Shown here: positions 1-64,000 of the stretch, piece after piece
Numbering within the stretch: the stretch's first letter is position 1
How the letters are laid out: the number at the start of each line of letters is the position of its first letter
Source of the DNA: a virus
Virus record (IMG/VR): IMGVR_UViG_3300031566_000009
Coordinates: 18,076 to 82,075 of that record
DNA length: 64,000 bases
Reading direction: 5' to 3' (one strand)
Notes under the pieces: model-generated
The model's input: the letters and a program-made list of their open reading frames with translations, nothing else
The model's database searches: none
What the model was told of the DNA's origin: nothing
Position numbers and translations under genes: made by a program

Positions 1-17
1 TACTCTCCTCAATTTAA

Positions 18-773
18 TCATACTGGAATATCCCCACCCTCCTCTTCTTCGACCACGCCAGTTTCTTCTTCAGTCTCTACGGTTGTCTCGACCTCGGTGG
101 TGACTTGGAACTCGCGGAGTTCGAGGAACTTATCGCGGAAGGGACGCCAATCGTAGGTCTTCGACGCCTCTTCGTCAACATTTATCACCGTTTCATACCA
201 AGTTCCGATGTCTCCTGTGATTGGGCCGATGGAAGATATCACCACAGGTCTTGCAAAGAGAACCGATTTAAAACGAATCTTGAACTCACTCAAGATTCTC
301 TTTGCATGTCTGACGCTCATACCACGCATCGACAGCATGAAGGGACTGTTCTCTTGTAAGTCCCAGCAAAGAAAGTTGTACATAATGGGGCACTGAGGTC
401 TGGTTCGATCCTTTCCCCAATTGGCATTTATACAATCAGAACATACCTTGGCGTATTCACCACGAAATCGTTCCATCGGAGTATGTGCATCATTGCTGGA
501 GCATAACAGATTTGCCTTTTGATCGAACATCGCCCTGCCGTGGGTAAACCGCAAGAGAACAGCCTTAATTAGTGGTTTCGCGTTTCTAGTTACGTTGTTA
601 ATGTACCAACCAAGTTCACCTTCTGTGATCTTTGAGAGAGCTTCCCTCTTGATATAGCGAGGGATTATTAAATCTGCTCTCCCAAAGGCTTCCATACCTT
701 CCCCTACTAGGTCGTCGGGGATTTCTGGAACTGCCGTTGGCAAAAACTCTTCCTTCTTGATCAAGTCAGTCAT
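18..773 (-). CDS. phage ssDNA-binding-like protein
   Basis: 251 aa; Cys cluster (CSS..C..C..PQC) and acidic C-terminal tail ending EEEEGGDIPV, as in SSB tails. Confidence 0.5.
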   Translation of the reverse strand: MTDLIKKEEFLPTAVPEIPDDLVGEGMEAFGRADLIIPRYIKREALSKITEGELGWYINNVTRNAKPLIKAVLLRFTHGRAMFDQKANLLCSSNDAHTPMERFRGEYAKVCSDCINANWGKDRTRPQCPIMYNFLCWDLQENSPFMLSMRGMSVRHAKRILSEFKIRFKSVLFARPVVISSIGPITGDIGTWYETVINVDEEASKTYDWRPFRDKFLELREFQVTTEVETTVETEEETGVVEEEEGGDIPV

Positions 774-1191
774 CTCTTCCTCCTAAGAGTTGTGCGAGGG
801 CTATATTAGCCCTCAATGTATTCTGCCTTCCATGTAATGCCGCTTCTAACATCCCCAAATACGCCTCTACCTTCGCCATCCTTCTCGCTATTTCATTCAC
901 CCTCTCCTGTGCATCCACCAATCCTTTCTCCCTCGATAGAAACCTTCCTAACTCAATCTTACGAATTTCTGCGTTTCGCCCCTTCACTACCGACGTTTTT
1001 GGATCGTCCAAACCATAGGCTAGAGCACTGGCATCAAACTCAGCTTGTTGAAGAATCAATCGTGCTGACTCCAAGTTCTCACGCTTCATACTGTCTAAAC
1101 GCACCTGCTCATCGATACAACGTATTTCAGCCTCCTCGATTTCCTGTGGAGCTTTTAACAGTTGCTCGATAATGCCCTCCCGAATACCCAT
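766..1191 (-). CDS. coiled-coil hypothetical protein
   Basis: GGAGG RBS before ATG 1191; helical charged sequence; overlaps next gene. Confidence 0.6.
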   Translation of the reverse strand: MGIREGIIEQLLKAPQEIEEAEIRCIDEQVRLDSMKRENLESARLILQQAEFDASALAYGLDDPKTSVVKGRNAEIRKIELGRFLSREKGLVDAQERVNEIARRMAKVEAYLGMLEAALHGRQNTLRANIALAQLLGGRDD

Positions 1192-1192
1192 T

Positions 1193-1438
1193 TTACCTCC
1201 TCCCACCTAGTTTCCCATAGATTATGGTGTAAGTATCTGATCCTTTTTCTGCCCTTCGCACTCGACCATCCTCTTCGTATTCATAGAAATCAGGCCCATC
1301 GTCTGGCAAGAATAACTCTGGTTCCCAAACTGTTTGATCGTGGATTACTGGTTCGCTTTTCAGCTTCGACGAAACATAGGAGATCAAAAAGACTCCCCAT
1401 AAGACACAGGCGAAAATAATTATGACGATGAATCCCAC
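1193..1438 (-). CDS. small membrane-anchored protein
   Basis: N-terminal hydrophobic helix followed by acidic tail. Confidence 0.55.
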   Translation of the reverse strand: MGFIVIIIFACVLWGVFLISYVSSKLKSEPVIHDQTVWEPELFLPDDGPDFYEYEEDGRVRRAEKGSDTYTIIYGKLGGRR

Positions 1439-2106
1439 AAAAAATCACGCCACTCCGATTTCAAATCAATCGACGCTATGCTTTCAAACTCTTGAAGAAG
1501 GATGAATGAGGCCAAAGTGACCATATTCGCTTTGTAACGATCCTTGGCCTCCCTCAATGAAAGATAGAAAGACTCTGGAAGATTCATAACTGTGGCGTTA
1601 TCGTGTAATTGCTTGGAATAAGACTGGAATTTTTCAGATCGAGCAACCTCTAAAACGGTATCTCTGTCAAGCGAGACAAAAATGTCTTTGGCTAATTTGG
1701 TGCGGCTTACTCCCTCTCGCTTCGCCAGATTTGAAAGAGTTTCATAGATGTCGATGTAGATACCTACACAGGGCCTGAACTTTTTATCTGCTAACTTCTC
1801 CAACACTGGATAGACTACTAATGAGAATTGTAGAACTGGTAAGTGTTGTTGGATTAGTGCAGTCAAGATTGCTTGTTTGGAACAGTCATATAGAACTGAC
1901 AAATCCCTTATAGTCTCAGTTGCGTTCTTGGAGATTCGCAAGTCTCGACAATTCGACGAATACAGTCTCTTCCAAGGCTTGACCAGTTCTACATCTAAAA
2001 CAAATGAGTGCTCCGTCACCAGATGAGAAGCGACGAAGTTTGGATTGAGTCCATGCGCTTCACAGGTGGCAAAGAAAGTATCTGCAATCTTGGTGGCTAT
2101 GAGCAA
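1420..2106 (-). CDS. tandem ribbon-helix-helix-like DNA-binding protein
   Basis: repeated beta-helix-helix-like segments (LRISKNATETIRDLS; IYETLSNLAKREGVSRTKL; MNLPESFYLSLREAK). Confidence 0.45.
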   Translation of the reverse strand: MLIATKIADTFFATCEAHGLNPNFVASHLVTEHSFVLDVELVKPWKRLYSSNCRDLRISKNATETIRDLSVLYDCSKQAILTALIQQHLPVLQFSLVVYPVLEKLADKKFRPCVGIYIDIYETLSNLAKREGVSRTKLAKDIFVSLDRDTVLEVARSEKFQSYSKQLHDNATVMNLPESFYLSLREAKDRYKANMVTLASFILLQEFESIASIDLKSEWRDFLWDSSS

Positions 2107-2333
2107 TTTAACTTTCCCAAACGCTCTAGCAATTCTTGTAAGTTCTTCATAAGCACGGCGACTTTATCCTCAAGGGGCAACGATTCGTAGATAAAGTATT
2201 CCTGCAAATGCCTCGTGTGCGCTTCTCTAACGAAGGCTGCCCGCGAAGCAATTTTTCCCTGATCTACTAAGTCGCCAGTCTTACGCCAACTTTCAATATC
2301 GACTCCTATCATTCGCTGCATAATTCTTTTCAT
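2097..2333 (-). CDS. CopG/Arc-like ribbon-helix-helix regulator
   Basis: LVDQGKIASRAAFVREA motif typical of RHH proteins. Confidence 0.55.
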   Translation of the reverse strand: MKRIMQRMIGVDIESWRKTGDLVDQGKIASRAAFVREAHTRHLQEYFIYESLPLEDKVAVLMKNLQELLERLGKLNCS

Positions 2334-2578
2334 AGTTTCTCCTCAATAGACACTATTTCATTCAAGTAATCTCTAACAAGCCGCTGAACTAACCTTGTAT
2401 GCTTTTCCGCAAATTCCCATTGCCTAGTTGCTGGATTCCAAGTTCTCTCCCAAGATGGAATTCTCTCCTTGATTTGCTCGATCAACTCAGGATCATAGTC
2501 ACACTCTAAGACAATTATCGATCCAACCTTTCTGAGTGATGCACCGCTTCTCCAATCTCGACTAAAATTCATCGACAC
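2330..2578 (-). CDS. stand-alone HARP-like domain protein
   Basis: YDPELIEQIK..IP...RTWNPATRQWEF pattern. Confidence 0.5.
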   Translation of the reverse strand: MSMNFSRDWRSGASLRKVGSIIVLECDYDPELIEQIKERIPSWERTWNPATRQWEFAEKHTRLVQRLVRDYLNEIVSIEEKL

Positions 2579-3135
2579 AACCGATCAGCCCAATCCTTGT
2601 GCCCTTTCAAGCGCAGATAAGCACCACAAACAGCACCACCGAAACTCTCTTTATCGAATTGTCGCAGGAACGGATGGATAGCAGAAGAGCACAACCATTT
2701 CAAGTTGTTAGCACTCCAGGTCAAATAGAAGTCTGGGGACTCTCCACTACAAGGCTCATTCATCTCCTTGAGAAGGTCGGGCCACATTATGGTTTCCCAC
2801 GGTGGTAAGTGTCCGCGAACATCGCAAGTACAAGTGCCTTCTGAATTCCTCAACTCCCAGAGCAGGGGCCGAAAAGGGTAGTCTTCTGGAAGACGCCTCC
2901 AGCCTTTACATAATGACACAGCCTCGTCATAGTCCTGTGGCTCATAGACAACTTCGGCACAGGTTTGTGGCTCACCGATTTCTCCTCTCAAAATAGACTT
3001 GGCAATCCGTGCCAATTCTTCGCGTAAACAACAATTCTCCTCCTGCCCACGCTCAACAAGTTGAGCTAACTCTTTGAGCCAATTCGCCCAAAGCGTGTCA
3101 GTATAGGGCACTCGTTCACTAAGTTTTGTCGTCAC
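2569..3135 (-). CDS. hypothetical protein
   Basis: 188 aa, GGAGG RBS; N-terminus KLSERVPY resembles that of 11454-11738. Confidence 0.55.
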   Translation of the reverse strand: MTTKLSERVPYTDTLWANWLKELAQLVERGQEENCCLREELARIAKSILRGEIGEPQTCAEVVYEPQDYDEAVSLCKGWRRLPEDYPFRPLLWELRNSEGTCTCDVRGHLPPWETIMWPDLLKEMNEPCSGESPDFYLTWSANNLKWLCSSAIHPFLRQFDKESFGGAVCGAYLRLKGHKDWADRLCR

Positions 3136-3144
3136 TTTTCCTCC

Positions 3145-3354
3145 TTAGAATACCTCAATCGCTATTGGTGGCAACAAGGCTACTTCCCCACATTGTGGAC
3201 AACGAACCTCCGCCCAATCATCTGATGTGATACCCAAGAGTATCCACCAGCAAAACTTGCATCGACGGCAGGAAAATCTAACCGATGGATGTGGCAAGGA
3301 AAACGGGCACGTCATCGCTCCAGGCCAGGTTTGAATCCCATAAGCGATTATCAA
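3145..3354 (-). CDS. zinc-ribbon protein
   Basis: CxxC ... CPxCG motifs. Confidence 0.45.
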   Translation of the reverse strand: MIIAYGIQTWPGAMTCPFSLPHPSVRFSCRRCKFCWWILLGITSDDWAEVRCPQCGEVALLPPIAIEVF

Positions 3355-3362
3355 GAATCCCT

Positions 3363-3740
3363 CTATTTCCCCTGTAACATATTAATCAGTCGCTGCATCG
3401 CATAGTATTCAGGAACGGATAGATAAGAAACTGCGGAGGTAATCAAGATGGCGAACAAGACCGCAAATAGAGCAAAAAGGAAAAGGCCAGTTGCTACGAA
3501 GTCATTTGCAGAATTCGTCTCCCTGCAATGCTCACGATCACATTTCCTTTGAAGACCAAGCCCATGAAAACCTACTTTGAGAGAAACCAATGCTCCTAGA
3601 AAGGTAACTACAGCCCAAACTAGACAAGTGTAGCCTTGAACGATGATATTACGCACTGTGATGATCCACACTTGTTGAGCAGCGGGAGAAATCATTTGAC
3701 CGATTCGCTCTAGCAAAGAAACTACCCCTTCAGGGTTCAT
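3363..3740 (-). CDS. two-TM membrane protein
   Basis: ATG 3740 overlaps Ro60 stop (TGATG); AGGAGG RBS; two hydrophobic helices. Confidence 0.6.
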   Translation of the reverse strand: MNPEGVVSLLERIGQMISPAAQQVWIITVRNIIVQGYTCLVWAVVTFLGALVSLKVGFHGLGLQRKCDREHCRETNSANDFVATGLFLFALFAVLFAILITSAVSYLSVPEYYAMQRLINMLQGK

Positions 3741-5422
3741 CACGCCTCCTTTGTTGGTTCCTCTATAAACTGCTGGATGACCTGCGGACAAGCGGAATCA
3801 AAACCTACCACATCTAGCATTCCAACATCATTTGGATCGGCGATGGTAAAGCCCTCACTGGTCATACCCACGGTGATTAGTTTTGCTGGGATTCCAGTTT
3901 CACGGCGGTATTGCTTCAACGCCTGCACTGGATGAATATCCCCAGCCCAAGTTTCGTTGTCTGTGTAGACGATGAAACAATCTGCGGGAACGACATCGCG
4001 CTTTTGCTGCACCTGCGGTTGCAGTTGGCGACTCCAATAACGAGGGTAACGAGTACAATAAACATCTAAACCTAAAGCCCACAGCATAGGCAATGCACAG
4101 TCAGTGCCTCCAAAGGCAAGCCCGCCAAACTTCCTGACTACATCGTCGAGACGCTCTCGCGGTGAGACCTCGATAGGAACCATCGTATCAGAGAAGGCCA
4201 CCACTGTATAGTTTGGCTCGGTTCGAGCAGTTACCATAGCCATAGCTGCTGCTGCCTCACGTACCGTCAGTGGACTATCGCCCATAGAAGAGGTCATACT
4301 TCCAGAGACATCCACGGCCAAGACGAAACGTTTCCCAGTTGGCTTTACGTTTTGGAAACTCTCATAGAAGGCAGCATCGAGAGCATCCACAACTTGCGAG
4401 ACTGGTTGCCACTTCAGATTTCCTCTAGCCCCGTGGCCTGCAGCATAGGTGCGCATTCCCAATAGGATAGTAAATGGGTGCAATCTGGAACGGCTTAGAG
4501 CTTCAACATCAGAGAATCTCTGCACTACATACTTTGATGTTTCACTAAGGGGGGCGAGTAGTCCAATGTCACTCAACCTACCAAGGTTACGCATCAATGC
4601 CCAAAGGGGAGTATTAGGCAACAAGACTTCCCAAACCTTTGGGGAGCGCAACCACTTGGTATCAAGAGCTTCCCAAGGCAACTTACAATCGCTAACCAGC
4701 CGCACGATCTCCTTCGCATCATCAGTGATGGATGCCAGCTCGTAGCCGACCACGAACTTCTGCCACTGCTCTCCTGTATCTACAACGGTCATCAACCACT
4801 CTTTGCCATGACAGATCCAATCCAAAAGAATTTTATGTGCGGCGGAGTTCGTCTCAGGATGGCTCAATCGCAGCAAGTCACGGTGAGTCCAACCACCTCG
4901 CTGTCGATACTTCACCAATTGATAGGCCAAGTTTTCAGCCGATTTCTCGGTATACCACGAGCCTACAGCATCACGTAGTCCTCTACCCCAGCCACGAAAG
5001 GCTTGGATATAAGTAGCAAAGGTGAACAAATAGGTTCCTGTGCGGGCTACCCGATTCAACGAATGCAATGCAGCGGATCTCGTCTTTGCATCACCCAGTC
5101 CAGCACACATAGCTAAGACGAATAGGGCAGGATCGTTCTTTGGTGCTCTACCAGACTCGGAGATTTCTACGACCTGCTTTACAACGCGCTCGCCGTCGGC
5201 ATTGATGCAACGGAGCACCGCCTCTGCATTTTCCCGCGTCAGCTTATGCTCCTTTACATAATATGTACCACCTTCGGCTCCCAAGATCAGAAACCTGTCG
5301 AGACGCTTCCAGTCGTCTACATCCCAGACATAGCCACCAGCCTCGTTGACGGCCATATCTGCTCTACCTGGAATCGGCTCCTTCTGAGAAGTCTTTCGGA
5401 CATTGAAGTGTCTTTGATACAT
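3740..5422 (-). CDS. rsr: Ro60/Rsr TROVE-domain RNA-binding protein (TROVE + vWA)
   Basis: NEAGGY, RLDRFLILGAEGGTYY, KYRQRGGWTHRDLLRLSH, vWA MIDAS DVSGSM, GGTDCALPM, YTDNETW, DVVGFD motifs. Confidence 0.95.
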   Translation of the reverse strand: MYQRHFNVRKTSQKEPIPGRADMAVNEAGGYVWDVDDWKRLDRFLILGAEGGTYYVKEHKLTRENAEAVLRCINADGERVVKQVVEISESGRAPKNDPALFVLAMCAGLGDAKTRSAALHSLNRVARTGTYLFTFATYIQAFRGWGRGLRDAVGSWYTEKSAENLAYQLVKYRQRGGWTHRDLLRLSHPETNSAAHKILLDWICHGKEWLMTVVDTGEQWQKFVVGYELASITDDAKEIVRLVSDCKLPWEALDTKWLRSPKVWEVLLPNTPLWALMRNLGRLSDIGLLAPLSETSKYVVQRFSDVEALSRSRLHPFTILLGMRTYAAGHGARGNLKWQPVSQVVDALDAAFYESFQNVKPTGKRFVLAVDVSGSMTSSMGDSPLTVREAAAAMAMVTARTEPNYTVVAFSDTMVPIEVSPRERLDDVVRKFGGLAFGGTDCALPMLWALGLDVYCTRYPRYWSRQLQPQVQQKRDVVPADCFIVYTDNETWAGDIHPVQALKQYRRETGIPAKLITVGMTSEGFTIADPNDVGMLDVVGFDSACPQVIQQFIEEPTKEA

Positions 5423-5437
5423 CGATCCTCCTTTGAA

Positions 5438-5581
5438 TCGGGCGTGTTATTGCAAGTGGATTTTAGTATGCCAAATTCAGAACGCTTCTTGTACCTTGCC
5501 TGCTGTTTGCCTTTGCTGCTTGGAAAAGAGACGTTATGAATTTTGTCTTTACTTTACGATAACCCACCTACTTCGGCCCGA
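5438..5581 (-). ncRNA. Y RNA-like ncRNA 3 (~144 nt)
   Basis: TCGGGC-C-GAA-GTAGGTGGG-TTATC ... TCCACTTGC-AATAACAC-GCCCGA: terminal helix, bulged C, 9-bp helix; directly upstream of Ro60 RBS. Confidence 0.8.
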
Positions 5582-5583
5582 AT

Positions 5584-5707
5584 TGGTTGGGGGCTGGACT
5601 CGAACCAGCGACCTCTTCCTTAACATGGATAACCGTCGAACCTCGACCCTTGCAGATATGTTATGCCCAACGGGTTTAGTGCTCTACCAACTGAGCTACC
5701 CCAACCA
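5584..5707 (-). ncRNA. tRNA-Asn(GUU)-shaped RNA with 48-nt Y-RNA (Ro-binding) helix inserted in the anticodon stem (YrlA-related)
   Basis: acceptor GTTGGGG/CCCCAAC; D arm GCTC-AGTTGGTA-GAGC; T arm GCTGG-TTCGAGT-CCAGC; anticodon stem CT|TCC/GGAAG with loop ATGTTAA; insert 5630-5677. Confidence 0.85.
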
Positions 5708-5711
5708 CGAC

Positions 5712-5772
5712 GGTGGACGTGTCTTTGTTCGTGGGATCTTCCTATATGATAACCCATAAACTCCGGCCCACC
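5712..5772 (-). ncRNA. Y RNA-like ncRNA 1 (~61 nt, minimal)
   Basis: GGTGGGC-C-GGA-GTTTATGGG-TTATC ... CCCACGAAC-AAAGACAC-GTCCACC; begins ~8 nt after the -10 box. Confidence 0.8.
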
Positions 5773-5780
5773 TGAACCAT

Positions 5781-5809
5781 ATAGTAGCACAATGTCAACG
5801 ATTTGTCAA
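5781..5809 (-). promoter_or_regulatory. sigma70-type promoter for the Y RNA/Ro60 operon
   Basis: TTGACA-17 bp-TACTAT with extended TG. Confidence 0.8.
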
Positions 5810-6409
5810 ATTCGCCAAATGCTCCTCAAGTCTCTTTTCAGCCTTAGCATAAGTCTCATCAGATGATTCAATACCGATGAAGGATCGATCTGTATCAAGA
5901 CAAGAAATACCCACAGTGCCAGCACCCATCAAGGGATCGAGAACGACGCCATCTGGAGGAACAAATCGTATACAATACTGCGCCCAAGATAAACTCTGTT
6001 GCCAATGATGCAATCCCTTCTCTGGTGAAGGGCATTCAAAACCATCGGTGACGAAACCTCTTCCCTGTGGCCAAGCCTCCTTAACCCACCAAACCACAGG
6101 CTTCCACAAGACTTCCATACCCATCGCCATTCTAGGATGTGGCCCTTTGGCTTGCCACATACAAAGTATCCAACGATACTTTAGATGCTTTCCTACCGCT
6201 TCCAGAATCGTTGGCAGTGCATAATGAGGAGTGATAGCGATAAAACTACCACCCCGTTTGAGGATTCGTTTGGCTTCTGTTGCTATAGCCTCATAAAGAT
6301 AGAGAAACTTCTTTGGATATGGAGGATCTGTGATTATGGCGTCGATAGAGTCACTGGAGAAATCTCGTAGAATTTCCAAGCAGTCTCCTTTATAGAGTTT
6401 TATTGTCAT
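5795..6409 (-). CDS. DNA amino-methyltransferase (N6-A/N4-C, beta class)
   Basis: GDCLE, TDPPY motif IV before DPLMGAGT motif I; ATG 6409 overlaps upstream stop. Confidence 0.85.
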   Translation of the reverse strand: MTIKLYKGDCLEILRDFSSDSIDAIITDPPYPKKFLYLYEAIATEAKRILKRGGSFIAITPHYALPTILEAVGKHLKYRWILCMWQAKGPHPRMAMGMEVLWKPVVWWVKEAWPQGRGFVTDGFECPSPEKGLHHWQQSLSWAQYCIRFVPPDGVVLDPLMGAGTVGISCLDTDRSFIGIESSDETYAKAEKRLEEHLANLTNR

Positions 6410-6819
6410 TTCAATCCCTCCAAACATTCCTTCGCAAACCGATAATTAGTGCTCTCCTGTGCAAAGCTCCTCATAACTTCTTTGAGCAACGACGTATCCT
6501 TGATACAACTAATCGCAACCTGTCTAACCTGCCAATCATCGTCGGTAAATATGACTTCCATCAAGGTTTCCTTGTCTCGAATGAACATCAAAGACGCCCT
6601 TCGGAGGTATGAATCGGGATCTCCTAAGACGATCTTGGTCGCAAGCTCTGGATCGTCTAATTCGATTAGTGCTCTGCCTCGTGCTTGGCGAGTCTGCTTC
6701 TGACTACACGCCAAACCTCTCAGAGCATCTTGTCTCCTGATGTTTCGCATAGCTGCTCGCACAGCACAAGGCTTGCAGAAATCGACGAATTCCTTGCCAC
6801 AGGTTTTACAGAGTTTCAT
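6406..6819 (-). CDS. HEAT-like repeat protein with N-terminal CxxC
   Basis: repeats such as DPDSYLRRA / DDDWQVRQVA. Confidence 0.5.
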   Translation of the reverse strand: MKLCKTCGKEFVDFCKPCAVRAAMRNIRRQDALRGLACSQKQTRQARGRALIELDDPELATKIVLGDPDSYLRRASLMFIRDKETLMEVIFTDDDWQVRQVAISCIKDTSLLKEVMRSFAQESTNYRFAKECLEGLK

Positions 6820-7093
6820 CGAATAGCTTTATCACTGGTGCAATTGCCCTTTGTGTAATGATATCCGCTGCCTTTACGAGAGCTTTTTCTATGGCGTCGT
6901 TCAACGCTTCTTTTTCATGTCCTAGAAACGTAAAGGGGTATCCAGTTATCTCTTGAACCATAATATCATGGCTGCCGTCATTGACGACAACCTTGACGTA
7001 AGAGAGCGAGTTTTGTTGAAAGGAATCGATCACCGAAATTCGTGGATCACCTCGTAAATATAGCTCCCATAACACACTGTTTAATCTAGACAT
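6806..7093 (-). CDS. hypothetical protein
   Basis: GGAGG RBS, coupled overlaps. Confidence 0.5.
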   Translation of the reverse strand: MSRLNSVLWELYLRGDPRISVIDSFQQNSLSYVKVVVNDGSHDIMVQEITGYPFTFLGHEKEALNDAIEKALVKAADIITQRAIAPVIKLFDETL

Positions 7094-7322
7094 TTTTTAC
7101 CTCCAATCGTAGAAATTCCCAAGCATCTTCACACGTCCAATCACATGACGGGCTTGGACAGTAGATCGAGTTGATTCGATCTCCCGCTCGCACACCTGTA
7201 TCGCCGAATACAAAGTGGGCGAGTCCACTTTCATCAACCTCACCTTTCGCTTGAACGTCCACGAACGTTAGCGTCACCATAAGTCGCAACTCAGTGTCAC
7301 AGTTAGGACATTTCAGTATCAT
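7086..7322 (-). CDS. zinc-ribbon protein
   Basis: CPNC ... CPSPSC. Confidence 0.5.
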   Translation of the reverse strand: MILKCPNCDTELRLMVTLTFVDVQAKGEVDESGLAHFVFGDTGVRAGDRINSIYCPSPSCDWTCEDAWEFLRLEVKNV

Positions 7323-7773
7323 CTATTTCCCCTTCCCCATTGCATCTGGGACAACCGATGCTTCCATATCCATCGGCGTGAAGAACGCCCTCACCGTAGC
7401 AGGAGGGACACTCTTTATTAAGGCACTTCAACTGGCTCTCATCGAAGGTGGGGTAGATGATTTCTCCTTTTACTGCCTGGCATTTTCCACCGAAGTAGTA
7501 CTCCTTCCAAAGATCATCTGATTCCTGACCACTACCCCATAAAGTAAAAAGCACATTGGGGAAGGCAACAGATAATTCGATCATGTCCTCTTGGTGTTTA
7601 TACCAGGTAAGGTCGCTACCTTCACCAATCCAGACGCTCTTTAAATCTGACCAACCATACCCCCGTGCGGCGTCTTCAATGAAATCCTGAATGGCTTTGG
7701 CTCTACTTCCATCAATAAAGCGAGACCAATCGTCTGCATTAGGGTCCAATTGATAATTTGTATAGTACCTCAT
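7303..7773 (-). CDS. phage protein with C-terminal DnaJ-type zinc finger
   Basis: WYKHQEDMIELS.AFP..LFTLWGSG domain plus CPSCYGEG / CPRCNGEG. Confidence 0.6.
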   Translation of the reverse strand: MRYYTNYQLDPNADDWSRFIDGSRAKAIQDFIEDAARGYGWSDLKSVWIGEGSDLTWYKHQEDMIELSVAFPNVLFTLWGSGQESDDLWKEYYFGGKCQAVKGEIIYPTFDESQLKCLNKECPSCYGEGVLHADGYGSIGCPRCNGEGEIDDTEMS

Positions 7774-8006
7774 CTCGTCCCCTCTCCGAAGTCGATTCTT
7801 CCTCAAAACCCCATCTCAAAAAACGACCACATAAAAGCAAGTGCAATTATCTTGGACATAAGCTTCAAGAGTAAGGGATAGCGAGTATGCAGAGACCTGT
7901 AAACACGGAAAAGATAAACAGTGGCCAAGAAAATTCGCTATCTCTACTAGAAACAATCCTAAACCAAGTCGAGAAAATCCAAAATATTGAAACAACTTTT
8001 ACTAGA

Positions 8007-8351
8007 CTACTCATCTTCTTCTCCAATCGGCCAGTAGCCAATATCGTTAGCATCCTTTGGGTTTTCACCAAAGAAGTAACCTTCTGGAGATAGGTCGTCT
8101 AGAGCGTCCCAATAAATAACATTCACCAACTCACCAGCTACCTGAGAAAGCTCTTCGGGTGGCTCCCATTCATCATCTGTCCAATGAGAAGGATTTTTCA
8201 ATGAATCAAAGACTTCCGAGAATTCCCAACGAAGTTCTTCCCCCTTTTCTGGCCAATAGTAATCGAGAAAAGCAGCGAACGTCTTGATCAATTCCGCGTC
8301 ACTTATCGATCCTCTCGACACTGTGCCAACGAAATCTACTGGTGTAGGCAT
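8007..8351 (-). CDS. hypothetical acidic phage protein
   Basis: AGGAG RBS; PEGYFFGE.P.D..DIGYWP C-terminal motif. Confidence 0.55.
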   Translation of the reverse strand: MPTPVDFVGTVSRGSISDAELIKTFAAFLDYYWPEKGEELRWEFSEVFDSLKNPSHWTDDEWEPPEELSQVAGELVNVIYWDALDDLSPEGYFFGENPKDANDIGYWPIGEEDE

Positions 8352-8352
8352 T

Positions 8353-8838
8353 TCAGGCTCCTTTTTCACCTAAAGTGATGATTTGTTTGAGCATCTTAAT
8401 AGACAATTTATCTAAAGGAATCAATTCTCCTAAATAATCATGACCCCACTTACCATCATACTTCCAAGCTCCCCATACACCATCACACTTCCAAGTATCC
8501 TCTTGAGGAAGAAACCAAACATCCTCTCCGATAAAAACCGTATATCTGGGGTACTCTGCCGAATCACCATAGTCCCAGGCTTTTACAGTGGCAAAGAAGT
8601 TTCGATGTTCTGAAAGGAGATTCGAGATAGTCTTAGTCATCTCCTGCATCCTTTCATATTCTCCTTTGTGAAATTTAATTTCGTGCAAGGTGACTTTGGA
8701 GTTACGGTATTCTAGCGACCCATCGACCTCCTCGACTAAGCCATCATCAAGGAGTTTGAATGCCGCCTTTACATCAGAAGCCTCAGCTTCACAGAAACGG
8801 GAGTAATTACCGGACTCAATAAAACGATAAATAGGCAT
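8353..8838 (-). CDS. hypothetical two-module fusion protein
   Basis: N-half similar to 9916-10176, C-half similar to 8769-9116. Confidence 0.6.
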   Translation of the reverse strand: MPIYRFIESGNYSRFCEAEASDVKAAFKLLDDGLVEEVDGSLEYRNSKVTLHEIKFHKGEYERMQEMTKTISNLLSEHRNFFATVKAWDYGDSAEYPRYTVFIGEDVWFLPQEDTWKCDGVWGAWKYDGKWGHDYLGELIPLDKLSIKMLKQIITLGEKGA

Positions 8839-9116
8839 TTTTCCTCCTCGTCTAGAGAAATGATTTTCCTGAGCACCTTGATTGGCAGTTCATCCAAAGA
8901 GAGAGGTTTTCCAAAGTAGTCCTTTGGAGTCCACCACCAATTTTCTAGCCAATCTCCTCCACATTCACAAATCTCATCAGGAGAATCAGGCATAAACCAA
9001 ATCAGATCTCCGATGGCGACTGTATACCGACCCATCGCCAAGTCACCATCGTCCCAAGCCTGCACAGTGCAGAATAGTTCAGCATACTCTAAGAGGATGG
9101 TTTCAATTGCGGTCAT
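8769..9116 (-). CDS. hypothetical protein
   Basis: paralogous to C-half of 8353-8838. Confidence 0.55.
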   Translation of the reverse strand: MTAIETILLEYAELFCTVQAWDDGDLAMGRYTVAIGDLIWFMPDSPDEICECGGDWLENWWWTPKDYFGKPLSLDELPIKVLRKIISLDEEEKCLFIVLLSPVITPVSVKLRLLM

Positions 9117-9321
9117 ATTTCTCTTTTTCGTGATGCCAAGCGAATTTGAAGACTTCACCAAAGACAACTGTTGTCGCCACGAAAGATGGCATACGACGGT
9201 CAGGTTCTAGACCATAAGGATCACGTAGCACTAAGTCAGGTTCTGCCTCGATCACAGCCCATAAGCTTTGTGTTGAAGGATGTATCAAGACATCGCCAAC
9301 TTGGAAACCCTTTTTAGGCAT
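9103..9321 (-). CDS. hypothetical protein
   Basis: 72 aa ORF coupled to neighbours. Confidence 0.45.
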   Translation of the reverse strand: MPKKGFQVGDVLIHPSTQSLWAVIEAEPDLVLRDPYGLEPDRRMPSFVATTVVFGEVFKFAWHHEKEKYDRN

Positions 9322-9904
9322 CTAGACTATCTTTGAGTGCCCGAATCCACTCAGTCCGCTCCTTGGCCCGATCCAATTCCTCTCGATAACCTTTAGCATT
9401 GTATTCTATATCTGCCAAACAACAGGTCAACCTCTTATGTCTGTAGTCTGCGCTACTGAGTTGCCGTGGTTCTGAAAAATCTGTACTGCAATCAAATTTT
9501 ATGCTCTCTTGTAACTGCTTGATCATAAAATCTTTCAATCCTTGATGCTCCTCGGTAGGAGGTAGCCAAGCCCTCGCCTTCTCCAGCATCGCATTGTAGC
9601 GACTTAGTAGCACAGTATTCTTTTCTGTTGCCTCTTGACGCCGCCGCATCTTTTTCACATAATCTGCTATAGTTGCTTCCTTCCAAGTATCGTCACTCCA
9701 AGACTCCATCGTAACCAAGGACTCAAGAGATTCTTGGAGCCGTTTTAGCTGCCATATAGAAGGCTCTATTTGGTCAGGAATTGATTCGTCTAACGACGCA
9801 TCTCTCATAGAGGCGAAAGCACCGAAGGCTCTTGCGCAGCTAAATAGGAAATCACGAAACGTTACTTCACCTTCACAAATGGCAGCGGTATATCCAGTAG
9901 GCAT
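9314..9904 (-). CDS. phage hypothetical protein (MPTGYT-type N-terminus)
   Basis: MPTGYTA..CARAFGA..MRD start, W.PPT.EH.GLK.FM motif; GGAGG RBS. Confidence 0.65.
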   Translation of the reverse strand: MPTGYTAAICEGEVTFRDFLFSCARAFGAFASMRDASLDESIPDQIEPSIWQLKRLQESLESLVTMESWSDDTWKEATIADYVKKMRRRQEATEKNTVLLSRYNAMLEKARAWLPPTEEHQGLKDFMIKQLQESIKFDCSTDFSEPRQLSSADYRHKRLTCCLADIEYNAKGYREELDRAKERTEWIRALKDSLDA

Positions 9905-9915
9905 TTCCTAACCTC

Positions 9916-10176
9916 CTAAGTTGGTGGTTGTTTTCTCGTTTCGTCCTTGTTCTCTACCATTACTCCAACAGGATGGTCACAAGAGTCGATAATCAATATA
10001 GGGCTTTCGTCTATCACCTCTTGAAGCTCAGAGTAGGGATCATAATATTGCAATGAACTCTCAATCTCCTCTCCCTCACCATCACCGATGAGTTCACGGG
10101 CTTCTTCTTCGTTTTCGGCTCTTACCTCGACTAAGACAGAGAAAGTGCCTGATTCAGAGAAACGATAGATCGGCAT
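9916..10176 (-). CDS. small acidic protein
   Basis: first gene after promoter 10210-10238; GGAGG RBS; V.A..EEEA.E motif. Confidence 0.55.
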   Translation of the reverse strand: MPIYRFSESGTFSVLVEVRAENEEEARELIGDGEGEEIESSLQYYDPYSELQEVIDESPILIIDSCDHPVGVMVENKDETRKQPPT

Positions 10177-10209
10177 TTTATTCGCCTCCCTCAAGACTTA
10201 GTTTCCATT

Positions 10210-10238
10210 ATTGTAGTACAATCACTATGATTTGTCAA
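10210..10238 (-). promoter_or_regulatory. sigma70-type early promoter
   Basis: TTGACA-17-TACAAT. Confidence 0.75.
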
Positions 10239-10446
10239 ATTTCAGATTGATGAAAACCATACAGTCTAAGTCTCGTGTCAAGTTCTCTTGGATGTCTCGT
10301 AGCGTCTCCAGGAGGTCAGGATTGGTGCAGTAGATGTTGAATCGCACATACTCTGGCTTGGCGAGGTCGTCGCGCACGACGAACTCAGTAACCTCGTGGA
10401 CGCCAGGAAGGGCCTCGATAGCGGCCTTAGCTTCAGCCAGGGTCAT
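10225..10446 (-). CDS. hypothetical protein
   Basis: ATGA overlap with upstream gene; ends inside promoter (FDKS*). Confidence 0.5.
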   Translation of the reverse strand: MTLAEAKAAIEALPGVHEVTEFVVRDDLAKPEYVRFNIYCTNPDLLETLRDIQENLTRDLDCMVFINLKFDKS

Positions 10447-10661
10447 CTTGCTTCTCCCAAGCCCAAAGTCTTGAGAATGCGTTCTGCATGTTCCTTTATT
10501 GCCTCTTCGTCTCCGATAACTACCGAGGAATAACCAGGCCAATCTTTCTCAATTGACTCCCAGAAAGCATGGGCCTTCGATATGGCCTGTTCCCCATCCA
10601 CGAATGACCATCTCACGACTTCGGTCTGATAGTTCACGGTCAACAAGACTGCCTTAGCCAT
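10443..10661 (-). CDS. hypothetical protein
   Basis: GGAGG RBS, MAKAVLL start. Confidence 0.5.
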   Translation of the reverse strand: MAKAVLLTVNYQTEVVRWSFVDGEQAISKAHAFWESIEKDWPGYSSVVIGDEEAIKEHAERILKTLGLGEAR

Positions 10662-11028
10662 CTTGCGCCTCCTCCTGAGCGTCCAGCCATGCCTCGATTG
10701 CCAGACAGATGGCCTCGCGCAGAGTAGGCGCAAAGGCCAAAGTTTCAGGCGCATCGGGATTCCCAAGGGCACACATATAGCCGCGTAGCCGCTTTGGTGT
10801 CGCACGTTCCAGCGTATATCCTACACCTGGATATTTATCCGCAACTGTATCCAGCGCCTCCAGTGCCTGTTCCACGTCGAGATGGGGCTGCCAGCCTGGA
10901 ATCAAATGCACACTAACGGGGCAACCGGACTCATCGACTGACCACCAGAACAAGCGTTTGTGCCACCCCATCACTTCTCGCGCAAGCCGCTCGTCCAGGG
11001 CCTGCCACTCGGCGTCACTCTTGGGCAT
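10654..11028 (-). CDS. phage ABA-sandwich-like domain protein
   Basis: LD..LA.EVMGW ... W.PH.D..QA ... AICLA pattern. Confidence 0.6.
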   Translation of the reverse strand: MPKSDAEWQALDERLAREVMGWHKRLFWWSVDESGCPVSVHLIPGWQPHLDVEQALEALDTVADKYPGVGYTLERATPKRLRGYMCALGNPDAPETLAFAPTLREAICLAIEAWLDAQEEAQDG

Positions 11029-11467
11029 CTTGTTGCTCCTCCTCCTGAGCATCCAGCCACTGCTCGATTGCCAAGCAGATGGCCTTTGGCAAAAGATCGT
11101 GTGTCTCTACAATGTGCGGGGCATTCTCCATCCAAATCGTTACCCAACACCGAGGCTCGCCAGTCTTTTGATCAATGCTTATGTCGTGGCCCTTGACTCT
11201 CACCGCGTCCAGCGCCCTCAGTGCCTGTTCCACGTCGAGATGGGGCTGCCAGCCAGAGAACGCATGGAGGGGGAACACAGACTCATATTGGCGCTTCCAA
11301 TAGTTCTTCTTCCACCGCTCCAGCGACATGTCGAGGAACTTTTTGGGCGTAACGTCAATGTAGTCTTGTCGTTCCGCAGGGGTTAGGTCGTCCCAGGTAA
11401 GCAACCCCATAATCTCGCAAGCTATTCGTTGATCCAGTGCTCGCCATTCGGCGTCAGTCTTGGTCAT
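11015..11467 (-). CDS. phage ABA-sandwich-like domain protein (paralog)
   Basis: same motifs; shares GWQPHLDVEQAL at DNA level with neighbour. Confidence 0.6.
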   Translation of the reverse strand: MTKTDAEWRALDQRIACEIMGLLTWDDLTPAERQDYIDVTPKKFLDMSLERWKKNYWKRQYESVFPLHAFSGWQPHLDVEQALRALDAVRVKGHDISIDQKTGEPRCWVTIWMENAPHIVETHDLLPKAICLAIEQWLDAQEEEQQDAQE

Positions 11468-11738
11468 CCGGGTCTCCTTCCAGGGCGCGGCGGAGGGGGT
11501 CAATAACCAATAGAAGGTTGGAGAGTGCCCATGAATCCTCTACAAACCCTTTCTCCCATTCTAGGGCTGTGGCCAGTGCCTCCTCCACGAGCCTGCGGTC
11601 AACTGGGGCTTGCTGGTACTTGCCCTCCAGGATGTCGAGCCGCTCCCCTTGGGCCTCCACTTCCTGGGCCAGTTCCCTGCTCCATGCCGCCTGTCTAGTC
11701 TGTTCATACCACGGCACGCGCTCACTCAGTTTCGGCAT
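11454..11738 (-). CDS. hypothetical helical protein
   Basis: GGAGGAG RBS, MPKLSERVPW start. Confidence 0.5.
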   Translation of the reverse strand: MPKLSERVPWYEQTRQAAWSRELAQEVEAQGERLDILEGKYQQAPVDRRLVEEALATALEWEKGFVEDSWALSNLLLVIDPLRRALEGDPDDQD

Positions 11739-12003
11739 CTTGCTCCTCCAGTTCCTTCGCCACCTCGCGGCCCTTGTCGGTGAGATGGTACTCAAAGTTG
11801 ATTGCCAGACCTGGGGGATCGCGCCGCAACAATCCCAAGCCCTCCAGTATTTCCACAGTCTTGCGTTGTGGCTGAAAATGCTCACCAGTGTCGTCTTCAG
11901 ACCAGCTTATGCTCCATCGGCCACCCCACGTATTCATCCAGATACCAGTCGTAACCCAACATGCCGTCAGCACCCGTTTCTGGGCCTCACTCAGTTTCGT
12001 CAT
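11722..12003 (-). CDS. winged-helix-like protein
   Basis: KLSEAQKRVL ... LEGLGLL ... YHLTDKGRE. Confidence 0.5.
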   Translation of the reverse strand: MTKLSEAQKRVLTACWVTTGIWMNTWGGRWSISWSEDDTGEHFQPQRKTVEILEGLGLLRRDPPGLAINFEYHLTDKGREVAKELEEQDAETE

Positions 12004-12105
12004 CGCTCCTCCTTTGGGTACAATCGCACCCGATCTGGGCACGGTCAGGGTAGTTCCTCCCCCGTAACCCTTCACTCCTACGCCTTTCGGCGACTGCACC
12101 CTTCC

Positions 12106-12336
12106 TCATTCGAATGACTTTCTCATAGCCGTTAGGTTGGCTGCCATACCCTCAAGGAGTGCTAGCATATCAGCCTTAGACCGACGTAGTCTCTGGACTT
12201 CTTCGAGCACCAGGGGATAGCCCTCGCGGGCCGCAGCGATGAAGCGAGCATCGGAACTTCTTACGAGTTGGCCAGGAGGAACCGCCTTTTCGCAGATCTT
12301 TAGTTGCTCTTTGATCCATTCGTCAGTCAGTGGCAT
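12106..12336 (-). CDS. Ead/Ea22-like small protein
   Basis: DARFIAAAR..P..LEEV.RLR motif. Confidence 0.5.
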   Translation of the reverse strand: MPLTDEWIKEQLKICEKAVPPGQLVRSSDARFIAAAREGYPLVLEEVQRLRRSKADMLALLEGMAANLTAMRKSFE

Positions 12337-12706
12337 CGGTGGCCTCCTGTTTCAGGGCATCCTCTACAGCGTTGATTGCATCGATAACATCGGGGTCGCT
12401 TTCTGCAGTGGGATGGCGACCGATGGCTTCTACTAAACGCTCGATTGGCCCGAACTTTTCTAATGGCCTTTCGTTCACCTCCCGTTCAGGTAGGAAGATA
12501 GTCCACCCCCAAGGGCTGCTGCCAGTAAAGCGGTAAGTTTTGTTGTTGAACACTTCGTCGGCCCACTTAGCGACCAGCCATGCCTCTTGCTTGGTGAGAG
12601 AACACAACTCGCACTGTGAGTCGGGGCCATAATCACCACCTCTGTGTACCATGATGTTGAAGAAATCACCATTATGAGAATAGTTGATTGCACAGGCACT
12701 TTTCAT
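12323..12706 (-). CDS. hypothetical protein
   Basis: AGGAGG RBS; 127 aa. Confidence 0.5.
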   Translation of the reverse strand: MKSACAINYSHNGDFFNIMVHRGGDYGPDSQCELCSLTKQEAWLVAKWADEVFNNKTYRFTGSSPWGWTIFLPEREVNERPLEKFGPIERLVEAIGRHPTAESDPDVIDAINAVEDALKQEATDATD

Positions 12707-12824
12707 GTTGTTGCCTCCTTCATGCCCCCATCTCCAATATCCACAGGAATGCTTGCAGGGCCAGGCAAACGACGATGCAGAGCAAGCCCTGCCGGAATGT
12801 CAGTCTTGTCATTCGCCCACCTCC

Positions 12825-13031
12825 CTATGAATCGCCCGCTGGCGGGACAGACACAGAAAGTCCGATGCCTGCCAGGGCTGCCTGCCATCTGTCAAGTGCA
12901 GCAGCATAGTCCTTCCAGCCTTGGACAGCCAATTGGCCGATGGCTTCTTTCTCCTCTATCTCCTGTAATGCCTTTTTGACATCAGCCATAGCACTCTCAA
13001 CGTTGTCAAGCGGATCGTGCTCTTGTGTCAT
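12825..13031 (-). CDS. hypothetical protein
   Basis: AAGGAG RBS; helical. Confidence 0.45.
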   Translation of the reverse strand: MTQEHDPLDNVESAMADVKKALQEIEEKEAIGQLAVQGWKDYAAALDRWQAALAGIGLSVSVPPAGDS

Positions 13032-13051
13032 CTAATGCTCCTTTTCGCCAA

Positions 13052-13318
13052 CTATTCACCTGTGCGTTCGTAATTATACACTGGAGAATCTCCACCACTT
13101 TCCAATAGACGACGCTCAAAGTCAGCCTCAAAATGACGTGCCAACGGTCTATCCGCGAATCCACTTACGATTTGCACTTTGCACACGGGGCACTCGAATA
13201 AGTCGGCCAGCCATATTTGGTATGGCTCTGGAGGTGATGAGAACATATCTACTACTGCTATCCCTGTTTTGAATGGTTGGAACTCTGTTTCACATTTGAC
13301 ACAGATGGGACGTTTCAT
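13052..13318 (-). CDS. zinc-ribbon protein
   Basis: CVKC ... ADLFECPVC; first gene after promoter. Confidence 0.6.
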   Translation of the reverse strand: MKRPICVKCETEFQPFKTGIAVVDMFSSPPEPYQIWLADLFECPVCKVQIVSGFADRPLARHFEADFERRLLESGGDSPVYNYERTGE

Positions 13319-13334
13319 TTTTCCTCCTGACTAT

Positions 13335-13363
13335 ATAGTAGCACAAGTGCTATGCCTTGTCAA
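13335..13363 (-). promoter_or_regulatory. sigma70-type promoter with palindromic operator
   Basis: TTGACA-17-TACTAT; contains TAGCAC-NN-GTGCTA. Confidence 0.8.
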
Positions 13364-13619
13364 ATTCGTCGCTGATGCGTTGTTCTAAGTCCTGGATATT
13401 GCTCAAACCAAGAATCACCGTATCTGATTCCAAAACCACGGCTAGAATGCCCCTATAGTTCTCGATGATGAATGCAGGATAGCGGGTCACAACGCCACGC
13501 CGCACTACGCGACCGACGATGTGTGGGGCTAATTGACTGCGGATGTAGTCTCCTGGTTGAATTGCGGAAAGGGTCATCGGAATACTGTCTCCGTCGCCAA
13601 CGTCGAGTCGATCAGTCAT
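13350..13619 (-). CDS. hypothetical protein
   Basis: ATGA overlap; ends inside promoter (FDKA*). Confidence 0.45.
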   Translation of the reverse strand: MTDRLDVGDGDSIPMTLSAIQPGDYIRSQLAPHIVGRVVRRGVVTRYPAFIIENYRGILAVVLESDTVILGLSNIQDLEQRISDEFDKA

Positions 13620-13909
13620 CGTCCCTGCGCTATTCGGTAACAATTGTACCATGCTTGACTACGCTTCTCAGACTTTGCCAACATCTTTTCCAGTCGATCT
13701 ATGTCGCTTTTATCTTGCTTCGTCGTGGGTGAGATGGTGACTCCTGGTAGTGGTTCACCAGTACTTCCAATAGCCCCATACACTGAGTAACTCCAAGTGG
13801 TAAACGTGCCATCGTGGTTAGCCTCGGCGATGATGCTATGTCCTTCGGAATCTGTTGCTCTAACCCAAGTACGCTCATTCATAGATACGATCAATCTTGG
13901 CGATGTCAT
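13616..13909 (-). CDS. hypothetical protein
   Basis: ORF coupled to neighbours; start uncertain. Confidence 0.45.
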   Translation of the reverse strand: MTSPRLIVSMNERTWVRATDSEGHSIIAEANHDGTFTTWSYSVYGAIGSTGEPLPGVTISPTTKQDKSDIDRLEKMLAKSEKRSQAWYNCYRIAQGR

Positions 13910-14534
13910 AGGCGTAACTTTTGGCGTAGTCTTCTGGTGGCGTTAGTCGGCCCTTGATATATTCACAGAGTTCGCGCCTTTTCTCCTGGTCGCGTAAGAA
14001 GACATAGCCACCAGATCCGATACACTGCTGACAATCCTCTTCATCCAGGAAACTCTGCAACTTCCACCTGGTGTAGTGAATCAGCCAAGTGCAATCTTGC
14101 CCGCACATACCCATAAGGAGGTATTGCTTGCACCTGTGTTCGATCAAACAAAAGCCATTATCCCAAGCCAATTTGTAGGCTTTCTTCCACTTGGGACTGC
14201 TGCGATCAACGTCTAGCCAATCATCCCAGACCTTGACCTCATAGGCCGTGTTCCACATGACCTCAAAGTGGCCGTCGGAGCATTGTTCACAGTATATTTC
14301 ACCTTCACCACCACAGTCCTTGCAAGGAAAACCACCTTCTCCCTTGCACTTTTGACACTCTCGATCAGCTACTATACCAAATCCCGCGCATTCTGAGCAC
14401 TCAACCGATCCTTCCCCTCCGCACGTCGAACAGTCGTGTTCTGGTTCCCCGTGACAGTAGGGACATATCAGATCGTAATTATCGTACCAATATGCGGTGT
14501 TCTCCATGATCTCGCCAAAGTCTAGGGTTTGCAT
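13875..14534 (-). CDS. protein with DnaJ-type CxxCxGxG zinc-finger repeats
   Basis: six CxxC units, mostly CxxCxGxG; AGGAGG RBS before ATG 14534. Confidence 0.65.
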   Translation of the reverse strand: MQTLDFGEIMENTAYWYDNYDLICPYCHGEPEHDCSTCGGEGSVECSECAGFGIVADRECQKCKGEGGFPCKDCGGEGEIYCEQCSDGHFEVMWNTAYEVKVWDDWLDVDRSSPKWKKAYKLAWDNGFCLIEHRCKQYLLMGMCGQDCTWLIHYTRWKLQSFLDEEDCQQCIGSGGYVFLRDQEKRRELCEYIKGRLTPPEDYAKSYAYDIAKIDRIYE

Positions 14535-14556
14535 TACGCCTCCTTTGATTGAGCAT

Positions 14557-14585
14557 ATCATAGCACAGATGCTATGATTTGTCAA
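14557..14585 (-). promoter_or_regulatory. sigma70-type promoter
   Basis: TTGACA-17-TATGAT with near-palindrome TAGCATCTGTGCTA. Confidence 0.75.
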
Positions 14586-14591
14586 ATTTGG

Positions 14592-14987
14592 CTAAAGTGC
14601 TTCGTCAAGCCAGATGAGCAACCCATAACGAGCAGCGAATTCCTTGAATTCGGAGTAGGTAATGCCAGCCATAAGTGTCGCTATCGATTGCGGATTCCAG
14701 TCTGATTCAGTTAGGCGCAGCCAGGGCACAGCTCCTGAATTTATATCATCGACTGACCACCAAGTGTTGGAATGACTACTGTCTGGAGTCATCAATTGAT
14801 GCTTGTAAGGATTGGCAAAGACGGCCACACGAAAGATTTTCCAATCTTGTCCACGCCTCAAAGTTGGAGGGCCAGCATTGCAGTCGTAGGGTGCATCATT
14901 CCAATCGTCGCCTGACTGCTCACGCAGATTCATCGTGAACCACACGAAGGGCAATTCCACGTAGCATAGTTGTGCTTGGTCGTTCAT
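14592..14987 (-). CDS. phage hypothetical protein
   Basis: LCYV..WFT..Q.GDDWNDAPYDCNAGPP ... SVDDIN.GAVPWL motif. Confidence 0.6.
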   Translation of the reverse strand: MNDQAQLCYVELPFVWFTMNLREQSGDDWNDAPYDCNAGPPTLRRGQDWKIFRVAVFANPYKHQLMTPDSSHSNTWWSVDDINSGAVPWLRLTESDWNPQSIATLMAGITYSEFKEFAARYGLLIWLDEAL

Positions 14988-15201
14988 CTTTCTACCGCCA
15001 CCCAGCCACCATCCCGCCAAATCCTCACTATGTAACGCCCCTCTCCAGGCCGAATCGAACGATCAATGACTACATCGTATCCGTCTGCCAGTAGGCCGTC
15101 GAGGATATTGCGTTCACCTAAAATATTGAATATGCCGAGGATAGGAACACACCTGCTACAATGAGAATTACGATGAACGCTTTAGTCTCGTTCTTCGTCA
15201 T
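14984..15201 (-). pseudogene. frameshifted membrane protein, paralog of 26357-26617
   Basis: MTKNETKAFIVILIVAGVFL then shifted frame ILGIFNILGERNILDGLLADGYD..GEGRYIVRIWRDGGW; 218 nt = 1 nt short of 73 codons. Confidence 0.6.
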
Positions 15202-15998
15202 CCCGCCTCCTTGTGCATCATTCGTAGGATATGGTTTTCTAGTTCTTTGATCTGGGCTTCCGCTCGGTCACGCTCCTCAAGAGCTAGACTCCAACGGTTA
15301 CGCCACATAATCGTGTGTTCAAGGTCTTTCGCTATGGCCGCCTCAGCCTCGTCGCGTTCCTTGCGCAGAGTGTAGATTCTGTTGCGTGCTTCCTCTTTGT
15401 ATGCTTCATGGTCATCCTTGGCAACGTCGTACTCCTTGCGTAAGTTCTCTATCGTCGCCTTGGATTCGGCAAGCTCTTTGCACAGTTCATTACGCCGCCT
15501 GTATAGTCGCAGAATCACCCTCCTACGAGTTGTCAACAAGTCTTCCCTTTCACCCCGCTTCTCCCGCAGCCTTTCTATCGTCGCCTTGGCTTTGTCATTC
15601 TCCTTGCACAGTCGCCCACATTCTGCTTTAGCCTCGGCAAGCTCTTTGCACAGGTTGCGGATAACCGTGTTGTATTGTTCGGCGATTCGGATATCGCTAG
15701 GCTCCACGGCTTTCACTACAGGAGGTAGAGCTTCAAATTCATCGCAGATTTCGTGATCTGGAGTCCTCCTGCGCTCTCCAGAACAAACCTTACAGCAAGC
15801 GAATGTGCGGTTGAAGAATCGACACTCACCACAACAAAGCTCTTGTTGCTCTTCCAATGCCTCGACTTTCTCGGCTAGTATCTCCAGTTTGTTTATCATA
15901 CTCATAAGCAAACCGTAATGGTCTCCACTAATAACGGCTGGCCCACCGACGTGGACACACAACAACTGTTCTCGCAGGCTAGGTATCGGTATAGGCAT
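15198..15998 (-). CDS. coiled-coil protein with Cys-rich insert
   Basis: internal repeat LCKELAE.KA; CxxC cluster; GGAGG RBS. Confidence 0.55.
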   Translation of the reverse strand: MPIPIPSLREQLLCVHVGGPAVISGDHYGLLMSMINKLEILAEKVEALEEQQELCCGECRFFNRTFACCKVCSGERRRTPDHEICDEFEALPPVVKAVEPSDIRIAEQYNTVIRNLCKELAEAKAECGRLCKENDKAKATIERLREKRGEREDLLTTRRRVILRLYRRRNELCKELAESKATIENLRKEYDVAKDDHEAYKEEARNRIYTLRKERDEAEAAIAKDLEHTIMWRNRWSLALEERDRAEAQIKELENHILRMMHKEAG

Positions 15999-16242
15999 CG
16001 TCTTCCTCCTTTCGTTGAATCGAACGTAGGGCCACGGTGGGGTCATCTGAGCCGCTATTGGTGATTATACAGCCGCCACCACCGCTCCAGCTTGCTACCC
16101 AATCTGGCCTGTTCTTGCAGTCAGTAGTATGGAGTAATGTGCTGCCCCGCCGCATCCCACGAACGAGGCGGCCTAGTTCAGCGTCGGCCTGCAACTCTTC
16201 AAGGAGCTGGCGAACTCCTAGAATCTCCCAACTCGTTGACAT
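15979..16242 (-). CDS. hypothetical protein
   Basis: 87 aa coupled ORF. Confidence 0.45.
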   Translation of the reverse strand: MSTSWEILGVRQLLEELQADAELGRLVRGMRRGSTLLHTTDCKNRPDWVASWSGGGGCIITNSGSDDPTVALRSIQRKEEDDAYTDT

Positions 16243-16260
16243 CGGACTTTTCCCTTCTGC

Positions 16261-16602
16261 TTATGTTTCCTTGGGTAACTTTTTCGCCGCTTCGTCGAGT
16301 GCCGCTGCAGAAGTGACCAAGTACCCGATCTGTGCATTTGCGACCGCCCAGGTGACGGTATTGATGATCCGCTCTGCAACGTGAGTGGCGGACGCTCGCG
16401 GGTCGTCGCCGTCTTCAATCGCGCTCTGAACGATGCGGTCGATTTCAACAAGAGCACCATTGAGGTGGCGAATGACGCCGTCGATGTAAGCCTCGAAAGG
16501 CTGTGCCGCAAATTGCGCGGCTTGGGCTGCCCTCATAAGAGCTTGGTCGCCGCGCGACGATGCCTCGCGTGCGGTGCATTCGTACCAGTCGTTTGTTCTC
16601 AT
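16261..16602 (-). CDS. Ala-rich helical hypothetical protein
   Basis: AGGAG RBS; 113 aa. Confidence 0.5.
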   Translation of the reverse strand: MRTNDWYECTAREASSRGDQALMRAAQAAQFAAQPFEAYIDGVIRHLNGALVEIDRIVQSAIEDGDDPRASATHVAERIINTVTWAVANAQIGYLVTSAAALDEAAKKLPKET

Positions 16603-16613
16603 GTTTTCTCCTA

Positions 16614-16940
16614 TCAGTTGCTATGGCGAAGAACTACTTGCTCTCCATCCTCATCTCCATATTGCACCTCAGCCCAGGTCAGACACGAAGAACCATCATT
16701 GTATTCTTGGGCATGAAGCCAATTGATGAATCTGTCCCTTCGTTCATCACCCTCGTTTGATGCAGACCAGCCTTCTTTGCTTCCATCACATGGTATGATG
16801 AATGATAGATAATGATTCATTCCTGATTCCAAGATAGGACTCACAATCGGGAATATCACTATTGCCTTCTCGTGTGCGGGCACTAGCCAGTCTTCACCGA
16901 ACGAGGTGACGATAATCGCGTGATGTCGCATATAGCCCAT
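16614..16940 (-). CDS. phage hypothetical protein
   Basis: MGYMRHHAIIVT ... P.DGSKEGW..S..GD..R motif. Confidence 0.6.
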   Translation of the reverse strand: MGYMRHHAIIVTSFGEDWLVPAHEKAIVIFPIVSPILESGMNHYLSFIIPCDGSKEGWSASNEGDERRDRFINWLHAQEYNDGSSCLTWAEVQYGDEDGEQVVLRHSN

Positions 16941-16941
16941 T

Positions 16942-17396
16942 TCATTTCTCCTTTAAATCAGGATAGTCGATCAGGACTTCGGGGGGCACAGGCTTGCCAG
17001 CAGCTAGGGCTTCTAAGACCAACAACCGATGTGCTTTGCCAAAAAAGCGTCTCACAGGCCACATAGACCGTTGCCTCCCACAGGCCACATAGACCGTTGC
17101 CTCCCAACAAAACCAGGCATCTCTATACTCAAACGTTTGATGGCTGCCTCTGCCTCGTCTCCTGTAGCTGTCCCCGCATATTCATCGCGTCTCATCTCCC
17201 ACGGTTCTTTCATCTTCATTGCCTCCTGCTCTTGCTTCAGCATCTTCAGGACATATCTGACCCTATAGGCTGCCCCGTCAGTATAGATGCAGGCGTGGTC
17301 GAATGCTAAGATGGATTTATCGAATTGGTCAAGTCTCTCTTCCGCTTTCACCAGGTGTGCTAGGGCCTTGTTCAGTTCCTCTATGATTTGTTGCAC
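16942..17396 (-). pseudogene. gene interrupted by a 26-bp tandem duplication
   Basis: PWEM..DEY part and H...V..AL..GKPVPPEVL.DYPDL part join in frame when one repeat copy (17053-17104) is removed. Confidence 0.7.
17053..17104. repeat. 26-bp perfect tandem duplication
   Basis: cacaggccacatagaccgttgcctcc x2. Confidence 0.95.
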
Positions 17397-17506
17397 GTCT
17401 CCTCCTTTGACAAGTCGGTATCCTTGGGTATGTCCCTTTCCACGGCCAACTTGACCGCGAGTGCGTAAGTTATCCGCTCGCTGGCGGGGCACTTAGATCA
17501 GATGCC

Positions 17507-17800
17507 CTATGTTTCATCTAGCGCGTTCAGCAGCGTCTCGGTGTGAGCGCGTTCCGCCTCATCATCCGCTTCCACGGTCAGTTTGACCGCGAGTGCGTGG
17601 ACACAGAGATCGTCGGTATGGGAATGGTAGCGACTCCACTCACAATCACAGTAGAAGTATCCGTTGGCCAAGACGCAGGTATTATAGAGACTATGGTCTC
17701 CTCGCACTGAGGCTTCCGTGTAGAGGGAACTATGGCAGCTCAGTTCGATACAGCCCTGATCCACCAGCCGCTGCGCTTTCTGCTCACGGGTTTCGGTCAT
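17507..17800 (-). CDS. SWIM zinc-finger protein
   Basis: CDC-x-CVHALAV motif. Confidence 0.65.
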   Translation of the reverse strand: MTETREQKAQRLVDQGCIELSCHSSLYTEASVRGDHSLYNTCVLANGYFYCDCEWSRYHSHTDDLCVHALAVKLTVEADDEAERAHTETLLNALDET

Positions 17801-17828
17801 GGGATTGCCTCCTTTGGACTTTGATTAT

Positions 17829-17857
17829 ATCGTAGCACAAGTGCTATGAATTGTCAA
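17829..17857 (-). promoter_or_regulatory. sigma70-type promoter with palindromic operator
   Basis: TTGACA-17-TACGAT; ~36 bp identical to copy at 19193-19228. Confidence 0.8.
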
Positions 17858-18225
17858 CTTGACGAACTTTGGTCTCGTTTTGGCATCTTTTCGGCCATCC
17901 CCAGGATGTCGTAATATTTGAGTTCACCAATTTGCTCTGGTCTGTATAGAGCACGCGCTTCTGAATGTCTAGTCAAATAGTCAGCCACCATGTCATGCTC
18001 AGGGCACGTCAGTTCCTTGGCCGAATCCCAGATGATGTAGGGCCGCATCAGGCACAATCCCCAACGCAGCCAGGCACTTTTGGTCCAGTAGAAATCGGCT
18101 CGAAGATTCCGCACCTTATTTGATCTAAACAAAGGAGTTCCAGGAAGCCCCCCTTCATCGCCACGGAATCGGTCCCAGCTACCGAATCGCAGCCAGCCTG
18201 GCATATCAGGGAAACAGGGCATCAT
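17854..18225 (-). CDS. hypothetical protein
   Basis: 123 aa coupled ORF. Confidence 0.4.
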   Translation of the reverse strand: MMPCFPDMPGWLRFGSWDRFRGDEGGLPGTPLFRSNKVRNLRADFYWTKSAWLRWGLCLMRPYIIWDSAKELTCPEHDMVADYLTRHSEARALYRPEQIGELKYYDILGMAEKMPKRDQSSSS

Positions 18226-18414
18226 TCACCATTCAAACAAGGGTACTGTCTCCTTCTGCCAGCTATTCGCTGGCGGGGTATAGCCAAGTAGTTTGGCCCA
18301 TCGAAACAGCTTCTCCCAGGTGATATCGATGGCCCAGGTGTACCAGGGGTTGCGAAAGCTGCGTAGTCGGTAGTTCAGGAAGTCGAGTAAATCCATGCAC
18401 TCATCATAAGTCAT
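18226..18414 (-). CDS. hypothetical protein
   Basis: 62 aa, ATGA overlap. Confidence 0.4.
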   Translation of the reverse strand: MTYDECMDLLDFLNYRLRSFRNPWYTWAIDITWEKLFRWAKLLGYTPPANSWQKETVPLFEW

Positions 18415-18605
18415 GGACTAGCCGCCACGTCACTGGGCCGGCGGGTCCACTGGGTAGCTCCGGTTGGCCGAGGATAGAACTTGCCGCAGCGTTTGCACTG
18501 GAGGTATCCTTGGCGTAGTGAGTGGACGAGTGTGTCCCCGTCTCGGTTGCCACAGCGAGGGCAGGCCCAGATAAGACTAACTTCACAACTTGGTTGCTTT
18601 TCCAC
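18411..18605 (-). CDS. zinc-ribbon protein
   Basis: CPRCG ... CKRCG; AGGAG RBS. Confidence 0.5.
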   Translation of the reverse strand: MEKQPSCEVSLIWACPRCGNRDGDTLVHSLRQGYLQCKRCGKFYPRPTGATQWTRRPSDVAASP

Positions 18606-18671
18606 AGTGGTCTCCTTCTGCCAGCTAACTTTGATTGTATCGTAGCACAGACCTCTTGTTCAGCCGTGCAA

Positions 18672-19142
18672 TTATACCTCTTCCGCTCTGTCCAAGGCCG
18701 CTCCGAGTTCCTCGGCAACGTCCTCACCACCGAGCTGGAGAATAGCAAAAGCTCCTAGCGTCCCAAATGTTGTGGGTGTATCTGCGAAGTCTCGCGTTCT
18801 TTTGATCTCCTCTTTTAGCCCCTGAGTGTGCATAGCTTTGACCCCGCCTCCACTTACCTTTCCTGTCTCGCGTAAGTGTCCGAGCACCGCTTCTGCTGCA
18901 CCTTCGCCGTTATCTCGATCATACAGCCGAGTGCGTAGCGAATCCTCCGAGAGGTCGATCTTCATCACGCGCCCCTTCAAATAATCGAAGTACGTTTGAT
19001 GTGTCAAGATGTCCTTGGCCTCCTCAATAGTCATCGGCTTGGGATCGTATTGTAAGAATCCCATACCTAGAGGCCGACTGGCGTTGTAGAGTGCTGCTAA
19101 CACCGATGCCTTATCGAGTCCTGCCAGTGAAATCCCATTCAT
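18672..19142 (-). CDS. phage hypothetical protein
   Basis: GLDKASVLAALYNAS.P.GMG ... YFDYLKGRVMK.D ... LYDRDNG.G motif; AAGGAG RBS. Confidence 0.65.
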   Translation of the reverse strand: MNGISLAGLDKASVLAALYNASRPLGMGFLQYDPKPMTIEEAKDILTHQTYFDYLKGRVMKIDLSEDSLRTRLYDRDNGEGAAEAVLGHLRETGKVSGGGVKAMHTQGLKEEIKRTRDFADTPTTFGTLGAFAILQLGGEDVAEELGAALDRAEEV

Positions 19143-19199
19143 TTCTGCTCTCCTTTGTGTCGAACTATTCCGCTTATCAGGTTCAGTGGTTATGATTAT

Positions 19200-19228
19200 A
19201 TCGTAGCACAAGTGCTATGAATTGTCAA
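19200..19228 (-). promoter_or_regulatory. sigma70-type promoter with palindromic operator
   Basis: TTGACA-17-TACGAT; TAGCACTTGTGCTA. Confidence 0.8.
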
Positions 19229-19428
19229 ATTCGGTGGATCAAGGTGTCTGGAAAACTCGCATACATAAACTGCACAGGGGCATAGAAAACGGGTAAGTAG
19301 TGACATTGCGCAAGGATGAGGGCGTGAAATGCACAGAAGCATAGAAAACAGGGAAATAGCGTTCTCATGCAATAATGTAAACTTGATTTTAACAACCGAT
19401 AAAGACTGGTAGTGGTCATAAACAAGCA

Positions 19429-19753
19429 TAATTGAGTACCTTGAGGCACTAAGACAGCACAGGGTGCTTGTAAACTACAATAGAACTGCATCTTATGGTA
19501 AAGTAAAGATACATAAAATGCACTATTGCATGGTTTTCGCACAGGAGTTGTACCCCATTGGTCACTTTAAATCGCGTATGATTCATCTATTATTATGTCA
19601 AACTGGGTTTAATCATAATGGTCACAGGGTCTTGTATAGTTGAATATTTGATGCAATAGTGCATTTTATGTATCTTTACTTTACCATAACGTATGATTCT
19701 TCTGTGTTCTATTATCACCCTGTGCTGTCTTAGTGCCTCAAGGTACTCAATTA
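19429..19753. repeat. 103-bp inverted repeat pair in ~1 kb non-coding region
   Basis: perfect 38-bp (19429-19466/19716-19753) and 39-bp (19493-19531/19651-19689) inverted blocks, 26-bp gaps, 119-bp loop. Confidence 0.9.
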
Positions 19754-20263
19754 CGTTCATTTACGCCACGCGCAGTTTTCTGTAGTTTTCTCTTTGTTCA
19801 TTGGTCTCTTACCTTGAGTCCCTCCCTATCAACTTTAGCAATAGTGCATTTTGTGTATGTTTACTTGACCATAACGTATCGTTTCTTTGTGTTCTTTCAT
19901 CATTATCTACTGTCTTTATGCCTCTGCCTCAAAGACAGCAATAAACAATAGTCACTACGTTCGTTGCCTGTTTTTCCCTGTTTTCTTTTTTGCAAGGAGG
20001 CCCCGATTCCCTGTTTTCCTTGCTTCCTTGTGCAGTTGTTCACTACCTTCTACGCTCAATTCCAGTTTTTTCTTTGTTCATTGGTCTTTTAGAGCCTACA
20101 TTTCGACGCCTTTTTATGTGTTTCGTAGCATAATCTACTCTTTTCACCGCTTTTTTCGTCCTATTGTGCTTTTTTCGCTGTCTTTACACCCCTATACTAC
20201 TTGAGAGTTGAGTGGGTGGGACTCAAGTTTCTTTACAAGCAGGTGCTCTATCCCACCCCTGTG

Positions 20264-20500
20264 TTATCCAGTGCTTTCGATGTAGTACCACAGATTGCTG
20301 TGAACGCGGAGCGTAAAATGTCCGGCAGAGTTCTCACGCAGCCGAGCATAGTTGAATGTTTGGTAATTCTCCCATAACCAGTCAATCGGTAAAGGCAACG
20401 ACTCTGGATGAAAGCAATTATCAAGGTCGCATACCCTACAACTGGTAGCCAACTCAAAGATTCGTTTGGCGCGTTTGGTGTTACGTCTGATGGTTTTCAC
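20264..20500 (-). CDS. hypothetical protein
   Basis: purine-rich RBS; RVHSNLWY C-terminal motif. Confidence 0.5.
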   Translation of the reverse strand: MKTIRRNTKRAKRIFELATSCRVCDLDNCFHPESLPLPIDWLWENYQTFNYARLRENSAGHFTLRVHSNLWYYIESTG

Positions 20501-20521
20501 TCTCTCCCTCTTCCTGTGGAC

Positions 20522-20707
20522 TCAACTTCGTCCATACGTTCTCTGCATCCTGGCCAGCTTCGACTTTGGGTGTTGTTTGATGAATACTTGTACGGAAAAG
20601 TACGAATGCCCCTGGCAATAGCGATTGTTGCCGTCGGTGTTTTCCCTGATCCAACGTCCGCAGATTTCGCATCGCCCCTTCATCGTTGCCCTCCTCACGC
20701 CATACAC
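20522..20707 (-). CDS. small Cys-containing protein
   Basis: CEICG ... YCQGH. Confidence 0.4.
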   Translation of the reverse strand: MYGVRRATMKGRCEICGRWIRENTDGNNRYCQGHSYFSVQVFIKQHPKSKLARMQRTYGRS

Positions 20708-20955
20708 TCAAGGTAAATCGACGCCCCCTCTTTGGTGAATTCCCTGACACATTCCCAGACGACGTGGCCACAATGCAGGCAGTTCTCGCGCCTGAAAAGT
20801 TCAAAGTCTTTTACCTCTGAAAAGTCCCCTGCCACCCGTTCGATCCTTTCGAGCGCGTCTTCGTCATTTTCGGCGAGGAATCGGTACTCCTGGCTGCACT
20901 CCATGCCGTTCGGCCACCAAATGTAGCCTACCACGCGAGCTTTGTAGTCTTCCAC
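20695..20955 (-). CDS. hypothetical protein
   Basis: 86 aa; GGGGTG RBS. Confidence 0.5.
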   Translation of the reverse strand: MEDYKARVVGYIWWPNGMECSQEYRFLAENDEDALERIERVAGDFSEVKDFELFRRENCLHCGHVVWECVREFTKEGASIYLECMA

Positions 20956-21010
20956 TTTTCACCCCCTGTGTTTTGACTTGCCGGATACGATGCCTCCGGC
21001 TGGCATGATT

Positions 21011-21244
21011 TCACCGTTCGCGGCTGATCTTGACCTCTTCGCCGGCGCAGTCCACCCAAAGCATCAAAGTCCTGCCCTCGATGCTCGCGCCTTCTACATG
21101 AGCGACATCTTCGACTTCGCCCTTGTTGCGCATAAAGACGGTCAAACGGAAGCCGTCCTCTTTGCCCTGTGGCCCAAAGGCGATTTTTGATTTTCGCCCT
21201 TCTACTTCGGCCTCGACCCAGAAGTTCCTTACGTTGCGCGGCAT
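21011..21244 (-). CDS. hypothetical protein
   Basis: MPRNVRNFWVEA start; GGAGG RBS. Confidence 0.55.
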   Translation of the reverse strand: MPRNVRNFWVEAEVEGRKSKIAFGPQGKEDGFRLTVFMRNKGEVEDVAHVEGASIEGRTLMLWVDCAGEEVKISRER

Positions 21245-21519
21245 TTTGCCCTCCCCTGATAGATTTTCAATCCGACATATCCCCCAGCGCAGTACTGTTT
21301 CCTGGCCTCCATGAATTCCTTCATGACGTTGTTGTAGAATACCACGTAGGGGTTGTCTTCAGAGAATACCACGAATTTGCTCCCTGATGGTATGTCGTCG
21401 TGGCCACAAGCTTGCTTCCACAACTGCGCGACTACGGCCCGCAATCCTTCGATATACTTTTGGCCCGTCCGATTGATCTCCTCTTGCTTGCTCACTTTGT
21501 GCTCTCCTCTACTTGGCAT
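21229..21519 (-). CDS. hypothetical protein
   Basis: W..AC.HD.IP..SKFVVFS.DNPY motif; start uncertain. Confidence 0.5.
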   Translation of the reverse strand: MPSRGEHKVSKQEEINRTGQKYIEGLRAVVAQLWKQACGHDDIPSGSKFVVFSEDNPYVVFYNNVMKEFMEARKQYCAGGYVGLKIYQGRAKCRAT

Positions 21520-21785
21520 CGGCAGAATACAATACTAGTCCAAGGCCGTTTGCCGACGGTGACTTTGTTTCCGTCATCATCGGTCTTTGTCATCTCAACG
21601 AACGTGGATAATCTCACTCCATACTCTCCACGTTTGACCTGATATCCCTGGGCCAACCAGCGTTTGTACGTGTACCAGTCTTCATATGGCTGGCATTGAC
21701 AACCCCGTTTGACGGCTGCTGCGGCCACTCTCAGGGCGTTTGCCATACTATAACCAGTAAAGCTCTTGGCGTCTTGTGCGTTCAC
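21492..21785 (-). CDS. ArdC-like N-terminal ssDNA-binding domain protein
   Basis: YS..NAL ... TYKRW...G.QVKRGE.G ... VF...QV motif. Confidence 0.7.
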   Translation of the reverse strand: MNAQDAKSFTGYSMANALRVAAAAVKRGCQCQPYEDWYTYKRWLAQGYQVKRGEYGVRLSTFVEMTKTDDDGNKVTVGKRPWTSIVFCRCQVEESTK

Positions 21786-21894
21786 TTTGCGCCTCCCTGT
21801 TTCGCCGTTTTCGTGGCCCCTGCCTGGCCCCTGCCCCCACTTTACCGATTATGATGGTTTGGCCAGCCAGCTCCTCACTGACTGGCCTTCCCTG

Positions 21895-22113
21895 CTATGC
21901 CGACAATTCCGCGTCTCTCTTGGCTGCTCTCTCAGCCTCAGCTATAGTGGCCCAGTGGGCATCATACTGACAGCCCCAAATAGCTGCCCGTTTCGTGCGG
22001 AAGGGGCCAATAGCTGCTACATAGAGGTGGCCATGACTTTCCTCAGTTGGTGCGCTCCCCGCCTGGAAGATTTCTTTGATTCCCCCTCTATGCCCGATAT
22101 ACCATTTCTTCAC
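21895..22113 (-). CDS. hypothetical protein
   Basis: PT..SHG.LY.A.IGPFRTKR.A motif; GGAGG RBS. Confidence 0.5.
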   Translation of the reverse strand: MKKWYIGHRGGIKEIFQAGSAPTEESHGHLYVAAIGPFRTKRAAIWGCQYDAHWATIAEAERAAKRDAELSA

Positions 22114-22221
22114 TTTGCCCTCCCTGTTTTCGTTGATTCTCCAGTCTCCGCGTCAGTCCAGAAACGATTTTCTAGGCTGACTCCGAGGCTGGCGCCTCGG
22201 ATATTCGGTTGTGGTATCCTG

Positions 22222-22581
22222 TTAATGATGTGTCGATACTTCTCCTTCCTGATAGAGAATGCAGCCAGCATACAACCACTGGCTGGTATTCTGACCGTGG
22301 AAGTTGAAGGCGTTGCGTTGTGCTCTTGACCGATCAAATACTTCGAAATTCATGCTGTATTGACCGTTCGCCTGACTTGGCACTTGCAGATCTGAGAAGA
22401 GCACTTCGCCTTCGGTTGCCCGCAACGCTTCGGCAACGCACCAACTCAACTCGCGCCGGAAACACTGCAGGAATTGATCTCGACACATGGGATCAGAATC
22501 TCGTGTATTCGGCAGCTTTTTGATCTCTGCCCGAATATCTGGGATACTGATTTTGATGGTGTTCGCTAGTCTTGTGGTCAT
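22222..22581 (-). CDS. hypothetical protein
   Basis: ATGA overlap; ends STHH. Confidence 0.5.
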   Translation of the reverse strand: MTTRLANTIKISIPDIRAEIKKLPNTRDSDPMCRDQFLQCFRRELSWCVAEALRATEGEVLFSDLQVPSQANGQYSMNFEVFDRSRAQRNAFNFHGQNTSQWLYAGCILYQEGEVSTHH

Positions 22582-22756
22582 TTTCCCCCCAATTTCAGAA
22601 TCATCGCCAAGTTCCGCAAAGCCTCCCGATCTTGCTTTGCCATTTGGCATCGAGGGTAGTCTTCGCAGCCTGGACAAGTGTAGGGCCGGAAGCTGTCAAA
22701 GCAGGATTTGATGACGTCCTTCCTTGCGCGTTCTTCTTGTAGTCTGATCGTTGATG

Positions 22757-22942
22757 TTAGCATTCTGTCATTCTCCTGTCCAATAATGCGTTGAGTTCTC
22801 GTGCGGCTGTTGCGCTGATATAATTCCATCGAAGTGCCCAACCGATGTGATTAATGCGCCGTTGTCGTGGGAGGCGCATAATCTCACTCCACCATGCCAT
22901 TGTGCCATGTGCTGTTATGTAGCCTAGTCGCTGTTGTCTCAT
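22757..22942 (-). CDS. hypothetical protein
   Basis: GGAGG RBS, coupled. Confidence 0.4.
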   Translation of the reverse strand: MRQQRLGYITAHGTMAWWSEIMRLPRQRRINHIGWALRWNYISATAARELNALLDRRMTEC

Positions 22943-23217
22943 TCTGTCAGCCTCCGTTGACGGTCAAATTCGTCATTTTCGGCATCTCGTGCATCCCATT
23001 CATGCATAATCTTCGTTGAGTACAGAAGTGCCCGGCAGCCAGCGGAGAAGATTCTAGTATGATCACTGTTGGTCAAATCTTTACTGGCTTCAGCCAAGAG
23101 CAAGTGTAGGGCGTCGAGGCGTTTGGCTTCTGGATTCTCATGGCTTCTGCATCCAGCTATCTCAGCCTGGATTCCGATGATGCGGATCAATCTGGTTACT
23201 CTATCTGGTTTGGTCAT
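22939..23217 (-). CDS. first gene of left arm, hypothetical
   Basis: AGGAGG RBS before MTKPDR. Confidence 0.5.
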   Translation of the reverse strand: MTKPDRVTRLIRIIGIQAEIAGCRSHENPEAKRLDALHLLLAEASKDLTNSDHTRIFSAGCRALLYSTKIMHEWDARDAENDEFDRQRRLTE

Positions 23218-23626
23218 TCTGTCAGCCTCCTGGTGGTCTGTTGTATCACTATGACTATGATACCACATAGTTGTGCAAATCCTGTTCAATTTTTGTGTCA
23301 AACCCGTGTCAGTTTCTCATAGAGTATAATGCAATATACAGCAAACGACTATACTCGCAGACGTGGGATCGATGCTTCGTTATGTCAACGTGGCGGTGCA
23401 GGGGAGTGTAGTATATCATAGAATACAGCAAACGATGATAGAAAATTATGTCAAGTGGACGAGGCTGCACTACAGTAGGCGAGGGGCTATGATACTCTAT
23501 GGGTTATCGTTGACTATGGTATATTATAGCATTGTATCGTTTGCTCGTGCAGGATTCATCGACAATTCTAGCATGGAGGGGATTGTAGGGGCGATTCGAT
23601 GTGGTTATGTATATGATGATGCAAGA

Positions 23627-23825
23627 TTCGTTGCATTCGTTGCATTCGTTGCATTCGTTGCTGGTGGTGCTGGTGGTGGCTGGTGGTGGCTGGTGCCGGT
23701 GGTGCCGGTGGTGCTGGTGGTGGCTGGTGCCGGTGGTGCTGGTGGTGGCTGGTGCCGGTGGTGCTGGTGGTGGCTGGTGCCGGTGGTGGCTGGTGGTGCT
23801 GGTGGTGCCGGTGGTGGCTGGTGCG
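23627..23825 (+). repeat. (TTCGTTGCA)x~4 followed by G-rich GGTGGTGCT/GGTGCC repeat
   Basis: direct reading; eight GCTGGTGG octamers; lies at the strand-switch point. Confidence 0.9.
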
Positions 23826-23929
23826 GGACTTGACACATTATGGGTCCTCTCTGCTCGAAGGTCGCCCAGACCACTAAAATAGTGTCGTTTTCACCGCTCA
23901 ATGATTTATTGCACGCGCAAAACAGAAAT

Positions 23930-23958
23930 TTGACAAAAGCACGTCTTTGTGCTAAACT
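23930..23958 (+). promoter_or_regulatory. cassette promoter P1
   Basis: TTGACA-AAAGCACGTCTTTGTGC-TAAACT, preceded by ATGATTTATTGCACGCGCAAA. Confidence 0.7.
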
Positions 23959-24008
23959 CTTCTGCGTATTAAAAGAAAACCAACCAACTATAGAGAGGAT
24001 TTAGGATA

Positions 24009-24290
24009 ATGATAAGTAAAATTTCGCTTCGCAAGAATATCCAAGAATTACAGCGCGAAGTTAGTGGTCTACGCATAATAACCGAGGTATTATGGCAAGC
24101 ACAAGGGGATCCGAATTTGGAGATTGATATGCCTTCCTACGACGACCCCGAACCGTGGGCGATCCAGGCTTATCCGCGATATTGTAAAGCGTTAGCAAAG
24201 GAAGCCCAGCAACTATCAAAAGTAGTGGGCACAGAATTAAGAAGGTTGAAAGAGATGTTTTGCAGCCATAAAAATAGCACTCACGTATGA
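24009..24290 (+). CDS. hypothetical protein
   Basis: 93 aa between promoter repeats. Confidence 0.5.
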   Translation: MISKISLRKNIQELQREVSGLRIITEVLWQAQGDPNLEIDMPSYDDPEPWAIQAYPRYCKALAKEAQQLSKVVGTELRRLKEMFCSHKNSTHV

Positions 24291-24338
24291 GACATCGCTC
24301 GATGATTTATTGCACGCGCAAATCTACGAAATCCAAAT

Positions 24339-24367
24339 TTGACAAAAGCACGTCTTTATGCTACAAT
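24339..24367 (+). promoter_or_regulatory. cassette promoter P2
   Basis: TTGACA-17-TACAAT, same spacer family. Confidence 0.8.
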
Positions 24368-24393
24368 GATGATTCGGAAAGGAGAATACAAAG

Positions 24394-25575
24394 ATGAACT
24401 TTATCAGCCTTTTTGCGGGAATAGGTGGATTTGATTTAGGATTTGAGAGTACAGGAATGACCTGTGAAGGGCAAGTGGAAATAGATGGAGCTTGTAATAA
24501 TATACTTGAAAAACATTGGCCTAATGTAAAGAGGTATGGTGATGTCAAAGAATGCGGAAAACACAATCTCGAACAAGTTGATCTCATCTGTGGAGGATTC
24601 CCCTGCCAAGACGTATCGGTGGCCGGACGCCGCGAGGGATTGGCTGGAAGCAAGTCAGGACTCTGGTTTGAGTTCTATCGAATTCTTGAAGAGCTTAGAC
24701 CAGGATGGGTTGTCATCGAAAATGTTCCAGGCTTGTTATCATCTAACAAAGGACGGGACTTTGCCACCATCCTTCAAGGGTTGGCGAAACTCAGGTATCT
24801 GTCGGCCTGGAGAATCTTGGACGCTCAATACTTCGGAGTGGCCCAGCGACGCCGCCGTGTGTTCATTGTCGGACATCTTGGAGACGGATGTGCTGCCGAA
24901 GTACTCTTTGAGCCGACGTGCGGCCCAAGGAATACTCCGCCGAGCAGAGAAACGGGGGCGAGAGTTACCCCCTTTGCTCCAGGCGGCTTTGGAGAGTATA
25001 AGGAAGGATTAACTACCTTGCGAGTTGGTGGGGGGAATGATAGTCAAGGACTAGTGGCTTGGCATGAAAATAAATCTGGTGAACTTACTCCCTCAGACCA
25101 TATGAAGGCTCTCCGAAGCGGGGCGAGTCATAGTTATCAAGGCATAGCTTATCAGCAGAACGATTTTGATGCCAGCAGAACAAATAATCAGCACATAATC
25201 TATCAAGAATCTCAGTATGGAATCAAGAAATACAACGAGGCTGGAAGTCTAAGAGCTGGTCGCATACCTGAGCATCAAATGCTAATACAGAATAATACCA
25301 AAACAGATAATCAGCATGTACTAGCTCCAACAATCGGTGCAGATATAGGGCGACAGGCTGGCGGACATCCTGGAATTGAAGAATATGTAGGGGCAGTACA
25401 TTCAGCAGGTTTTGGCGTCCGTCGCCTCACACCTGCGGAGTGCGAACGATTGCAAGGCTTTCCAGATAATTGGACGGCGGGACAAAGTGATACCAAGAGA
25501 TACAAGCAACTGGGAAATGCAGTTTGTGTTCCTGTTATAGAGTGGCTTGGACGACGGATTATGCAATTCAAGTAG
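24394..25575 (+). CDS. dcm: DNA (cytosine-5) methyltransferase
   Basis: SLFAGIGG, GGFPCQD, ENV, QRRRRVF, RRLTPAECERLQGFPD, LGNAV motifs. Confidence 0.95.
   Translation: MNFISLFAGIGGFDLGFESTGMTCEGQVEIDGACNNILEKHWPNVKRYGDVKECGKHNLEQVDLICGGFPCQDVSVAGRREGLAGSKSGLWFEFYRILEELRPGWVVIENVPGLLSSNKGRDFATILQGLAKLRYLSAWRILDAQYFGVAQRRRRVFIVGHLGDGCAAEVLFEPTCGPRNTPPSRETGARVTPFAPGGFGEYKEGLTTLRVGGGNDSQGLVAWHENKSGELTPSDHMKALRSGASHSYQGIAYQQNDFDASRTNNQHIIYQESQYGIKKYNEAGSLRAGRIPEHQMLIQNNTKTDNQHVLAPTIGADIGRQAGGHPGIEEYVGAVHSAGFGVRRLTPAECERLQGFPDNWTAGQSDTKRYKQLGNAVCVPVIEWLGRRIMQFK
24536..25012 (+). CDS. overlapping alternative-frame beta polypeptide of the C5-MTase (M.EcoHK31I-beta-like)
   Basis: KMF..C ... W.NSG....GE.W..NT.E.PS....CSLS.ILET ... 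RA..RG..LP pattern; true start uncertain. Confidence 0.65.
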   Translation: MVMSKNAENTISNKLISSVEDSPAKTYRWPDAARDWLEASQDSGLSSIEFLKSLDQDGLSSKMFQACYHLTKDGTLPPSFKGWRNSGICRPGESWTLNTSEWPSDAAVCSLSDILETDVLPKYSLSRRAAQGILRRAEKRGRELPPLLQAALESIRKD

Positions 25576-25646
25576 CCGCTAGATGATTTATTGCACGCGC
25601 AAAACAGCAAATCAAAAAGTATTCATTGCACGTCCAAAACAGAAAT

Positions 25647-25675
25647 TTGACAAAAGCACGTCTTTATGTTACAAT
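25647..25675 (+). promoter_or_regulatory. cassette promoter P3
   Basis: TTGACA-17-TACAAT. Confidence 0.8.
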
Positions 25676-25706
25676 GGATTCACTCATAAGAAGGAGAAAA
25701 TAAATA

Positions 25707-25931
25707 ATGGAGTACGAATATGTGGCGTTGACGTGGAGAGCACTCGACGCAGAGGCGGATAGGTTCTTTCAGGATGACAAATGTGGCTATATTGGTGCAG
25801 GATGGAAGGAATATATTCGTGCGCCATTCCCACCCCCACATTTTGGTGGGGCCTGCATCCTACGAAGAGCCAAGGAGGAACTGCGCATGTGGACAAAATC
25901 TGAATTGCAAGAGTTAATTAGAGAAACTTAA
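25707..25931 (+). CDS. hypothetical protein
   Basis: AAGGAG RBS; single-gene cassette. Confidence 0.55.
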   Translation: MEYEYVALTWRALDAEADRFFQDDKCGYIGAGWKEYIRAPFPPPHFGGACILRRAKEELRMWTKSELQELIRET

Positions 25932-25959
25932 CATTTCATTACACGTCCAAAACAGCAAT

Positions 25960-25988
25960 TTGACAAAAGCACGTCTTTATGCTATACT
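25960..25988 (+). promoter_or_regulatory. cassette promoter P4
   Basis: TTGACA-17-TATACT. Confidence 0.8.
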
Positions 25989-26016
25989 CTCCAACGAAGA
26001 CAAAAAGGAGGAGAAC

Positions 26017-26313
26017 ATGATGGGGGGAGTCTTATGTTGGTTAGGATTGCATAAATGGCTGTGGGGCAAAGTCTTACCTGCTCGATTTTGCCGTCGATGC
26101 GGATTACTGCAAAGTTGGCGTATTCCTGGAATGGGATCTTGGACTACTATTGGTCAATTGACAACTAAACTACGAGCATTTGATGAGGGAACGAGGGATG
26201 CGCTTGATGATTTATATCTTACTTGGAAACAGACTGGATGTTTTCCCAGTCGTTTTGATTTTTTGTTGTCCTTCAGATCGAGTGATGGAATTGACCTTCA
26301 GATCAAGGGCTAG
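26017..26313 (+). CDS. zinc-binding phage protein
   Basis: LCWLGLHKW ... RFCRRCG; AGGAGG RBS. Confidence 0.55.
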   Translation: MMGGVLCWLGLHKWLWGKVLPARFCRRCGLLQSWRIPGMGSWTTIGQLTTKLRAFDEGTRDALDDLYLTWKQTGCFPSRFDFLLSFRSSDGIDLQIKG

Positions 26314-26316
26314 AAT

Positions 26317-26345
26317 TTGACAAAAGCACGCCCTTGTGGTATAAT
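26317..26345 (+). promoter_or_regulatory. cassette promoter P5
   Basis: TTGACA-17-TATAAT with TG extension. Confidence 0.85.
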
Positions 26346-26356
26346 CTAAAAGGAGG

Positions 26357-26617
26357 TTGATAATGAGATTAAAGACTCGGTGGCAACGATGGGAATCTAA
26401 ACATGAGGTAGAGTTGGGTACTATTGTTTTGATATCGCTTCTTCTACTTGGCATCTTTGGGTTTTACAGCCTCGGACGCGGTGAATTTGAAGACGACCTT
26501 CTTAAGGATGGCTACAATATTTCAAGAGATCTATCGAAGCTCGCCGGCGATGGCCGCTACACTATTCAGATATGGCAGGATGGTCAATGGAGTGATGTAT
26601 CCAGGTGTGGTGAATAA
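26357..26617 (+). CDS. single-TM membrane protein
   Basis: hydrophobic helix; paralog of pseudogene 14984-15201. Confidence 0.6.
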   Translation: MIMRLKTRWQRWESKHEVELGTIVLISLLLLGIFGFYSLGRGEFEDDLLKDGYNISRDLSKLAGDGRYTIQIWQDGQWSDVSRCGE

Positions 26618-26635
26618 ACAACAAAAGGAGGAACA

Positions 26636-26857
26636 ATGACTAAATGGAAAGACCTAGAGGCCACGGAAGCGGAAGCACTGGCACTGTGGAATGATGTGAT
26701 CGAAGCACTATTGAATAAGATTCAGCATCATCGGGAGCAGGTATTGATTTCCTGCAGTCAAACTAATGTGACTCCTTATACATGGCACGTCGAAGCGATG
26801 CACCGTGCAGTTGAGACACTCGCCGTATTCGTAACTCCATATAGGAAAAATGACTGA
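26636..26857 (+). CDS. hypothetical protein
   Basis: AGGAGG RBS. Confidence 0.55.
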   Translation: MTKWKDLEATEAEALALWNDVIEALLNKIQHHREQVLISCSQTNVTPYTWHVEAMHRAVETLAVFVTPYRKND

Positions 26858-26887
26858 AAATAATCGGCAAACAAAAAGGAGGATTCG

Positions 26888-27109
26888 ATGATGGTGCAGG
26901 AAATCGAGAGTACCGACCTTGGTAAGATTATAGAGAAAGTGAAGAGCGTGGCAGCCCTTAATTTACCGTTTGAACTCACGGCGGAAGTGCAAACCACAAC
27001 GCTTGGTGAGAACCAATATCGCCATCTTCTTTACACCCTGTGTGTAAAGGATGCTCCACGAGGAGCGGTAATTGTCACTATAGGTGATAGCTGGCTCGTC
27101 AAGGAATAA
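26888..27109 (+). CDS. hypothetical protein
   Basis: AGGAGG RBS. Confidence 0.55.
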   Translation: MMVQEIESTDLGKIIEKVKSVAALNLPFELTAEVQTTTLGENQYRHLLYTLCVKDAPRGAVIVTIGDSWLVKE

Positions 27110-27193
27110 CCCAGGCTCGAATCTGGCCCAAGGATAGCAGGCTGGGTATGGCCTCACGAACACGAGACTAAGTGAGGCCGTGGAAGGACATAA

Positions 27194-27442
27194 ATGAACG
27201 AAGAAAGACAGAGCCAAGTGCATCGATTAGATTTCTCTGAAAGAGGAACGCCAGAAGAACGAGCTGCTCACAGTATTGAAGTTTATGAATCTATGAGTAA
27301 TGCTCGCAAGCGAGCCAATTATTTGCTCCAAATTGCGCAATGGGCTGAAGCATACAATAAAGAACCAACTCCTATGACGCCAGAAGAATTTAAGACTATA
27401 CTTGATTCCATATTCCCTGAGGAGGAGATTAATGATAGGTAA
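27194..27442 (+). CDS. hypothetical protein
   Basis: 82 aa, AAGGA RBS. Confidence 0.5.
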   Translation: MNEERQSQVHRLDFSERGTPEERAAHSIEVYESMSNARKRANYLLQIAQWAEAYNKEPTPMTPEEFKTILDSIFPEEEINDR

Positions 27443-27626
27443 AGCGTGGACTAAACCGAGAAGGATGTGCAATCATCCTGAATGGAATTGGAATGAACCC
27501 AAGCCAGAGCCAGCAGAGATGATCTATTTGTGTGACTGCGGTGAGAACTATAGTTGTCCAATTTGCGGCTGGGGATGGGCTGTATGGTCGTGTTCATGTA
27601 TGCAGGAAAGATTAAAAGCCAAATGA
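27432..27626 (+). CDS. Cys-rich small protein
   Basis: CDCG..CPICG; GGAGGAG RBS. Confidence 0.5.
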   Translation: MIGKAWTKPRRMCNHPEWNWNEPKPEPAEMIYLCDCGENYSCPICGWGWAVWSCSCMQERLKAK

Positions 27627-27931
27627 ATCACCTACTCATAACCTTTTCAGATGGCAAGAAATATACAATTCCTGTGCTTGCCTTGGCAGAGGACATCGCT
27701 AAGTTCTTTGCTAATCCCAAATACTTTCCTAGCGAAAGAACCTATGATGAGGTTTTCGACGCCGAATTGAATTACTACCTACATAATCCAGAAGATTTGA
27801 TCGCCTGGGCCAGCGATATGCCTTGGGCAAAGGTGCGACCAATGCTCGATATTCACGAAACCTCCAGAGTTGTATTAGCTGGTTATCGCAAGGAATGGGG
27901 GATGGCAAGAAAGGAGATTATAGACTTATGA
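27623..27931 (+). CDS. phage hypothetical protein
   Basis: ATGA overlap; DG..Y.IPV ... DL..WA.DM.W motif. Confidence 0.55.
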   Translation: MNHLLITFSDGKKYTIPVLALAEDIAKFFANPKYFPSERTYDEVFDAELNYYLHNPEDLIAWASDMPWAKVRPMLDIHETSRVVLAGYRKEWGMARKEIIDL

Positions 27932-28113
27932 CTGAAAAAGAAATCCTAGAATTAAAAGAAGAAATCATACGCCTACGACTCATTATAAAGAATAGCATCG
28001 AAGATTACAGGGATGATTACCCAGATATAGCTAAGGACATACTTATACGAGGGGTTCAAGAAACGCCTATTCATTTAATCCCGATTGGCGAGCCAGATAA
28101 TTTCTTTAAGTAG
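27928..28113 (+). CDS. hypothetical protein
   Basis: AAGGAG RBS, ATGA overlap. Confidence 0.45.
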   Translation: MTEKEILELKEEIIRLRLIIKNSIEDYRDDYPDIAKDILIRGVQETPIHLIPIGEPDNFFK

Positions 28114-28124
28114 AAGAGGAAACT

Positions 28125-28298
28125 ATGAGCCGAAAATCAATTACCCTGCGTGTGAACTCAGAGACTCCTGAAAAATTAGAGAGACTAGCAGAAAGATTGC
28201 ACCTGCTTTCACAGAGGAGCCAAAAAGTAGGCAAGCCGAGCATTTCAAGGCTCTTAGATTTTTTGGCTGACAACTCAGAAAAGATAAATGTAGAATGA
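28125..28298 (+). CDS. small RHH/HTH-like DNA-binding protein (57 aa, not in ORF track)
   Basis: MSRKSITLRVNSETPEKLERLAERL ... KPSISRLLDFLA; GAGG RBS. Confidence 0.55.
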   Translation: MSRKSITLRVNSETPEKLERLAERLHLLSQRSQKVGKPSISRLLDFLADNSEKINVE

Positions 28299-28350
28299 AA
28301 AAGGTTTATATCGCGGGGCCATACACCAGGGGCGATGCGAGGAGAACAAG

Positions 28351-28464
28351 ATGATGACGCAAGATTTCATACAGACATTAGAAATTCTAGTAAGGTTCGG
28401 CATCGTGGTAGATATGATTCTGCTGGCATTGATGGTTCTGCTGGTGGTTCAAAACCGCGACTAA
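28351..28464 (+). CDS. 37-aa hydrophobic membrane peptide (not in ORF track)
   Basis: MMTQDFIQTLEILVRFGIVVDMILLALMVLLVVQNRD; GAGGAG RBS. Confidence 0.5.
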   Translation: MMTQDFIQTLEILVRFGIVVDMILLALMVLLVVQNRD

Positions 28465-28470
28465 AACTAC

Positions 28471-28499
28471 TTGACAATTTCCACGCTCCATTGTATAAC
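28471..28499 (+). promoter_or_regulatory. sigma70 promoter for a small RNA
   Basis: TTGACA-17-TATAAC. Confidence 0.7.
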
Positions 28500-28502
28500 T
28501 TC

Positions 28503-28548
28503 CCCTGTCCTCCTCGCTTGAGACCACCATTCGGTGGTTTCTTTGTTT
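28503..28548 (+). ncRNA. candidate ~45-nt sRNA with anti-Shine-Dalgarno seed and terminator
   Basis: CTGTCCTCCTCGC seed then ACCACC-ATTC-GGTGGT hairpin and T-rich tail; 5' end approximate. Confidence 0.55.
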
Positions 28549-28575
28549 GCATTTTATAAAGCTTTGTAGTATAAT
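28547..28575 (+). promoter_or_regulatory. late/packaging operon promoter
   Basis: TTGCAT-17-TATAAT, 9 nt before ATG 28585 (near-leaderless). Confidence 0.7.
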
Positions 28576-28584
28576 AACTACACT

Positions 28585-29055
28585 ATGCGATGGACATATA
28601 GACAGCGCAGATACCAAGAACTGCTCACCGTGCCAGAGTCAGAAAGACCAGAAGACTGCGATACTGACTCTGGAATAGCCAAGACTCTGGGAGTAGCCCT
28701 CAGCACACTCAAAGGTTGGAAGTTAGAGCCTGGTTGGTGGGAATCCGTCTCCGATATTGCAAGTGCTTACATCGGTGAGCGTCTCGCCGAGATATATGAG
28801 GCAATGGTCAAGCAAGCGTTGACTGGCTCCGTACAAGCTGCCAAGTTTTGCTTAGACGTGCTCGGCTTGACAAATCGAGAACTCACTCTCAATGTCAAAC
28901 ACTACGAAGATGATCGTCTCGTCGTCTTCCTCCCTGCTGAAAAGGGGCCTCCAATTATTCGCCCTCTGTTGGAGGCCCCCGCTCTTGAGGATACCATAGA
29001 GGGAAAAGTCCTGGAATCTAAACCTGTGGATGACGAATTGGTGATCGTATTATAA
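28585..29055 (+). CDS. terS: terminase small subunit-like HTH protein
   Basis: IAKTLGVALSTLKGWK HTH; A..GSVQAAK motif; immediately upstream of TerL. Confidence 0.7.
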   Translation: MRWTYRQRRYQELLTVPESERPEDCDTDSGIAKTLGVALSTLKGWKLEPGWWESVSDIASAYIGERLAEIYEAMVKQALTGSVQAAKFCLDVLGLTNRELTLNVKHYEDDRLVVFLPAEKGPPIIRPLLEAPALEDTIEGKVLESKPVDDELVIVL

Positions 29056-30377
29056 TGCCCGTCGAATTCGTAGCCAGCGAAACACAAGCGGAATTCTTAC
29101 GCAGTAAAGCCAGACTCATCTTATTCGGAGCTGGACTTGGTGCAGGGAAAACAGCTATTGGGGCTGTAAAGGCTATCGAAAAGGTCGGTCAGGGAGAGAG
29201 TGGCATTATCGTTGCGCCCAACTTTCCACACTTCGTTCGTTCAACATGGCCAGAGTTTTCTAAGTGGTTGCCGTGGAGCAGGGTAAAGAATGCTCACCTA
29301 GAACACCCATATACCCAGAGAAAAGAGTTACTCCTTGACATAAATGGAAAAGAGGTTAGAATACTCTATGGCGGTATAGACGAGCCAAAGTCCTGGCGTG
29401 GCCCCACCGTGAATTTTTTCTGGTTCGACGAAGGTGCGATGCGTAATAGCAGGGATGCTTTCGATGTCCTTTGTGGTAGAATTCGTACTGGTTTTCGGCC
29501 ACAGGGATGGGTGACTACCACTCCGTCTGGAGTAAATCACTGGCTGTACGATGTTTTCGTCAAACAAGATTTCGATAAGAAGTTTCTGGAGGAATTCAAG
29601 AAGCAAGCAGACATCTACGGTGGAAAATTGGTGGAACGCTTTCATTGTGATACTTCAGAGAATATCCACAACGATGCTCTTTATTATGCCAGCTTGTTGA
29701 CTACTTATCAAGGAAAATTTAGAGAACAAGAAGTTGGCGGTATGTTCGTCAGCCTTGAGGGTCTAGTATGGGAAGATTTCTCTGAGGAACTCAATGTCAC
29801 TGAGGAAGCTGACTATGTTTCGGGGGTTCCAGTAGAGTGGTGGGTGGATGATGGCTACACTAGGGCACACCCCCGCGTAATCTTACTTGCACAAGAAATT
29901 CCACCTTTTGTGAATGTCTTCGATGAACTTATAGAAATTTATGTAAAGGCTGAGGTTTCAATAGCTAATGTCCTGGACAAAGGTTGGCCGAAGGCGAAAG
30001 TCGCTTATATTGACTCATCTGCGGCGGAGCTTCGGGGCCGTTTGGAGGAACAAGATGTAGATACCGTAGGGGCGACTCATCCTATCGAGGAAGGCATCAA
30101 ACATGTCGCTCCTTTCATTCTGAGTGGCGAGGGAGTGCGACATTTGCGATTTCATCCACGATGCACTTATGCGCCCACGAGTATGGCTTCATATAATAGA
30201 GACATCAATACGAACAAGCCACAGCAGTTGGGAGATGATGTGCCAGATACGGTTCGTTATGGACTTTGGGGAAGGGACTTGCTCGATCTTCTCGAAGAGG
30301 CAAAATATCAAAAGAAGTTAGAGGAACGAAAAGCACAGGCTGTTGAGGCGCAACCATATATGAGCCAATTCTTCTAA
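29055..30377 (+). CDS. terL: terminase large subunit
   Basis: Walker A GAGLGAGKT, Walker B FFWFDE, motif III TTTP, C-terminal nuclease DD..D. Confidence 0.9.
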   Translation: MPVEFVASETQAEFLRSKARLILFGAGLGAGKTAIGAVKAIEKVGQGESGIIVAPNFPHFVRSTWPEFSKWLPWSRVKNAHLEHPYTQRKELLLDINGKEVRILYGGIDEPKSWRGPTVNFFWFDEGAMRNSRDAFDVLCGRIRTGFRPQGWVTTTPSGVNHWLYDVFVKQDFDKKFLEEFKKQADIYGGKLVERFHCDTSENIHNDALYYASLLTTYQGKFREQEVGGMFVSLEGLVWEDFSEELNVTEEADYVSGVPVEWWVDDGYTRAHPRVILLAQEIPPFVNVFDELIEIYVKAEVSIANVLDKGWPKAKVAYIDSSAAELRGRLEEQDVDTVGATHPIEEGIKHVAPFILSGEGVRHLRFHPRCTYAPTSMASYNRDINTNKPQQLGDDVPDTVRYGLWGRDLLDLLEEAKYQKKLEERKAQAVEAQPYMSQFF

Positions 30378-30387
30378 GGAGAAAGTT

Positions 30388-30792
30388 ATGACCAGAACTA
30401 GACAAGTAGAAGGTGGTCCAGCGACTGCAGTTGATATTGTAGGTTATGATGTTCCGCCTGCTGGTGCAGCAGGTGATGTTTCTACGCCTGCGGCGAATAC
30501 CATAGCAGAGATAGCATATCCAAGGCCAGGAATATATTCTTATCACGCTATCAGTGGCGTGGCTTGGTCTTATGATGGGCAAATTGCTGGTGGAAATCTC
30601 CAAATAGTCGATGAATATTTGGGGGTTACTTTTGATATAGACATCATCAATTCTGGACTTGGATTAATTACTTTCCCTGTGCCTAAGAGGAGTTCATTGA
30701 ATGCGACGATGACCATCCTCTTGGCAGCGGGAGGTGCTGGAGTAAACGGTAAATTGAACGTTCTTACCCATTGGATAGAGAGTATAAAATAA
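30388..30792 (+). CDS. beta-rich hypothetical (possibly virion) protein
   Basis: 134 aa, Gly/Ala-rich, AAGGAG RBS. Confidence 0.5.
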   Translation: MTRTRQVEGGPATAVDIVGYDVPPAGAAGDVSTPAANTIAEIAYPRPGIYSYHAISGVAWSYDGQIAGGNLQIVDEYLGVTFDIDIINSGLGLITFPVPKRSSLNATMTILLAAGGAGVNGKLNVLTHWIESIK

Positions 30793-30793
30793 T

Positions 30794-31645
30794 ATGCGAA
30801 AAGCTACCCTCGTACTGAGTGACCTGCACTTTGGCGACGCGGGGCAATTTTATCGGTCTTTGATGGAATGTATGGACAGGGCTATAATAGAAATCAATAA
30901 CTTCAAACCAGACGTAACTCAAATAGCACTCAATGGCGATGCAGCAGCGGGAAGGGGGATCTTTCGATTACAAGAGGCACAGAACATCGTTCAGTTGGGT
31001 CCAGAGCAGATTTATTGGGCAGGCTGGGAAATCAGACAGTGGGATAGACGACTTGACAATAAAGCAGAATGGTATATAATACTTGGTAATCACGATCACT
31101 CTAACAGGGAAAACTTGGCTAGGCAGTTAGTTTTATTCTTACGCTTATTAGGTATCAATGCTAGATATGTAGATAGAGAATTCATTGGATATTTTGGAGA
31201 TAAAGAATCCGCTTTTCATATAGCGCACGGCTTTGGATATAGTAGTTATTATGCTAATTCGTATTCTGAAATCAGGGCTGCCTGGAAAAAGTTTATTGAA
31301 ATAGCACAGATTGATGGAATTCACATAGATCGTTTCATCAGAGCGCACGTACACAAACTTAATGTTGGTCAAGAGATTGGCCTCAATTGCCAAATTGATA
31401 CGTCGGGAGGCTGGCACAAACAAGAACGCCTTTCCCTGGAATTCTCCGTGCAGACCACGGGAGTCCTACTATATCTACATAATGCAGGTGCGCAACCACC
31501 ACTGACTATCAAAGCAATTGAGGCCAATCAAGACTTGCTTTTATCGGAGAATAAAAATATTGCGTTGCACTATCGAAATATGGAAGCCGCTGGAAGAGCG
31601 TTAAGCGACGTTGCGGCTTGGGGAAGAGTCGAAGGCATTTGGTAA
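30794..31645 (+). CDS. calcineurin-like metallophosphoesterase
   Basis: SDLH, NGD, GNHD, HG, HVH motifs. Confidence 0.8.
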   Translation: MRKATLVLSDLHFGDAGQFYRSLMECMDRAIIEINNFKPDVTQIALNGDAAAGRGIFRLQEAQNIVQLGPEQIYWAGWEIRQWDRRLDNKAEWYIILGNHDHSNRENLARQLVLFLRLLGINARYVDREFIGYFGDKESAFHIAHGFGYSSYYANSYSEIRAAWKKFIEIAQIDGIHIDRFIRAHVHKLNVGQEIGLNCQIDTSGGWHKQERLSLEFSVQTTGVLLYLHNAGAQPPLTIKAIEANQDLLLSENKNIALHYRNMEAAGRALSDVAAWGRVEGIW

Positions 31646-31646
31646 A

Positions 31647-31826
31647 ATGGGGAAGGATAGAGAATTGGAAATCGGGCGAAATGACATGGATTTGCTCGAA
31701 CCAAGACGACTGAGATTTACGGATAAACGAATAATTAACCAGAGAACTAGAAGGAAGTGGAGAGAAGCACTAAGGAACTCACATCGCGTTAGATATATGG
31801 AAAACTGGTGGACAGATTATGACTGA
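31647..31826 (+). CDS. small basic hypothetical protein
   Basis: fills gap, coupled to portal start. Confidence 0.35.
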   Translation: MGKDRELEIGRNDMDLLEPRRLRFTDKRIINQRTRRKWREALRNSHRVRYMENWWTDYD

Positions 31827-34293
31827 TAATCCAAAGGAACAGGCTATCCTATCGATTCAGGATAGGGCGGATTTAAAGATAGAAGAGGAGTCTCCACTTA
31901 TTTTTTATCTCGCCCAACTTGCCGACGAGATTCCTATAAAACGTGGACTTTCTCGTGATAAGGCGTTGGACAAATTTTGGCCCACCGAATCTGTGCTTGC
32001 GGGCGCAATTTATTCTATGTGCGCCAAAGTCGCCGCACTCGATTTTAGGCTCAAGGGTCGCACCAAAGCCGTTGCTAGATATGCCAACGTCTTCCAAGCC
32101 GCTGACTTTGGCGCAGGTTGGGTAAATTTTATTCAACGGGTCGTTCAAGACATTTTGTGCCTAGCAGCCACGACGAGAGTTCAATTAGGTGGGGATCGCC
32201 GAGGCCAGACGAAGGAGATTCGTGACATCGTTAAGGACCGAGATCCTGGCCCCGTGTTGTCTGTAGATATTGATGGCAACCTCATAGAGCGTCATGTTGT
32301 GGAGTGGCACAAGACTCCCTTGGGGCCTCGTAGGTGGTGGTGGATCTCCTTAAAAGAAGCGTCTGGGCACAGTCGGGAAAAAGCTGGTGGGATATTCATG
32401 ACGGAGGACCACCCCGTACTTACTAGCGATGGTTGGAAGCTGGCAAGAGACATTGAGTTGGGAGATCGAGTAGCCACAGGCGATCCCGTCCCTAACCAGA
32501 AGCAGGCTGAACTACTAGCTGGCAGTCTACTGGGGGATCTTTGCATTCAGCCTATTAGGAAGCGAGCTACGCTGCGTCTTTGCCACAGTGTTGCGCAAGA
32601 GGCGTGGTTGGACTTGAAACTGAGTGCCTTAGCTGGATTTGGATGGACGGGACGGGCTACTTATACCAGTTCCTATCAAGGGTACTCTAGTGAGAGTGTC
32701 CAGGTAGCATCTCTGGGATCGCTGGAACTGGAAAGATGGCGACAGCTTTGGTATCCACAGGGGAAGAAGGTAGTACCTCGTGCTCTCGTTGAGAGCCTCT
32801 TTTCTCCAAGGCTTCTAGCCGCATGGTATTGCGACGACGGGAGCCTCTGTGGACCTAGACACAGAACTACTGGTGAAAGCATCGCGCCTCACGCTGTGCT
32901 GTATACCTGCGGTTTCTTGGAGGATGATGTTCGGTGGCTTGTGGATTTACTGAACTGTAAGGGATATTCCTGCCGACTGCGTTTTCAGCCTTATAGAGGT
33001 TCAGACGACGAAAGGGATGACTATCCTATAATTTACATTACACCAAAGGGGTTGCAGCGCCTCGTGGCCGATATAGGCTCCTACGTACCTCCAGAGCTAC
33101 GGTACAAGCTCCCCAAGGGCGCTCCAGAATACGACGCCAGCCTGTGGGAGCTTGGAAGAGCTACGGTATATTATGACACCGTTGTAGCCTCTATGGAAAG
33201 GGACTACAAGGCTGGTTACAAAAAGGCTAAGACGACTTTTCATATTGGCGTAGAGGAGACAGGAAATTTCGTAGCGGCCAACGTGGTTGTACACAATACT
33301 CAGGACAATGGAGCTTTCGTTGAACTTCTCCGTCCAAAAGGCGCATCTCCACAATCACCTGTGCGTGGGATAGCTCATTTAGATTCACAGAGAATTCAAC
33401 GAACGGGAAATCCCGAAATACCTTACTTATATTATTCAAATAAAGATAGTGCTTGGCATCGTCTTCGATGGTATCAAGTCCTTGCCCTTACCGACCAACC
33501 CAGTCCGAGAGAGGAAGACAAGGGACGTGGTTATTGCGCCGTAAGTCGTGTCTTGGAGTTTGCAAAACTACTCAGGGCTGTGCAGACCTATCAGTCGCAG
33601 AAATTGAGTGGACAGAGAATACCTGCACTTCTCTTCGTTCAAGGAATGCGCAGTAACGCCATTGCCGATGCCATCGAGAAGGCTAGAGAAGAGACGAGAG
33701 CTTCAGGAAGAAGTCTTTACATAACTCCTATTGTCATTTCTTCCCACGACTCACAAAGGCCCTTGCGGGTACAATTAGTCGAATTAGCAGGTCTTCCAGA
33801 TGGCTTCAAATATGACGAATTGATGAAGTGGTACATCGGCGTTCTAGCCCTTGGAATGGGCACTGACTATATTGAATTCTTTCCTATGCCTGGAGGCAAC
33901 CTTGGATCTGCCCAGCAAACTACAGAGATGTCTTCGCGGTCTCGTGGAAAAGGACCAGGACTTATCCTTCAGCAATTTGAATTTGGCTTTAATTGGTATG
34001 TTCTTCCCTCCACTGTGGAGTTTCAGTTCGCCAGCACAGATCCTACGGCAGAGCGTGAACGAGTGGAACTCGGCGTCTGGCGTGCTCGAAGACGCGGTGA
34101 AATGGTAAAGTCTGGTGAAATTACTGGAGAGCAAGCATTGCGTATCGCCATCCAAGAAGGGGATGCACCAGAAGATTTCATATCAGGCGGTGAAGAAGCT
34201 GCTGAAGACCGTGTGGATATGCTCGTAAAGAGTTTGCAAGATATAAAAAACGCGTATAATAAAGTGGAAAGAATATTAGGCCGTTTAAGATGA
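31819..34293 (+). CDS. portal protein interrupted by an intein
   Basis: position between TerL and head genes; extein ~444 aa with DNGAFVEL..HLDS..G.PE.P motifs. Confidence 0.8.
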   Translation: MTDNPKEQAILSIQDRADLKIEEESPLIFYLAQLADEIPIKRGLSRDKALDKFWPTESVLAGAIYSMCAKVAALDFRLKGRTKAVARYANVFQAADFGAGWVNFIQRVVQDILCLAATTRVQLGGDRRGQTKEIRDIVKDRDPGPVLSVDIDGNLIERHVVEWHKTPLGPRRWWWISLKEASGHSREKAGGIFMTEDHPVLTSDGWKLARDIELGDRVATGDPVPNQKQAELLAGSLLGDLCIQPIRKRATLRLCHSVAQEAWLDLKLSALAGFGWTGRATYTSSYQGYSSESVQVASLGSLELERWRQLWYPQGKKVVPRALVESLFSPRLLAAWYCDDGSLCGPRHRTTGESIAPHAVLYTCGFLEDDVRWLVDLLNCKGYSCRLRFQPYRGSDDERDDYPIIYITPKGLQRLVADIGSYVPPELRYKLPKGAPEYDASLWELGRATVYYDTVVASMERDYKAGYKKAKTTFHIGVEETGNFVAANVVVHNTQDNGAFVELLRPKGASPQSPVRGIAHLDSQRIQRTGNPEIPYLYYSNKDSAWHRLRWYQVLALTDQPSPREEDKGRGYCAVSRVLEFAKLLRAVQTYQSQKLSGQRIPALLFVQGMRSNAIADAIEKAREETRASGRSLYITPIVISSHDSQRPLRVQLVELAGLPDGFKYDELMKWYIGVLALGMGTDYIEFFPMPGGNLGSAQQTTEMSSRSRGKGPGLILQQFEFGFNWYVLPSTVEFQFASTDPTAERERVELGVWRARRRGEMVKSGEITGEQALRIAIQEGDAPEDFISGGEEAAEDRVDMLVKSLQDIKNAYNKVERILGRLR
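32158..33297 (+). mobile_element. intein with LAGLIDADG homing endonuclease (380 aa)
   Basis: starts CLAATT; block B TEDHPV; LAGSLLGD and LAAWYCDDG; ends NFVAANVVVHN followed by Thr. Confidence 0.9.
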
Positions 34294-34844
34294 TTAGTTT
34301 CAAGGCTATCGTTCCTAAGCAATTTGATACTACTAAATTAGCTGCTTCGCTAAAAAAGACTCTTAAGGATTTGGCGAAGCGAGCATTAGATGATTTCAAG
34401 TTAACTACTGAGAACTGGGTTGAACCAGTTGACTTCAAGATAGATGGCCCAAAGAAGCGTGGAGATGATTGGGTTATATCTGTAGGGACGGATAATGTGA
34501 TTTGGCACTGGGTAGATGCAGGAACTAAAGAGCATACCTATGGTGCTCGATCATCTAAAGATGGCTTGTTACACTTTCAACCTACCAAGCAGGCTAGAAC
34601 CAGTCCTGGAAGTTTAGTCTCTGGTCCAATAATGAGAGAACCATATTGGGTTGTGGCGCGTGAGGTAACTCATCCAGGGATTACAGCCAGAAACTTTAGT
34701 GGAACCATTCAAGCAAATCTTGAAAAAGTTGCGCCACAGATGTTCACAGTGGCTTTGAATAAATTCACAAAACAACTTGAAATTGCTGGTCGTCCAGCAA
34801 AACCACCAGAGTCAGCTTGTTTCAGACCAGGCCACGGGTGTTAG
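34290..34844 (+). CDS. virion morphogenesis protein (HK97 gp10-like)
   Basis: VD.GT..H ... V.HPG..ARNF pattern. Confidence 0.5.
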   Translation: MISFKAIVPKQFDTTKLAASLKKTLKDLAKRALDDFKLTTENWVEPVDFKIDGPKKRGDDWVISVGTDNVIWHWVDAGTKEHTYGARSSKDGLLHFQPTKQARTSPGSLVSGPIMREPYWVVAREVTHPGITARNFSGTIQANLEKVAPQMFTVALNKFTKQLEIAGRPAKPPESACFRPGHGC

Positions 34845-34854
34845 GAGGTTTATC

Positions 34855-35013
34855 ATGCCTTACGAAATAAGAAAAACTGGACCCAAAAGTAAGCAATGGT
34901 GTGTTTTCAACAAGGTCACTGGAGCAAAGAAGGGTTGCTCAGTGACAGAAGAGATGGCCAAGAAGTTCATGGCCAAGCTGTATGTCGAGGAGGGCAAGAA
35001 GAATGGCAAATAA
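34855..35013 (+). CDS. small head-module protein
   Basis: MPYEIRK..WCV.NK.TG.K.GC motif; AGGAGG RBS. Confidence 0.5.
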   Translation: MPYEIRKTGPKSKQWCVFNKVTGAKKGCSVTEEMAKKFMAKLYVEEGKKNGK

Positions 35014-36370
35014 GACATTTGCAATACAAAAAGCTACAGCAAAACATCTAATCATTGAAGATGTTGAAGGAATGCAATACAGAGCACCCTATTCTATCAC
35101 TGAAGATGGTGAGTTCTCTATTACTAAGAAAGAGGAGTGGCTCGAACTCAAAGATGTTGGTTTAGGTAATCAAGCGAGACGAATCGCAAAAGCCTTCCAA
35201 AAGAATTTTGGGGGCAGCGGATATTTTGGAGATTCCTATTGGGTAACTGAGGTCTTTGAGGGCTATCTAATCGTGGAAGATTATTCAGACTACGCACTCT
35301 ATAAGGTCACTTATACCGAAAGTGGTGATGGCTACGAATTCGCTGAAAAAGATGCTTGGGTAAAGGTCGAGGTGGAGTATGTTGAAAAAGAAGCTCCACC
35401 TATGGAAAAGAAAGAAGAAGCACAGGGTCTCGTCGATAAAGTAAAGCAACTTTGGGAGAAGGTCTTCCCTTCAGAGCCAATACCACTCTTCATCACAAAG
35501 CAACAGGAGGATGGTAGATTTAGATGGGTGACGATTTCTTCGACCGCTTTCTTGGACGGTGAGGAAGAGATCGTATCTACTAAGGCGTTGGCCGATAATC
35601 AACCACTAGCCGAAAAAGACTATGGAGAACTTCGTTTCTGGCACGTACCGCCAATCAAACTTGGAAATTGTGATTTCCAAATGCCTGATGGCGTTTGCTT
35701 AGTAGAGTCTGGCCTATGGGATGATAGTGAAGTCGCCAATCCTATTCGAAAGGCCATCGATGAGAATCCGAAGGATTGGAAAGTGAGTATAGGATTCGTT
35801 CCTTTGCAAGAAGCATCAAAGAATGTGCTTATCAAGAGCACAACGGTTAAGAAAGTATGGGATGCCATACAAATCAAAGAGCGGTCTGTGTTACCGAAGA
35901 AATATGCAGCCAACAAATTCGCTTGTATAGTAACTGAAGGAGGTACTATCGTGGATAAGAAGAAGGAAAAAGTTCTTCAAGAACTTTTGGGCATTGATCT
36001 CGCTACTCAGGTGATCAGCAACGTAGATGAACTCAATAAAAAGGCTTTGGAAGACGACGCTGTGGTAAAGGGACAGGAGGAACCTACCCCCGAACCTGTA
36101 GTTGCGCCAGCACCTGCGCCAGAGGAAGTGATCACCAAAGAGGATTTAGTAGCAATTCTAAAGGAGATTCAATCTTTGCCCGATAAGTTCAAGAAGCTCG
36201 AAGAGGATTTGCAAAAACTGAAGGATGACGTGGCTCCAAAGGCGACGGTTTTGAGGGCCTCTGATGATGTAGGTACTTCTGTATCTGCTGCTGAGGCTGA
36301 GAAGCTGGTAGGCCCAACGGAGCTTAAGGCTATCGAAGAAATCGTCGATACCATGCTTGGAAATATTTAG
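35003..36370 (+). CDS. prohead protease/scaffold fusion
   Basis: D...E.VS, FWH, SIGF, E.SVLP...AAN protease-like motifs; coiled-coil C-terminus; precedes MCP. Confidence 0.7.
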   Translation: MANKTFAIQKATAKHLIIEDVEGMQYRAPYSITEDGEFSITKKEEWLELKDVGLGNQARRIAKAFQKNFGGSGYFGDSYWVTEVFEGYLIVEDYSDYALYKVTYTESGDGYEFAEKDAWVKVEVEYVEKEAPPMEKKEEAQGLVDKVKQLWEKVFPSEPIPLFITKQQEDGRFRWVTISSTAFLDGEEEIVSTKALADNQPLAEKDYGELRFWHVPPIKLGNCDFQMPDGVCLVESGLWDDSEVANPIRKAIDENPKDWKVSIGFVPLQEASKNVLIKSTTVKKVWDAIQIKERSVLPKKYAANKFACIVTEGGTIVDKKKEKVLQELLGIDLATQVISNVDELNKKALEDDAVVKGQEEPTPEPVVAPAPAPEEVITKEDLVAILKEIQSLPDKFKKLEEDLQKLKDDVAPKATVLRASDDVGTSVSAAEAEKLVGPTELKAIEEIVDTMLGNI

Positions 36371-36382
36371 GAGGTTTATAAA

Positions 36383-37831
36383 ATGGACATTGATTATAGG
36401 AAACTTGCGCAGGCTCTTCTCTCTGAGAAGACGCTAGAGACCAAGAATATTACTGGAACACCTAATGCACAACCGATTTATGCTCCTGGTGGAATTTTCA
36501 GTGCTCTTGGTTTGGAGGATACCGTCGTAAATGCTGCAACGACTCCTCGTGGCATTGCTTCGATACTTCCCGCATTCGGCACAACTTTTCGTAATCCGAT
36601 TTATCCTTTCATCACTGGTTTCGATCCTGATGGAAGCGCAGAGCCAGTGGGTGTCTGCGAGGACTGCCCTGGTGGAATCATCGAGGTATGTCATCAGACG
36701 GCCCAATTTGGTAGAATCTGCCGTGAAAGTCAGGAGATGGAAATCAATGAACTGATCCGAAAGGTGAATCGAGGAGAAACCACCGATCTTCGTGTACTTG
36801 GTGACGTGCTTGGACCCGCCCCGATGATGCCACAAGACGTGACGAGCGTTCGTGACTGGTTGAACTTGGTCACAAAGGCTCAGATGGTCATCGTTGGCAC
36901 GCAACTGCAATCCGCGTTTTATCCTATGGTCTGGCAAGGAAACCCCGTGAATAATACCGCTGGTGGTGGGTATATGGAATTCCCTGGATTCGATATTCTC
37001 ATTTCTCAACCAAAGGTAGACCTGTTCACTAACGTTCGCTGCCAAGCCATAGAGCCAGACATCAAAGACTTCAACTATGATAACGTCTGCGGAACGGCGG
37101 CTGGTGATAGGGACATCGTACAGTATATCTCCTACCTGGACATCTATCTGCGCCACGTAGCAGATCGTGCTGGACTTGCCCCTGTGGATTGGGTTATCGC
37201 TATGCGACCAGAACTGTGGATCGAACTTACAGCTTGCTGGCCGTGCCGGTATCTGACCAATCGTTGTCAGACTAGCGTAATGCCTGGTCAGGTCAACCCG
37301 ACTTTGGTGATCAATGATGAAGGAAATGTCCGAATGCGCGACGAAATGCGTAATGGGATGTTCCTCTGGGTCAATGGTCGCAAAGTCCCCGTGGTGACGG
37401 ATGACGGTATTTTTGAGGCTAATGTAGTCAACAATGCTAATCTGCAACCAGGCGAGTTCGCCTCTGATATTTACTACATCCCTCTCCGCGCACGCGGAAT
37501 GCGAGTGTCTTACTTTGAGTTTATGGACTATACACTTACTGCTCCAGAACTCGAAGTGCTCAAGAACAAGCACAGATACTGGGTGACGGACGGAGGCAGG
37601 TACATGTGGACGATGGAGGATCAGAGTTACTGCTTTTTGTTCCGCGCAAAGATCGAGCCTCGGCTTATCTTGCGGACTCCGCATCTGTCTGGCCGAATCG
37701 AGAATGTATCTTACGAGCCTCTGCAGCACTTGAGAGATTGGAATCCTGACAGTCCTTATAGGTTGAAGGGTGGCATCGATGAAATGCCGCTGATCGACGA
37801 GAACTGGTACAAAGGCTGGGAAACTAGATAG
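36383..37831 (+). CDS. major capsid protein
   Basis: 482 aa after protease/scaffold; AGGAGG RBS; biased codon usage; followed by hairpin. Confidence 0.75.
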   Translation: MDIDYRKLAQALLSEKTLETKNITGTPNAQPIYAPGGIFSALGLEDTVVNAATTPRGIASILPAFGTTFRNPIYPFITGFDPDGSAEPVGVCEDCPGGIIEVCHQTAQFGRICRESQEMEINELIRKVNRGETTDLRVLGDVLGPAPMMPQDVTSVRDWLNLVTKAQMVIVGTQLQSAFYPMVWQGNPVNNTAGGGYMEFPGFDILISQPKVDLFTNVRCQAIEPDIKDFNYDNVCGTAAGDRDIVQYISYLDIYLRHVADRAGLAPVDWVIAMRPELWIELTACWPCRYLTNRCQTSVMPGQVNPTLVINDEGNVRMRDEMRNGMFLWVNGRKVPVVTDDGIFEANVVNNANLQPGEFASDIYYIPLRARGMRVSYFEFMDYTLTAPELEVLKNKHRYWVTDGGRYMWTMEDQSYCFLFRAKIEPRLILRTPHLSGRIENVSYEPLQHLRDWNPDSPYRLKGGIDEMPLIDENWYKGWETR

Positions 37832-37844
37832 TAATAAGTAGAAA

Positions 37845-37874
37845 AATGGGTCGAGGGTAAAATCTCGACCCATT
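37845..37874 (+). terminator. stem-loop after MCP
   Basis: AATGGGTCGAG ... CTCGACCCATT inverted repeat. Confidence 0.55.
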
Positions 37875-37884
37875 CAAAGAAGGA

Positions 37885-38598
37885 ATGTTTATGAGTTTCA
37901 CTTGGCCTGATGTGGCGGTGCAAATAATCACCTACGAACGACCAGGTGAGATTCGTCGCGTCATAGTGGCATTAACTAAATACTTACAGTACGATGGGAA
38001 ACTTGTATGGTACTTAGCCGATGATGGCAGTAAGGGCAATTATGTGCTAGAGATCCAGCGAGATTTTCCTAAAATAAATTTTAGAGTGTCTGTTACGAAG
38101 AGGCTTGGATGGGGAGCAAATGTCACGAGATGTATGCAAATGATCGGCGAGAAGTATATTTTACTATGCGAGGATGATTATGTCGCCTTACAGCAGCTTG
38201 ACATAAATAAAGGTGTTGCCCTTCTCAATTCCACAGCGAATATTGGACTGGTGCGATATGACGGTTTGGCTGGACATAGACTAAATCTGGCAATCGAGGA
38301 AGTTAGTACTCCTCTGGGTGTCTTGCAATATCTGGAAATCCTAAAGAGCAGTCGCGGCCTCAATGTTTATAGCAATCGTCCTCATTTGAAGCACAAAAAA
38401 TTTCATCGCGCTTATGGGGAGTATCCAATGAATAAGTCTCTTGGTGAGACAGAGAGTGCCTTCGCACACAGGGTGAAAGATGCGCTTGAGAAGGGGCCGA
38501 AGATCATTACCCTCGAAAACGGAATTGTCCGTGCATTCAATCATATCGGCAAGTCTAGGCAAGGTACAGAATTCGATCAACTGAAAACAAAAGGATAA
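37885..38598 (+). CDS. glycosyltransferase, GT-A/GT2-like
   Basis: IITYERP, ADDGS, CEDD, HIG motifs. Confidence 0.8.
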   Translation: MFMSFTWPDVAVQIITYERPGEIRRVIVALTKYLQYDGKLVWYLADDGSKGNYVLEIQRDFPKINFRVSVTKRLGWGANVTRCMQMIGEKYILLCEDDYVALQQLDINKGVALLNSTANIGLVRYDGLAGHRLNLAIEEVSTPLGVLQYLEILKSSRGLNVYSNRPHLKHKKFHRAYGEYPMNKSLGETESAFAHRVKDALEKGPKIITLENGIVRAFNHIGKSRQGTEFDQLKTKG

Positions 38599-38600
38599 GA

Positions 38601-39167
38601 ATGGGCAAACTTATCGATGAGATGGGAAATCGCTATGGTCGATTGGTCATTATTGAAAGGAGTGGAAATAATAAATTTAACTGTGCTGAATGGCTTTGCA
38701 GATGCGACTGTGGCAATGAAAAAGTCATCGCTGGAGTGAATTTACGTAGAGGTAGAACAAAAAGTTGTGGCTGTTTTCAGAAAGAAAGACAGCGCGAGGC
38801 GCACAGGCTATCCATTGGGGAAGCATCTTTTAATGCTCTGGTTGGAAAGATGAAATTTCGTGCGGATAAACGTAATTTCGAATGGTCTTTGACAGTAGAT
38901 CAAGTACGCACCCTTTTTGAACAAAGTTGCTATTATTGTGGGATTAAACCACAACAAAAGATATTTATGAGGAGTTGTTATGGTTCTTATAATTATAATG
39001 GCCTAGACCGCGTAGATAGTTCCAAAGGTTACAGCATCGAAAATGTCGTGCCTTGCTGTGGAATTTGTAATGTAGCAAAAAATTCTATGACTGTCGACCA
39101 ATTTCGAGAATGGACTACGCGGCTCTATAAACATCTCATCGAAAAATCAGATGGAGTCGCTGAATGA
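38601..39167 (+). CDS. HNH-type homing endonuclease
   Basis: YGRL, WLCRCDCG, KSCGC N-domain; CYYCG, GLDRVDS.KGY..ENVVPCC..CN..K. Confidence 0.8.
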   Translation: MGKLIDEMGNRYGRLVIIERSGNNKFNCAEWLCRCDCGNEKVIAGVNLRRGRTKSCGCFQKERQREAHRLSIGEASFNALVGKMKFRADKRNFEWSLTVDQVRTLFEQSCYYCGIKPQQKIFMRSCYGSYNYNGLDRVDSSKGYSIENVVPCCGICNVAKNSMTVDQFREWTTRLYKHLIEKSDGVAE

Positions 39168-40333
39168 TCCAAGTTTTCAAGCCTTCTCTTGGTGAAGAAG
39201 AACTCGATGCTCTACGAGAAATCTTTGCTACTGGTTGGATAGGTTTAGGACCGAAGACAGCGGAATTTGAAGAAAAGTTCGCTGAATACGTTGGAGCAAA
39301 GTATGCCATTGCCACTAATAGTGCTACGGCAGCTCTTCACTTGTGTTGCATAGCATTGGATCTCGATGAGTGGGATGTGGTGATGATTCCTACGATGACT
39401 TTCGTTTCCACAGCTCATGCTCCTACTTATTGCGGAGCATTTCCCCTATTCGTGGACATCGAAACAGATACCCTGAATATCCAAATTAAAGATCTCGCTC
39501 ATCGATTAAGAATAGCAGCTAAATTAGGTCATCCTAGAATAAAGGCTATAATCCCCGTGCATTATGGAGGCCACGCTTGTCAGATGGATGCTATCTGGAA
39601 TATCGCAGACAAATATGGTCTTCGCGTTATAGAAGACGCTGCACACGCCTGTGGCAGTGAGTACAAGGGTCAGAAAATCGGCGGTTTAGAGCGTAGCTGG
39701 GCTACTTGTTTCAGTTTCCACGCCGTTAAAAATCTCCCCTGCGGAGATGGAGGAATGATTACTACCAATCACCTTGAATTGGTTGAGAGGCTTCGGCGTC
39801 TTCGTTGGTGCGGCATAGATAAGAGCACTTGGGATCGCACAGAAGAGGCTGAATATAAAAAGTATTCTTGGTACTATGAAGTGAACGAATTGGGTTATAA
39901 ATATCACATGAATGACATCGCAGCAGTCATTGGTTTATGTCAACTAGAAAAATTGGATAAAGGCAATGCCAGGCGTCGTGATATCGCAAACGCCTACACT
40001 GCAGCTTTTCAAGAAAAGGCTCCTTGGATAGAAACCCCTGTGGAAAAATCTTACGCAAAAAGCTCTTGGCATAATTACGTGATAAAGACTTCCTCTAGGG
40101 ATGCTTTGAATGCCTTCCTTAAGGAAAAGGGAATTGCCACAGGGGTGCATTATTATCCGATTCATCTGCAACCTTACTACCGTCGAAAGTTGGGTTCTGT
40201 GGTTTTGCCTGTCGCAGAACGTGTGTGGCCGAAGTTGTTGACCTTGCCTATGTATCCTAGTCTTACAGACGAGGAAATCTCTTACATTATATACTCTATC
40301 CTAGAGTTTGGAAGGGCAAATGTTAGCTGGTAA
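39164..40333 (+). CDS. DegT/DnrJ/EryC1/StrS PLP-dependent sugar aminotransferase
   Basis: NSATAALH, PVHYGG, IEDAAHA, FSFHAVKNL, GDGGM motifs. Confidence 0.95.
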   Translation: MIQVFKPSLGEEELDALREIFATGWIGLGPKTAEFEEKFAEYVGAKYAIATNSATAALHLCCIALDLDEWDVVMIPTMTFVSTAHAPTYCGAFPLFVDIETDTLNIQIKDLAHRLRIAAKLGHPRIKAIIPVHYGGHACQMDAIWNIADKYGLRVIEDAAHACGSEYKGQKIGGLERSWATCFSFHAVKNLPCGDGGMITTNHLELVERLRRLRWCGIDKSTWDRTEEAEYKKYSWYYEVNELGYKYHMNDIAAVIGLCQLEKLDKGNARRRDIANAYTAAFQEKAPWIETPVEKSYAKSSWHNYVIKTSSRDALNAFLKEKGIATGVHYYPIHLQPYYRRKLGSVVLPVAERVWPKLLTLPMYPSLTDEEISYIIYSILEFGRANVSW

Positions 40334-40907
40334 GAAAGTGCTGCTTAGGGCTTACGATAACTCTGTAGACGATGGCTGGGATGTCGTGAAATGGCGGAAT
40401 AATCCGCAAGTAAAGCCCTTCTTCTTCGAGGAGGAGCCACTTTCTCTGGATGCACATTTTGAGTGGGTTGAGAAAATTACGCATAATCTAAATGCTAAAT
40501 ATTACATGATTCAACTTGTAAACGAAGCCGATCCAGCTTTTGGAGTTCAAAAAGACGGAGATATCGGCACGATAGGACTGAATCACATCGATTGGCGAAG
40601 TCACACAGCAGAATTGAGTTGGTTTCTCATTGGTGAAGTAAAATATCGCAGTTGGGGCTATGGCACGGAGGCTGTATTCTTACTCCTTGATTATGCTTTC
40701 AATCACCTTAACCTTAACAAAATCGGGCTGTATACAATGGCTCTAAATGAGGGTGCTAGGGCGGTTTATCAAAAGATGGGTTTTCAGGAAGAGGGCGTTT
40801 TAAGAGAACAGAAATTTAAGAATGGTCAATATATAGATGTCCACATTTACGGCTTGCTGCGAGAGGACTTCAACGATCTGAAGAAGGAGAACCTTATTGG
40901 AGAGTAG
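40308..40907 (+). CDS. GNAT N-acetyltransferase (PseH/RimJ-like)
   Basis: WRN.P.V, IDW....AE, GYGTEA, N..A...Y.K.GF..EG.LR. Confidence 0.85.
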   Translation: MEGQMLAGKKVLLRAYDNSVDDGWDVVKWRNNPQVKPFFFEEEPLSLDAHFEWVEKITHNLNAKYYMIQLVNEADPAFGVQKDGDIGTIGLNHIDWRSHTAELSWFLIGEVKYRSWGYGTEAVFLLLDYAFNHLNLNKIGLYTMALNEGARAVYQKMGFQEEGVLREQKFKNGQYIDVHIYGLLREDFNDLKKENLIGE

Positions 40908-41475
40908 GGACTTCGAGAAACGTACAGTTCAATTTTTACAAGAATGTGGAATCTCTGGGAAGTCCGCTCTCGACATTGGAGCTAGATATAATCTAGAATA
41001 TGGCGCAGGTTTATTTGAGGGTCTACAGCGATTTGGTGTTGAGGACTACACAATACTGGAAATCTTTGAAGATAATGTAAGAGAATTAGGAGAACGCGGC
41101 TACCCTGTGGTGCAGGGAGATGTACGAGAGGTACAGAGATACTTTCTACCAGAAAGTTTCGATATAGTTTGTTGGATTCATGGCTTAGAGCACCTGAACA
41201 ATTTTGCGGAGATACAAAAAACTATTAAGAAGCTGAAGAGGCTAACAAGTAAGTGGTTGATTCTCTCGTTTCCAATTGGTATTGAGAAGCAAGGCGAATC
41301 TTATGGTAATCCATTTGAAAAGCATAGTTATACGATTGCGGGTGTGAAAAAGATATTAAGTTGCTTTGATAGGAAGGAGAATGTTCGATATATCGTATAT
41401 CGTAGGTTGCCAAGAAAAGTTGGTTTAGTCGCTGTGAAGTTCAATCCCAATGCAGTGATTCTCTATGAAAAGTGA
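40897..41475 (+). CDS. class I SAM-dependent methyltransferase
   Basis: LDIGA, GDVR, W.HG.EH; paralog of 61570-62127. Confidence 0.7.
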   Translation: MESRDFEKRTVQFLQECGISGKSALDIGARYNLEYGAGLFEGLQRFGVEDYTILEIFEDNVRELGERGYPVVQGDVREVQRYFLPESFDIVCWIHGLEHLNNFAEIQKTIKKLKRLTSKWLILSFPIGIEKQGESYGNPFEKHSYTIAGVKKILSCFDRKENVRYIVYRRLPRKVGLVAVKFNPNAVILYEK

Positions 41476-42421
41476 GAAGATATCACGCTTACAGCAAAAG
41501 AAAACTTTAACGGTGCATATCATCGCTCCCTCAGATATTAGTCCTTCAAAATACGCCCGAAGTTTGTGGGGAGATAATTGGGTAAAGGAGGAATTGTCCA
41601 AGGCTTTGAAGAAACTAGGTTATCGTATTTCAATTAGTAGACCAGATGTGCATCCACCAGATGTGTTGATTCACCTCTCTGGTGGTGAAATAGAGTACGT
41701 GTATAAAAAGAGAATAGAGCAGTTTCCAAATAGTATCTACAAAATCGCGTGGATTTATTCACACCCTGAAAAGGTCTCTACAACAAATTTGCGTGGATAC
41801 GATAGGATCTATTGTTGTTCTACATTCTTCATCAAGAAATTGTGGGAGATGGGTTACACAGAAGCGCGAGTAATGTTAGGTGCGACTTCTAAGAGACCTA
41901 TAAGTATGCCTAATAAATATGATGTCGTCTTCGTAGGAAATAATAGAGGCCCACACGGGATGGATGGTCGAGCGATCATTAACCATATTAAATCCCTTGG
42001 AAACCTTCCTTATAGAATCGGTATCTGGGGCAGCAATTGGGAGAACAATCAAGTCCCCAAGTCATGGTATGGTGGTCGCTATTGGCCGTATGAGGAGTTG
42101 AATAAACTCTATGCCTCCTCGAAGATTTGCCTCCAAGATCACAGGACAGAGATGGTCAATGAGGGTTTTGTTTCCGTAAAACTCTTTGACATTCTTGCAT
42201 CTGGTAGTCTTGCCATCAGTGATGCCAACAAAGGCATCGATCCCATCTTCAAAGGCGCTGTGCCACAGTATGAATCTGCACAGCATTTGAAACAACTATT
42301 AGATCACTATATCAATAATCCACAAGAAAGAGAACGTTTAATCAAGTTAGGTCAAAAAACCGCCTTCGCCTGCACCTGGGAGAAAAGGGCAGCCTTATTC
42401 GTGGAGGAACTCCGTGGCTGA
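41465..42421 (+). CDS. CgeB-like glycosyltransferase (GT-B)
   Basis: DVVFVGN, LYASSKI.L, KLFD.LA.G, ER......G...TW..R. Confidence 0.8.
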   Translation: MKSEKISRLQQKKTLTVHIIAPSDISPSKYARSLWGDNWVKEELSKALKKLGYRISISRPDVHPPDVLIHLSGGEIEYVYKKRIEQFPNSIYKIAWIYSHPEKVSTTNLRGYDRIYCCSTFFIKKLWEMGYTEARVMLGATSKRPISMPNKYDVVFVGNNRGPHGMDGRAIINHIKSLGNLPYRIGIWGSNWENNQVPKSWYGGRYWPYEELNKLYASSKICLQDHRTEMVNEGFVSVKLFDILASGSLAISDANKGIDPIFKGAVPQYESAQHLKQLLDHYINNPQERERLIKLGQKTAFACTWEKRAALFVEELRG

Positions 42422-43346
42422 ACGAATCTTTTATGTAGATTTATTTGAGAAGACCAACTCTAACTTTTATTGGCTCAATGCTTTCCGAAAACTTGGTGTA
42501 GTTCAACACTTCGACATTCGGAGTAAAAAGGAACGTCTCGAAAGCATCATCCTCGATTTTGCGCCGACACATATTCATCTTGGCGGTAGTGTAAAGCCTG
42601 GGAGAAGCGTCGATGCTCGAATGTTACGAAGAGTCAAAGATGAATTAAATTGTGGTGTCTCTGCTTTCTATGGCGACCGACCTTACTCTGAGTATCATTT
42701 GCGACTTGCTAGAGTTGCAGCAGATTATGTTTACATCTCAAATAAAACACACGTAAAACAGAATATTGAAAAGTGTGTTTTCAACTGTGCATACCTTCCC
42801 TGTCCTACCGAGCCAAGTATATTCAAGTATTGTCCATCGGAGCAGATTTACGATGTCGTTTTTCCTGGTTGGAATAACGATCCCTCCAGACGTAGAACTT
42901 TGAATGAGTTGCACAAGAGATTCAATCTCTATGTGGCTGGCCCGAATTGGGCAGGAACACAATTTAAGTCTCTCAGCCCCGCTTTCGGTGAGGACTTTGC
43001 TAAATTGTGTGGACAAACGAAGATTATGCTCAGTCTGATCGGAGACGAATGGCGACATTTAGAAGGATACTTCTCAAATCGCTTGCCCAATGTTTTAGGT
43101 TCTCGTTGCTTCCTTATTCAGACTTATTCTGAAGGAATCGAGGATTTATTCACCAATCACAAGCATCTGGTATGGTACAAATCAGATCAGGAACTCTTTG
43201 CTATGCTTGATTATTATTTGAAACACCCAAAAGAGCGTACAGAAATTGCTAATAGTGGACAGGAAGAAGTTTTAGCACGCTATACATTCACTCAACACAC
43301 AAAAAAGATGATAAAAGAGTGTCATGTTGCAACTCAATCTAGGTAG
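42414..43346 (+). CDS. CgeB-like glycosyltransferase (GT-B)
   Basis: DVVF.G, YFSNR, LF..HLVWY, ER.EIA..G. Confidence 0.8.
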   Translation: MAERIFYVDLFEKTNSNFYWLNAFRKLGVVQHFDIRSKKERLESIILDFAPTHIHLGGSVKPGRSVDARMLRRVKDELNCGVSAFYGDRPYSEYHLRLARVAADYVYISNKTHVKQNIEKCVFNCAYLPCPTEPSIFKYCPSEQIYDVVFPGWNNDPSRRRTLNELHKRFNLYVAGPNWAGTQFKSLSPAFGEDFAKLCGQTKIMLSLIGDEWRHLEGYFSNRLPNVLGSRCFLIQTYSEGIEDLFTNHKHLVWYKSDQELFAMLDYYLKHPKERTEIANSGQEEVLARYTFTQHTKKMIKECHVATQSR

Positions 43347-43812
43347 TGGAACTTCGCGGATGGCCGGATTTAAAAACATCGACAAATACGCGAAGGAGGC
43401 GGATCTGAATGTAGACGCTTCTGAACTTCCTTATGCTAATGATACAGTAGATAAGATTTATACGTCTCATATGGTTGAGCATGTAACCCTTCCTGAGTTC
43501 CAGAAGATGCTGAGAGAATGGAGGAGAGTTCTAAGGTTTGGTGGAGTATTGATGATTCGTTGCCCAAATATTGAGGCTTATCTAAGGAGATGGTTGGCAG
43601 GCGATTACAAATTGCGCTGGGGCGAAGGTTTGACCTGGCTTTTGGGATCGGTCTCAAGAGGAAAAGGGCATATCAATAGGAACTTTTTCACGGCGGATAG
43701 GATGCACCAGATTGTTAAAGATTCTGGTTTCAAGATAAGGAGATGTACTGTTTATCCAACTAGGTCAGGACATATGCCAGATGGCGACATACTCTGTGAG
43801 GCTATAAAGTGA
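43324..43812 (+). CDS. methyltransferase type 11
   Basis: LNLGSG, SH.VEH, EW.RVL..GG. Confidence 0.8.
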   Translation: MLQLNLGSGTSRMAGFKNIDKYAKEADLNVDASELPYANDTVDKIYTSHMVEHVTLPEFQKMLREWRRVLRFGGVLMIRCPNIEAYLRRWLAGDYKLRWGEGLTWLLGSVSRGKGHINRNFFTADRMHQIVKDSGFKIRRCTVYPTRSGHMPDGDILCEAIK

Positions 43813-45056
43813 CTTTCTTATCTGTGGTAACTCGGTCTTGTGGAAGAACTAGACTTCTCGCAAGAAATAGAAAATCGCTTGCTACTCAAATTGATCCAGA
43901 CTATGAACATATCATAATTACTGATAATGAGCATAAAGGACTGCACGAAGCCAATAAAAGTCTGAGTAAAAATAAGCACAGGGTGAAAGGAAAGTATGTT
44001 CTTATCTTAGATGATGATGACTATATTAGCGACCGAAGTTTCATCAAGCATTTAAAGAATGTCGTCGCACAACATCCTGTTGACATCATTCTTTTCAAAG
44101 TTTACCGTAAACAGTTTAGCGAAACGTTACCTTCTAAGAGAACTTGGGGGAAACCACCCGTATTGGGAGAAATCGGCTCTTGTTGCTTCGTGGTAAAGTA
44201 TGCAATTTGGAGACGCTATATCCATGAGTTTGGACAGCCAAGATATGGAGATTATCATTTTATCAAGGCTTTATTTAATGCAGGATGTAGTCATTACTGG
44301 GTGAATCGAACGATGATTACGGTGGATAAAATAGGAGGTGGAAAAGGCTTACCCATCAAGGTTGTGGTATCACCAGATGTAGAAAAGGTTTATCCACAAG
44401 TAACAGTAGTATTAGTAAATTACTGCACGAAAGAATTAACGAACGAGGCGAGACGAACGATGATGCTGTATTATCCAAAAATATCTATTATAATGATAGA
44501 TAATGGATCTAAAGATGGGTCCACAGAGTATATCAAAGTGGTCGGAGAGATGCACGAGAATATAACAACTATCTTGAATGAGCAGAATATTGGACATGGC
44601 CCTGCAATGAATCAGGGTATCAATTTAGCTAAGACTCCATTCGTATTTCTTTACGATTCAGACGCCTCATTAAAATGCTCAGATCTCTTAGAAATGATGT
44701 TGGCAGAGTTTGCGAAGAATCCAAATCTCTATGCAATTGGTTGGCTCAGAAAGGTAGATAAATTTTCAGGCGTGCCTACAGGGGGTAAAGGAGGAATGGA
44801 TTATGTTCACCCACACGCAGCAATGATTGATAGGGAAAAATTTCTTCAATTGACACCGATGGAAAACAGCGGAGCGCCATGCACCGCAAATATGCGGGCT
44901 GCGTTGGAAAGAGGCTATCAATTGAAGGATTTCCCTGTCCAGAGTTATGTAAAGCATTTGATCGCAGGTACGAGACGGAGATTCGGAGGGCATTGGAAGC
45001 CTGGTTCAACTATGAGAGCAAAAACGTGGAGAGCGGACGAACACTATCCTATCTAA
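43809..45056 (+). CDS. two-domain GT2 glycosyltransferase
   Basis: LDDDD domain then DNGS.DGS / N.GHG.A.N.G / DSD domain. Confidence 0.8.
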   Translation: MTFLSVVTRSCGRTRLLARNRKSLATQIDPDYEHIIITDNEHKGLHEANKSLSKNKHRVKGKYVLILDDDDYISDRSFIKHLKNVVAQHPVDIILFKVYRKQFSETLPSKRTWGKPPVLGEIGSCCFVVKYAIWRRYIHEFGQPRYGDYHFIKALFNAGCSHYWVNRTMITVDKIGGGKGLPIKVVVSPDVEKVYPQVTVVLVNYCTKELTNEARRTMMLYYPKISIIMIDNGSKDGSTEYIKVVGEMHENITTILNEQNIGHGPAMNQGINLAKTPFVFLYDSDASLKCSDLLEMMLAEFAKNPNLYAIGWLRKVDKFSGVPTGGKGGMDYVHPHAAMIDREKFLQLTPMENSGAPCTANMRAALERGYQLKDFPVQSYVKHLIAGTRRRFGGHWKPGSTMRAKTWRADEHYPI

Positions 45057-45068
45057 TAATGGGGAAAA

Positions 45069-47651
45069 ATGAAATTATTTCTTAGTCCTAACGCACCCGA
45101 TATAAATATCTCGCAGAAGTCCATCACAGGGGTTGAACGAGTCATCCTTGAACAACGACGTTACTTGACAGATTATCTGAAATTCGTTGATTCTCCACTA
45201 GAGGCAGATGTCATCGCGGCGCATGTTGTTCCCTACGCTGATACAGTTCCAGATGTACTTCACAACCACGGACTTTATCCCACAGGGGAATTTGCCCTGC
45301 CCGTATGGATGTGGCGAGGAAATAAAAATGTTGTAAGTGCAATTCGTCGAGCCAAAAAGATTACAGTTCCATCCCCGTGGGTCGCTGAGATCTTCATCAG
45401 AGACATGGGCTTCTGTCCAACTATCATCTCGCATGGCATTCGTCTTGAAGAATGGCAAGAACCTCTTACAGCAAGGGAAATGAATGTAGTTTTCAATAAG
45501 AATCGAGTCGATGCTGTCTGCACTCCAGAACCTGCGCAACGCTTGGCCGCATTGTGTCCTGGTATAAAGTTCCTTTCCACTTTTGGCTCGCCAACTAAGA
45601 ATTTAAATGTTATTGGCCTCCAACCCTACGAGACCATGAAGGAAATCCTCTACAAAAATGGTATTTATTTCGCGCCAACGAAAGAGACGTTCGGGATTGG
45701 AATTCTCGAAGCCTTCGCCGCAGGGATGCCTGTATTGGCTTGGTCATGGGGCAACGCCGTCGAATTAGTCGCTCATAAAAAGACTGGATACCTAGCCAAA
45801 CCAGGCGACTACGACGATACTGTAGCAGGACTAAGGTATTGCATCGACAATTTCGACAAACTTTCACAAGCCGCTCGACAAGAAGCCCTAAAACACGACT
45901 GGAAAGAAATTATCCCAAAATACGTCGAAGTCTATGAATCAGCCCTAGAAAAGCACAAAGGGCCACAGGTTACAGTAGTAATCCCATGTTATAATTACGC
46001 TGCTTTCATTGCCGACGCCATTCGCTCTGTGCAAGCGCAAACCTTCGAGAATTGGGAATGTATCATCGTCGATGATGGCTCGACGGACGACTCGTTAATG
46101 GAAATCAACAAAGTTATAGGAAACGATCCAAAATTCAAGGTCTTGGTACAATCCAACCGTGGTGTGGCAAGTGCAAGGAACAGGGGAGCGATGGAGGCCA
46201 AAGGAGAGTTTCTATGCTTCCTCGATGCAGATGACACCTTGAAGGAAAAATTTCTTGCGACCCTACTCCCGCCTTTACTTGAGGATCGTTCCATTGGCAT
46301 TTCCTTTGGCAGTCTTGAGCTTCACACCCCCCGTGGCCCTGTCTCTGGAAGTTGGCCAAACGGTTTCAATTTTGATGCTCAGTTGAAGAAGCAGAACCAA
46401 GTGCCCTCCTGTAATCTGCTCCGCAGAGATGCCTTCTTCCGTGCTGGTGGGTATAAGAATCATTTCGCACTTGGCGAGGACGCCGAATTGTGGACTAACA
46501 TTGGTTTAGCGGGTTTCAGTGCGATTCATACAACTCAAACCCCTGTGATGATCTACCGAATCCACGGGGAGAGCGTAACCAATAAGGCGAGGAAGGAAAA
46601 AACGAAAGAACCTAATTGGTTAGACTTTATTCCCGCCGCTAACGGTGGCCCACAGCCGTTTGCCAGCATTGCAACTCCAGAAAACTATTCTCACCCTGTG
46701 TTCAGCTACGATCAGCCTCTTGTTTCCATCATCATTCCTGTCGGCGATGGTCACGAAGCAGTCTTAGAGAATGCAATAGAATCAGTGAAAACGCAGACTG
46801 ACACAAGATGGGAATTAATTGTAGTCGATGACACAGTATTAGGCAAAATCAAAAATTGTGGTATAATACCTTATGTAGAGCGTTATCCATTCGTAAACTG
46901 GAAGAGGAAGAGAAAGTACGGCAACGTCAGTGCTGCTAGAAATCTAGGGGCGAATTCTGCGAAGGGAAGATTTCTGCTCTTCTTGGATGCAGATGATGAA
47001 CTAGACAAGCACTTTCTTAGGCAGACCTTGAAAGTTGCGGCTATCAGGCCAAAATCGATCATCTATACTGATTGGATTTCGCTGCCAGAAGGGAAAATTC
47101 ATCACGCTGAGGAGTGGAACTTTGAGCGACTGAAGAAGCAGGCTCTCTTCGTCATCACCTTTCTACATCCAAAAGAAGCTTTCGATGAGGTCGGCGGATT
47201 CAATGAAGAGATTCCTGTTTGGGAGGATTGGGACTATACTGTACAACTAGCGCATAAAGGTTATCATGGTATAAGGGTTCCCGAACCACTATTCTCATAT
47301 CATTACGAGAGTGGCAAGAGAAGGGAAGAGTGTCTCGATAACGCCGAAGAACTAATGAAGGAATTCAGGCAGAGATATTTAACTTTGGAAGCCTTGCCTC
47401 CTAAAGAATTGGGATTAGTAATATTACCTGAAGATCCATTAATTAAGAAGCCAATCAAAAAGGATGAAGCGATGGCAACGAAAGCACTAATCAAATACAC
47501 AGGTGATAATATGGGAGCGAGGACTTTTAGGACTCCTTTAGGAAACCGCTATAGATTTGATGGTCGCAGTCAACGGCAGTCTTGGGTTCCGATAAAAGAC
47601 GTACACTTTTTCGAGCGGATGCTCGACTTTCAAGTTGTTGAGACACAATAG
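45069..47651 (+). CDS. multidomain glycosyltransferase GT4+GT2+GT2 with small C-terminal domain
   Basis: ETFGIGILEA (GT4); IPCYN/DDGSTD/FLDADD; second FLDADD/EDWD; C-terminal YTGDN domain. Confidence 0.9.
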   Translation: MKLFLSPNAPDINISQKSITGVERVILEQRRYLTDYLKFVDSPLEADVIAAHVVPYADTVPDVLHNHGLYPTGEFALPVWMWRGNKNVVSAIRRAKKITVPSPWVAEIFIRDMGFCPTIISHGIRLEEWQEPLTAREMNVVFNKNRVDAVCTPEPAQRLAALCPGIKFLSTFGSPTKNLNVIGLQPYETMKEILYKNGIYFAPTKETFGIGILEAFAAGMPVLAWSWGNAVELVAHKKTGYLAKPGDYDDTVAGLRYCIDNFDKLSQAARQEALKHDWKEIIPKYVEVYESALEKHKGPQVTVVIPCYNYAAFIADAIRSVQAQTFENWECIIVDDGSTDDSLMEINKVIGNDPKFKVLVQSNRGVASARNRGAMEAKGEFLCFLDADDTLKEKFLATLLPPLLEDRSIGISFGSLELHTPRGPVSGSWPNGFNFDAQLKKQNQVPSCNLLRRDAFFRAGGYKNHFALGEDAELWTNIGLAGFSAIHTTQTPVMIYRIHGESVTNKARKEKTKEPNWLDFIPAANGGPQPFASIATPENYSHPVFSYDQPLVSIIIPVGDGHEAVLENAIESVKTQTDTRWELIVVDDTVLGKIKNCGIIPYVERYPFVNWKRKRKYGNVSAARNLGANSAKGRFLLFLDADDELDKHFLRQTLKVAAIRPKSIIYTDWISLPEGKIHHAEEWNFERLKKQALFVITFLHPKEAFDEVGGFNEEIPVWEDWDYTVQLAHKGYHGIRVPEPLFSYHYESGKRREECLDNAEELMKEFRQRYLTLEALPPKELGLVILPEDPLIKKPIKKDEAMATKALIKYTGDNMGARTFRTPLGNRYRFDGRSQRQSWVPIKDVHFFERMLDFQVVETQ

Positions 47652-47885
47652 ATGGGCTGTGGTTGTAGCAGAAACGTCGTTAATATAAAGAGCCGTCCAC
47701 CAGATTTGAGGGGACATCCTACTGTGATTCTTGAATATACTGGAGACAACAAAGGGTCGAGGACAGTGAATACTCCCCTTGGAAGTCTATACAAATTTGA
47801 TGGGGTAGATCATAAGAGGTTCACTGTTTTGAGTGGCGATGTATTCTTCTTTACGCAACAACTAGAACAATTCAAGGTGATATAA
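47652..47885 (+). CDS. small protein, MGCxC + YxG..G.R...TP.G..Y.F domain
   Basis: paralog of GT C-terminus and of next gene. Confidence 0.65.
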   Translation: MGCGCSRNVVNIKSRPPDLRGHPTVILEYTGDNKGSRTVNTPLGSLYKFDGVDHKRFTVLSGDVFFFTQQLEQFKVI

Positions 47886-48109
47886 TGGGTTGCAGGTGCA
47901 GGAAAAAATTAGACTCATTAAAATCTAGGAATCTCGATGGATTGATAACTGTTACGTATCTGGGAATTTATCAGGGTTCGAGGAACTTCAAGACTCCCAC
48001 AGGGAGCGTCTATCGATTTGGTACTGGAGCAAATTCAACCAAATTAGTCAATATGCGCGATAAAGATTATTTTAGTGCTTTACCTGACTTTGCGATTGTG
48101 GAGGGATAA
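47885..48109 (+). CDS. small protein, MGCxC + YxG..G.R...TP.G..Y.F domain
   Basis: paralog of previous gene. Confidence 0.65.
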   Translation: MGCRCRKKLDSLKSRNLDGLITVTYLGIYQGSRNFKTPTGSVYRFGTGANSTKLVNMRDKDYFSALPDFAIVEG

Positions 48110-49300
48110 ATGTCTAGAGCAGATACTCCCACGTTGTTAAGCTTGGATCATTATTCAGAGATTCTCGGACTCGATCCTCGACATTTCAATCAAATGAAGT
48201 GTAATGCTTTCCCTGTGGTATCGACCTGTGAATCTATCTGGTATCAATATGACTGGATGGATAAGGGCAAGGCTTCACGGGAGGGGTTAGCGCGGGCCAT
48301 CGCTCAAGCCGAGCAGATGATAATGAATGAGTTAGAGTTCTCACCAGCTCCAAGATGGTTCGAGGCTGAGAAGCACACTTATCCAAGGCAAGATCGAGTG
48401 TTGACTAATTATGGAACAATCTATTATCCAGCACAAAATCAGGATAGACGAAAAACGGTTACTACACGATATGGTTATTTCATAGAGGGTGGCAGAAAAA
48501 AGATCGATGCGATTGGAAGCAATCGACCAGTTCAGTATATCGATTTAGATGGCGATGGCTTCAAGGAAATCGCCAGAGTAACCGTACCTTATATCAATGC
48601 AAATACATCTTTGACTAAAGAGGGAATTGGTGTTTTTCCCTCGACTGATACAGATGAAATCAAGCGTATTCGTGGACTTAAGATAGGACTTACGAATACT
48701 CAAGTAATAATTGAAGGACAAAGTTCACAGTTTGTGCATCCCATCAATTGGCAAATAGATGCTGCTATAAATGGTGACGATGCTACTGTTTTCTTGGATG
48801 AAGTATTCGTTTATTATATTCACACATCTGAACAAGGAACGAGTTTCGCTCCCGTAGTCTTCGAGTGGGAAAGAAGCACTGAAATAAACTTCGTAACAGC
48901 ATCTGGAGTACTGCGGGCACGAAATCCTAATCTTGGAATCGTAACATTAGTTCCAGCGGTTTGGGATAGTGCTACATCAACATGGTTAGCTGCATATTTC
49001 AATATCACAGATGAACCGTACTACGCCAATCTCTATTATAGGGCTGGATTTCCTGTGAATTATCAGGGAAGAATGGCTGCGCCCTTTGATAGAGCCGTGG
49101 CAGCTCTCGCAACTTCTCTGCTCACTGAGCCAATCTGTGGTTGTGGTGGGTCTGAGAAGTTGGCACAGGAATGGCAATCTAGGCCAACAAGTCCTGTAGC
49201 TTTTGAGCAGTTGACAGCTCCATTTGGACCTAAAAATGGGGCTTGGGAAGCGTGGTTGATAGTTTCGCAATACTTGGGCGTTGGATACGCCTTGACTTAG
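48110..49300 (+). CDS. head-tail adaptor-like structural protein
   Basis: AI..AE..I..L...P ... Y.AG ... AVA.LA pattern; position before tail tube. Confidence 0.5.
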   Translation: MSRADTPTLLSLDHYSEILGLDPRHFNQMKCNAFPVVSTCESIWYQYDWMDKGKASREGLARAIAQAEQMIMNELEFSPAPRWFEAEKHTYPRQDRVLTNYGTIYYPAQNQDRRKTVTTRYGYFIEGGRKKIDAIGSNRPVQYIDLDGDGFKEIARVTVPYINANTSLTKEGIGVFPSTDTDEIKRIRGLKIGLTNTQVIIEGQSSQFVHPINWQIDAAINGDDATVFLDEVFVYYIHTSEQGTSFAPVVFEWERSTEINFVTASGVLRARNPNLGIVTLVPAVWDSATSTWLAAYFNITDEPYYANLYYRAGFPVNYQGRMAAPFDRAVAALATSLLTEPICGCGGSEKLAQEWQSRPTSPVAFEQLTAPFGPKNGAWEAWLIVSQYLGVGYALT

Positions 49301-49309
49301 GAGGTTAAA

Positions 49310-50818
49310 ATGACTGACATTTTTTGGAAACGTGGGCAAGGAAGGGCTTTCATACAGCCTTATCGAAATCCTTCCCACAATAATGTTTATCTCGGCTGTG
49401 CTAGAGTTGGAGGTTACACCAAATCTCACGGTGATCTCACACCAGTGTATTGTCCATCTCCTGAAAGGTATGGACAATATGAAGTGGTAGATGTCATCAG
49501 AGGTGAAGGTGGACTTCCGACTACATCGGTCGATGCTCGATTTGGTTTGGTCAATGAAATTCTCGAACAAGAATGCGATTTCGATCTGGATGTGCATTAT
49601 GGAAGGTGTGCTGATCCCACAGATTTCAATAGGGGTTGGGAGAAAATCATAAAGTTTGAGCGGTCTGGAATCACAGAGGAATCTTCAGACGAACTTTCCT
49701 CTTTGGAACCTACCGATGAAGCTTTGATTATGCTCACTGCAAGCATTACTTCTTGGACACGGATTTTTATCGAAAGAATGACCTATGCCGAACGAGCCGC
49801 TAGTGAGACCGATACTCCAGTTTTGGCGGTCGCTATCTGCGACGATTTATCCTGTGGTGAGTGTGGTTGGGAGTCTGGAGGTTGCCGACGGCTGTTGGCT
49901 GCTACAGCGGCAGTTGCGGGATCTCCTTACGATCTTCCTGAGCTACTCGAATCTTTGGATAAAGGCTTAAACTGGAACGAGTGGGACATCGATACGCTCC
50001 ATGATGCAGATGTCTCAGGGATCGCCTGTGTTGGAAGTCGCGTAGCTGTAGTCTCTGCTGGTTCTACAGGACTGCACTATGCAAGTTTGTCTGACTTGGA
50101 CTCGTGGACGGAAGTCTCGAATGTGTTCCAAGTTGGCGCACTGCCTTTGGCAATCTTCGCATTCTCTCCAACACAAGTCTGGATTGTCGGACAGAATGGC
50201 TACGTATACTTCACAGACGACATCACCTCTGCTGCGGCTTACGAAGTTCAGGATGCTGGCGCGGCTGCTGCTGGGGATGACCTTTTGGACGTTCACGCTG
50301 CGACCAGTCGAAACGTGGTGGCGGTCGGCGAACTCGGTACAGTAGTTGTAACAACGAATGGGGGACTCACCTGGGCTGCGGCAGCTTCATCGCCTACTGC
50401 CTCTGATCTCTACTGCGTGTGGACGAGGACACCATATCATTGGTTGGTCGGTGGTGCAGATGGGAATCTCTACTACACACTAAATGCGGCTGTGGCTTGG
50501 GTACAGAAGGAATTCCCCGATGACGGAAGTGGTATCGTGGAGGACATCGTTTTTTATGGCTACACAAATTCCTCGGTAGGATTCCTAGCCTATGCTTACG
50601 ATCCTACAGGGACGCCACCGAGTGCGACGAGTGATGGACGGATCTTAAGGACTTTGGACTCAGGTAACAGTTGGTACATCGTGCCAGAGGAAGAGGCGTC
50701 ATCTGTTCCTGACAATCTTGCCTTGACAGAACTCGCTGTTTGCCGAGATCCAAACTTCGTTTTGGCAGGTGGCTATCGCACACTTTTGGATGGTGTGGTT
50801 GTTGTCGGAGAAGGCTGA
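49310..50818 (+). CDS. major tail protein with C-terminal BNR/YCF48-like beta-propeller
   Basis: strong RBS, followed by hairpin and chaperones; S.D.G..W / T.NGG.TW Asp-box repeats. Confidence 0.6.
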   Translation: MTDIFWKRGQGRAFIQPYRNPSHNNVYLGCARVGGYTKSHGDLTPVYCPSPERYGQYEVVDVIRGEGGLPTTSVDARFGLVNEILEQECDFDLDVHYGRCADPTDFNRGWEKIIKFERSGITEESSDELSSLEPTDEALIMLTASITSWTRIFIERMTYAERAASETDTPVLAVAICDDLSCGECGWESGGCRRLLAATAAVAGSPYDLPELLESLDKGLNWNEWDIDTLHDADVSGIACVGSRVAVVSAGSTGLHYASLSDLDSWTEVSNVFQVGALPLAIFAFSPTQVWIVGQNGYVYFTDDITSAAAYEVQDAGAAAAGDDLLDVHAATSRNVVAVGELGTVVVTTNGGLTWAAAASSPTASDLYCVWTRTPYHWLVGGADGNLYYTLNAAVAWVQKEFPDDGSGIVEDIVFYGYTNSSVGFLAYAYDPTGTPPSATSDGRILRTLDSGNSWYIVPEEEASSVPDNLALTELAVCRDPNFVLAGGYRTLLDGVVVVGEG

Positions 50819-50824
50819 GTTTAG

Positions 50825-50853
50825 AGAGGGTGAGGCTTTCAACCTCACCCTCT
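50825..50853 (+). terminator. stem-loop after tail tube gene
   Basis: AGAGGGTGAGG ... CCTCACCCTCT. Confidence 0.55.
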
Positions 50854-50870
50854 AAATAAGGAGGAAGAAT

Positions 50871-51629
50871 TTGTATAAAAGGGGGACACCTGAATATGAT
50901 TTGTGGAGAGACACGCCTAAATATGATTTATGGCGTAAGCGAATCTCTGTAGCAATGACTGGTAAAAGGATGTCTGAAGAAACCAAGCAGAAGATAAGTG
51001 AAGCGAAGATTGGTGAGCGAAATCCCTTTTATGGTAAACATCATAGCGCGGCTACACTTGCAAAGATGAGTGCAACAAGGATTGGCAAACAGTGTGGTGA
51101 ACAAAATCCTATGTATGGAAAACATCACAGCGTGGTGACGCTTGCGAAAATGAGTGCAGCAGAGATTGGCAAACAACGCGGTGAGCGACACCCCATGTAT
51201 GGGAAACATCCTAGTACAGAGACCCTTGCAAAAATGAGTGCAATAAAGATTGGTAAACATCCTAGTGATGAGACACGTGCGAAAACAAGTGCAGCGATGA
51301 CTGGTGAACAAAATCCTTCTTGGCGTGGTGGTATCTCGTTTGAGCCATATCCAACGACTTGGACTGCCCATTTTCGGAAGGCAATACGAAAGCGCGACAA
51401 CCACACCTGTGCATTATGTAGTAAGGTGCAGGGGGAAAAGAGATTTGCGGTTCATCACATCAACTACGATAAAGAGGATCTGCGCCCCGAAAATTTGGTT
51501 ACTCTTTGTAAATCTTGTCACAGCAAAACTGGCAGTGATCGTGAATACTGGACGAATCTCTTCGAGATGGTTTACGTTCCTGATTTTTCCAAATGGCCTA
51601 TATTCCTGATTTCCCAAAAGAAAGGATGA
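50871..51629 (+). CDS. NUMOD3-repeat HNH homing endonuclease
   Basis: repeated NP.YGKHHS..TLAKMS; RD..TC..C, VHHI.Y.K, NL.TLC..CH. Confidence 0.85.
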   Translation: MYKRGTPEYDLWRDTPKYDLWRKRISVAMTGKRMSEETKQKISEAKIGERNPFYGKHHSAATLAKMSATRIGKQCGEQNPMYGKHHSVVTLAKMSAAEIGKQRGERHPMYGKHPSTETLAKMSAIKIGKHPSDETRAKTSAAMTGEQNPSWRGGISFEPYPTTWTAHFRKAIRKRDNHTCALCSKVQGEKRFAVHHINYDKEDLRPENLVTLCKSCHSKTGSDREYWTNLFEMVYVPDFSKWPIFLISQKKG

Positions 51630-51636
51630 AAACAGA

Positions 51637-52239
51637 ATGAGTCTGACTGCTGATGAATTGGCTGGAAAGGCCCTCGAAAAAGAGGGAGCACAAAAATCTG
51701 TGATCACTCTTGCAAGCGGCGCAGTTGTAGAAGCACGGCCTGTGCCCGATATGGTGCTTCAATCACTATTCTTACAATATCCAGAACCACAACCGCCTAT
51801 CTTGGAGACGGAAGTACGTGGAAAAATGATCCGAGAGGCGAATATGAGCGATCCCGATTATCTCGCGGCGGTAGCAAAGAGAAATGGGGTGCTCAGTGAT
51901 GCTGTGCTCAATCTGACTCTTCTCAGAGGTTTGAAGATTTTACAGTTGCCGCCAGATTTGCCTGAGTATGGCGAAGATGATTCGTGGGTAGAAGAGCTTT
52001 CTGATCTGGGTATAGAGATTCCAGAGAAGAAAACGCTTCGAAAACTTCTTTGGATGCGATACTATGTAGCCGTTTCTACAGGCGACTTGGTAAAACTTCA
52101 ACAGGAGAGCATGAGGCTTGCTGGAACCTCTGAGGAGGAGATCCAAGTCGCCATGCAGCGGTTTCAGCGTGACCGTGGACGGGATGCCGATACAGCACCT
52201 TCAGCAGACGACTCAGAAGGGATCGGAGATCAGGTATAG
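51637..52239 (+). CDS. tail assembly chaperone
   Basis: position between tail tube and tape measure. Confidence 0.6.
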   Translation: MSLTADELAGKALEKEGAQKSVITLASGAVVEARPVPDMVLQSLFLQYPEPQPPILETEVRGKMIREANMSDPDYLAAVAKRNGVLSDAVLNLTLLRGLKILQLPPDLPEYGEDDSWVEELSDLGIEIPEKKTLRKLLWMRYYVAVSTGDLVKLQQESMRLAGTSEEEIQVAMQRFQRDRGRDADTAPSADDSEGIGDQV

Positions 52240-52387
52240 CAGAGATTACGAATGTAGAGAAGCTGCTAGATTTGCCCACGCCTCTTGGCGTGAGTTTCAG
52301 CGACTTTCGCAAGTGGAGAAAGCGCAGACTTTGGCGCATTTCAGGTTAAAACATATGATAGACGCAACAATTATGAGTAGGAAATAA
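52162..52387 (+). CDS. tail assembly chaperone frameshift extension (+1 frame)
   Basis: overlapping ORF without clear RBS, ending at TMP start; CGG TTT CAG candidate slip site. Confidence 0.55.
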
Positions 52388-55300
52388 TGGCTGCAATTGG
52401 TATAGAATTCGTCGCAGTAGGTATTTCCCGTTTTATGCGGGTGTTGACCACTGCTGAATCCGCTATAAAAAAGGGAAGTCAGGGATTTGTTGATGCTGCG
52501 AAAACATCGTTGAGTTATGCTCAGCGACAACAATCCCTCGCTATAGCAATTAATAAAGTAAAAGAAGCACAAGATAAAAATTTGGTAGTTCACCCCGCCA
52601 TTTTAGTAGCCATCGAGAAGGAGAAAAGAGCACTAAAACTACTTTATGCAGAAATGCGTACTGGCCGTGCTGATATGGTTGCAACTACTGCTGAAGCTGG
52701 AAAATTCGCGCGTAATCTTTATACGATTAGTTTTGCAGCAGGAGTAGCGAGTGCAGCCCTTTTGAAATTCAGCCAGGTTAATTTGAAAACGGCCCTATCC
52801 GTTGAGAAACCTGCTATCGCTTTAGAGATACTCACCGAAAATACGAATGCTCATAGAGAAGCTGTTGCAGCCGAAATAGTGGAACTTCAAAATCTCAATA
52901 TGACTCAAGGTGATGCCACTCAGATGGTCGCCAGATTTATGGCTGCCCGATTCGATCTTACTAAAGCCTCTGATGTTGCAGAGATGGGTACACATCAATC
53001 TATACTTACTGATTTGGAGGCTATAGAAGTCATTGAGCGCATGACTGATGCCATTGTAAACAGGACTACTAGAGGATTGAGAGACTTAGATTTGTATATG
53101 CGCACTAATGAGACATTTGAAGACTTTGCTGAAAATTTAGAAATACGCATCAAGGATATGTCGAAAAGCGAGCAGATGGAGGCAATTTTTAATGCGATTT
53201 TGGAACGAACTAATGTTTTAATGGGCGTGACAAATGAACTATGGGAATCTGGTGGAGGGTTACTTCAGATTTATCACACCCAAGTCAAAGATTTGCAGGC
53301 GACTCTTGGAAAAGGCTTGCTTCCTTCTCTCATCGATGTATTGAAAGTTGCGAATGATTTTCTAGAATGGTTAAATAAACTTCCTAAAGCTGCTACAGAT
53401 GCCATAGCTATATTAGCACTTCTCGCTGGGGCGCTTGCTGGTGTAACAACGAGCACCCTTATGCTTGTAGGTCTTCTTAGAATAGCTGGACTTGACGCTC
53501 TCCTTGCTAAAATAGGAACTATTGCTACTGCAATTACTCCTGCAGTTGGTATAGCTGTTTTGGTTTTGGGTGCTCTTACCATAGGGATTAGTCGAGTCAC
53601 TAAAGCGATCAAAGACTTGAAAACAGCTCCTTTGGAGGATGCCATCCAATCTATGGAAAGAATCTTTTCTGGAATTCTAAAAATACCTCTTGTTCCTCGT
53701 CCAATTGCTGAATGGATAGTACGCAAACTTAGGGAACTTTTTGATATAGTTACAGACGAAGCCGAAAAAGCGGGACGGGATGTAGGACGAGCCTTCATAG
53801 ATGCTATGGTCGAAGAAATAGATGCACAACTTCGTAAAATCGACATCGAGGCAACTCGTTTAGCAGAAGCATTTGAACTCGAACAAGCAAAGGCAACAAT
53901 AGTTCTCGTTCCTTTGCGATTGCAAGAATTACAGATTCAAAGAAATATTGACAAAACGCAACGATTAGCTGATGCAGCAGAAGAACTAGCCGAAGGCCCG
54001 CTAAAGAATGCGCAAGCCCAACTTAAATTGCTTGGTGACATCTCCAAAGATTTGGATAGAGCACTACTACCTTATGAACATGCTCTGAAACGAACAGAAG
54101 CCGCTGCTGCTGAAATACTCATTCCTTTACGAGCACAGGAAAGGTCTCTGCAACGACAACTTGATTTGCTGGAACGGAGAATCGCTCTCGAACGAAGGTC
54201 TTTGGAAAATGCTCTTAGAGCAGCAGAATTGTCCCTGCGTGGAATCGAGGATCAAGTCTATGCCCTCGATAAGGCCCTGTGGCCTTTGCAGGACGCCTTT
54301 ACTCAGATTCGTGCCGATGCCGATTTGGTGTTGATTCCGCTCCGCAGGCAGCAAAGGGCCATCGAGCGGCAGATAGATTCTATGACTCGTCTATCCGAGA
54401 TAGAACAAGAACGGATCGAGAGACACCTTCGTGCTCTGGAGAAGCAGAGAGACGCTTTACAAGAGATCATCGACGTTGACAGAGATCGTCTTGAGTTAAT
54501 CAATCACGAAATCTTCATGGAGCAGTTACGTAATAGAATTCTTCAACGAGTTACTTCTGCTGGACTCCTTACTATGCAATCTCAATCAGCAGTCTTACAA
54601 GATCAACTCGATCTTCGGCAAGAACAGATGAAGGCCCTGAATGAGCAGACCAAAGACGAACGCGAGAGACTACAAGATGTAAAAGATACTCTTGAGGAAC
54701 AACTTGAACCTCTCAAAAAGCGTCTGCAGCTAATCCTTGATGCCATCGCTCCTGAAGAAGAAAGAGTGCTCTTCGCTCAAGAAGAACTTCGCTTGGAGGA
54801 GGCGAGGCAGGCGGCATCCAGAATAACTTTAGAGCAGCAAAGACGATTGGCCGAGGAAGAAGTAGAGCAAGCGCGACGTAGACTCGAAGACTTTGATGAA
54901 TTAGCTATAGCACGAACTCAAGCACTAAGAGATGAACTTATACTTATAGGAGATGTAATCACCCGTGAGGAGGAAAGAATACAACAAGCGCGTGATGAAC
55001 TAGAATTAGCGCGTATGCGGCAAACCGAAACCAGAATAGCACTCGAAAATGCAGTCCTTCTGTGGGAAGATATACGAGACACAGCTCAAATACACTTTGA
55101 TATAATTAAGGAAACTTATGATACTATACTCGAAGGTTTAAAAAATGAGTTGGACGCTGTGGGATTTCTCATAACCGCAAGAGAAGATGAACTCAAGATA
55201 ATTAGTTTAATAAGAGATGCGGTAGACGCTACCCTGAAGCTGGAAAAGGATCAACTTGAAACAAGAAAGAAATATTTATCAATATTGAAGGAGATCCAAG

Positions 55301-55527
55301 AACTTCCGCTTATTATGAAAAATGGTGCAACTGGTGGTGCAACTGCAACTCCCTCTGCTGCTACGATTCCCACTGTGCCAATGCCATTACCTGTGCCCAC
55401 ACCATCAATAACAAGTCAATCTAGTGTAGTTGGACCGACGATTCAATTAGTGGCGCATTATGGTAAAGTGCAGTCTATAGCGACTATAAAGGACGACGTG
55501 GAGTTAATGTTATCATATGCGAGTTAG
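52387..55527 (+). CDS. tape measure protein
   Basis: 1046 aa helical, hydrophobic Ala/Gly/Leu central segment, 71-aa coiled-coil repeats. Confidence 0.8.
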   Translation: MAAIGIEFVAVGISRFMRVLTTAESAIKKGSQGFVDAAKTSLSYAQRQQSLAIAINKVKEAQDKNLVVHPAILVAIEKEKRALKLLYAEMRTGRADMVATTAEAGKFARNLYTISFAAGVASAALLKFSQVNLKTALSVEKPAIALEILTENTNAHREAVAAEIVELQNLNMTQGDATQMVARFMAARFDLTKASDVAEMGTHQSILTDLEAIEVIERMTDAIVNRTTRGLRDLDLYMRTNETFEDFAENLEIRIKDMSKSEQMEAIFNAILERTNVLMGVTNELWESGGGLLQIYHTQVKDLQATLGKGLLPSLIDVLKVANDFLEWLNKLPKAATDAIAILALLAGALAGVTTSTLMLVGLLRIAGLDALLAKIGTIATAITPAVGIAVLVLGALTIGISRVTKAIKDLKTAPLEDAIQSMERIFSGILKIPLVPRPIAEWIVRKLRELFDIVTDEAEKAGRDVGRAFIDAMVEEIDAQLRKIDIEATRLAEAFELEQAKATIVLVPLRLQELQIQRNIDKTQRLADAAEELAEGPLKNAQAQLKLLGDISKDLDRALLPYEHALKRTEAAAAEILIPLRAQERSLQRQLDLLERRIALERRSLENALRAAELSLRGIEDQVYALDKALWPLQDAFTQIRADADLVLIPLRRQQRAIERQIDSMTRLSEIEQERIERHLRALEKQRDALQEIIDVDRDRLELINHEIFMEQLRNRILQRVTSAGLLTMQSQSAVLQDQLDLRQEQMKALNEQTKDERERLQDVKDTLEEQLEPLKKRLQLILDAIAPEEERVLFAQEELRLEEARQAASRITLEQQRRLAEEEVEQARRRLEDFDELAIARTQALRDELILIGDVITREEERIQQARDELELARMRQTETRIALENAVLLWEDIRDTAQIHFDIIKETYDTILEGLKNELDAVGFLITAREDELKIISLIRDAVDATLKLEKDQLETRKKYLSILKEIQELPLIMKNGATGGATATPSAATIPTVPMPLPVPTPSITSQSSVVGPTIQLVAHYGKVQSIATIKDDVELMLSYAS

Positions 55528-56422
55528 ACACCAGAAGGGCGAAACTTTTCGCATCGTAACAGCCTGTGACGGAAAAACTTGGTTAGATTGGCCTATGGCT
55601 CTTACGGAGATTAGCGGCTTGGCTATGCCTCCTCTGGAACACAGGACTTCTCGTTCTCCATTTCAACATGGAGAGACCCTGTTGGGCACGGTGCTAAGGC
55701 CAAGGGTAGTGCAAATAAGTATGCACTTGCGGGGCTGTGATAGGCCGCAGATGTGGGCGTTGCGTACTCAGGTAATCGAGTTACTAAATCCCTTGCTGGG
55801 ACAATTCAAGTTTCAGGTGCTCTTCGACGATGGAAATATCTATGAGCTGTGGAACGTAGTCTTCGATGCTGGTTTTGATGCGGGAACCATCGATCAAATT
55901 CAGCCAGAAACACAAAGGATTTCTCTTCGTCTGATTGCCTATGATCCTGTATGGTATAGTCCACAGCAGATAATGGAAATATCTGGTGGAGAATTAGAAC
56001 CCTGGTTGGTCTTTCCTATGGCATTTCCAATCATGTTTGGTGTAGCAGATGAATTATCTGAGATAGTAGATGTACTGAATTCTGGGAATTGGGTATCTCA
56101 TCCTATCATTATCTTCCAGGGACCGATGGAAGGCCCTATCGTAGAAAATCTTACTACAGAAGAAAAGCTGGAACTAAAATACGCCATACCAGCAGGGGAG
56201 ATAGTCACAATAAACACAACTCCAGGAGTAAAGACTGTAACTAATAGTTCAGGAGATAATTTACTTGGCTATTTGAGCAGCGATTCAGATTTAGGAACGT
56301 TTCATCTAGACCCTTCTCCATTAGCACCTTTGGGAGTGAATGAAATCTATTTCTCTGGAATAAACTTGGGTGGGGTGGGACAGGCTAGAATAGAATGGTA
56401 TAATAGATACTTAGGAATATAG
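55517..56422 (+). CDS. distal tail protein (Dit-like)
   Basis: after TMP; P.Q.G, L.A.DP.W, N.G....P.I...GP, G.N.I. Confidence 0.75.
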   Translation: MRVRHQKGETFRIVTACDGKTWLDWPMALTEISGLAMPPLEHRTSRSPFQHGETLLGTVLRPRVVQISMHLRGCDRPQMWALRTQVIELLNPLLGQFKFQVLFDDGNIYELWNVVFDAGFDAGTIDQIQPETQRISLRLIAYDPVWYSPQQIMEISGGELEPWLVFPMAFPIMFGVADELSEIVDVLNSGNWVSHPIIIFQGPMEGPIVENLTTEEKLELKYAIPAGEIVTINTTPGVKTVTNSSGDNLLGYLSSDSDLGTFHLDPSPLAPLGVNEIYFSGINLGGVGQARIEWYNRYLGI

Positions 56423-56433
56423 GAGAGTAATAT

Positions 56434-57420
56434 ATGGCACAAACTTCACAGCCTTGGTTGGGAGTTGCAATCGGAGATGCCTCACGAGCACCTTATTCAG
56501 CCGATGAGTGGGCTGAAATGTTTCGGGATATGTTTGACTCAGACGAGGAGAGAGGCGTTTTGCGAGATCGTGGAGGAGAACTAGCAGGCGCAGTTCTTGG
56601 CGTCACTCAATTCAGGATGGCTTCTGGAGCAGCCTTAGTTAGAGGTAGGTGGTATAACAATAATGCTAATGTAGATTTTGCACCAGCCGTCGCAACTGCT
56701 GGTACACGTAAAGATAGAATCGTCTTATCCTGTTCTTGGAATGATATAAATAGTGCAGCGAGAGATCCAGCTATTCAAACTGCACAGACGATTGTATTGA
56801 TTCGCCTCATTAATCCCAACAATAATGTTGATGCAGTAGCTCCGACTACAACTGACGGTGTTCTTTGGGAAATACCCCTTTACGTAATTGAAATTAATGT
56901 TGCTGGTGCAGTAACCGAGTTTTCGGATGATAGAGAATTCCTCTTAGAGGCTGCAGGTGCTGGTGGATTCTATGATGCTTATGTTTGTGTGCGCGACTTA
57001 GAAGCTCAAGGTGTAAATGGTGGAACTTTCACATTAGGAGCTTGGCGAACACGAGTAATCAATAACGAGCAGGCAGATGCGGCAGGAATTTGTACTCTTG
57101 CAGCCAATCAAATAACTCTCGCTGCTGGAACGTATCGTTGTATGATCTCCGCACCAGCCTTCCGTGTTGGTAATCACCAAACACGTCTCCAAAATATTAC
57201 ACTTGCATCTACTATATTATCAGGTACAACAGAAGGATGTGGTGATGCAGCTTACACAATCACTCGTTCAATCATTGCTGGACGATTCACTTTGGCAGGC
57301 GCACATACCTTGGAAGTGCAACATCGATGTTTAGAGACGATAGCAGGCAGTGGCTTCGGTTCAGCGTGTAACTTTACCGAGGAAATCTATACTATTGCAG
57401 AGTTTTGGAGAGAAGTTTAG
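56434..57420 (+). CDS. minor tail/baseplate protein
   Basis: V..G.A.V.G.WY, R.DRIVL, WEIPL..I motifs; beta-rich C-terminus. Confidence 0.6.
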   Translation: MAQTSQPWLGVAIGDASRAPYSADEWAEMFRDMFDSDEERGVLRDRGGELAGAVLGVTQFRMASGAALVRGRWYNNNANVDFAPAVATAGTRKDRIVLSCSWNDINSAARDPAIQTAQTIVLIRLINPNNNVDAVAPTTTDGVLWEIPLYVIEINVAGAVTEFSDDREFLLEAAGAGGFYDAYVCVRDLEAQGVNGGTFTLGAWRTRVINNEQADAAGICTLAANQITLAAGTYRCMISAPAFRVGNHQTRLQNITLASTILSGTTEGCGDAAYTITRSIIAGRFTLAGAHTLEVQHRCLETIAGSGFGSACNFTEEIYTIAEFWREV

Positions 57421-58980
57421 TTGATCCTGAAATCCTGGCCTTTGCCGCCTGAATTCGCCTATATCAGTCAATATTTCGGTGAAAATCCTGCGGATTATGC
57501 GCTCCATAAATTGGACGGGCATGAAGGTTGGGACTTTCCTTGCCCTGTGGGAACGCCTACTTTTGCCACCCACGATGGCTGGTTAGACCCTCGATGGAGA
57601 GGTGAATATGGTGATTCCGTGCAAGTGCATAATGGAGAAGGCTCTTTCACTCTTCATGCCCACTTAAGTAAAACTATTGGAGTATATGGTAAAACAGTAG
57701 TGGCTGGTCAAATCATTGGAGAAACAGGTAACACTGGAAGCAGCACAGGGCCACATTTACATTGGGGGATTAAGCTAAATGGTAAATCCAATCCTGGATA
57801 TAAAAACTGGCTTGATCCTAAAGACTACTTGATAAAGGAAGATCTCATTATGCCGAGCAAATTATCCTGGCAAGCCCAAAATTGTACTTTTCTGCGTGAT
57901 CCAAATGACTTCGTAGTACGCCACGTCAAAGATTCGGGCGTATGGGCGGCGATGCTTATCGATCCCGACGTACTTGGAAATTCTAATCCATTTCCTGGCG
58001 TGCAGTGTATGGGGCGACTGTGGTTCAAGGGCGATCCTGACCACGCTTTGATTCGTAAAGGAGCACAGGGGGCACGAGAATATGTAGCCCTGTGCGCTCC
58101 GCGTTGGGCGACTTGCCCTTGGATAGCGATTTGGCATGGGCCTAATGAGCCATACACAGGAAATCCTGAAGATCCCAACGACTTCGATCCGATGCGATGG
58201 TTAGCCGAATTCTATGTCGAACTCGTGCGATTGGCCCATCAGCGAGATATGAAGATGGGCGTTGGTGTCTTTGGTACAGCTCAACCAGCAGGCCCAAAGG
58301 CTAATCCTCTGCCCACGATCAATAAGAAGTGGCAAATCTTTGGCCCAGCCTGTGCAGAAGCCGACGCTTTGGTGGTTCACGAGTATGGGATGGATACACT
58401 TAATTCTACCCCAGAAAATGAGTGGCACATCGGCCATTACAAACGTGGGGTAGCGACTTTGCGAGATGCTGGATTTCGTGTTCCACCAATCTGGATTACA
58501 GAACACGGCATCGACCGTGGAGGTGGTGCGACGACAGATGGCTGGCGAGTGAAATTGGGAGGCAATGAAGTTGAGTATATGCGCCAACTAGCGTTTAGAG
58601 ATGTTGAATATGCTGCCGATCCACTCATTCAAATAGTGACACCTTTTGTTTGTCACGACTTCAATTGGCCATCATTCACCATACTAGAGAGTCTATCTAC
58701 CCGCACTGTATGGCATATCAAGAGTAAGGGAGCGTATAAACCTGATGGAGGAAGCATGGAATTCACTGCATTTGAGGTAACTCGATGTCGAACAGAATTG
58801 AACGTAGTTCCAGCCACGATAAAGGCATCGGTTGAGAGAAATTATGTCTGGTTGAAGGAATTATACAAAGCTGGCGATACCTTTGCCTTCGCTTTGGTAT
58901 ATGATTCCCAAACGAAGCGATACAAGGCTCTGAAATTGGAAACTTCGCGTTGGCAAGTCGTATCTTCGATTGACTTATAG
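57421..58980 (+). CDS. endolysin: M23 peptidase + glycoside-hydrolase-like domain
   Basis: H.G.D, AHLS, G.TG.STGPHLH (M23); PNEP, HEY, ITE.G (TIM-barrel GH-like). Confidence 0.75.
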   Translation: MILKSWPLPPEFAYISQYFGENPADYALHKLDGHEGWDFPCPVGTPTFATHDGWLDPRWRGEYGDSVQVHNGEGSFTLHAHLSKTIGVYGKTVVAGQIIGETGNTGSSTGPHLHWGIKLNGKSNPGYKNWLDPKDYLIKEDLIMPSKLSWQAQNCTFLRDPNDFVVRHVKDSGVWAAMLIDPDVLGNSNPFPGVQCMGRLWFKGDPDHALIRKGAQGAREYVALCAPRWATCPWIAIWHGPNEPYTGNPEDPNDFDPMRWLAEFYVELVRLAHQRDMKMGVGVFGTAQPAGPKANPLPTINKKWQIFGPACAEADALVVHEYGMDTLNSTPENEWHIGHYKRGVATLRDAGFRVPPIWITEHGIDRGGGATTDGWRVKLGGNEVEYMRQLAFRDVEYAADPLIQIVTPFVCHDFNWPSFTILESLSTRTVWHIKSKGAYKPDGGSMEFTAFEVTRCRTELNVVPATIKASVERNYVWLKELYKAGDTFAFALVYDSQTKRYKALKLETSRWQVVSSIDL

Positions 58981-58986
58981 GAGGGT

Positions 58987-60228
58987 TTGATAGTGAGGCG
59001 AGTAGCAATTCTGACTGATTTCGTAAGCCATGATCCAGCGTACAGCCTATGTGCAGTTGTAGCAAATCAAGCGAAAATGTTGCATACGGGAGGATATGAA
59101 TTTAAGGTATTGACACGCGCAGAGTTCAAAGCCCCATATGAAATGCAAGTTCTCGATCCTGGAGAGACTGGTAGTAATGTGGTCAATATAACCAGTAAAT
59201 CTGCTAGCGAAATCGATTCATTGACGGAGCAGTTGCGTTCGGCCCTAGTTGGAATAGATGTGGTTCTCACTCACGACTTGTTATGTCAATCTAACTTATG
59301 GAAGTTTCACGTCGCAGCACGTCGCATCGCCAAAGAGCGGCCTGATCTTCGCTGGCTCCACTGGGTACACTCTGGAAGTTCAGGAGACATCTCTGGCCAG
59401 ACAGGTAGATTTCAAGGAGAGTTGCGGGGCAAGTTTGCTAATTCGCGCTTAGTAGTGTTTCACGAAGAAGAGGCTATGCGCAAGCGTGCAGCCTTTGGCT
59501 ACGAGATGTACGAGACAGTAATTATCCCAAATCCTATCGACTTCACTGAGAATTATCACCAAGTAGCACTGAAAGCCATCGAGTTAGGTGGCCTTTGGGA
59601 TGCAGACATCATTGCCGTCTATCCCTCCCGACTCGACCGTGGCAAGCAACCGCACATCATCATCGAAGCATTCGTTGGATTGCGGAATATGGGCTGGGAT
59701 GCACGGGTAGTTATTATTGACTTTCACTCGACGGCGGGCGACAAGGCTGTGTATCGTGAGGAGATGAAAAATCAAGCAAGTGCGGCTGGCGTGCCAATAG
59801 TGTTCACCTCCGACTTGGGAGGAGATGCAGCATATCACATTCCACACGAGGCGGTCGTAGACCTATTTGACTTCGCTGACATCCTCGTGCATCCGTCGCG
59901 TTCGGAGAGCGATCCACTCGTCGTGCCAGAGGCAGCTTGGGCACGGTGTGGCTTGGTGCTAAACTTCGACCTACCGATGTTTCGACTGTGGCAGAATCGA
60001 GCACTGCTCTACAAGTTCTCCTCCAATGTAGATGTGGCGACTGGAATGCCTGGAGATACGACGACTAACTATGGTGATAGACACGCCTATATGCGCCACG
60101 TAGCTGGTGGAATCGCCTATATGATGGGTAATGACCCCGTGCTATTGAACCATGCTCGAATGCGCAAAGAAAGGAGCCTGAAGGCAGTATGGGAGAAACA
60201 CCTGTGGCCAGCGATAGAGGCGAACTGA
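58987..60228 (+). CDS. GT-B/GT4-like glycosyltransferase
   Basis: IPN.ID, P.RLD.GK, PS.SES..L...EAA. Confidence 0.75.
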   Translation: MIVRRVAILTDFVSHDPAYSLCAVVANQAKMLHTGGYEFKVLTRAEFKAPYEMQVLDPGETGSNVVNITSKSASEIDSLTEQLRSALVGIDVVLTHDLLCQSNLWKFHVAARRIAKERPDLRWLHWVHSGSSGDISGQTGRFQGELRGKFANSRLVVFHEEEAMRKRAAFGYEMYETVIIPNPIDFTENYHQVALKAIELGGLWDADIIAVYPSRLDRGKQPHIIIEAFVGLRNMGWDARVVIIDFHSTAGDKAVYREEMKNQASAAGVPIVFTSDLGGDAAYHIPHEAVVDLFDFADILVHPSRSESDPLVVPEAAWARCGLVLNFDLPMFRLWQNRALLYKFSSNVDVATGMPGDTTTNYGDRHAYMRHVAGGIAYMMGNDPVLLNHARMRKERSLKAVWEKHLWPAIEAN

Positions 60229-60875
60229 CTAGCATCATCATCCCGTGTTACATCCTGCCCGATAAGGATGCGGAGTTGTTGACATTCCTGAAACGGTGCA
60301 TCGAATCAATCCGTTGCTACACTAAAGACCATGAACTGATTTTGGTAGACAATGGCTCTCCCATTGGTGGTGAATATATGAGGGACGAGGCCGATATTTA
60401 TGTACGCAATCAGAGCAATCTGGGTTTCGCTCCAGCGGTGAACCAAGGACTCAAACTGGCACGAGGTGAGTGGCTCGTGGTGATGAATGATGACATAGAA
60501 TTGATAGACAACTGGTTAGCGATGGCAAGAGAGGCGTGGGAAGATACTACTGGAGTTATCTGCTCCCACCTGCTTGCCCACGATCCTGAGTGCAAAGTTG
60601 GGCGCATGGTAGCTCCTTGGGGGCACTTCTTCGGTGCTCTTTGGATGACCAGACGAGAGATCGTAGATGAGGTGGGATACTTAGATGAAGGCTACGAACG
60701 CGGTATGTTTGAAGATCGTGATTTCGTACTACGCATTTTGCAGACGGGACGCGAGATGGTGAAGGTCGGACATTGCACCCACGTTGGCAATGCCACCTGG
60801 GGCAAACTTCCCAATCAGAAAGAAATCTATCTACGCAATAAAGAACGATTCGAGGCAAAATGGAGCAAAGTATAA
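60189..60875 (+). CDS. GT2 glycosyltransferase
   Basis: SIIIP, VDNGS, N.GFA.AVNQG, NDD, GYLDE.Y..G.FED.D. Confidence 0.9.
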   Translation: MGETPVASDRGELTSIIIPCYILPDKDAELLTFLKRCIESIRCYTKDHELILVDNGSPIGGEYMRDEADIYVRNQSNLGFAPAVNQGLKLARGEWLVVMNDDIELIDNWLAMAREAWEDTTGVICSHLLAHDPECKVGRMVAPWGHFFGALWMTRREIVDEVGYLDEGYERGMFEDRDFVLRILQTGREMVKVGHCTHVGNATWGKLPNQKEIYLRNKERFEAKWSKV

Positions 60876-61570
60876 CTGACATCATAGTTACCACTCACAA
60901 TAGACTTGACTATCTGAAACAGACTCTTCAACATATCTGGGAGCGTACCAGATCTCCGTACAAATTGCATGTAATAGATGATGCCTCGAAGTCAGGCAAC
61001 GTCGAGTGGCTCTTAGAGAAATGGCGTGTGGGACGAATCGAGAGTTTGTTATTGCGTGGTGAGAGACATGGGTTGTTACCCAATATAATTGCTGCGACTT
61101 GGATTAGTTTCTCTGACCCGTTCGTAGTGACAGATGATGATATACTCTGTCCAGACGTGGAACCCGACTGGTTGACACGCGGGGTGCGAGCGATGCAAGC
61201 ACGACCACGGTTGGGTCTCTTGGTACTCAATCATCCAGGAGCCAGGCGTGTAGCCCTTCCAGAACTCCAACATCCCAAGGATAAGGAGGTCATATATTGT
61301 ATGGCCGTAGGCGGGACGTTTGCCTTCGTTCGTAGAAAACTGGCCGAAGAAGGAACGTTGCCAAAGCGTCGTTATGATTTTGGAACTACTCCAGCGATGA
61401 TACGTTGCCTCGCTACACGAAATATGGGATATGAGATCGGCTACCTTCGGGAAACTTACTGCCAGCACATTGGAGTTGCTTCGATCCTCACCGAGCGAAA
61501 CTACTCCAAGATAGTGATTGAGCCAGTCGATCTCAAGACCCTTGCGCCTCCTGAAAGGTGGCGTGAATAA
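60860..61570 (+). CDS. GT2 glycosyltransferase
   Basis: T.NRL.YL, IDDAS, TDDD, HIG. Confidence 0.8.
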   Translation: MEQSITDIIVTTHNRLDYLKQTLQHIWERTRSPYKLHVIDDASKSGNVEWLLEKWRVGRIESLLLRGERHGLLPNIIAATWISFSDPFVVTDDDILCPDVEPDWLTRGVRAMQARPRLGLLVLNHPGARRVALPELQHPKDKEVIYCMAVGGTFAFVRRKLAEEGTLPKRRYDFGTTPAMIRCLATRNMGYEIGYLRETYCQHIGVASILTERNYSKIVIEPVDLKTLAPPERWRE

Positions 61571-62127
61571 TGTCCCTAGTACTTCTGAGACGATATAGAC
61601 AATTGATGGCATTGATACCAGAACTCTTCGATCCGAAAAATGCTGGGACTCTTTTATATGTGGGTGCTTGCCCGCAGCGTTGTCATTATAGCACTGAATT
61701 GTATAAAATTGGGCATAAAATCACCGTCTTGGAGATATGGCCAGAGGCAGTTGAGGGTTTGAAAAAAACGCGATGGTGGGGAAATTTCGAGCACGTAATT
61801 TGTGGCGATGTACGTAAGGTTGCCGAGATTGAATTGCCTTATGCGAAGTATGACTACATTTTCTGGTGGCACGGTCCAGAGCACATAGATTGCTCCGAGT
61901 TTCCTGATACTGTTCAGGGATTGGAGAGCATCACAACGCAACTTGTAGTCATGGGTTCACCGTGGGGAATTGCGCCAGGAGGAATAGCCTACGGTAATGA
62001 CGCTAATCGCCACCGTAGTTATTTATACTATGAGGACTATGCACGGTTACGCTATGAGGTCGCGGCACTGGGACCAAAGAATCGGGGGGGCAGTAATTTG
62101 CTGGCCTGGAAATGGATCAAGAAATGA
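61570..62127 (+). CDS. SAM-dependent methyltransferase
   Basis: LYVGA, GDVR, WWHGPEH; paralog of 40897-41475. Confidence 0.7.
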   Translation: MSLVLLRRYRQLMALIPELFDPKNAGTLLYVGACPQRCHYSTELYKIGHKITVLEIWPEAVEGLKKTRWWGNFEHVICGDVRKVAEIELPYAKYDYIFWWHGPEHIDCSEFPDTVQGLESITTQLVVMGSPWGIAPGGIAYGNDANRHRSYLYYEDYARLRYEVAALGPKNRGGSNLLAWKWIKK

Positions 62128-62555
62128 AAATCGATCTTGGTGGTGGTCTGAATTGTCCACAGGGATATGTTGGACTCGACAAGCACGGGGGGCATATACT
62201 GGTTGATTTGGAAGATGGGGCACTTCCGTTCCTCGACGATTCGATTGATGAGATCAGGGCGCATCACATCTTGGAACATATCAGCAATCTCATTCCATTG
62301 ATGAACGACTGTAGGCGGGTTCTCAAGTCAGATGGATTGATGGAAATCGAAGTGCCCAAGTATCCATCCTTTACCTGTTTCGTCGATCCCACGCACGTAA
62401 GGGCATTCGCAGACGGAACTTTTGACTATTTTACGCATCGATTGGCCTATTTCAATTATGGCATCGAGCCGTGGACAATCATTTCTCAGAAGTCGTCTCC
62501 AGACTATTTATGGGTTACATTGATGCCTGATGATATGGACGTAACTGATGGCTAA
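62124..62555 (+). CDS. methyltransferase type 11
   Basis: DLGGG, LPF.D.S.D, H.LEH, RVLK..G, DPTH. Confidence 0.8.
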   Translation: MKIDLGGGLNCPQGYVGLDKHGGHILVDLEDGALPFLDDSIDEIRAHHILEHISNLIPLMNDCRRVLKSDGLMEIEVPKYPSFTCFVDPTHVRAFADGTFDYFTHRLAYFNYGIEPWTIISQKSSPDYLWVTLMPDDMDVTDG

Positions 62556-64000
62556 CTGGGTTAGGGCAATCCTCGAAGCAAATCCTGAACTGGCGGCGTT
62601 GCCCGTTGTGAAGCGGGCGCGTCGCTCTCTGCATCTGCGCCGTCCCGATGGAAAGATTCTGGGGCTGTTCACGGGTAGCCCTATACACTATCAGGATGAG
62701 CAGGGAACTTGGCAGCCCCTAGACACCATGCCCTTGTTTGATATAGGGCGTGGCCTGTGGTACTGCCCTGGACTGAATGTGGTCATCACTGAGACAGGCG
62801 TGGTGCATCTGGGCGACTACAGCCAATGGACCAAGCGCATCGGACTGTTCAGGCCCAGCACGATGGAGTTGCTGGCAACCCGCGAGGTGCCCCTGGGACA
62901 AAGAGAGGACGACGCGCTGATTGCGGAACGCGACGAGTGGCGCGTGGAGCGGCGCATCACCCCTACGGGCTATCGAGAGTTGCTGACCCTGAAGATCAAA
63001 CCCGACATCCCACAGGCACAAGTCGGCGACTTCCTCGTTCTAGAGACAGTGGTGGGCGGCGTCTCTCTGCCCAACGGCTGGGTTGAGGGCGAATACGCCA
63101 TTTCCGAGCACTGGTCGCCTATGCCCGTGGCCTGGGACGCGAACAACGAACCGCTGACGTGCCGTAGGTACTGGCGAGATGGGGTGCTCTACACTGGCAT
63201 CCCCGTCACCGAATTGGCCCACGCTGTCTATCCGATAACCATAGACCCTGACTTCACGGGCAGCACGGCGGATGGGCACGTTAGGGGACTTAGTAACGAT
63301 TATGATACTGCCCGCAGCACTTCTGAGTCGTCTAATATGACTGGTACTACCTTCACCTGTGGTCAGTTGTTCGCCGGAGGTGATTATTATATCTGGCGAA
63401 GTTTCCTGAAGTTCGATACTAGCGGCATTGGTGCTGGGCAGACAATTACTCAAGTTAATCTGAATATGACTGTAGGCACAGACCAAAGTGGTACAGAATT
63501 CGATGTACAGATTGTCAAGCAGGACTGGTCAGCTCAAGACCCAATCGTTGCGGGTAATAGAGAGGACGCCTATGACAACTGCCTAGCGGGTACACTGGAT
63601 GACAATATCTGGCGCAACACTACGGGCATAGTCGTAGACACAAACTACACCAGCGGAAATCTAAGCACCGCCTGGCCCGACCCGCTAGGCGATACTTACT
63701 ATTCTTTGCGAAGCGACCATGATAAAGACGCTACGGAGCCGACAGGGTATGAGTATATCTCCATCTACGCCAAAGAGAACGTAGGCAGCGTCCCCTACCT
63801 TACGATACTGTACGAACCCGAAGCTACAACGACCACGACAACGACAACCAGCACCACTACGACGACCAGCACTACTACGACGACCAGCACTACTACGACG
63901 ACCAGCACTACTACGACGACCAGCACTACTACGACGACCAGCACTACTACGACGACCAGCACTACTACGACGACCAGCACTACTACGACGACCAGCACTA
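62548..64000 (+). CDS. putative virion surface protein: DNRLRE-like domain then mucin-like Thr/Ser tract (runs off window; not in ORF track)
   Basis: open frame read by hand from ATG 62548 (MANWVRAILE) to window end; YPITIDP, RSFLKFDTS, P.L.I.Y motifs; TTTTTS repeats from 63826. Confidence 0.75.
   Translation, partial: MANWVRAILEANPELAALPVVKRARRSLHLRRPDGKILGLFTGSPIHYQDEQGTWQPLDTMPLFDIGRGLWYCPGLNVVITETGVVHLGDYSQWTKRIGLFRPSTMELLATREVPLGQREDDALIAERDEWRVERRITPTGYRELLTLKIKPDIPQAQVGDFLVLETVVGGVSLPNGWVEGEYAISEHWSPMPVAWDANNEPLTCRRYWRDGVLYTGIPVTELAHAVYPITIDPDFTGSTADGHVRGLSNDYDTARSTSESSNMTGTTFTCGQLFAGGDYYIWRSFLKFDTSGIGAGQTITQVNLNMTVGTDQSGTEFDVQIVKQDWSAQDPIVAGNREDAYDNCLAGTLDDNIWRNTTGIVVDTNYTSGNLSTAWPDPLGDTYYSLRSDHDKDATEPTGYEYISIYAKENVGSVPYLTILYEPEATTTTTTTTSTTTTTSTTTTTSTTTTTSTTTTTSTTTTTSTTTTTSTTTTTSTTTTTST
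63859..64000 (+). repeat. 18-bp tandem repeat ACGACGACCAGCACTACT (TTTSTT)
   Basis: 7 full copies plus a 16-nt partial at the window edge. Confidence 0.95.

What the first reader, a model, noticed from the sequence alone, without database searches (positions are those of the whole stretch)
5584..5707. A complete tRNA-Asn cloverleaf with a Ro60-binding helix grafted into the anticodon stem
Seen: removing 5630-5677 (48 nt) leaves exactly 73 nt folding as a tRNA: acceptor GUUGGGG/CCCCAAC, canonical D and T arms, anticodon stem CUUCC/GGAAG and loop AUGUUAA (anticodon GUU at 5624-5622). The insert between positions 28 and 29 is the Y-RNA stem in permuted order (3' strand, GCAA tetraloop, 5' strand GGGU-C-GAG-GUUCGACGG-UUAUC). 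Oddities: A32, C73 paired to G-1 (His-like, not the Asn G73), acceptor extendable to 9 bp, no CCA in canonical register. Known: described YrlA RNAs are circularly permuted tRNA mimics with a loop-closed acceptor and the Ro stem replacing the anticodon arm. Inference: this RNA has true tRNA topology with free ends and a retained anticodon loop. It could be a Ro60-tethered decoy for host anticodon nucleases or a tRNA-to-Y-RNA evolutionary intermediate. I cannot confirm it is unreported.
Basis: partly seen in the sequence, partly recalled or inferred. Interest (0 to 1): 0.9.

Follow-up and report, generated by a model that had tools for sequence, protein, structure and literature searches.

The report
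tRNA-shaped Y RNA beside phage Ro60
An uncultured soil phage encodes, just upstream of its Ro60 gene, an RNA built like a complete tRNA with an extra arm in the anticodon stem that looks like the Ro60 docking helix of Y RNAs, a layout of the known YrlA RNAs that I did not find described in print.

Summary
At 5705-5585 (- strand) lies a 121-nt RNA gene. It scores as a tRNA in Rfam (47.2 bits) but carries a 48-nt hairpin between anticodon-stem positions 28 and 29. Deleting that hairpin in silico gives a 73-nt cloverleaf that ARAGORN calls tRNA-Asn(GUU).

The hairpin has the parts of a Y-RNA Ro60-binding stem in reversed strand order, closed by GCAA. The gene is the middle of three tandem Y modules that run from one strong promoter into a Ro60 (TROVE + vWA) gene.

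I found 27 such tRNA-topology Y RNAs near Ro60 genes on viral contigs. Twelve have the same 28|29 graft, with varied anticodons; 10 of those 12 keep both U33 and a purine at 37.

Best reading: a Ro60 partner RNA of the YrlA kind with ordinary tRNA ends, probably released from the precursor by tRNA end-processing. Binding, ends and function are untested. Splicing, decoding and nuclease-decoy roles are not shown.

It fails the Rfam YrlA model, and none of the papers I could search describes it. Earlier notes of this scan report the same design on other DNA.

The parts
5781..5809 (-). Sigma-70-type promoter with extended -10 (TTGACA, 17 nt, TG-n-TACTAT). The predicted start lies about 7 nt downstream, at the foot of Y module 1.
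   Evidence: 10 of 12 consensus positions, TG present; the pattern TTGACA-N14-16-TGNTANNNT occurs 10 times in the window against 0.05 expected; 0 of 100 shuffles reach 10.
5712..5772 (-). Y module 1, a minimal Y-RNA hairpin. Terminal helix GGUGGGC[C]G / CGUCCACC with a bulged C, an internal loop, a 9-bp upper helix, then UUAUC.
   Evidence: Rfam RF01656 (nematode stem-bulge/Y-like RNA), 20.0 bits, below the cut-off of 38, so resemblance only. Fold: -19.1 kcal/mol, z = -1.73.
5585..5705 (-). tRNA-shaped Y RNA, nt 1-73 plus a 48-nt graft. This is the object of the finding.
   Evidence: Own covariance model R1 scores it 119.9 bits; that match is by construction.
5630..5677 (-). Grafted Y stem between tRNA nt 28 and 29. 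In order: AAA linker; C, then CCGUUGGGC (5673-5665, the 3' strand of a Y stem); AUAACAU; AUCU; GCAA cap (5653-5650); GGGU-CGAG (5649-5642, the 5'-strand motif); GUUCGACGG (5641-5633); UUA.
   Evidence: The folds give a 9-bp outer helix and a 4-bp inner helix. 9 of 9 pairs form between the 9-mer before UUAUC and the upstream strand, shuffle p = 0.002. The segments are parallel to those of modules 1 and 3.
5615..5629 (-). Anticodon hairpin UCC-AUGUUAA-GGA(AG), with GUU at 5624-5622. The last AG pairs with C27 U28 (5679-5678), completing a 5-bp stem.
   Evidence: 5 of 5 pairs, and only at the 28|29 split; pairs 27-43 and 28-42 are formed in 7 of 7 aligned relatives, and 28-42 covaries (UA 3, CG 2, GC 2).
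5438..5581 (-). Y module 3, a long Y-RNA-like hairpin in the Ro60 leader. Terminal helix UCGGGC[C]G / CGCCCGA, motif GCCGAAG, 9-bp upper helix, UUAUC, and a loop domain of about 95 nt. It ends 3 nt before the ribosome-binding site AAAGGAGG (5434-5427).
   Evidence: RF01656, 25.1 bits, E 0.007, below the cut-off of 38. Fold: -39.9 kcal/mol, z = -3.86, 0 of 200 shuffles as good. The same leader module occurs in the closest relative, L032.
3740..5422 (-). Ro60 orthologue, 560 aa, with TROVE and Ro60-type vWA domains.
   Evidence: PF25045 E 3e-66 and PF05731 E 1.1e-43; 36-48% identical to the 'Ro-like RNA binding protein' in the listed cultured-phage records, of 368 matching records, all under 60%.

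Best explanation
This is a partner RNA (Y RNA) of the phage's own Ro60 protein. It belongs to the tRNA-like YrlA kind but has the chain order of an ordinary tRNA.

Architecture:
- The Ro60 docking helix is not formed by the RNA's two ends, as it is in YrlA.
- Instead it is a self-closed hairpin that branches from the 5' strand of the anticodon stem between nt 28 and 29.
- The acceptor stem is left open, and the D arm, T arm and a tRNA-like anticodon arm are intact.

Proposed steps:
1. One promoter transcribes Y1, the tRNA-shaped Y RNA, Y3 and the Ro60 gene. The DNA layout and promoter family are shown; the transcript is inferred.
2. Host tRNA end-processing (RNase P at the 5' side, 3' trimming, perhaps CCA addition) cuts at the tRNA-shaped module and so frees all three Y RNAs. 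This is inferred from the 2-6 nt linkers and from the precedent of M. smegmatis YrlA.
3. Ro60 binds the GGGUCGAG strand and bulged helix of each module. This is inferred from motif homology and linkage.
4. The tRNA part presents a genuine tRNA surface (elbow and anticodon loop) to an unknown host tRNA-binding factor, which is thereby tethered to Ro60. This is inferred from the Y-RNA tether model.

It is probably not a decoding tRNA.
For: (a) Linkage. The RNA ends 162 nt upstream of a Ro60 gene (start codon at 5422), on the same strand. No terminator-like site lies in 5300-6000.

(b) Likeness of the three modules. The graft shares segment by segment the layout of the two flanking Y-like hairpins: GGGYCG with an extra C, a short purine loop, a 9-bp helix, UUAUC, and an A-rich ACA loop opposite.

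(c) Recurrence.
- A model built from 7 such RNAs, plus parsing, gives 27 tRNA-topology Y RNAs among 33 insert-bearing hits, on viral contigs with a Ro60 relative in the fetched stretch (one, L127, without).
- All hits in the 77 protein-fetched loci lie on the Ro60 strand.
- 13 of 78 loci fetched through Ro60, the window included, hold at least one.

(d) Structure is kept through sequence change.
- On 7 aligned 28|29-graft RNAs, 86.9% of cells pair, against 68.6% in shuffles (0 of 500 reach it) and 40-49% when partners are slid.
- 23 of 35 pairs have compensatory changes.
- RNAalifold independently predicts the acceptor, D, T, inner Y helix and anticodon hairpin.
- 15 of 15 inserts fold into the same two-helix hairpin.
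- A variant contig from a soil run changes G39 and G69 to A, and each change turns a G.U pair into A-U in the outer helix.

(e) tRNA-likeness.
- ARAGORN of 8 insert-deleted sequences as tRNAs with the predicted anticodon.
- Of the 12 grafts at 28|29, 11 have U33, 11 have R37 and 10 have both. Their anticodons are GUU x4, UGU x2, GAU, UGG, UUU, UCC and two irregular loops.

(f) Precedent. M. smegmatis YrlA and YrlB are cut from one precursor. That YrlA is cleaved by RNase P and gains CCA in vivo (PMC4201824, section read).
Against: - There is no RNA-level evidence. No public RNA run holds the locus. Transcript ends, processing and Ro60 binding are all inferred.
- The inner helix of the graft is weak: 4 bp, two of them G.U.
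- The 5'-strand motif departs from the published GNCGAAN0-1G at one position (GUCGAGG), so this module may bind Ro60 less well than module 3 (GCCGAAG).
- Folding energy is not clearly better than for shuffles: z = -1.67 for the RNA and -0.95 for the insert.
- The ungapped 9-mer helix test is significant for the window (p = 0.002), but only 16 of 27 relatives reach 8 of 9 pairs, and several have p > 0.5. Some of this is because their helices have bulges or my anchor was misplaced.
- MAFFT puts the outer helix out of register, so only 61.9% of its cells pair.
- The effector of any YrlA is unknown, so step 4 has no direct support.
Confidence: 0.8

Rival explanations
1. Processing punctuation only. 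The tRNA shape exists mainly so that RNase P and 3' processing enzymes cut the three-module precursor into separate Y RNAs. On this view the anticodon arm is a structural leftover with no ligand of its own.
For: - The modules abut with linkers of only 6 and 3-4 nt.
- The promoter starts transcription at the foot of module 1.
- There is precedent for precursor cutting and RNase P cleavage of a Y RNA (PMC4201824).
- The closest relative, L032, also strings tRNA-shaped and plain Y modules together.
Against: - A punctuation mark would not need a Ro60 docking stem of its own, nor a 7-nt loop with U33 and R37 kept in 10 of 12 relatives while the anticodon varies.
- Permuted YrlAs, whose ends do not depend on RNase P, keep the same elbow and often the same anticodon-like arm.
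- This reading can be true together with the main one.
Confidence: 0.25
2. Bait for tRNA-directed host defences. The RNP offers an authentic anticodon arm to host anticodon nucleases or other tRNA-targeting factors, and Ro60 (with a recruited exonuclease) sequesters them or senses the cut. The varying anticodons would track the specificities of host nucleases.
For: - Anticodon-loop rules are kept while anticodons differ among relatives: GUU, UGU, UUU, GAU, UGG, UCC.
- 8 of the 12 loops end in U36-A37-A38.
- A Ro60-like protein of coliphage Bas63 was reported to counter the 'ppl' defence. Its authors suggested that neighbouring annotated tRNAs may be Y RNAs (preprint 10.1101/2024.10.10.617714, passages read).
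- In Salmonella the rsr-yrlBA-rtcBA operon responds to damaged tRNAs (PMC7790460, search listing and abstract only).
Against: - No defence gene, nuclease or RNA-repair gene was found beside this locus. Ten neighbouring ORFs gave only a DNA methyltransferase and a membrane protein.
- No cleavage or binding data exist.
- The loop pattern could equally serve a modification enzyme or a purely structural U-turn.
Confidence: 0.15
3. A working tRNA-Asn gene interrupted by an intron-like or mobile insert, which is removed to give a decoding tRNA.
For: - Removing exactly 48 nt restores a cloverleaf that ARAGORN accepts.
- The phage record has no other tRNA-model match.
Against: - I know of no bacterial or phage splicing at position 28|29 (recalled, not tested).
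- The insert carries the Ro60 motif and is linked to Ro60 genes in every relative.
- The same graft occurs in permuted YrlAs, where excision cannot yield a tRNA.
- Relatives with the graft replacing the loop or the whole arm have no anticodon at all.
- DNA contigs show no insert-free allele of this locus. The 'joints' are other organisms' ordinary tRNAs, laid at 80% likeness.
- C73 is not the G73 recalled for tRNA-Asn identity in E. coli (recalled).
Confidence: 0.04
4. A decayed tRNA gene or a chance resemblance, with no function.
For: ARAGORN does not call it. Folding z-scores are weak.
Against: - Rfam E is 5.9e-07.
- All helices are intact.
- Compensatory changes occur across relatives.
- The position and strand relative to Ro60 are conserved.
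Confidence: 0.01

Closest known systems
YrlA (Y RNA-like A) of bacteria and mycobacteriophages. Sources: Rfam RF02553; Chen et al. 2014, PMC4201824 (outline, passages and sections 5, 6 and 8 read); Wang et al. 2018 preprint 10.1101/312249 (passages read).
   Same: - It is encoded next to Ro60 on the same strand.
- It has the Ro60-strand motif of the GNCGAA type followed by YUAY (here UUAU).
- It has near-invariant tRNA-like D and T arms.
- It often has a hairpin between the Ro strand and the T arm.
- It sits in a multi-Y operon processed from one precursor.
   Different: - Chain order. In YrlA the 5' and 3' ends form the Ro60 stem and the acceptor-like stem is closed by a loop ('circularly permuted tRNA', Wang et al.). 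Here the acceptor ends are open and the Ro60 stem is closed by GCAA.
- The Rfam model gives 15 bits against a cut-off of 69.
- The acceptor stem here is a full 7 bp, extendable to 9.
[quoted passage not shown] 2014, section 8).
   Same: The end product has open acceptor ends on a tRNA-like body that carries a Ro60 stem, and it shows that tRNA enzymes act on Y RNAs.
   Different: That RNA is made as a permuted transcript and becomes two pieces (82 and 65 nt) held by base pairing. The window's RNA would be one continuous chain.
Metazoan Y RNAs and nematode stem-bulge RNAs (Rfam RF01656).
   Same: They share a bulged-C terminal helix, a second helix and a UUAUC-type motif. Modules 1 and 3 give weak matches of 20.0 and 25.1 bits.
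   Different: - The matches are below the family cut-off of 38.
- Those RNAs have no tRNA domain.
- In the tRNA-shaped RNA the two strands are in reversed order.
Thermus phage phiLo Ro60 with Yrl1 and Yrl2 (PMC12135203, passages read).
   Same: It is a phage Ro60 with two Y-like RNAs encoded upstream. Binding to Ro60 and to host PNPase was shown in vitro.
   Different: The passages describe Yrl1 and Yrl2 as stem-bulge-stem RNAs with a CGAA motif. No tRNA-shaped form is mentioned in the passages I read.
Circularly permuted tRNA genes of algae and archaea (as cited in Wang et al. 2018).
   Same: They show that the two chain orders of a tRNA fold can interconvert in evolution.
   Different: Those are processed into decoding tRNAs, and no Ro60 stem is involved.

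Membership tests
YrlA (Rfam RF02553 / Chen et al. 2014) | Encoded within a few kb of a Ro60/TROVE gene, on the same strand | tested here: met
   The RNA's 3' end at 5585 lies 162 nt from the Ro60 start codon at 5422, and both are on the - strand.
YrlA (Rfam RF02553 / Chen et al. 2014) | GNCGAAN0-1G motif in the Ro60-binding 5' strand | tested here: inconclusive
   The graft has GUCGAGG, one departure from the motif. Module 3 has GCCGAAG, an exact match. Module 1 has GCCGGAG, one departure (motif as given in PMC4201824).
YrlA (Rfam RF02553 / Chen et al. 2014) | tRNA-like D and T arms with the conserved elbow nucleotides, and YUAY after the Ro strand | tested here: met
   The Rfam tRNA model scores 47.2 bits across D and T. 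UUAU follows the 5' strand at 5632-5629.
YrlA (Rfam RF02553 / Chen et al. 2014) | Permuted chain order: T arm, loop-closed acceptor-like stem, D arm, with the RNA ends forming the Ro60 stem | tested here: not met
   The order here is acceptor 5', D, Y 3' strand, GCAA, Y 5' strand, anticodon hairpin, T, acceptor 3'. Only one D arm and one T arm lie in the locus.
YrlA (Rfam RF02553 / Chen et al. 2014) | Score at or above the Rfam gathering cut-off | tested here: not met
   15 bits against 69, and the partial match is displaced to 5627-5527.
YrlA (Rfam RF02553 / Chen et al. 2014) | Bound by Ro60/Rsr in vivo | not testable with these tools
   No RNA or binding data exist, and no RNA run holds the locus.
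tRNA (Rfam RF00005) | Cloverleaf with a 7-bp acceptor stem, D and T arms, and a score above the cut-off | tested here: met
   47.2 bits against 29. The acceptor forms 7 of 7 pairs.
tRNA (Rfam RF00005) | Continuous 5-bp anticodon stem with a 7-nt loop, U33 and R37 | tested here: inconclusive
   The loop AUGUUAA has U33 and A37, and the 5 pairs exist. The 5' strand, however, is interrupted by 48 nt between positions 28 and 29. ARAGORN rejects the intact sequence.
tRNA (Rfam RF00005) | Mature CCA end, aminoacylation and use in decoding | not testable with these tools
   CCA is not encoded. The discriminator is C. The G73 identity rule for Asn is recalled, not tested.
Intron-containing tRNA gene | An insert at a site and with a structure that a known splicing system removes (group I intron in the anticodon loop, or an archaeal bulge-helix-bulge) | tested here: not met
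   The insert is 48 nt, too short for a group I intron. It lies in the stem at 28|29 and folds as a plain two-helix hairpin. Rfam finds no intron family. The rules for known splice sites are recalled.

The most novel reading that the evidence does not exclude
Phage Ro60-type ring proteins in general work with real tRNA bodies that carry a protein-docking 'handle' branching from the anticodon stem at 28|29. The handle-tagged tRNAs would be matured by RNase P and the CCA enzyme, and would display fast-changing but rule-abiding anticodon loops as bait for host tRNA-directed defences (anticodon nucleases and the like). Ro60 would then neutralise or report those defences. On this view the permuted YrlA of textbooks is a derived form of a tRNA that acquired a handle, not a product of a tRNA dimer. 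The same principle would extend to the DUF2828 and divergent-TROVE proteins, each of which has its own handle.
Probability: 0.15. Interest if true: 0.9.

Novelty: new variant of a known kind. Interest (0 to 1): 0.7.

Why it matters
Y RNAs are thought to tether Ro60 to other factors, but the partner of the tRNA-like YrlA domain is unknown, and its origin is debated. The preprint of Wang et al. 2018 cites a model in which YrlA arose from dimeric tRNA transcripts.

A form with ordinary tRNA ends and an intact, rule-abiding anticodon arm bears on three points:
- The Ro60 stem is best seen as a branch inserted at 28|29 of a complete tRNA.
- There is a simple evolutionary route between the two chain orders, by tandem duplication and shifted ends. 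Tandem tRNA-topology units occur in loci L009, L014, L069, L084 and L141.
- These RNAs become predicted substrates of RNase P, the CCA enzyme and anticodon-loop enzymes, all of which can be tested in vitro.

There is also a practical consequence. tRNA finders and Rfam either miss these genes or label them tRNA, 'tRNA-OTHER' or tRNA-Asn, so phage tRNA inventories near Ro60-like genes need re-reading.

Tried and rejected
- Megablast of 3500-7000 against GenBank phages gave no match.
- ARAGORN on the window found nothing. With its intron option it calls all 8 intact sequences, but 7 of 8 with an anticodon other than the predicted one, so I did not use those calls.
- Expression: no RNA holder is listed for 5400-5850, and only soil DNA contigs could be laid. 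The 'joints' there are other organisms' ordinary tRNAs, matched at 80% likeness. Of the 12 shown, 7 carried what I read by hand as GUU anticodon arms. I do not count this as evidence for an Asn body, because one search shows the body is generic: among the 40 most similar ordinary tRNAs of 765, Asn 7, Phe 7, Thr 6, Lys 5. That set is also biased by how the loci were picked.
- G-1:C73 as a family mark is rejected: 21 of 28 against 76 of 136 ordinary tRNAs, Fisher p = 0.09. My placing of the discriminator base may also be imperfect.
- MAFFT alignment A1 puts the outer Y helix, and the 29-31 strand of the window and L032, one column out of register. The model-fitted alignment A2 misplaced the window's 29-31 as well. 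I therefore parsed the helices with scripts anchored on the D and T arms.
- The ungapped 9-mer test of the outer helix is weak for many relatives.
- Nine cultured phages were inspected: Cashline, Sparky, Forza, Beuffert, SM23, Pumpernickel, LukeCage, Atu_ph07 and Trina. That is 9 of 368 records with a Ro60 match. In them I saw only permuted YrlAs or nothing clear, so I know of no cultured phage with the tRNA-topology form.
- Is DUF2828 a Ro60 relative? hhalign of 8 TROVE against 5 DUF2828 proteins aligned only the vWA region (probability 48%, E 1.9e-4). phmmer against PDB sequences gave nothing meaningful. The protein-atlas look-up put TROVE clusters in 27 of 30 nearest named hits (score 0.92-0.93), which is a lead only.
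- Neighbouring ORFs gave no RNA-repair or nuclease gene.
- Literature: the searches found no description of a tRNA-topology YrlA or of RNAs tied to DUF2828. The two reviews by Sim and Wolin (2018) and Sim et al. (2020) are not held, and the supplements of Chen et al. 2014 are closed. Either could mention such forms.
Full report
WHAT IS THERE.

The window is part of an 82-kb IMG/VR virus record, which CheckV rates 53% complete. DNA of the locus occurs in soil metagenome runs. On the - strand a 560-aa ORF (3740-5422) is a Ro60 orthologue: vWA_Ro60 E 3e-66 and TROVE E 1.1e-43.

Upstream lies a sigma-70-type promoter with an extended -10 box (5809-5781). It is one of 10 matches in the window to a shared promoter pattern, against 0.05 expected. 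No terminator-like site lies between it and the Ro60 start.

Between the promoter and the ribosome-binding site lie three RNA modules, separated by 6 and 3-4 nt:

- **Y1 (5772-5712)** and **Y3 (5581-5438)** are hairpins with the layout of Y RNAs. Each has a terminal helix with an extra C, a short purine loop, a 9-bp helix, UUAUC, and an A-rich loop on the opposite strand.
- They match Rfam's nematode Y-like family only weakly, at 20.0 and 25.1 bits against a cut-off of 38.
- They fold as expected. Y3 has z = -3.86.
- The middle module is the finding.

THE OBSERVATION.

The main checks are these:

- Rfam's tRNA model matches 5705-5585 at 47.2 bits, E 5.9e-07. It is the only match above a gathering score in the window, and it shows a 61-nt insertion in the anticodon region.
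- ARAGORN finds no tRNA in the window.
- After a script removed 5677-5630, ARAGORN calls tRNA-Asn(gtt).
- The 5-bp anticodon stem is restored only when the split is placed between nt 28 and 29.
- The unconstrained minimum-energy fold shows the acceptor (8 bp with G-1:C73), the D arm, a two-helix insert capped by GCAA, a 3-bp hairpin with the loop AUGUUAA, and the T arm.
- Energy alone is not convincing: z = -1.67.

The insert lines up segment for segment with Y1 and Y3, but with the 3' strand first:

- CCGUUGGGC pairs with GUUCGACGG: 9 of 9 pairs, shuffle p = 0.002.
- AUAACAU faces CGAG.
- AUCU pairs with GGGU.

THE SAME DESIGN ELSEWHERE.

Ro60 relatives brought in 77 viral loci. A D-arm/T-loop pattern with a 55-85 nt gap brought in 117 more viral stretches and 120 stretches from bacterial and archaeal genomes. 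I built a covariance model from 7 graft-bearing RNAs and parsed its hits with scripts.

I examined 33 insert-bearing hits and accepted 27 as tRNA-topology Y RNAs. Acceptance required at least 6 of 7 acceptor pairs and intact D and T stems. I dropped six rows as spans across tandem permuted units or as mis-parsed: L020, L043, L047, L052, L077 and L033.

The 27 fall into three forms, plus one left unclassed:

| Form | Count | Description |
|---|---|---|
| Graft at 28\|29 | 12 | Anticodon hairpin retained (the window's form) |
| Loop replaced | 11 | Intact 5-bp anticodon stem, Y stem in place of the loop |
| Arm replaced | 3 | Y stem replaces the whole anticodon arm |
| Unclassed | 1 | L032 2573-2697 |

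Other features of the set:

- Units of different forms sit in tandem in L009, L014, L069, L084 and L141.
- 13 of the 78 loci reached through Ro60 (window included) hold at least one tRNA-topology unit.
- By my strict script, at least 21 of the 78 hold a classical permuted YrlA with a loop-closed acceptor-like stem (a lower bound).

STRUCTURE SUPPORT.

- On the 7-sequence alignment, 86.9% of cells pair, against 68.6% in shuffles (0 of 500 reach it) and 40-49% with slid partners.
- 23 of 35 pairs change on both sides.
- The two pairs 27-43 and 28-42 that hold the junction are formed in 7 of 7 sequences.
- RNAalifold, given no structure, predicts the acceptor, D, T, inner Y helix and anticodon hairpin, and 15 of its 25 pairs are compensatory.
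- It misses the outer helix, which MAFFT puts out of register.
- 15 of 15 inserts fold alone into the same two-helix hairpin.
- 26 different 9-mers occupy the outer-helix strand in 27 RNAs, and 16 of the 27 reach 8 of 9 ungapped pairs.
- A variant contig in one soil run carries four listed changes. By my mapping, two turn G.U into A-U in the outer helix and two lie in the CGAG loop.

THE ANTICODON ARM.

The loops of the 12 grafts at 28|29 are:

| Loop | Occurrences |
|---|---|
| AUGUUAA | 1 |
| CUGUUAA | 3 |
| CUGAUAA | 1 |
| CUUGGGG | 1 |
| AUUUUAA | 1 |
| CUUGUAA | 2 |
| CUUCCAC | 1 |
| CAUUUAA (irregular) | 1 |
| CUAUCCA (irregular) | 1 |

- U33 occurs in 11 of 12, a purine at 37 in 11 of 12, and both in 10 of 12.
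- L009 and L069 are close relatives, so these are not 12 independent cases.
- The anticodon varies while the loop keeps tRNA rules. Selection therefore seems to act on the shape of the loop, not on Asn identity.
- The body is generic, and the G-1:C73 pair is not special.

The same arm exists in permuted YrlAs. Of 27 parsed, 15 have the split 5-bp stem with a 7-nt loop, and 12 of the 15 have U33 and R37. Three of these rows are duplicate sequences. I read the same arm by eye in cultured phages Sparky (AUUGCAA), Cashline (CUGCAAA) and SM23 (CUGUUAA). In SM23 the GenBank record even annotates a 67-nt 'tRNA-Asn'.

Chen et al. 2014 describe this element as a less conserved 'V' stem-loop and place YUAY at its start. 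The junction has no nucleotide between the hairpin's 3' strand and pairs 42-43. I therefore infer that the hairpin stacks on those pairs as a continuous anticodon stem and that the Y stem projects sideways. This rests on general rules for three-way junctions, which I recall and did not test.

HOW IT MOST LIKELY WORKS.

Shown:

- the gene layout, the promoter family and the tRNA-model match
- the motif and helix homology to the neighbouring Y modules
- linkage to Ro60
- conservation with covariation.

Inferred:

1. One transcript carries Y1, the tRNA-shaped RNA, Y3 and the Ro60 message.
2. RNase P and 3' trimming at the tRNA-shaped module free the three RNAs. The precedent is M. smegmatis, where YrlA and YrlB come from one precursor and YrlA is cut by RNase P and receives CCA.
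3. Ro60 docks on the GGGUCGAG strand.
4. The tRNA part recruits a tRNA-binding factor. This follows the tether model and the expectation of Wang et al. that the effector recognises the elbow.

I give the identity 'Ro60 partner RNA of YrlA kind with tRNA chain order' a probability of 0.8. The processing step I put at about 0.5. Any specific effector ranks much lower. Rivals are listed separately. Splicing to a working tRNA is unlikely. A bait role against tRNA-directed defences is attractive but unsupported here.

COMPARISON WITH WHAT IS KNOWN.

It works like YrlA but fails two defining features of that family as modelled:

- the permuted chain order
- the Rfam score of 15 bits against 69.

The published texts I could read describe YrlA as lacking a free CCA end and resembling circularly permuted tRNAs. 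No search returned a tRNA-topology form. Two reviews and the supplements of the 2014 paper were out of reach. I file it as a new variant of a known kind.

Earlier notes of this scan, read after my own analysis, describe the same three-module operon in this window and the same tRNA-topology design on other DNA.

WIDER PATTERN, SEEN IN PASSING.

Many of the pattern-picked tRNAs carry other inserts at the same 28|29 site:

- A hairpin plus ACAGCAA. All 31 loops that I tallied by eye from the rows parsed at 28|29 or 29|30 have U33 and R37. One of them is the Y-type L141 RNA and three carry the ...GUUACUUC insert.
- An insert ending in ...GUUACUUC.

Their loci hold DUF2828+DUF7788 proteins or divergent TROVE proteins:

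| Loci set | DUF2828 | Divergent TROVE | TROVE | Total with a Ro60-like gene |
|---|---|---|---|---|
| 117 viral | 31 | 4 | 5 | 40 |
| 120 genome | 15 | 4 | 8 | 27 |

Rfam has no family for these RNAs beyond tRNA. Whether DUF2828 is a Ro60 relative is not settled:

- hhalign aligned the vWA region only.
- The protein-atlas look-up gives a lead only.

Noticed in passing
L086 6303-6877, L134 4649-5198, L116 3717-4287, L087 9482-9826(-), L078, L176 and many others: A second family of insert-bearing phage tRNA-like genes. At the same 28|29 site of the anticodon stem they carry an A-rich linker, a 6-9 bp hairpin and the motif (U/A)ACAGCAA. All 31 loops I tallied from the rows parsed at 28|29 or 29|30 (a few carry other insert types) keep a 7-nt loop with U33 and R37, and they often stand 2-4 in tandem. 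A same-strand ORF of 485-550 aa with Pfam DUF2828 + DUF7788 lies beside them: 5 of 10 ORFs tested by Pfam, and 46 loci by tblastn. Rfam has only the generic tRNA match. I found no paper on DUF2828 and RNA. Earlier notes of this scan describe the same pairing on other DNA.
   Followed up: partly
L094 147-271(-) with ORF 664-2286(-); L079 4110-4238(-); L100 72-434(-); L291 6364-6493; also L220, L223, L235, L246, L294, L303, L310 (Bacteroidota contigs): A third flavour of insert ends in ...GUUAC(UUC) before the anticodon hairpin. In the L094 and L291 loci it lies in the same fetched stretch as a divergent TROVE + vWA_Ro60 protein (TROVE 52.9 bits in L094; 8 loci by tblastn). A Bacteroidota group with AUUAYC...GGUCAA...UUACUUC inserts was seen but its protein partner was not examined.
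   Followed up: partly
window 5438-5581 and 5427-5434; L032 2905-2990: The last Y module sits in the Ro60 leader and ends 3 nt before the ribosome-binding site. This holds in the window and in the closest relative, L032. Ro60 binding there could feed back on its own translation. Not tested.
   Followed up: partly
window 5781-5809, 13335-13363, 14557-14585, 17829-17857, 19200-19228 (-); 23930-26345 (+, five sites): There are ten extended -10 promoters of one family, against 0.05 expected. The five on the - strand share TGTGCTA around the -10 box. The five on the + strand share AAAGCACG in the spacer. This agrees with an earlier first-reader note on this window.
   Followed up: partly
L203 2598-2806 (Rhodococcus phage Trina); L199 2671-2737 (Microbacterium phage SM23): Public annotation labels parts of permuted YrlA loci just upstream of Ro60 as a 209-nt pseudo 'tRNA-OTHER' and a 67-nt 'tRNA-Asn'. 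Phage tRNA counts near Ro60 genes can therefore include Y RNAs.
   Followed up: partly
L009 2458-2517; L014 365-424: Where two tRNA-topology units stand in tandem, the acceptor 3' strand of the first can also pair with the acceptor 5' strand of the second (6 pairs, several of them G.U). The junction could thus alternatively fold like a permuted YrlA core. This may be chance, or it may hint at how the two chain orders interconvert.
   Followed up: no
L090 14095-14337(-): A HEARO RNA (Rfam RF02033, 139.4 bits) lies on the same viral contig as a DUF2828 locus. It is probably unrelated.
   Followed up: no
window 5795-6427(-): The gene just upstream of the Y-RNA promoter is a DNA methyltransferase (PF01555 E 1.9e-11; phrog_67 E 1.4e-34).
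   Followed up: no

Follow-up and report, generated by a model that had tools for sequence, protein, structure and literature searches.

A sugar-enzyme island between the capsid and adaptor genes of a phage family and its possible role in virion glycosylation

Gene content and organization of the island

The window, that is, the whole stretch of viral DNA analysed here (64,000 nt), belongs to an 82-kb contig of an uncultured phage from soil. CheckV rates the completeness of the contig as 53%, so genes absent from it are not proven to be absent from the phage. A predicted glycan-building island with ten enzyme genes lies between the capsid and adaptor genes. The features of the locus are as follows.

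36383..37831, + strand: major capsid protein, HK97 fold, upstream border (AF2 pLDDT 78.4 and Foldseek)
37844..37875, + strand: hairpin with a 12-bp stem just after the capsid stop codon (MFE -21.5 kcal/mol)
37885..38598, + strand: GT2 glycosyltransferase, 237 aa (PF00535, 27.9 bits against a cut-off of 23.3)
38601..39167, + strand: HNH/endonuclease-VII-like homing endonuclease (phrog_1035 1.5e-23, phrog_374 2.6e-18)
39164..40333, + strand: PLP-dependent sugar 4-aminotransferase, DegT family (PF01041 7.7e-110)
40308..40907, + strand: GNAT N-acetyltransferase (PF13302 2.3e-21)
40897..41475, + strand: SAM methyltransferase 1 (PF08241, Methyltransf_11, 23.6 bits against a cut-off of 21.2)
41465..42421, + strand: Glyco_trans_1_2 (PF13524) glycosyltransferase (1.6e-19)
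42414..43346, + strand: Glyco_trans_1_2 (PF13524) glycosyltransferase (3.7e-22)
43324..43812, + strand: SAM methyltransferase 2 (PF08241 4e-9)
43809..45056, + strand: two-domain GT2 glycosyltransferase, 415 aa (PF00535 4.2e-25, two stretches)
45069..47651, + strand: core GT4-GT2-GT2 fusion, 860 aa, with a C-terminal domain of ~55 aa (Pfam 7e-16 and 3e-49)
47652..47885, + strand: small protein, 77 aa, starting MGCGC, same ~55-aa domain as the core C-terminus
47885..48109, + strand: small protein, 74 aa, starting MGCRC, same ~55-aa domain
48110..49300, + strand: head-tail adaptor (gp6-like) with an inserted beta domain, downstream border (AF2 pLDDT 87, pTM 0.86)
58987..62555, + strand: second cassette of GT4, GT2, GT2 and two methyltransferases (Pfam)
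62548..64000, + strand: tail protein, DNRLRE domain followed by a Thr/Ser tract that continues at genome bases 1-1308

Five glycosyltransferase (GT) genes lie at 37885-47651 and together encode eight GT domains; alongside them are the two methyltransferases, the DegT aminotransferase and the GNAT. Pfam, PHROGs and NCBIfam thus reproduce the inventory of the original prediction (~8 GT domains). The two PF13524 proteins, which we take to be of the 'CgeB-like' type, are paralogs with 30% identity. Both methyltransferases have paralogs in the second cassette: methyltransferase 1 matches 61570-62127 (33% identity, 1.5e-12) and methyltransferase 2 matches 62112-62555 (1.4e-11). The best NCBIfam match of the aminotransferase is PseC (367 bits, below the cut-off of 423.5), and its nearest cellular homologs, some named perosamine synthetase, are 58-69% identical; the GNAT is PseH-like at a sub-threshold score (TIGR03585, 85 bits against 93.1). 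The homing endonuclease, which had gone unmentioned in the earlier account, is a mobile passenger: in the related locus L001 a methyltransferase, a DUF2334 protein and an ORF of no assigned family stand in its place, and its homolog in the relative G001 occupies a different junction.

The genes are tightly packed. Eight of the 12 junctions between 37885 and 48110 overlap by 1-26 nt and the other four leave gaps of 0-12 nt, in line with the mostly coupled late-operon arrangement proposed before. Promoter-like sites are not enriched (31 found, 32 expected). All island ORFs are intact. All 435 contig ORFs of 50 aa or more were scanned by the Kyte-Doolittle method; the tape measure is the only polytopic membrane protein among them, and the island proteins contain no hydrophobic 19-mer. 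The predicted lack of a flippase, polymerase or GtrA-like membrane gene hence holds for the contig.

The closest named GT families in NCBIfam are TuaG, EpsD, WcaA and PglI-like, all from surface-polysaccharide pathways and all far under their cut-offs. This raises remodelling of the host envelope, in which soluble GTs would act on undecaprenyl-linked or teichoic-acid-type precursors together with host initiating transferases and flippases, for instance for exclusion of other phages or for trapping or release of progeny. Such work could proceed without a phage flippase, because peripheral GT2/GT4 enzymes can use host lipid-linked intermediates. A 4,6-dehydratase is absent from the contig (rated 53% complete), whereas relatives' islands have one; without it the phage would therefore depend on host sugar metabolism, which also favours the envelope. 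We nevertheless regard envelope remodelling as rather unlikely, since none of the enzymes carries a membrane-anchoring segment, the position and coupling inside the head-to-neck gene run are family-wide, and one domain is common to the core GT and to small proteins at the adaptor gene. Lysogenic conversion is unlikely, because no integrase was found in the five genomes searched, four of which are complete with terminal repeats.

Border genes and the post-capsid hairpin

The original placement between capsid and neck genes agrees with both borders. The AF2 model of the capsid protein, built on 44 sequences, has as its top Foldseek matches in the PDB the capsids of phiXacJX1, P23-45, D3, HK97 and SU10 (E 5e-10 to 1e-7); the top matches in BFVD are likewise all phage capsids, and 941 homologs are found at E<=1e-3. 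The model of 48110-49300 gives nothing in Foldseek at E<=1e-3. In VIA it is matched best by head-tail adaptor or neck subunits of phages, with Z of 4.4-7.8 overall: GTA virion 6tba_2A (7.8), phage 812 neck (6.5), Mycofy1 (6.1), Mu (6.0), JBD30 (5.9) and HK97 gp6 (4.9). The Atlas lead is to HCP/Phage_connect_1 (0.90-0.91). The matches are consistent and all Z are below 8, which gives modest support to a predicted gp6-like head-tail adaptor.

The hairpin behind the capsid gene is a family-wide feature: its mean is -25.6 kcal/mol, compared with -16.6 kcal/mol for control windows, and at 54 of 80 loci z lies below -1.5. No T-run follows it on the + strand. We suggest it as a candidate attenuator or mRNA 3' stabiliser.

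A family-wide locus with a constant core

The block had been seen as an insertion in one phage, which is not borne out. The synteny survey of GT clusters behind the capsid gene, proposed along with it, took in 51 related viral contigs that extend 5 kb or more past this gene: in 48 of them sugar genes follow it on the same strand, and in none of the 51 do they lie upstream or on the opposite strand. The island is thus a family-wide locus whose core is constant and whose accessory genes vary.

The constant part is the core GT4-GT2-GT2 fusion. Of 29 loci in which an adaptor homolog is seen, 28 have this fusion within a capsid-adaptor gap of 3.7-9.6 kb. Only L032 differs: its gap measures 1,071 bp and holds no core fusion, and its capsid shows no indel. 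E206/E214, D336, D386/D388, E470-D471, D640/D642/D643 and E719-D720 are invariant in 26 of 26 aligned sequences; these catalytic residues span all three domains, at capsid identities of 37-93%. None of 73 matching GenBank phage records is a full-length counterpart (coverage >=80%).

The accessory genes are swapped between close relatives. In L003, whose capsid is 93% identical, ~5 kb are replaced by a TOD1/MUCI70-like GT and other genes, and L001 has an additional methyltransferase and the DUF2334 protein. By tblastn, 27 of 80 loci have relatives of the first GT2 (37885-38598) behind the capsid gene, and the N-terminal domain of the 43809-45056 GT2 is a stand-alone gene in G002 and G005. The 118 accessory ORFs of 26 loci include 12 epimerase/dehydratases (9 of them Polysacc_synt_2), 12 GT2, 8 DegT, 9 Methyltransf_24 and 5 sulfotransferases. 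The claim that the cluster is larger than known bacteriophage examples holds relative to the published mycobacteriophage cassettes. Within its own family, however, the size is ordinary: the gap is 9,993 bp in one complete relative and exceeds 10 kb in several relatives, as seen in a view limited to a 10-kb flank.

The G+C content of the island (0.41-0.43) is below that of its flanks (0.45-0.49), which suggests foreign origin. The enzymes might then act on another cytoplasmic target, such as a host protein or a small molecule in takeover, or form a drifting cargo island without current function. We consider this very unlikely in view of the intact ORFs, the invariant catalytic residues of the core across divergent capsids and the fixed position of the locus.

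Glycosylation of hydroxymethylated bases of the phage genome appears barely conceivable. Phage GTs with such activity are described in published work (10.1101/2023.12.21.572611, PMC13326640), and DNA methyltransferase-like ORFs, read from translations only, occur in the replication region. However, the genome search found no thymidylate-synthase-like hydroxymethylase, the island lies in the head operon, distant from the replication genes, and eight GT domains with amino-sugar tailoring seem to us excessive for base modification.

Candidate targets and the ~55-aa domain

The capsid protein does not end in a Ser/Thr-rich tail. The only Ser/Thr tract of the genome, with at least about 110 Thr/Ser residues, crosses the contig end in the tail protein adjoining the second cassette. 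The complete relatives G001-G003 and G005 yielded no homologs of this cassette, and these four lack both the N-terminal domain of the tail protein and any genuine gene with a comparable tract. The Thr/Ser-tract protein cannot be the common target of the family, because it is missing from complete relatives that keep the island.

The ~55-aa domain links the core enzyme to the adaptor end of the island. The two small proteins are 46% (1.5e-11) and 31% (4.5e-8) identical to the core C-terminus (blastp). Within the family, 24 proteins from 19 loci (the window among them) contain the domain: 12 times it forms the C-terminus of a large GT and 12 times it stands free, directly upstream of the adaptor gene. 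The domain has 462 cluster representatives at E<=1e-3. Among 87 longer representatives, GT2 is present in 36, GT4 in 13 and PF13524 in 7; other fusions are to HHH_5 and E3_binding proteins. Free proteins of up to 130 aa account for 61 of the best 150 representatives. One Tyr is nearly invariant, a Phe and an Asp are invariant, and searches of Pfam and the PDB return no match. We infer a new, docking-like module.

The same domain could instead be the acceptor, with the GT priming itself and the free small proteins in a glycogenin-like manner, perhaps on the nearly invariant Tyr; in glycosylated form these small proteins would go on to decorate the head. The conserved residues, the frequent GT fusions, the many free copies and the GT-less L032, which retains a protein with this domain between its capsid and adaptor genes, speak for such a carrier. 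The HHH_5 and E3_binding fusions, however, fit a binding module better than an acceptor, and the domain has no known Pfam or PDB relative, which makes the carrier distinctly improbable.

Proposed mechanism

We suggest that the island probably serves cytoplasmic glycosylation of a candidate head-associated virion component, with a methylated amino-sugar chain that most likely coats the phage's own particle. The soluble enzymes, the intact motifs, the coupling to head genes, the post-capsid hairpin and the lack of a detected integrase or hydroxymethylase support this reading. So do the mycobacteriophage precedent and the second cassette, whose methyltransferases are paralogs of those in the island and which adjoins the Thr/Ser-tract tail protein. 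Cytoplasmic, flippase-independent assembly of a methylated heteroglycan from a late operon would fit all that was tested; of the cytoplasmic methylated virion glycan proposed originally, the flippase-free assembly thus agrees with the tests, and the virion target is weakened by a capsid without a Ser/Thr-rich tail.

Step 1: Read-through past the post-capsid hairpin would give low-level expression of the enzymes. Judging by family membership, the aminotransferase and the GNAT may convert a host-made NDP-4-keto-6-deoxy sugar to an N-acetylated 4-amino sugar donor.

Step 2: The eight soluble GT domains would build up the glycan on the protein itself, with neither flippase nor lipid carrier, in keeping with their conserved catalytic motifs and with a contig that has no membrane components. 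The ~55-aa domain, which is shared with the small proteins and fused to GTs, may bring the core GT4-GT2-GT2 enzyme to its substrate by docking.

Step 3: The two methyltransferases presumably cap the sugars. The product would be a methylated heteroglycan with an N-acetylated 4-amino sugar on the head-associated component. The observed swapping of accessory genes may alter this glycan in the fashion of a serotype locus.

Comparison with known systems

Both precedents named in the original prediction, GT-mediated glycosylation in mycobacteriophages and fibril clusters of giant viruses, find support in the literature (PMC12363180, PMC11600133, PMC12619734, PMC9614988). In mycobacteriophages, phage-encoded GTs attach sugars to capsid and tail-tube subunits (PMC12363180, PMC11600133, PMC12619734). 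Like the island, Che8, Corndog and Myrna (Freeman et al. 2023, Cell Host Microbe) have soluble phage GTs inside the virion structural operon; these GTs modify virion proteins in the cytoplasm, as proposed for the island. The Corndog cassette combines one O-methyltransferase with three GTs (PMC4351075, PMC11600133), which resembles the presence of methyltransferases in the island. Its four genes lie between portal and protease (PMC4351075); the island, in contrast, has ten enzyme genes, eight GT domains, amino-sugar tailoring and a capsid-adaptor site. Corndog gp35-38 show no sequence similarity to the proteins here (phmmer, E<=10). Unlike in the mycobacteriophages, the capsid of this phage has no Ser/Thr-rich C-terminal tail, its core GT has the docking-like domain, and its lineage is without a counterpart among GenBank phages.

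The fibril glycosylation cluster of mimivirus (APMV; 9-12 genes) also contains a sugar 4-aminotransferase, an N-acetyltransferase, a SAM methyltransferase and five GTs, and its product, made in the cytoplasm, is a glycan with an N-acetylated, O-methylated 4-amino-4,6-dideoxy sugar on a virion protein (PMC9614988). This eukaryotic giant virus has its own 4,6-dehydratase (R141) and carrier protein (R135) (PMC9614988). The dehydratase, in contrast, is missing from the contig of this phage.

Pse-type amino-sugar tailoring enzymes take part in flagellin glycosylation by FlmG. This Caulobacter enzyme is, like the proposed core GT, soluble and equipped with a separate substrate-binding module, and it glycosylates a structural protein (flagellin, O-linked) before assembly (PMC7591256). 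The ~55-aa module here, in contrast, is new and has no Pfam or PDB relative.

Pelagimyophages and cyanomyophages, as uncultured phages, carry variable sets of GTs and sugar-nucleotide enzymes in or beside structural modules (PMC7029224, PMC12801897). Envelope remodelling is the published reading for these GT-rich hypervariable regions, which are interpreted as serving host O-chain modification and which lie in the tail-fibre or host-recognition region of phages no smaller than about 150 kb (PMC7029224, PMC12801897). The island, in contrast, has a set position between capsid and adaptor genes and is built around a constant core enzyme.

Late genes and the borders of the island

The window is the final 64 kb of one 82,075-bp viral contig, whose start and end both lie within the same Thr/Ser-coding repeat; the genome is therefore probably permuted and near-complete. 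The CheckV completeness estimate (53%) looks too low, because of this repeat at the contig ends and because four relatives with terminal repeats are 71-84 kb long. Absences of features from the contig are provisional. A tRNA scan of the window found none.

Order of the late genes
First in order, +: small and large terminase
30794-31645: calcineurin-like metallophosphoesterase gene, between large terminase and portal
31819-34293, +: portal gene with LAGLIDADG intein (PF03161, 3.3e-18; Intein_splicing below cut-off)
Between portal and capsid gene, +: 462-aa protein
36383-37831, +: major capsid protein, 482 aa, followed by the sugar-enzyme island (37885-47651) and two small proteins (77 and 74 aa, 47652-48109)
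After the small proteins, +: 396-aa adaptor-like protein (48110-49300), then a 502-aa protein (p502)
50871-51629, +: HNH gene, after p502; a probable chaperone lies in the same late stretch
Downstream of the HNH gene and probable chaperone, +: tape measure, Dit and M23 peptidase
3' end of the late genes, after the M23 peptidase, +: second glycosyltransferase (GT) cassette (58987-62555), then the Thr/Ser-tract protein (from 62548)

The portal intein insert (~1.1 kb) is missing in the close relatives L001 and L002, and the portal matches of G001, a complete relative, skip residues 115-493. p502 (49310-50818) occupies the position expected for the tail-tube gene. Its C-terminus is a Ycf48-like BNR beta-propeller (profile against the PDB, 9e-14; Pfam PSII_BNR, 3.4e-9), and the protein is kept in 19 related loci.

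The 482-aa protein has no family (Pfam, PHROGs), PDB-sequence or GenBank-phage match and 941 metagenomic homologs. In both structure libraries the top matches of its model (44 homologs in the alignment, pLDDT 78) are exclusively HK97-fold capsids, which identifies it as the major capsid protein. A 479-aa antisense ORF over the capsid gene (36434-37873, -) was considered as a gene; its frame is in short pieces in L001 and L003, therefore it is most likely no gene.

The 396-aa protein has no match in Pfam, PHROGs or PDB sequences, with the single sequence or with a profile, and Foldseek with its model (pLDDT 87) gave nothing at E<=1e-3. The exhaustive aligner VIA places phage neck and adaptor chains on top, with Z from 7.8 to 4.4 (GTA, phage 812, Mycofy1, Mu, JBD30, DT57C, P74-26, Douge, YqbG, HK97 gp6, Bxb1). 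These alignments cover model residues 5-396 with the terminal helices included; residues 131-238 form an inserted beta domain. The Atlas lead is to head-completion or connector families. The capsid-to-neck position that had been proposed hence holds, with modest strength for its neck side, a putative HK97 gp6-like adaptor gene as the downstream border.

Megablast with 36383-49300 and tblastn with the capsid protein gave no match among GenBank phages, and by these searches the lineage is without a counterpart there. The nearest named relatives of the island aminotransferase come from Dehalococcoidia and Planctomycetes MAGs, and the best GenBank matches of TerL are haloarchaeal viruses at 26% identity; either is too little to name the host.

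Enzyme content and expression of the island

Pfam, PHROGs and NCBIfam bear out the enzymes that the original prediction had listed: five GT genes with eight GT domains (a GT2, two PF13524, a double GT2 and a GT4-GT2-GT2 fusion, 45069-47651), two SAM methyltransferases, a DegT aminotransferase (7.7e-110) and a GNAT acetyltransferase. Missing from that list was an HNH/endonuclease-VII-like homing endonuclease at 38601-39167 (PHROGs); the late operon has a second HNH-type homing endonuclease gene at 50871-51629. In G001 the homolog of the first one (48% identical) occupies a different site, the junction of the double GT2 with the big GT, a shift that a mobile gene would be expected to show.

The GT genes are embedded in the virion structural operon, on the same strand as the capsid and adaptor genes, and the proposed coupling is seen at the 12 junctions of 37885-48110 (8 overlaps and 4 gaps of 0-12 nt). 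Promoter-like sites are not commoner than in shuffled sequence (31 versus 32). G+C is 0.41-0.43 in the island and 0.45-0.49 in its flanks. Directly 3' of the capsid stop codon there is a hairpin (37844-37875). Across the family the 70 nt after the capsid gene fold with a mean energy of -25.6 kcal/mol, against -16.6 in control windows, and the hairpin reaches z<-1.5 in 54/80 loci. These hairpins share their position and differ in sequence; in some loci a T-run follows, which makes them terminator-like. Such an element would fit high capsid and lower enzyme expression.

Membrane proteins were sought by a simple hydropathy scan over the 435 contig ORFs, not by a dedicated predictor. As predicted, the tape measure alone came out as polytopic: it is the only ORF with at least three separate hydrophobic segments, of the kind sought for a flippase, polymerase, GtrA or initiating phosphoglycosyl transferase. 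None of the island enzymes has a hydrophobic segment.

The island in related loci

Scanned with the capsid alignment, IMG/VR yielded 145 related contigs; 80 of them were retained. The survey of GT clusters behind the capsid gene, which the original prediction had proposed, thus covers loci L001-L080. Sugar-gene matches to window proteins (tblastn) lie exclusively downstream of the capsid gene and on its strand. Of the 51 loci in which 5 kb or more follow the capsid gene, 48 are sugar-positive by tblastn and the big-GT HMM; the negative ones are L032, L039 and L065. Where an adaptor homolog is in view, the big GT lies in between in 28 of 29 loci, with a gap of 3.7-9.6 kb, and in L032 the capsid-adaptor gap is 1,071 bp and holds no GT. 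The island, described before as inserted, is instead a family trait. Its size had been thought to exceed known phage examples. The window's gap of 10,279 bp is indeed large; one complete relative has 9,993 bp, and in several loci sugar genes are still present at the 10-kb limit of the examined flank, therefore the island is not exceptional within its lineage.

What stays constant is the enzyme at the island's end, the GT4-GT2-GT2 fusion (785-1,038 aa). In 26 aligned sequences the residues E206/E214; D336, D386/D388, E470-D471; and D640/D642/D643, E719-D720 are invariant, i.e. in all three domains. The other genes change between close relatives. In L003 (93% capsid identity) the aminotransferase-to-methyltransferase stretch is replaced by a TOD1/MUCI70-like GT and others, and in L001 (best segment 99%) the place of the homing endonuclease is taken by a methyltransferase, a DUF2334 protein and a gene of no assigned family. 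Accessory genes were counted by Pfam over 118 ORFs of 100-779 aa from 26 loci. The window, L003 and L007 (a duplicate) did not enter this count, nor did the big GTs, ORFs below 100 aa and three ORFs with which excluded big-GT frames overlap. The 118 ORFs include 12 epimerase/dehydratases (9 of them PseB/CapD-type, Polysacc_synt_2), 12 GT2, 8 DegT, 9 Methyltransf_24, 5 sulfotransferases, 2 GHMP kinases and 11 DUF1360. Several loci have ORFs of ~100-130 aa immediately 5' of the adaptor gene, and these may be the DUF1360 proteins. Two DNA N6/N4 methylases also occur in the capsid-to-adaptor stretches of L004-L080.

Contigs of four soil runs were placed on the region. Window-identical contigs span 37750-42442 and 44069-46871. 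Summed contig depth is lower over 38107-42416 and 44141-46295 than over the capsid gene, 42417-44140 and 46300-49300, and loose contig ends occur at 37973, 39163, 41507 and 41994. Such a pattern would fit co-occurring soil strains that have common flanks and differing cassettes, a claim for which contig depth alone is too weak.

A domain shared by the core enzyme and small proteins

Both small proteins encoded behind the big GT resemble its last ~55 residues (46% and 31% identity). An iterated profile finds this domain in 24 proteins of 19 loci, 12 times at the C-terminus of the large GT and 12 times in proteins that are free or short and are encoded immediately before the adaptor gene; one of these is a 186-aa protein of the GT-less L032. 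Among 1.84 billion representatives the profile has 462 matches. The best 150 of these comprise 61 proteins of <=130 aa, 87 of 131-1,100 aa and 2 repeat giants. Among the 87 longer ones 36 carry GT2, 13 GT4, 7 PF13524, 6 HHH_5, 2 E3_binding and 1 a methyltransferase domain, and 25 of the 61 small ones start with MxCxxC (e.g. MGCGC, MACGGCG, MPCGGCG). The two small proteins have no match in Pfam or PHROGs, the profile has no relative in the PDB, and Pfam on 23 segments gave single chance-level rows only. The literature searched holds no printed description of the domain, of the lineage or of a constant tri-domain GT with exchangeable accessories.

Possible acceptors and alternative substrates

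Lipid-linked intermediates of the host are another possible substrate of the soluble GT2 and GT4 enzymes. PMC7029224 and PMC12801897 interpret the GT-rich regions of pelagimyophages and a cyanomyovirus in this way. For the island, the position in the head operon and the domain common to the core GT and the small proteins argue against it, as does the lack of an integrase: PF00589 is found in 0/5 genomes, and PF00239 gives only a 13-bit, sub-cut-off match in this contig. Unlike lipid-carrier surface polysaccharide or Gtr seroconversion loci, this contig has no integrase and, by the hydropathy scan, no polytopic membrane protein beyond the tape measure. The GTs might also glycosylate DNA as part of a base hypermodification. 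This is unlikely, because no thymidylate-synthase-like hydroxymethylase was found (PF00303 absent, controls positive); a search with PF12851 (TET/JBP) carries no weight either way, since its controls were silent too.

We favour a protein acceptor in the particle. The C-terminal tail of the capsid protein was considered and rejected: its last 40 residues hold 3 Ser/Thr, so that there is no Ser/Thr-rich tail, and GT-less L032 shows no telling indel. The capsid, adaptor and p502 proteins contain no Ser/Thr tract (>=7/10). The sole such tract of the genome (at least about 110 residues) belongs to a DNRLRE-domain tail protein, which adjoins the second cassette (GT4, GT2, GT2 and two methyltransferases), spans the contig join (genome 1-1308) and ends in a ~385-aa C-terminal domain. 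The two methyltransferases of this cassette are paralogs of those in the island. The location of this protein beside them supports self-glycosylation of this phage's tail. As a family-wide acceptor it was rejected: among five genomes compared, the cassette and the tract protein occur in this phage only, and the four complete relatives lack the protein and keep the island. A search for the DNRLRE N-terminal domain in five relatives gave no match, an empty answer that carries no weight there.

Proposed mechanism

For the aminotransferase and acetyltransferase, PseC (367.4, cut-off 423.5) and PseH (85, cut-off 93.1) are the best NCBIfam models, and some aminotransferase homologs are named perosamine synthetase by JGI. 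Unlike in the pseudaminic acid pathway, both scores stay below cut-off and the contig has no PseB-type dehydratase; PseG, PseI and PseF have no match among island proteins (Pfam). More generally, NDP-sugar 4,6-dehydratases (PF02719, PF01370) are absent from the 82-kb contig, with positive controls, and are present in relatives' islands, as counted among their accessory ORFs.

We suggest, as the somewhat likelier reading, that the island serves to glycosylate, in the cytoplasm, a virion protein component associated with the head. A keto-sugar supplied by the host would be converted by the aminotransferase and the GNAT protein into an N-acetylated 4-amino sugar donor. The methyltransferases would cap the sugars, and the core GT would be docked through its C-terminal ~55-aa domain. 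The proposal of a virion glycan is partly supported. It is favoured by the enzyme set and its solubility, the conserved catalytic residues, the fixed position, the exchange of cassettes and the domain that the core GT has in common with small head-proximal proteins; the capsid tail poor in Ser/Thr and the lack of similarity to mycobacteriophage Corndog speak against it.

A more specific version, which we regard as rather improbable, is a capsid serotype locus. Here the constant three-domain GT, tethered by the new domain, would build a strain-specific glycan on small carrier or decoration proteins of the same domain, perhaps via a nearly invariant Tyr. The glycan would be methylated, aminated and, in some relatives, sulfated, and accessory genes would be swapped among co-occurring strains under diversifying selection. 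If this were true, phages other than those of Actinobacteria, where virion glycosylation has been shown, would have a glycan coat on the head, together with a carrier-and-docking module dedicated to it.

Should the island glycosylate the virion at all, sugar-coating of particles would be widespread in soil phages, given the number of capsid homologs and related viral contigs. The coat would be chemically elaborate (amino, acetyl and methyl groups, plus sulfate in relatives) and variable like a bacterial serotype locus, and a previously undescribed small domain would connect GTs with head-proximal proteins. These uncultured phages offer clonable, modular parts for testing how phages direct glycosylation to their own particles, and they raise the question of what selects for glycan diversity where no antibodies are around.

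Comparison with known systems

According to PMC12363180, PMC11600133 and PMC13313380, actinobacteriophages are the only phages for which glycosylation of the virion by the phage's own enzymes has been shown. Related printed work concerns mycobacteriophages, giant viruses and GT regions of pelagimyophages and cyanomyophages. Among demonstrated systems, that of mycobacteriophages comes nearest: Che8, Corndog and Myrna glycosylate the C-termini of capsid and tail-tube proteins (PMC12363180, PMC11600133, PMC12619734), and the portal-to-protease interval of Corndog holds an O-methyltransferase and three GTs (PMC4351075, PMC11600133). As in these phages, the GT genes of the island sit within the virion structural operon. 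Unlike their C-terminally glycosylated proteins, the capsid here has no Ser/Thr-rich tail. Corndog gp34-38 and gp41 gave no phmmer match at E<=10 against 31 window proteins and none at 1e-3 against 4,425 family-locus ORFs.

The mimivirus fibril cluster of 9-12 genes comprises an aminotransferase, an N-acetyltransferase, a methyltransferase and five GTs, and its product is 2-O-methyl-4-N-acetyl-viosamine glycans (PMC9614988). Unlike this cluster as described there, the contig encodes no 4,6-dehydratase of its own. In enzyme content the island is nearer to the mimivirus (APMV) cluster than to the mycobacteriophage systems, a functional parallel drawn from the published description.
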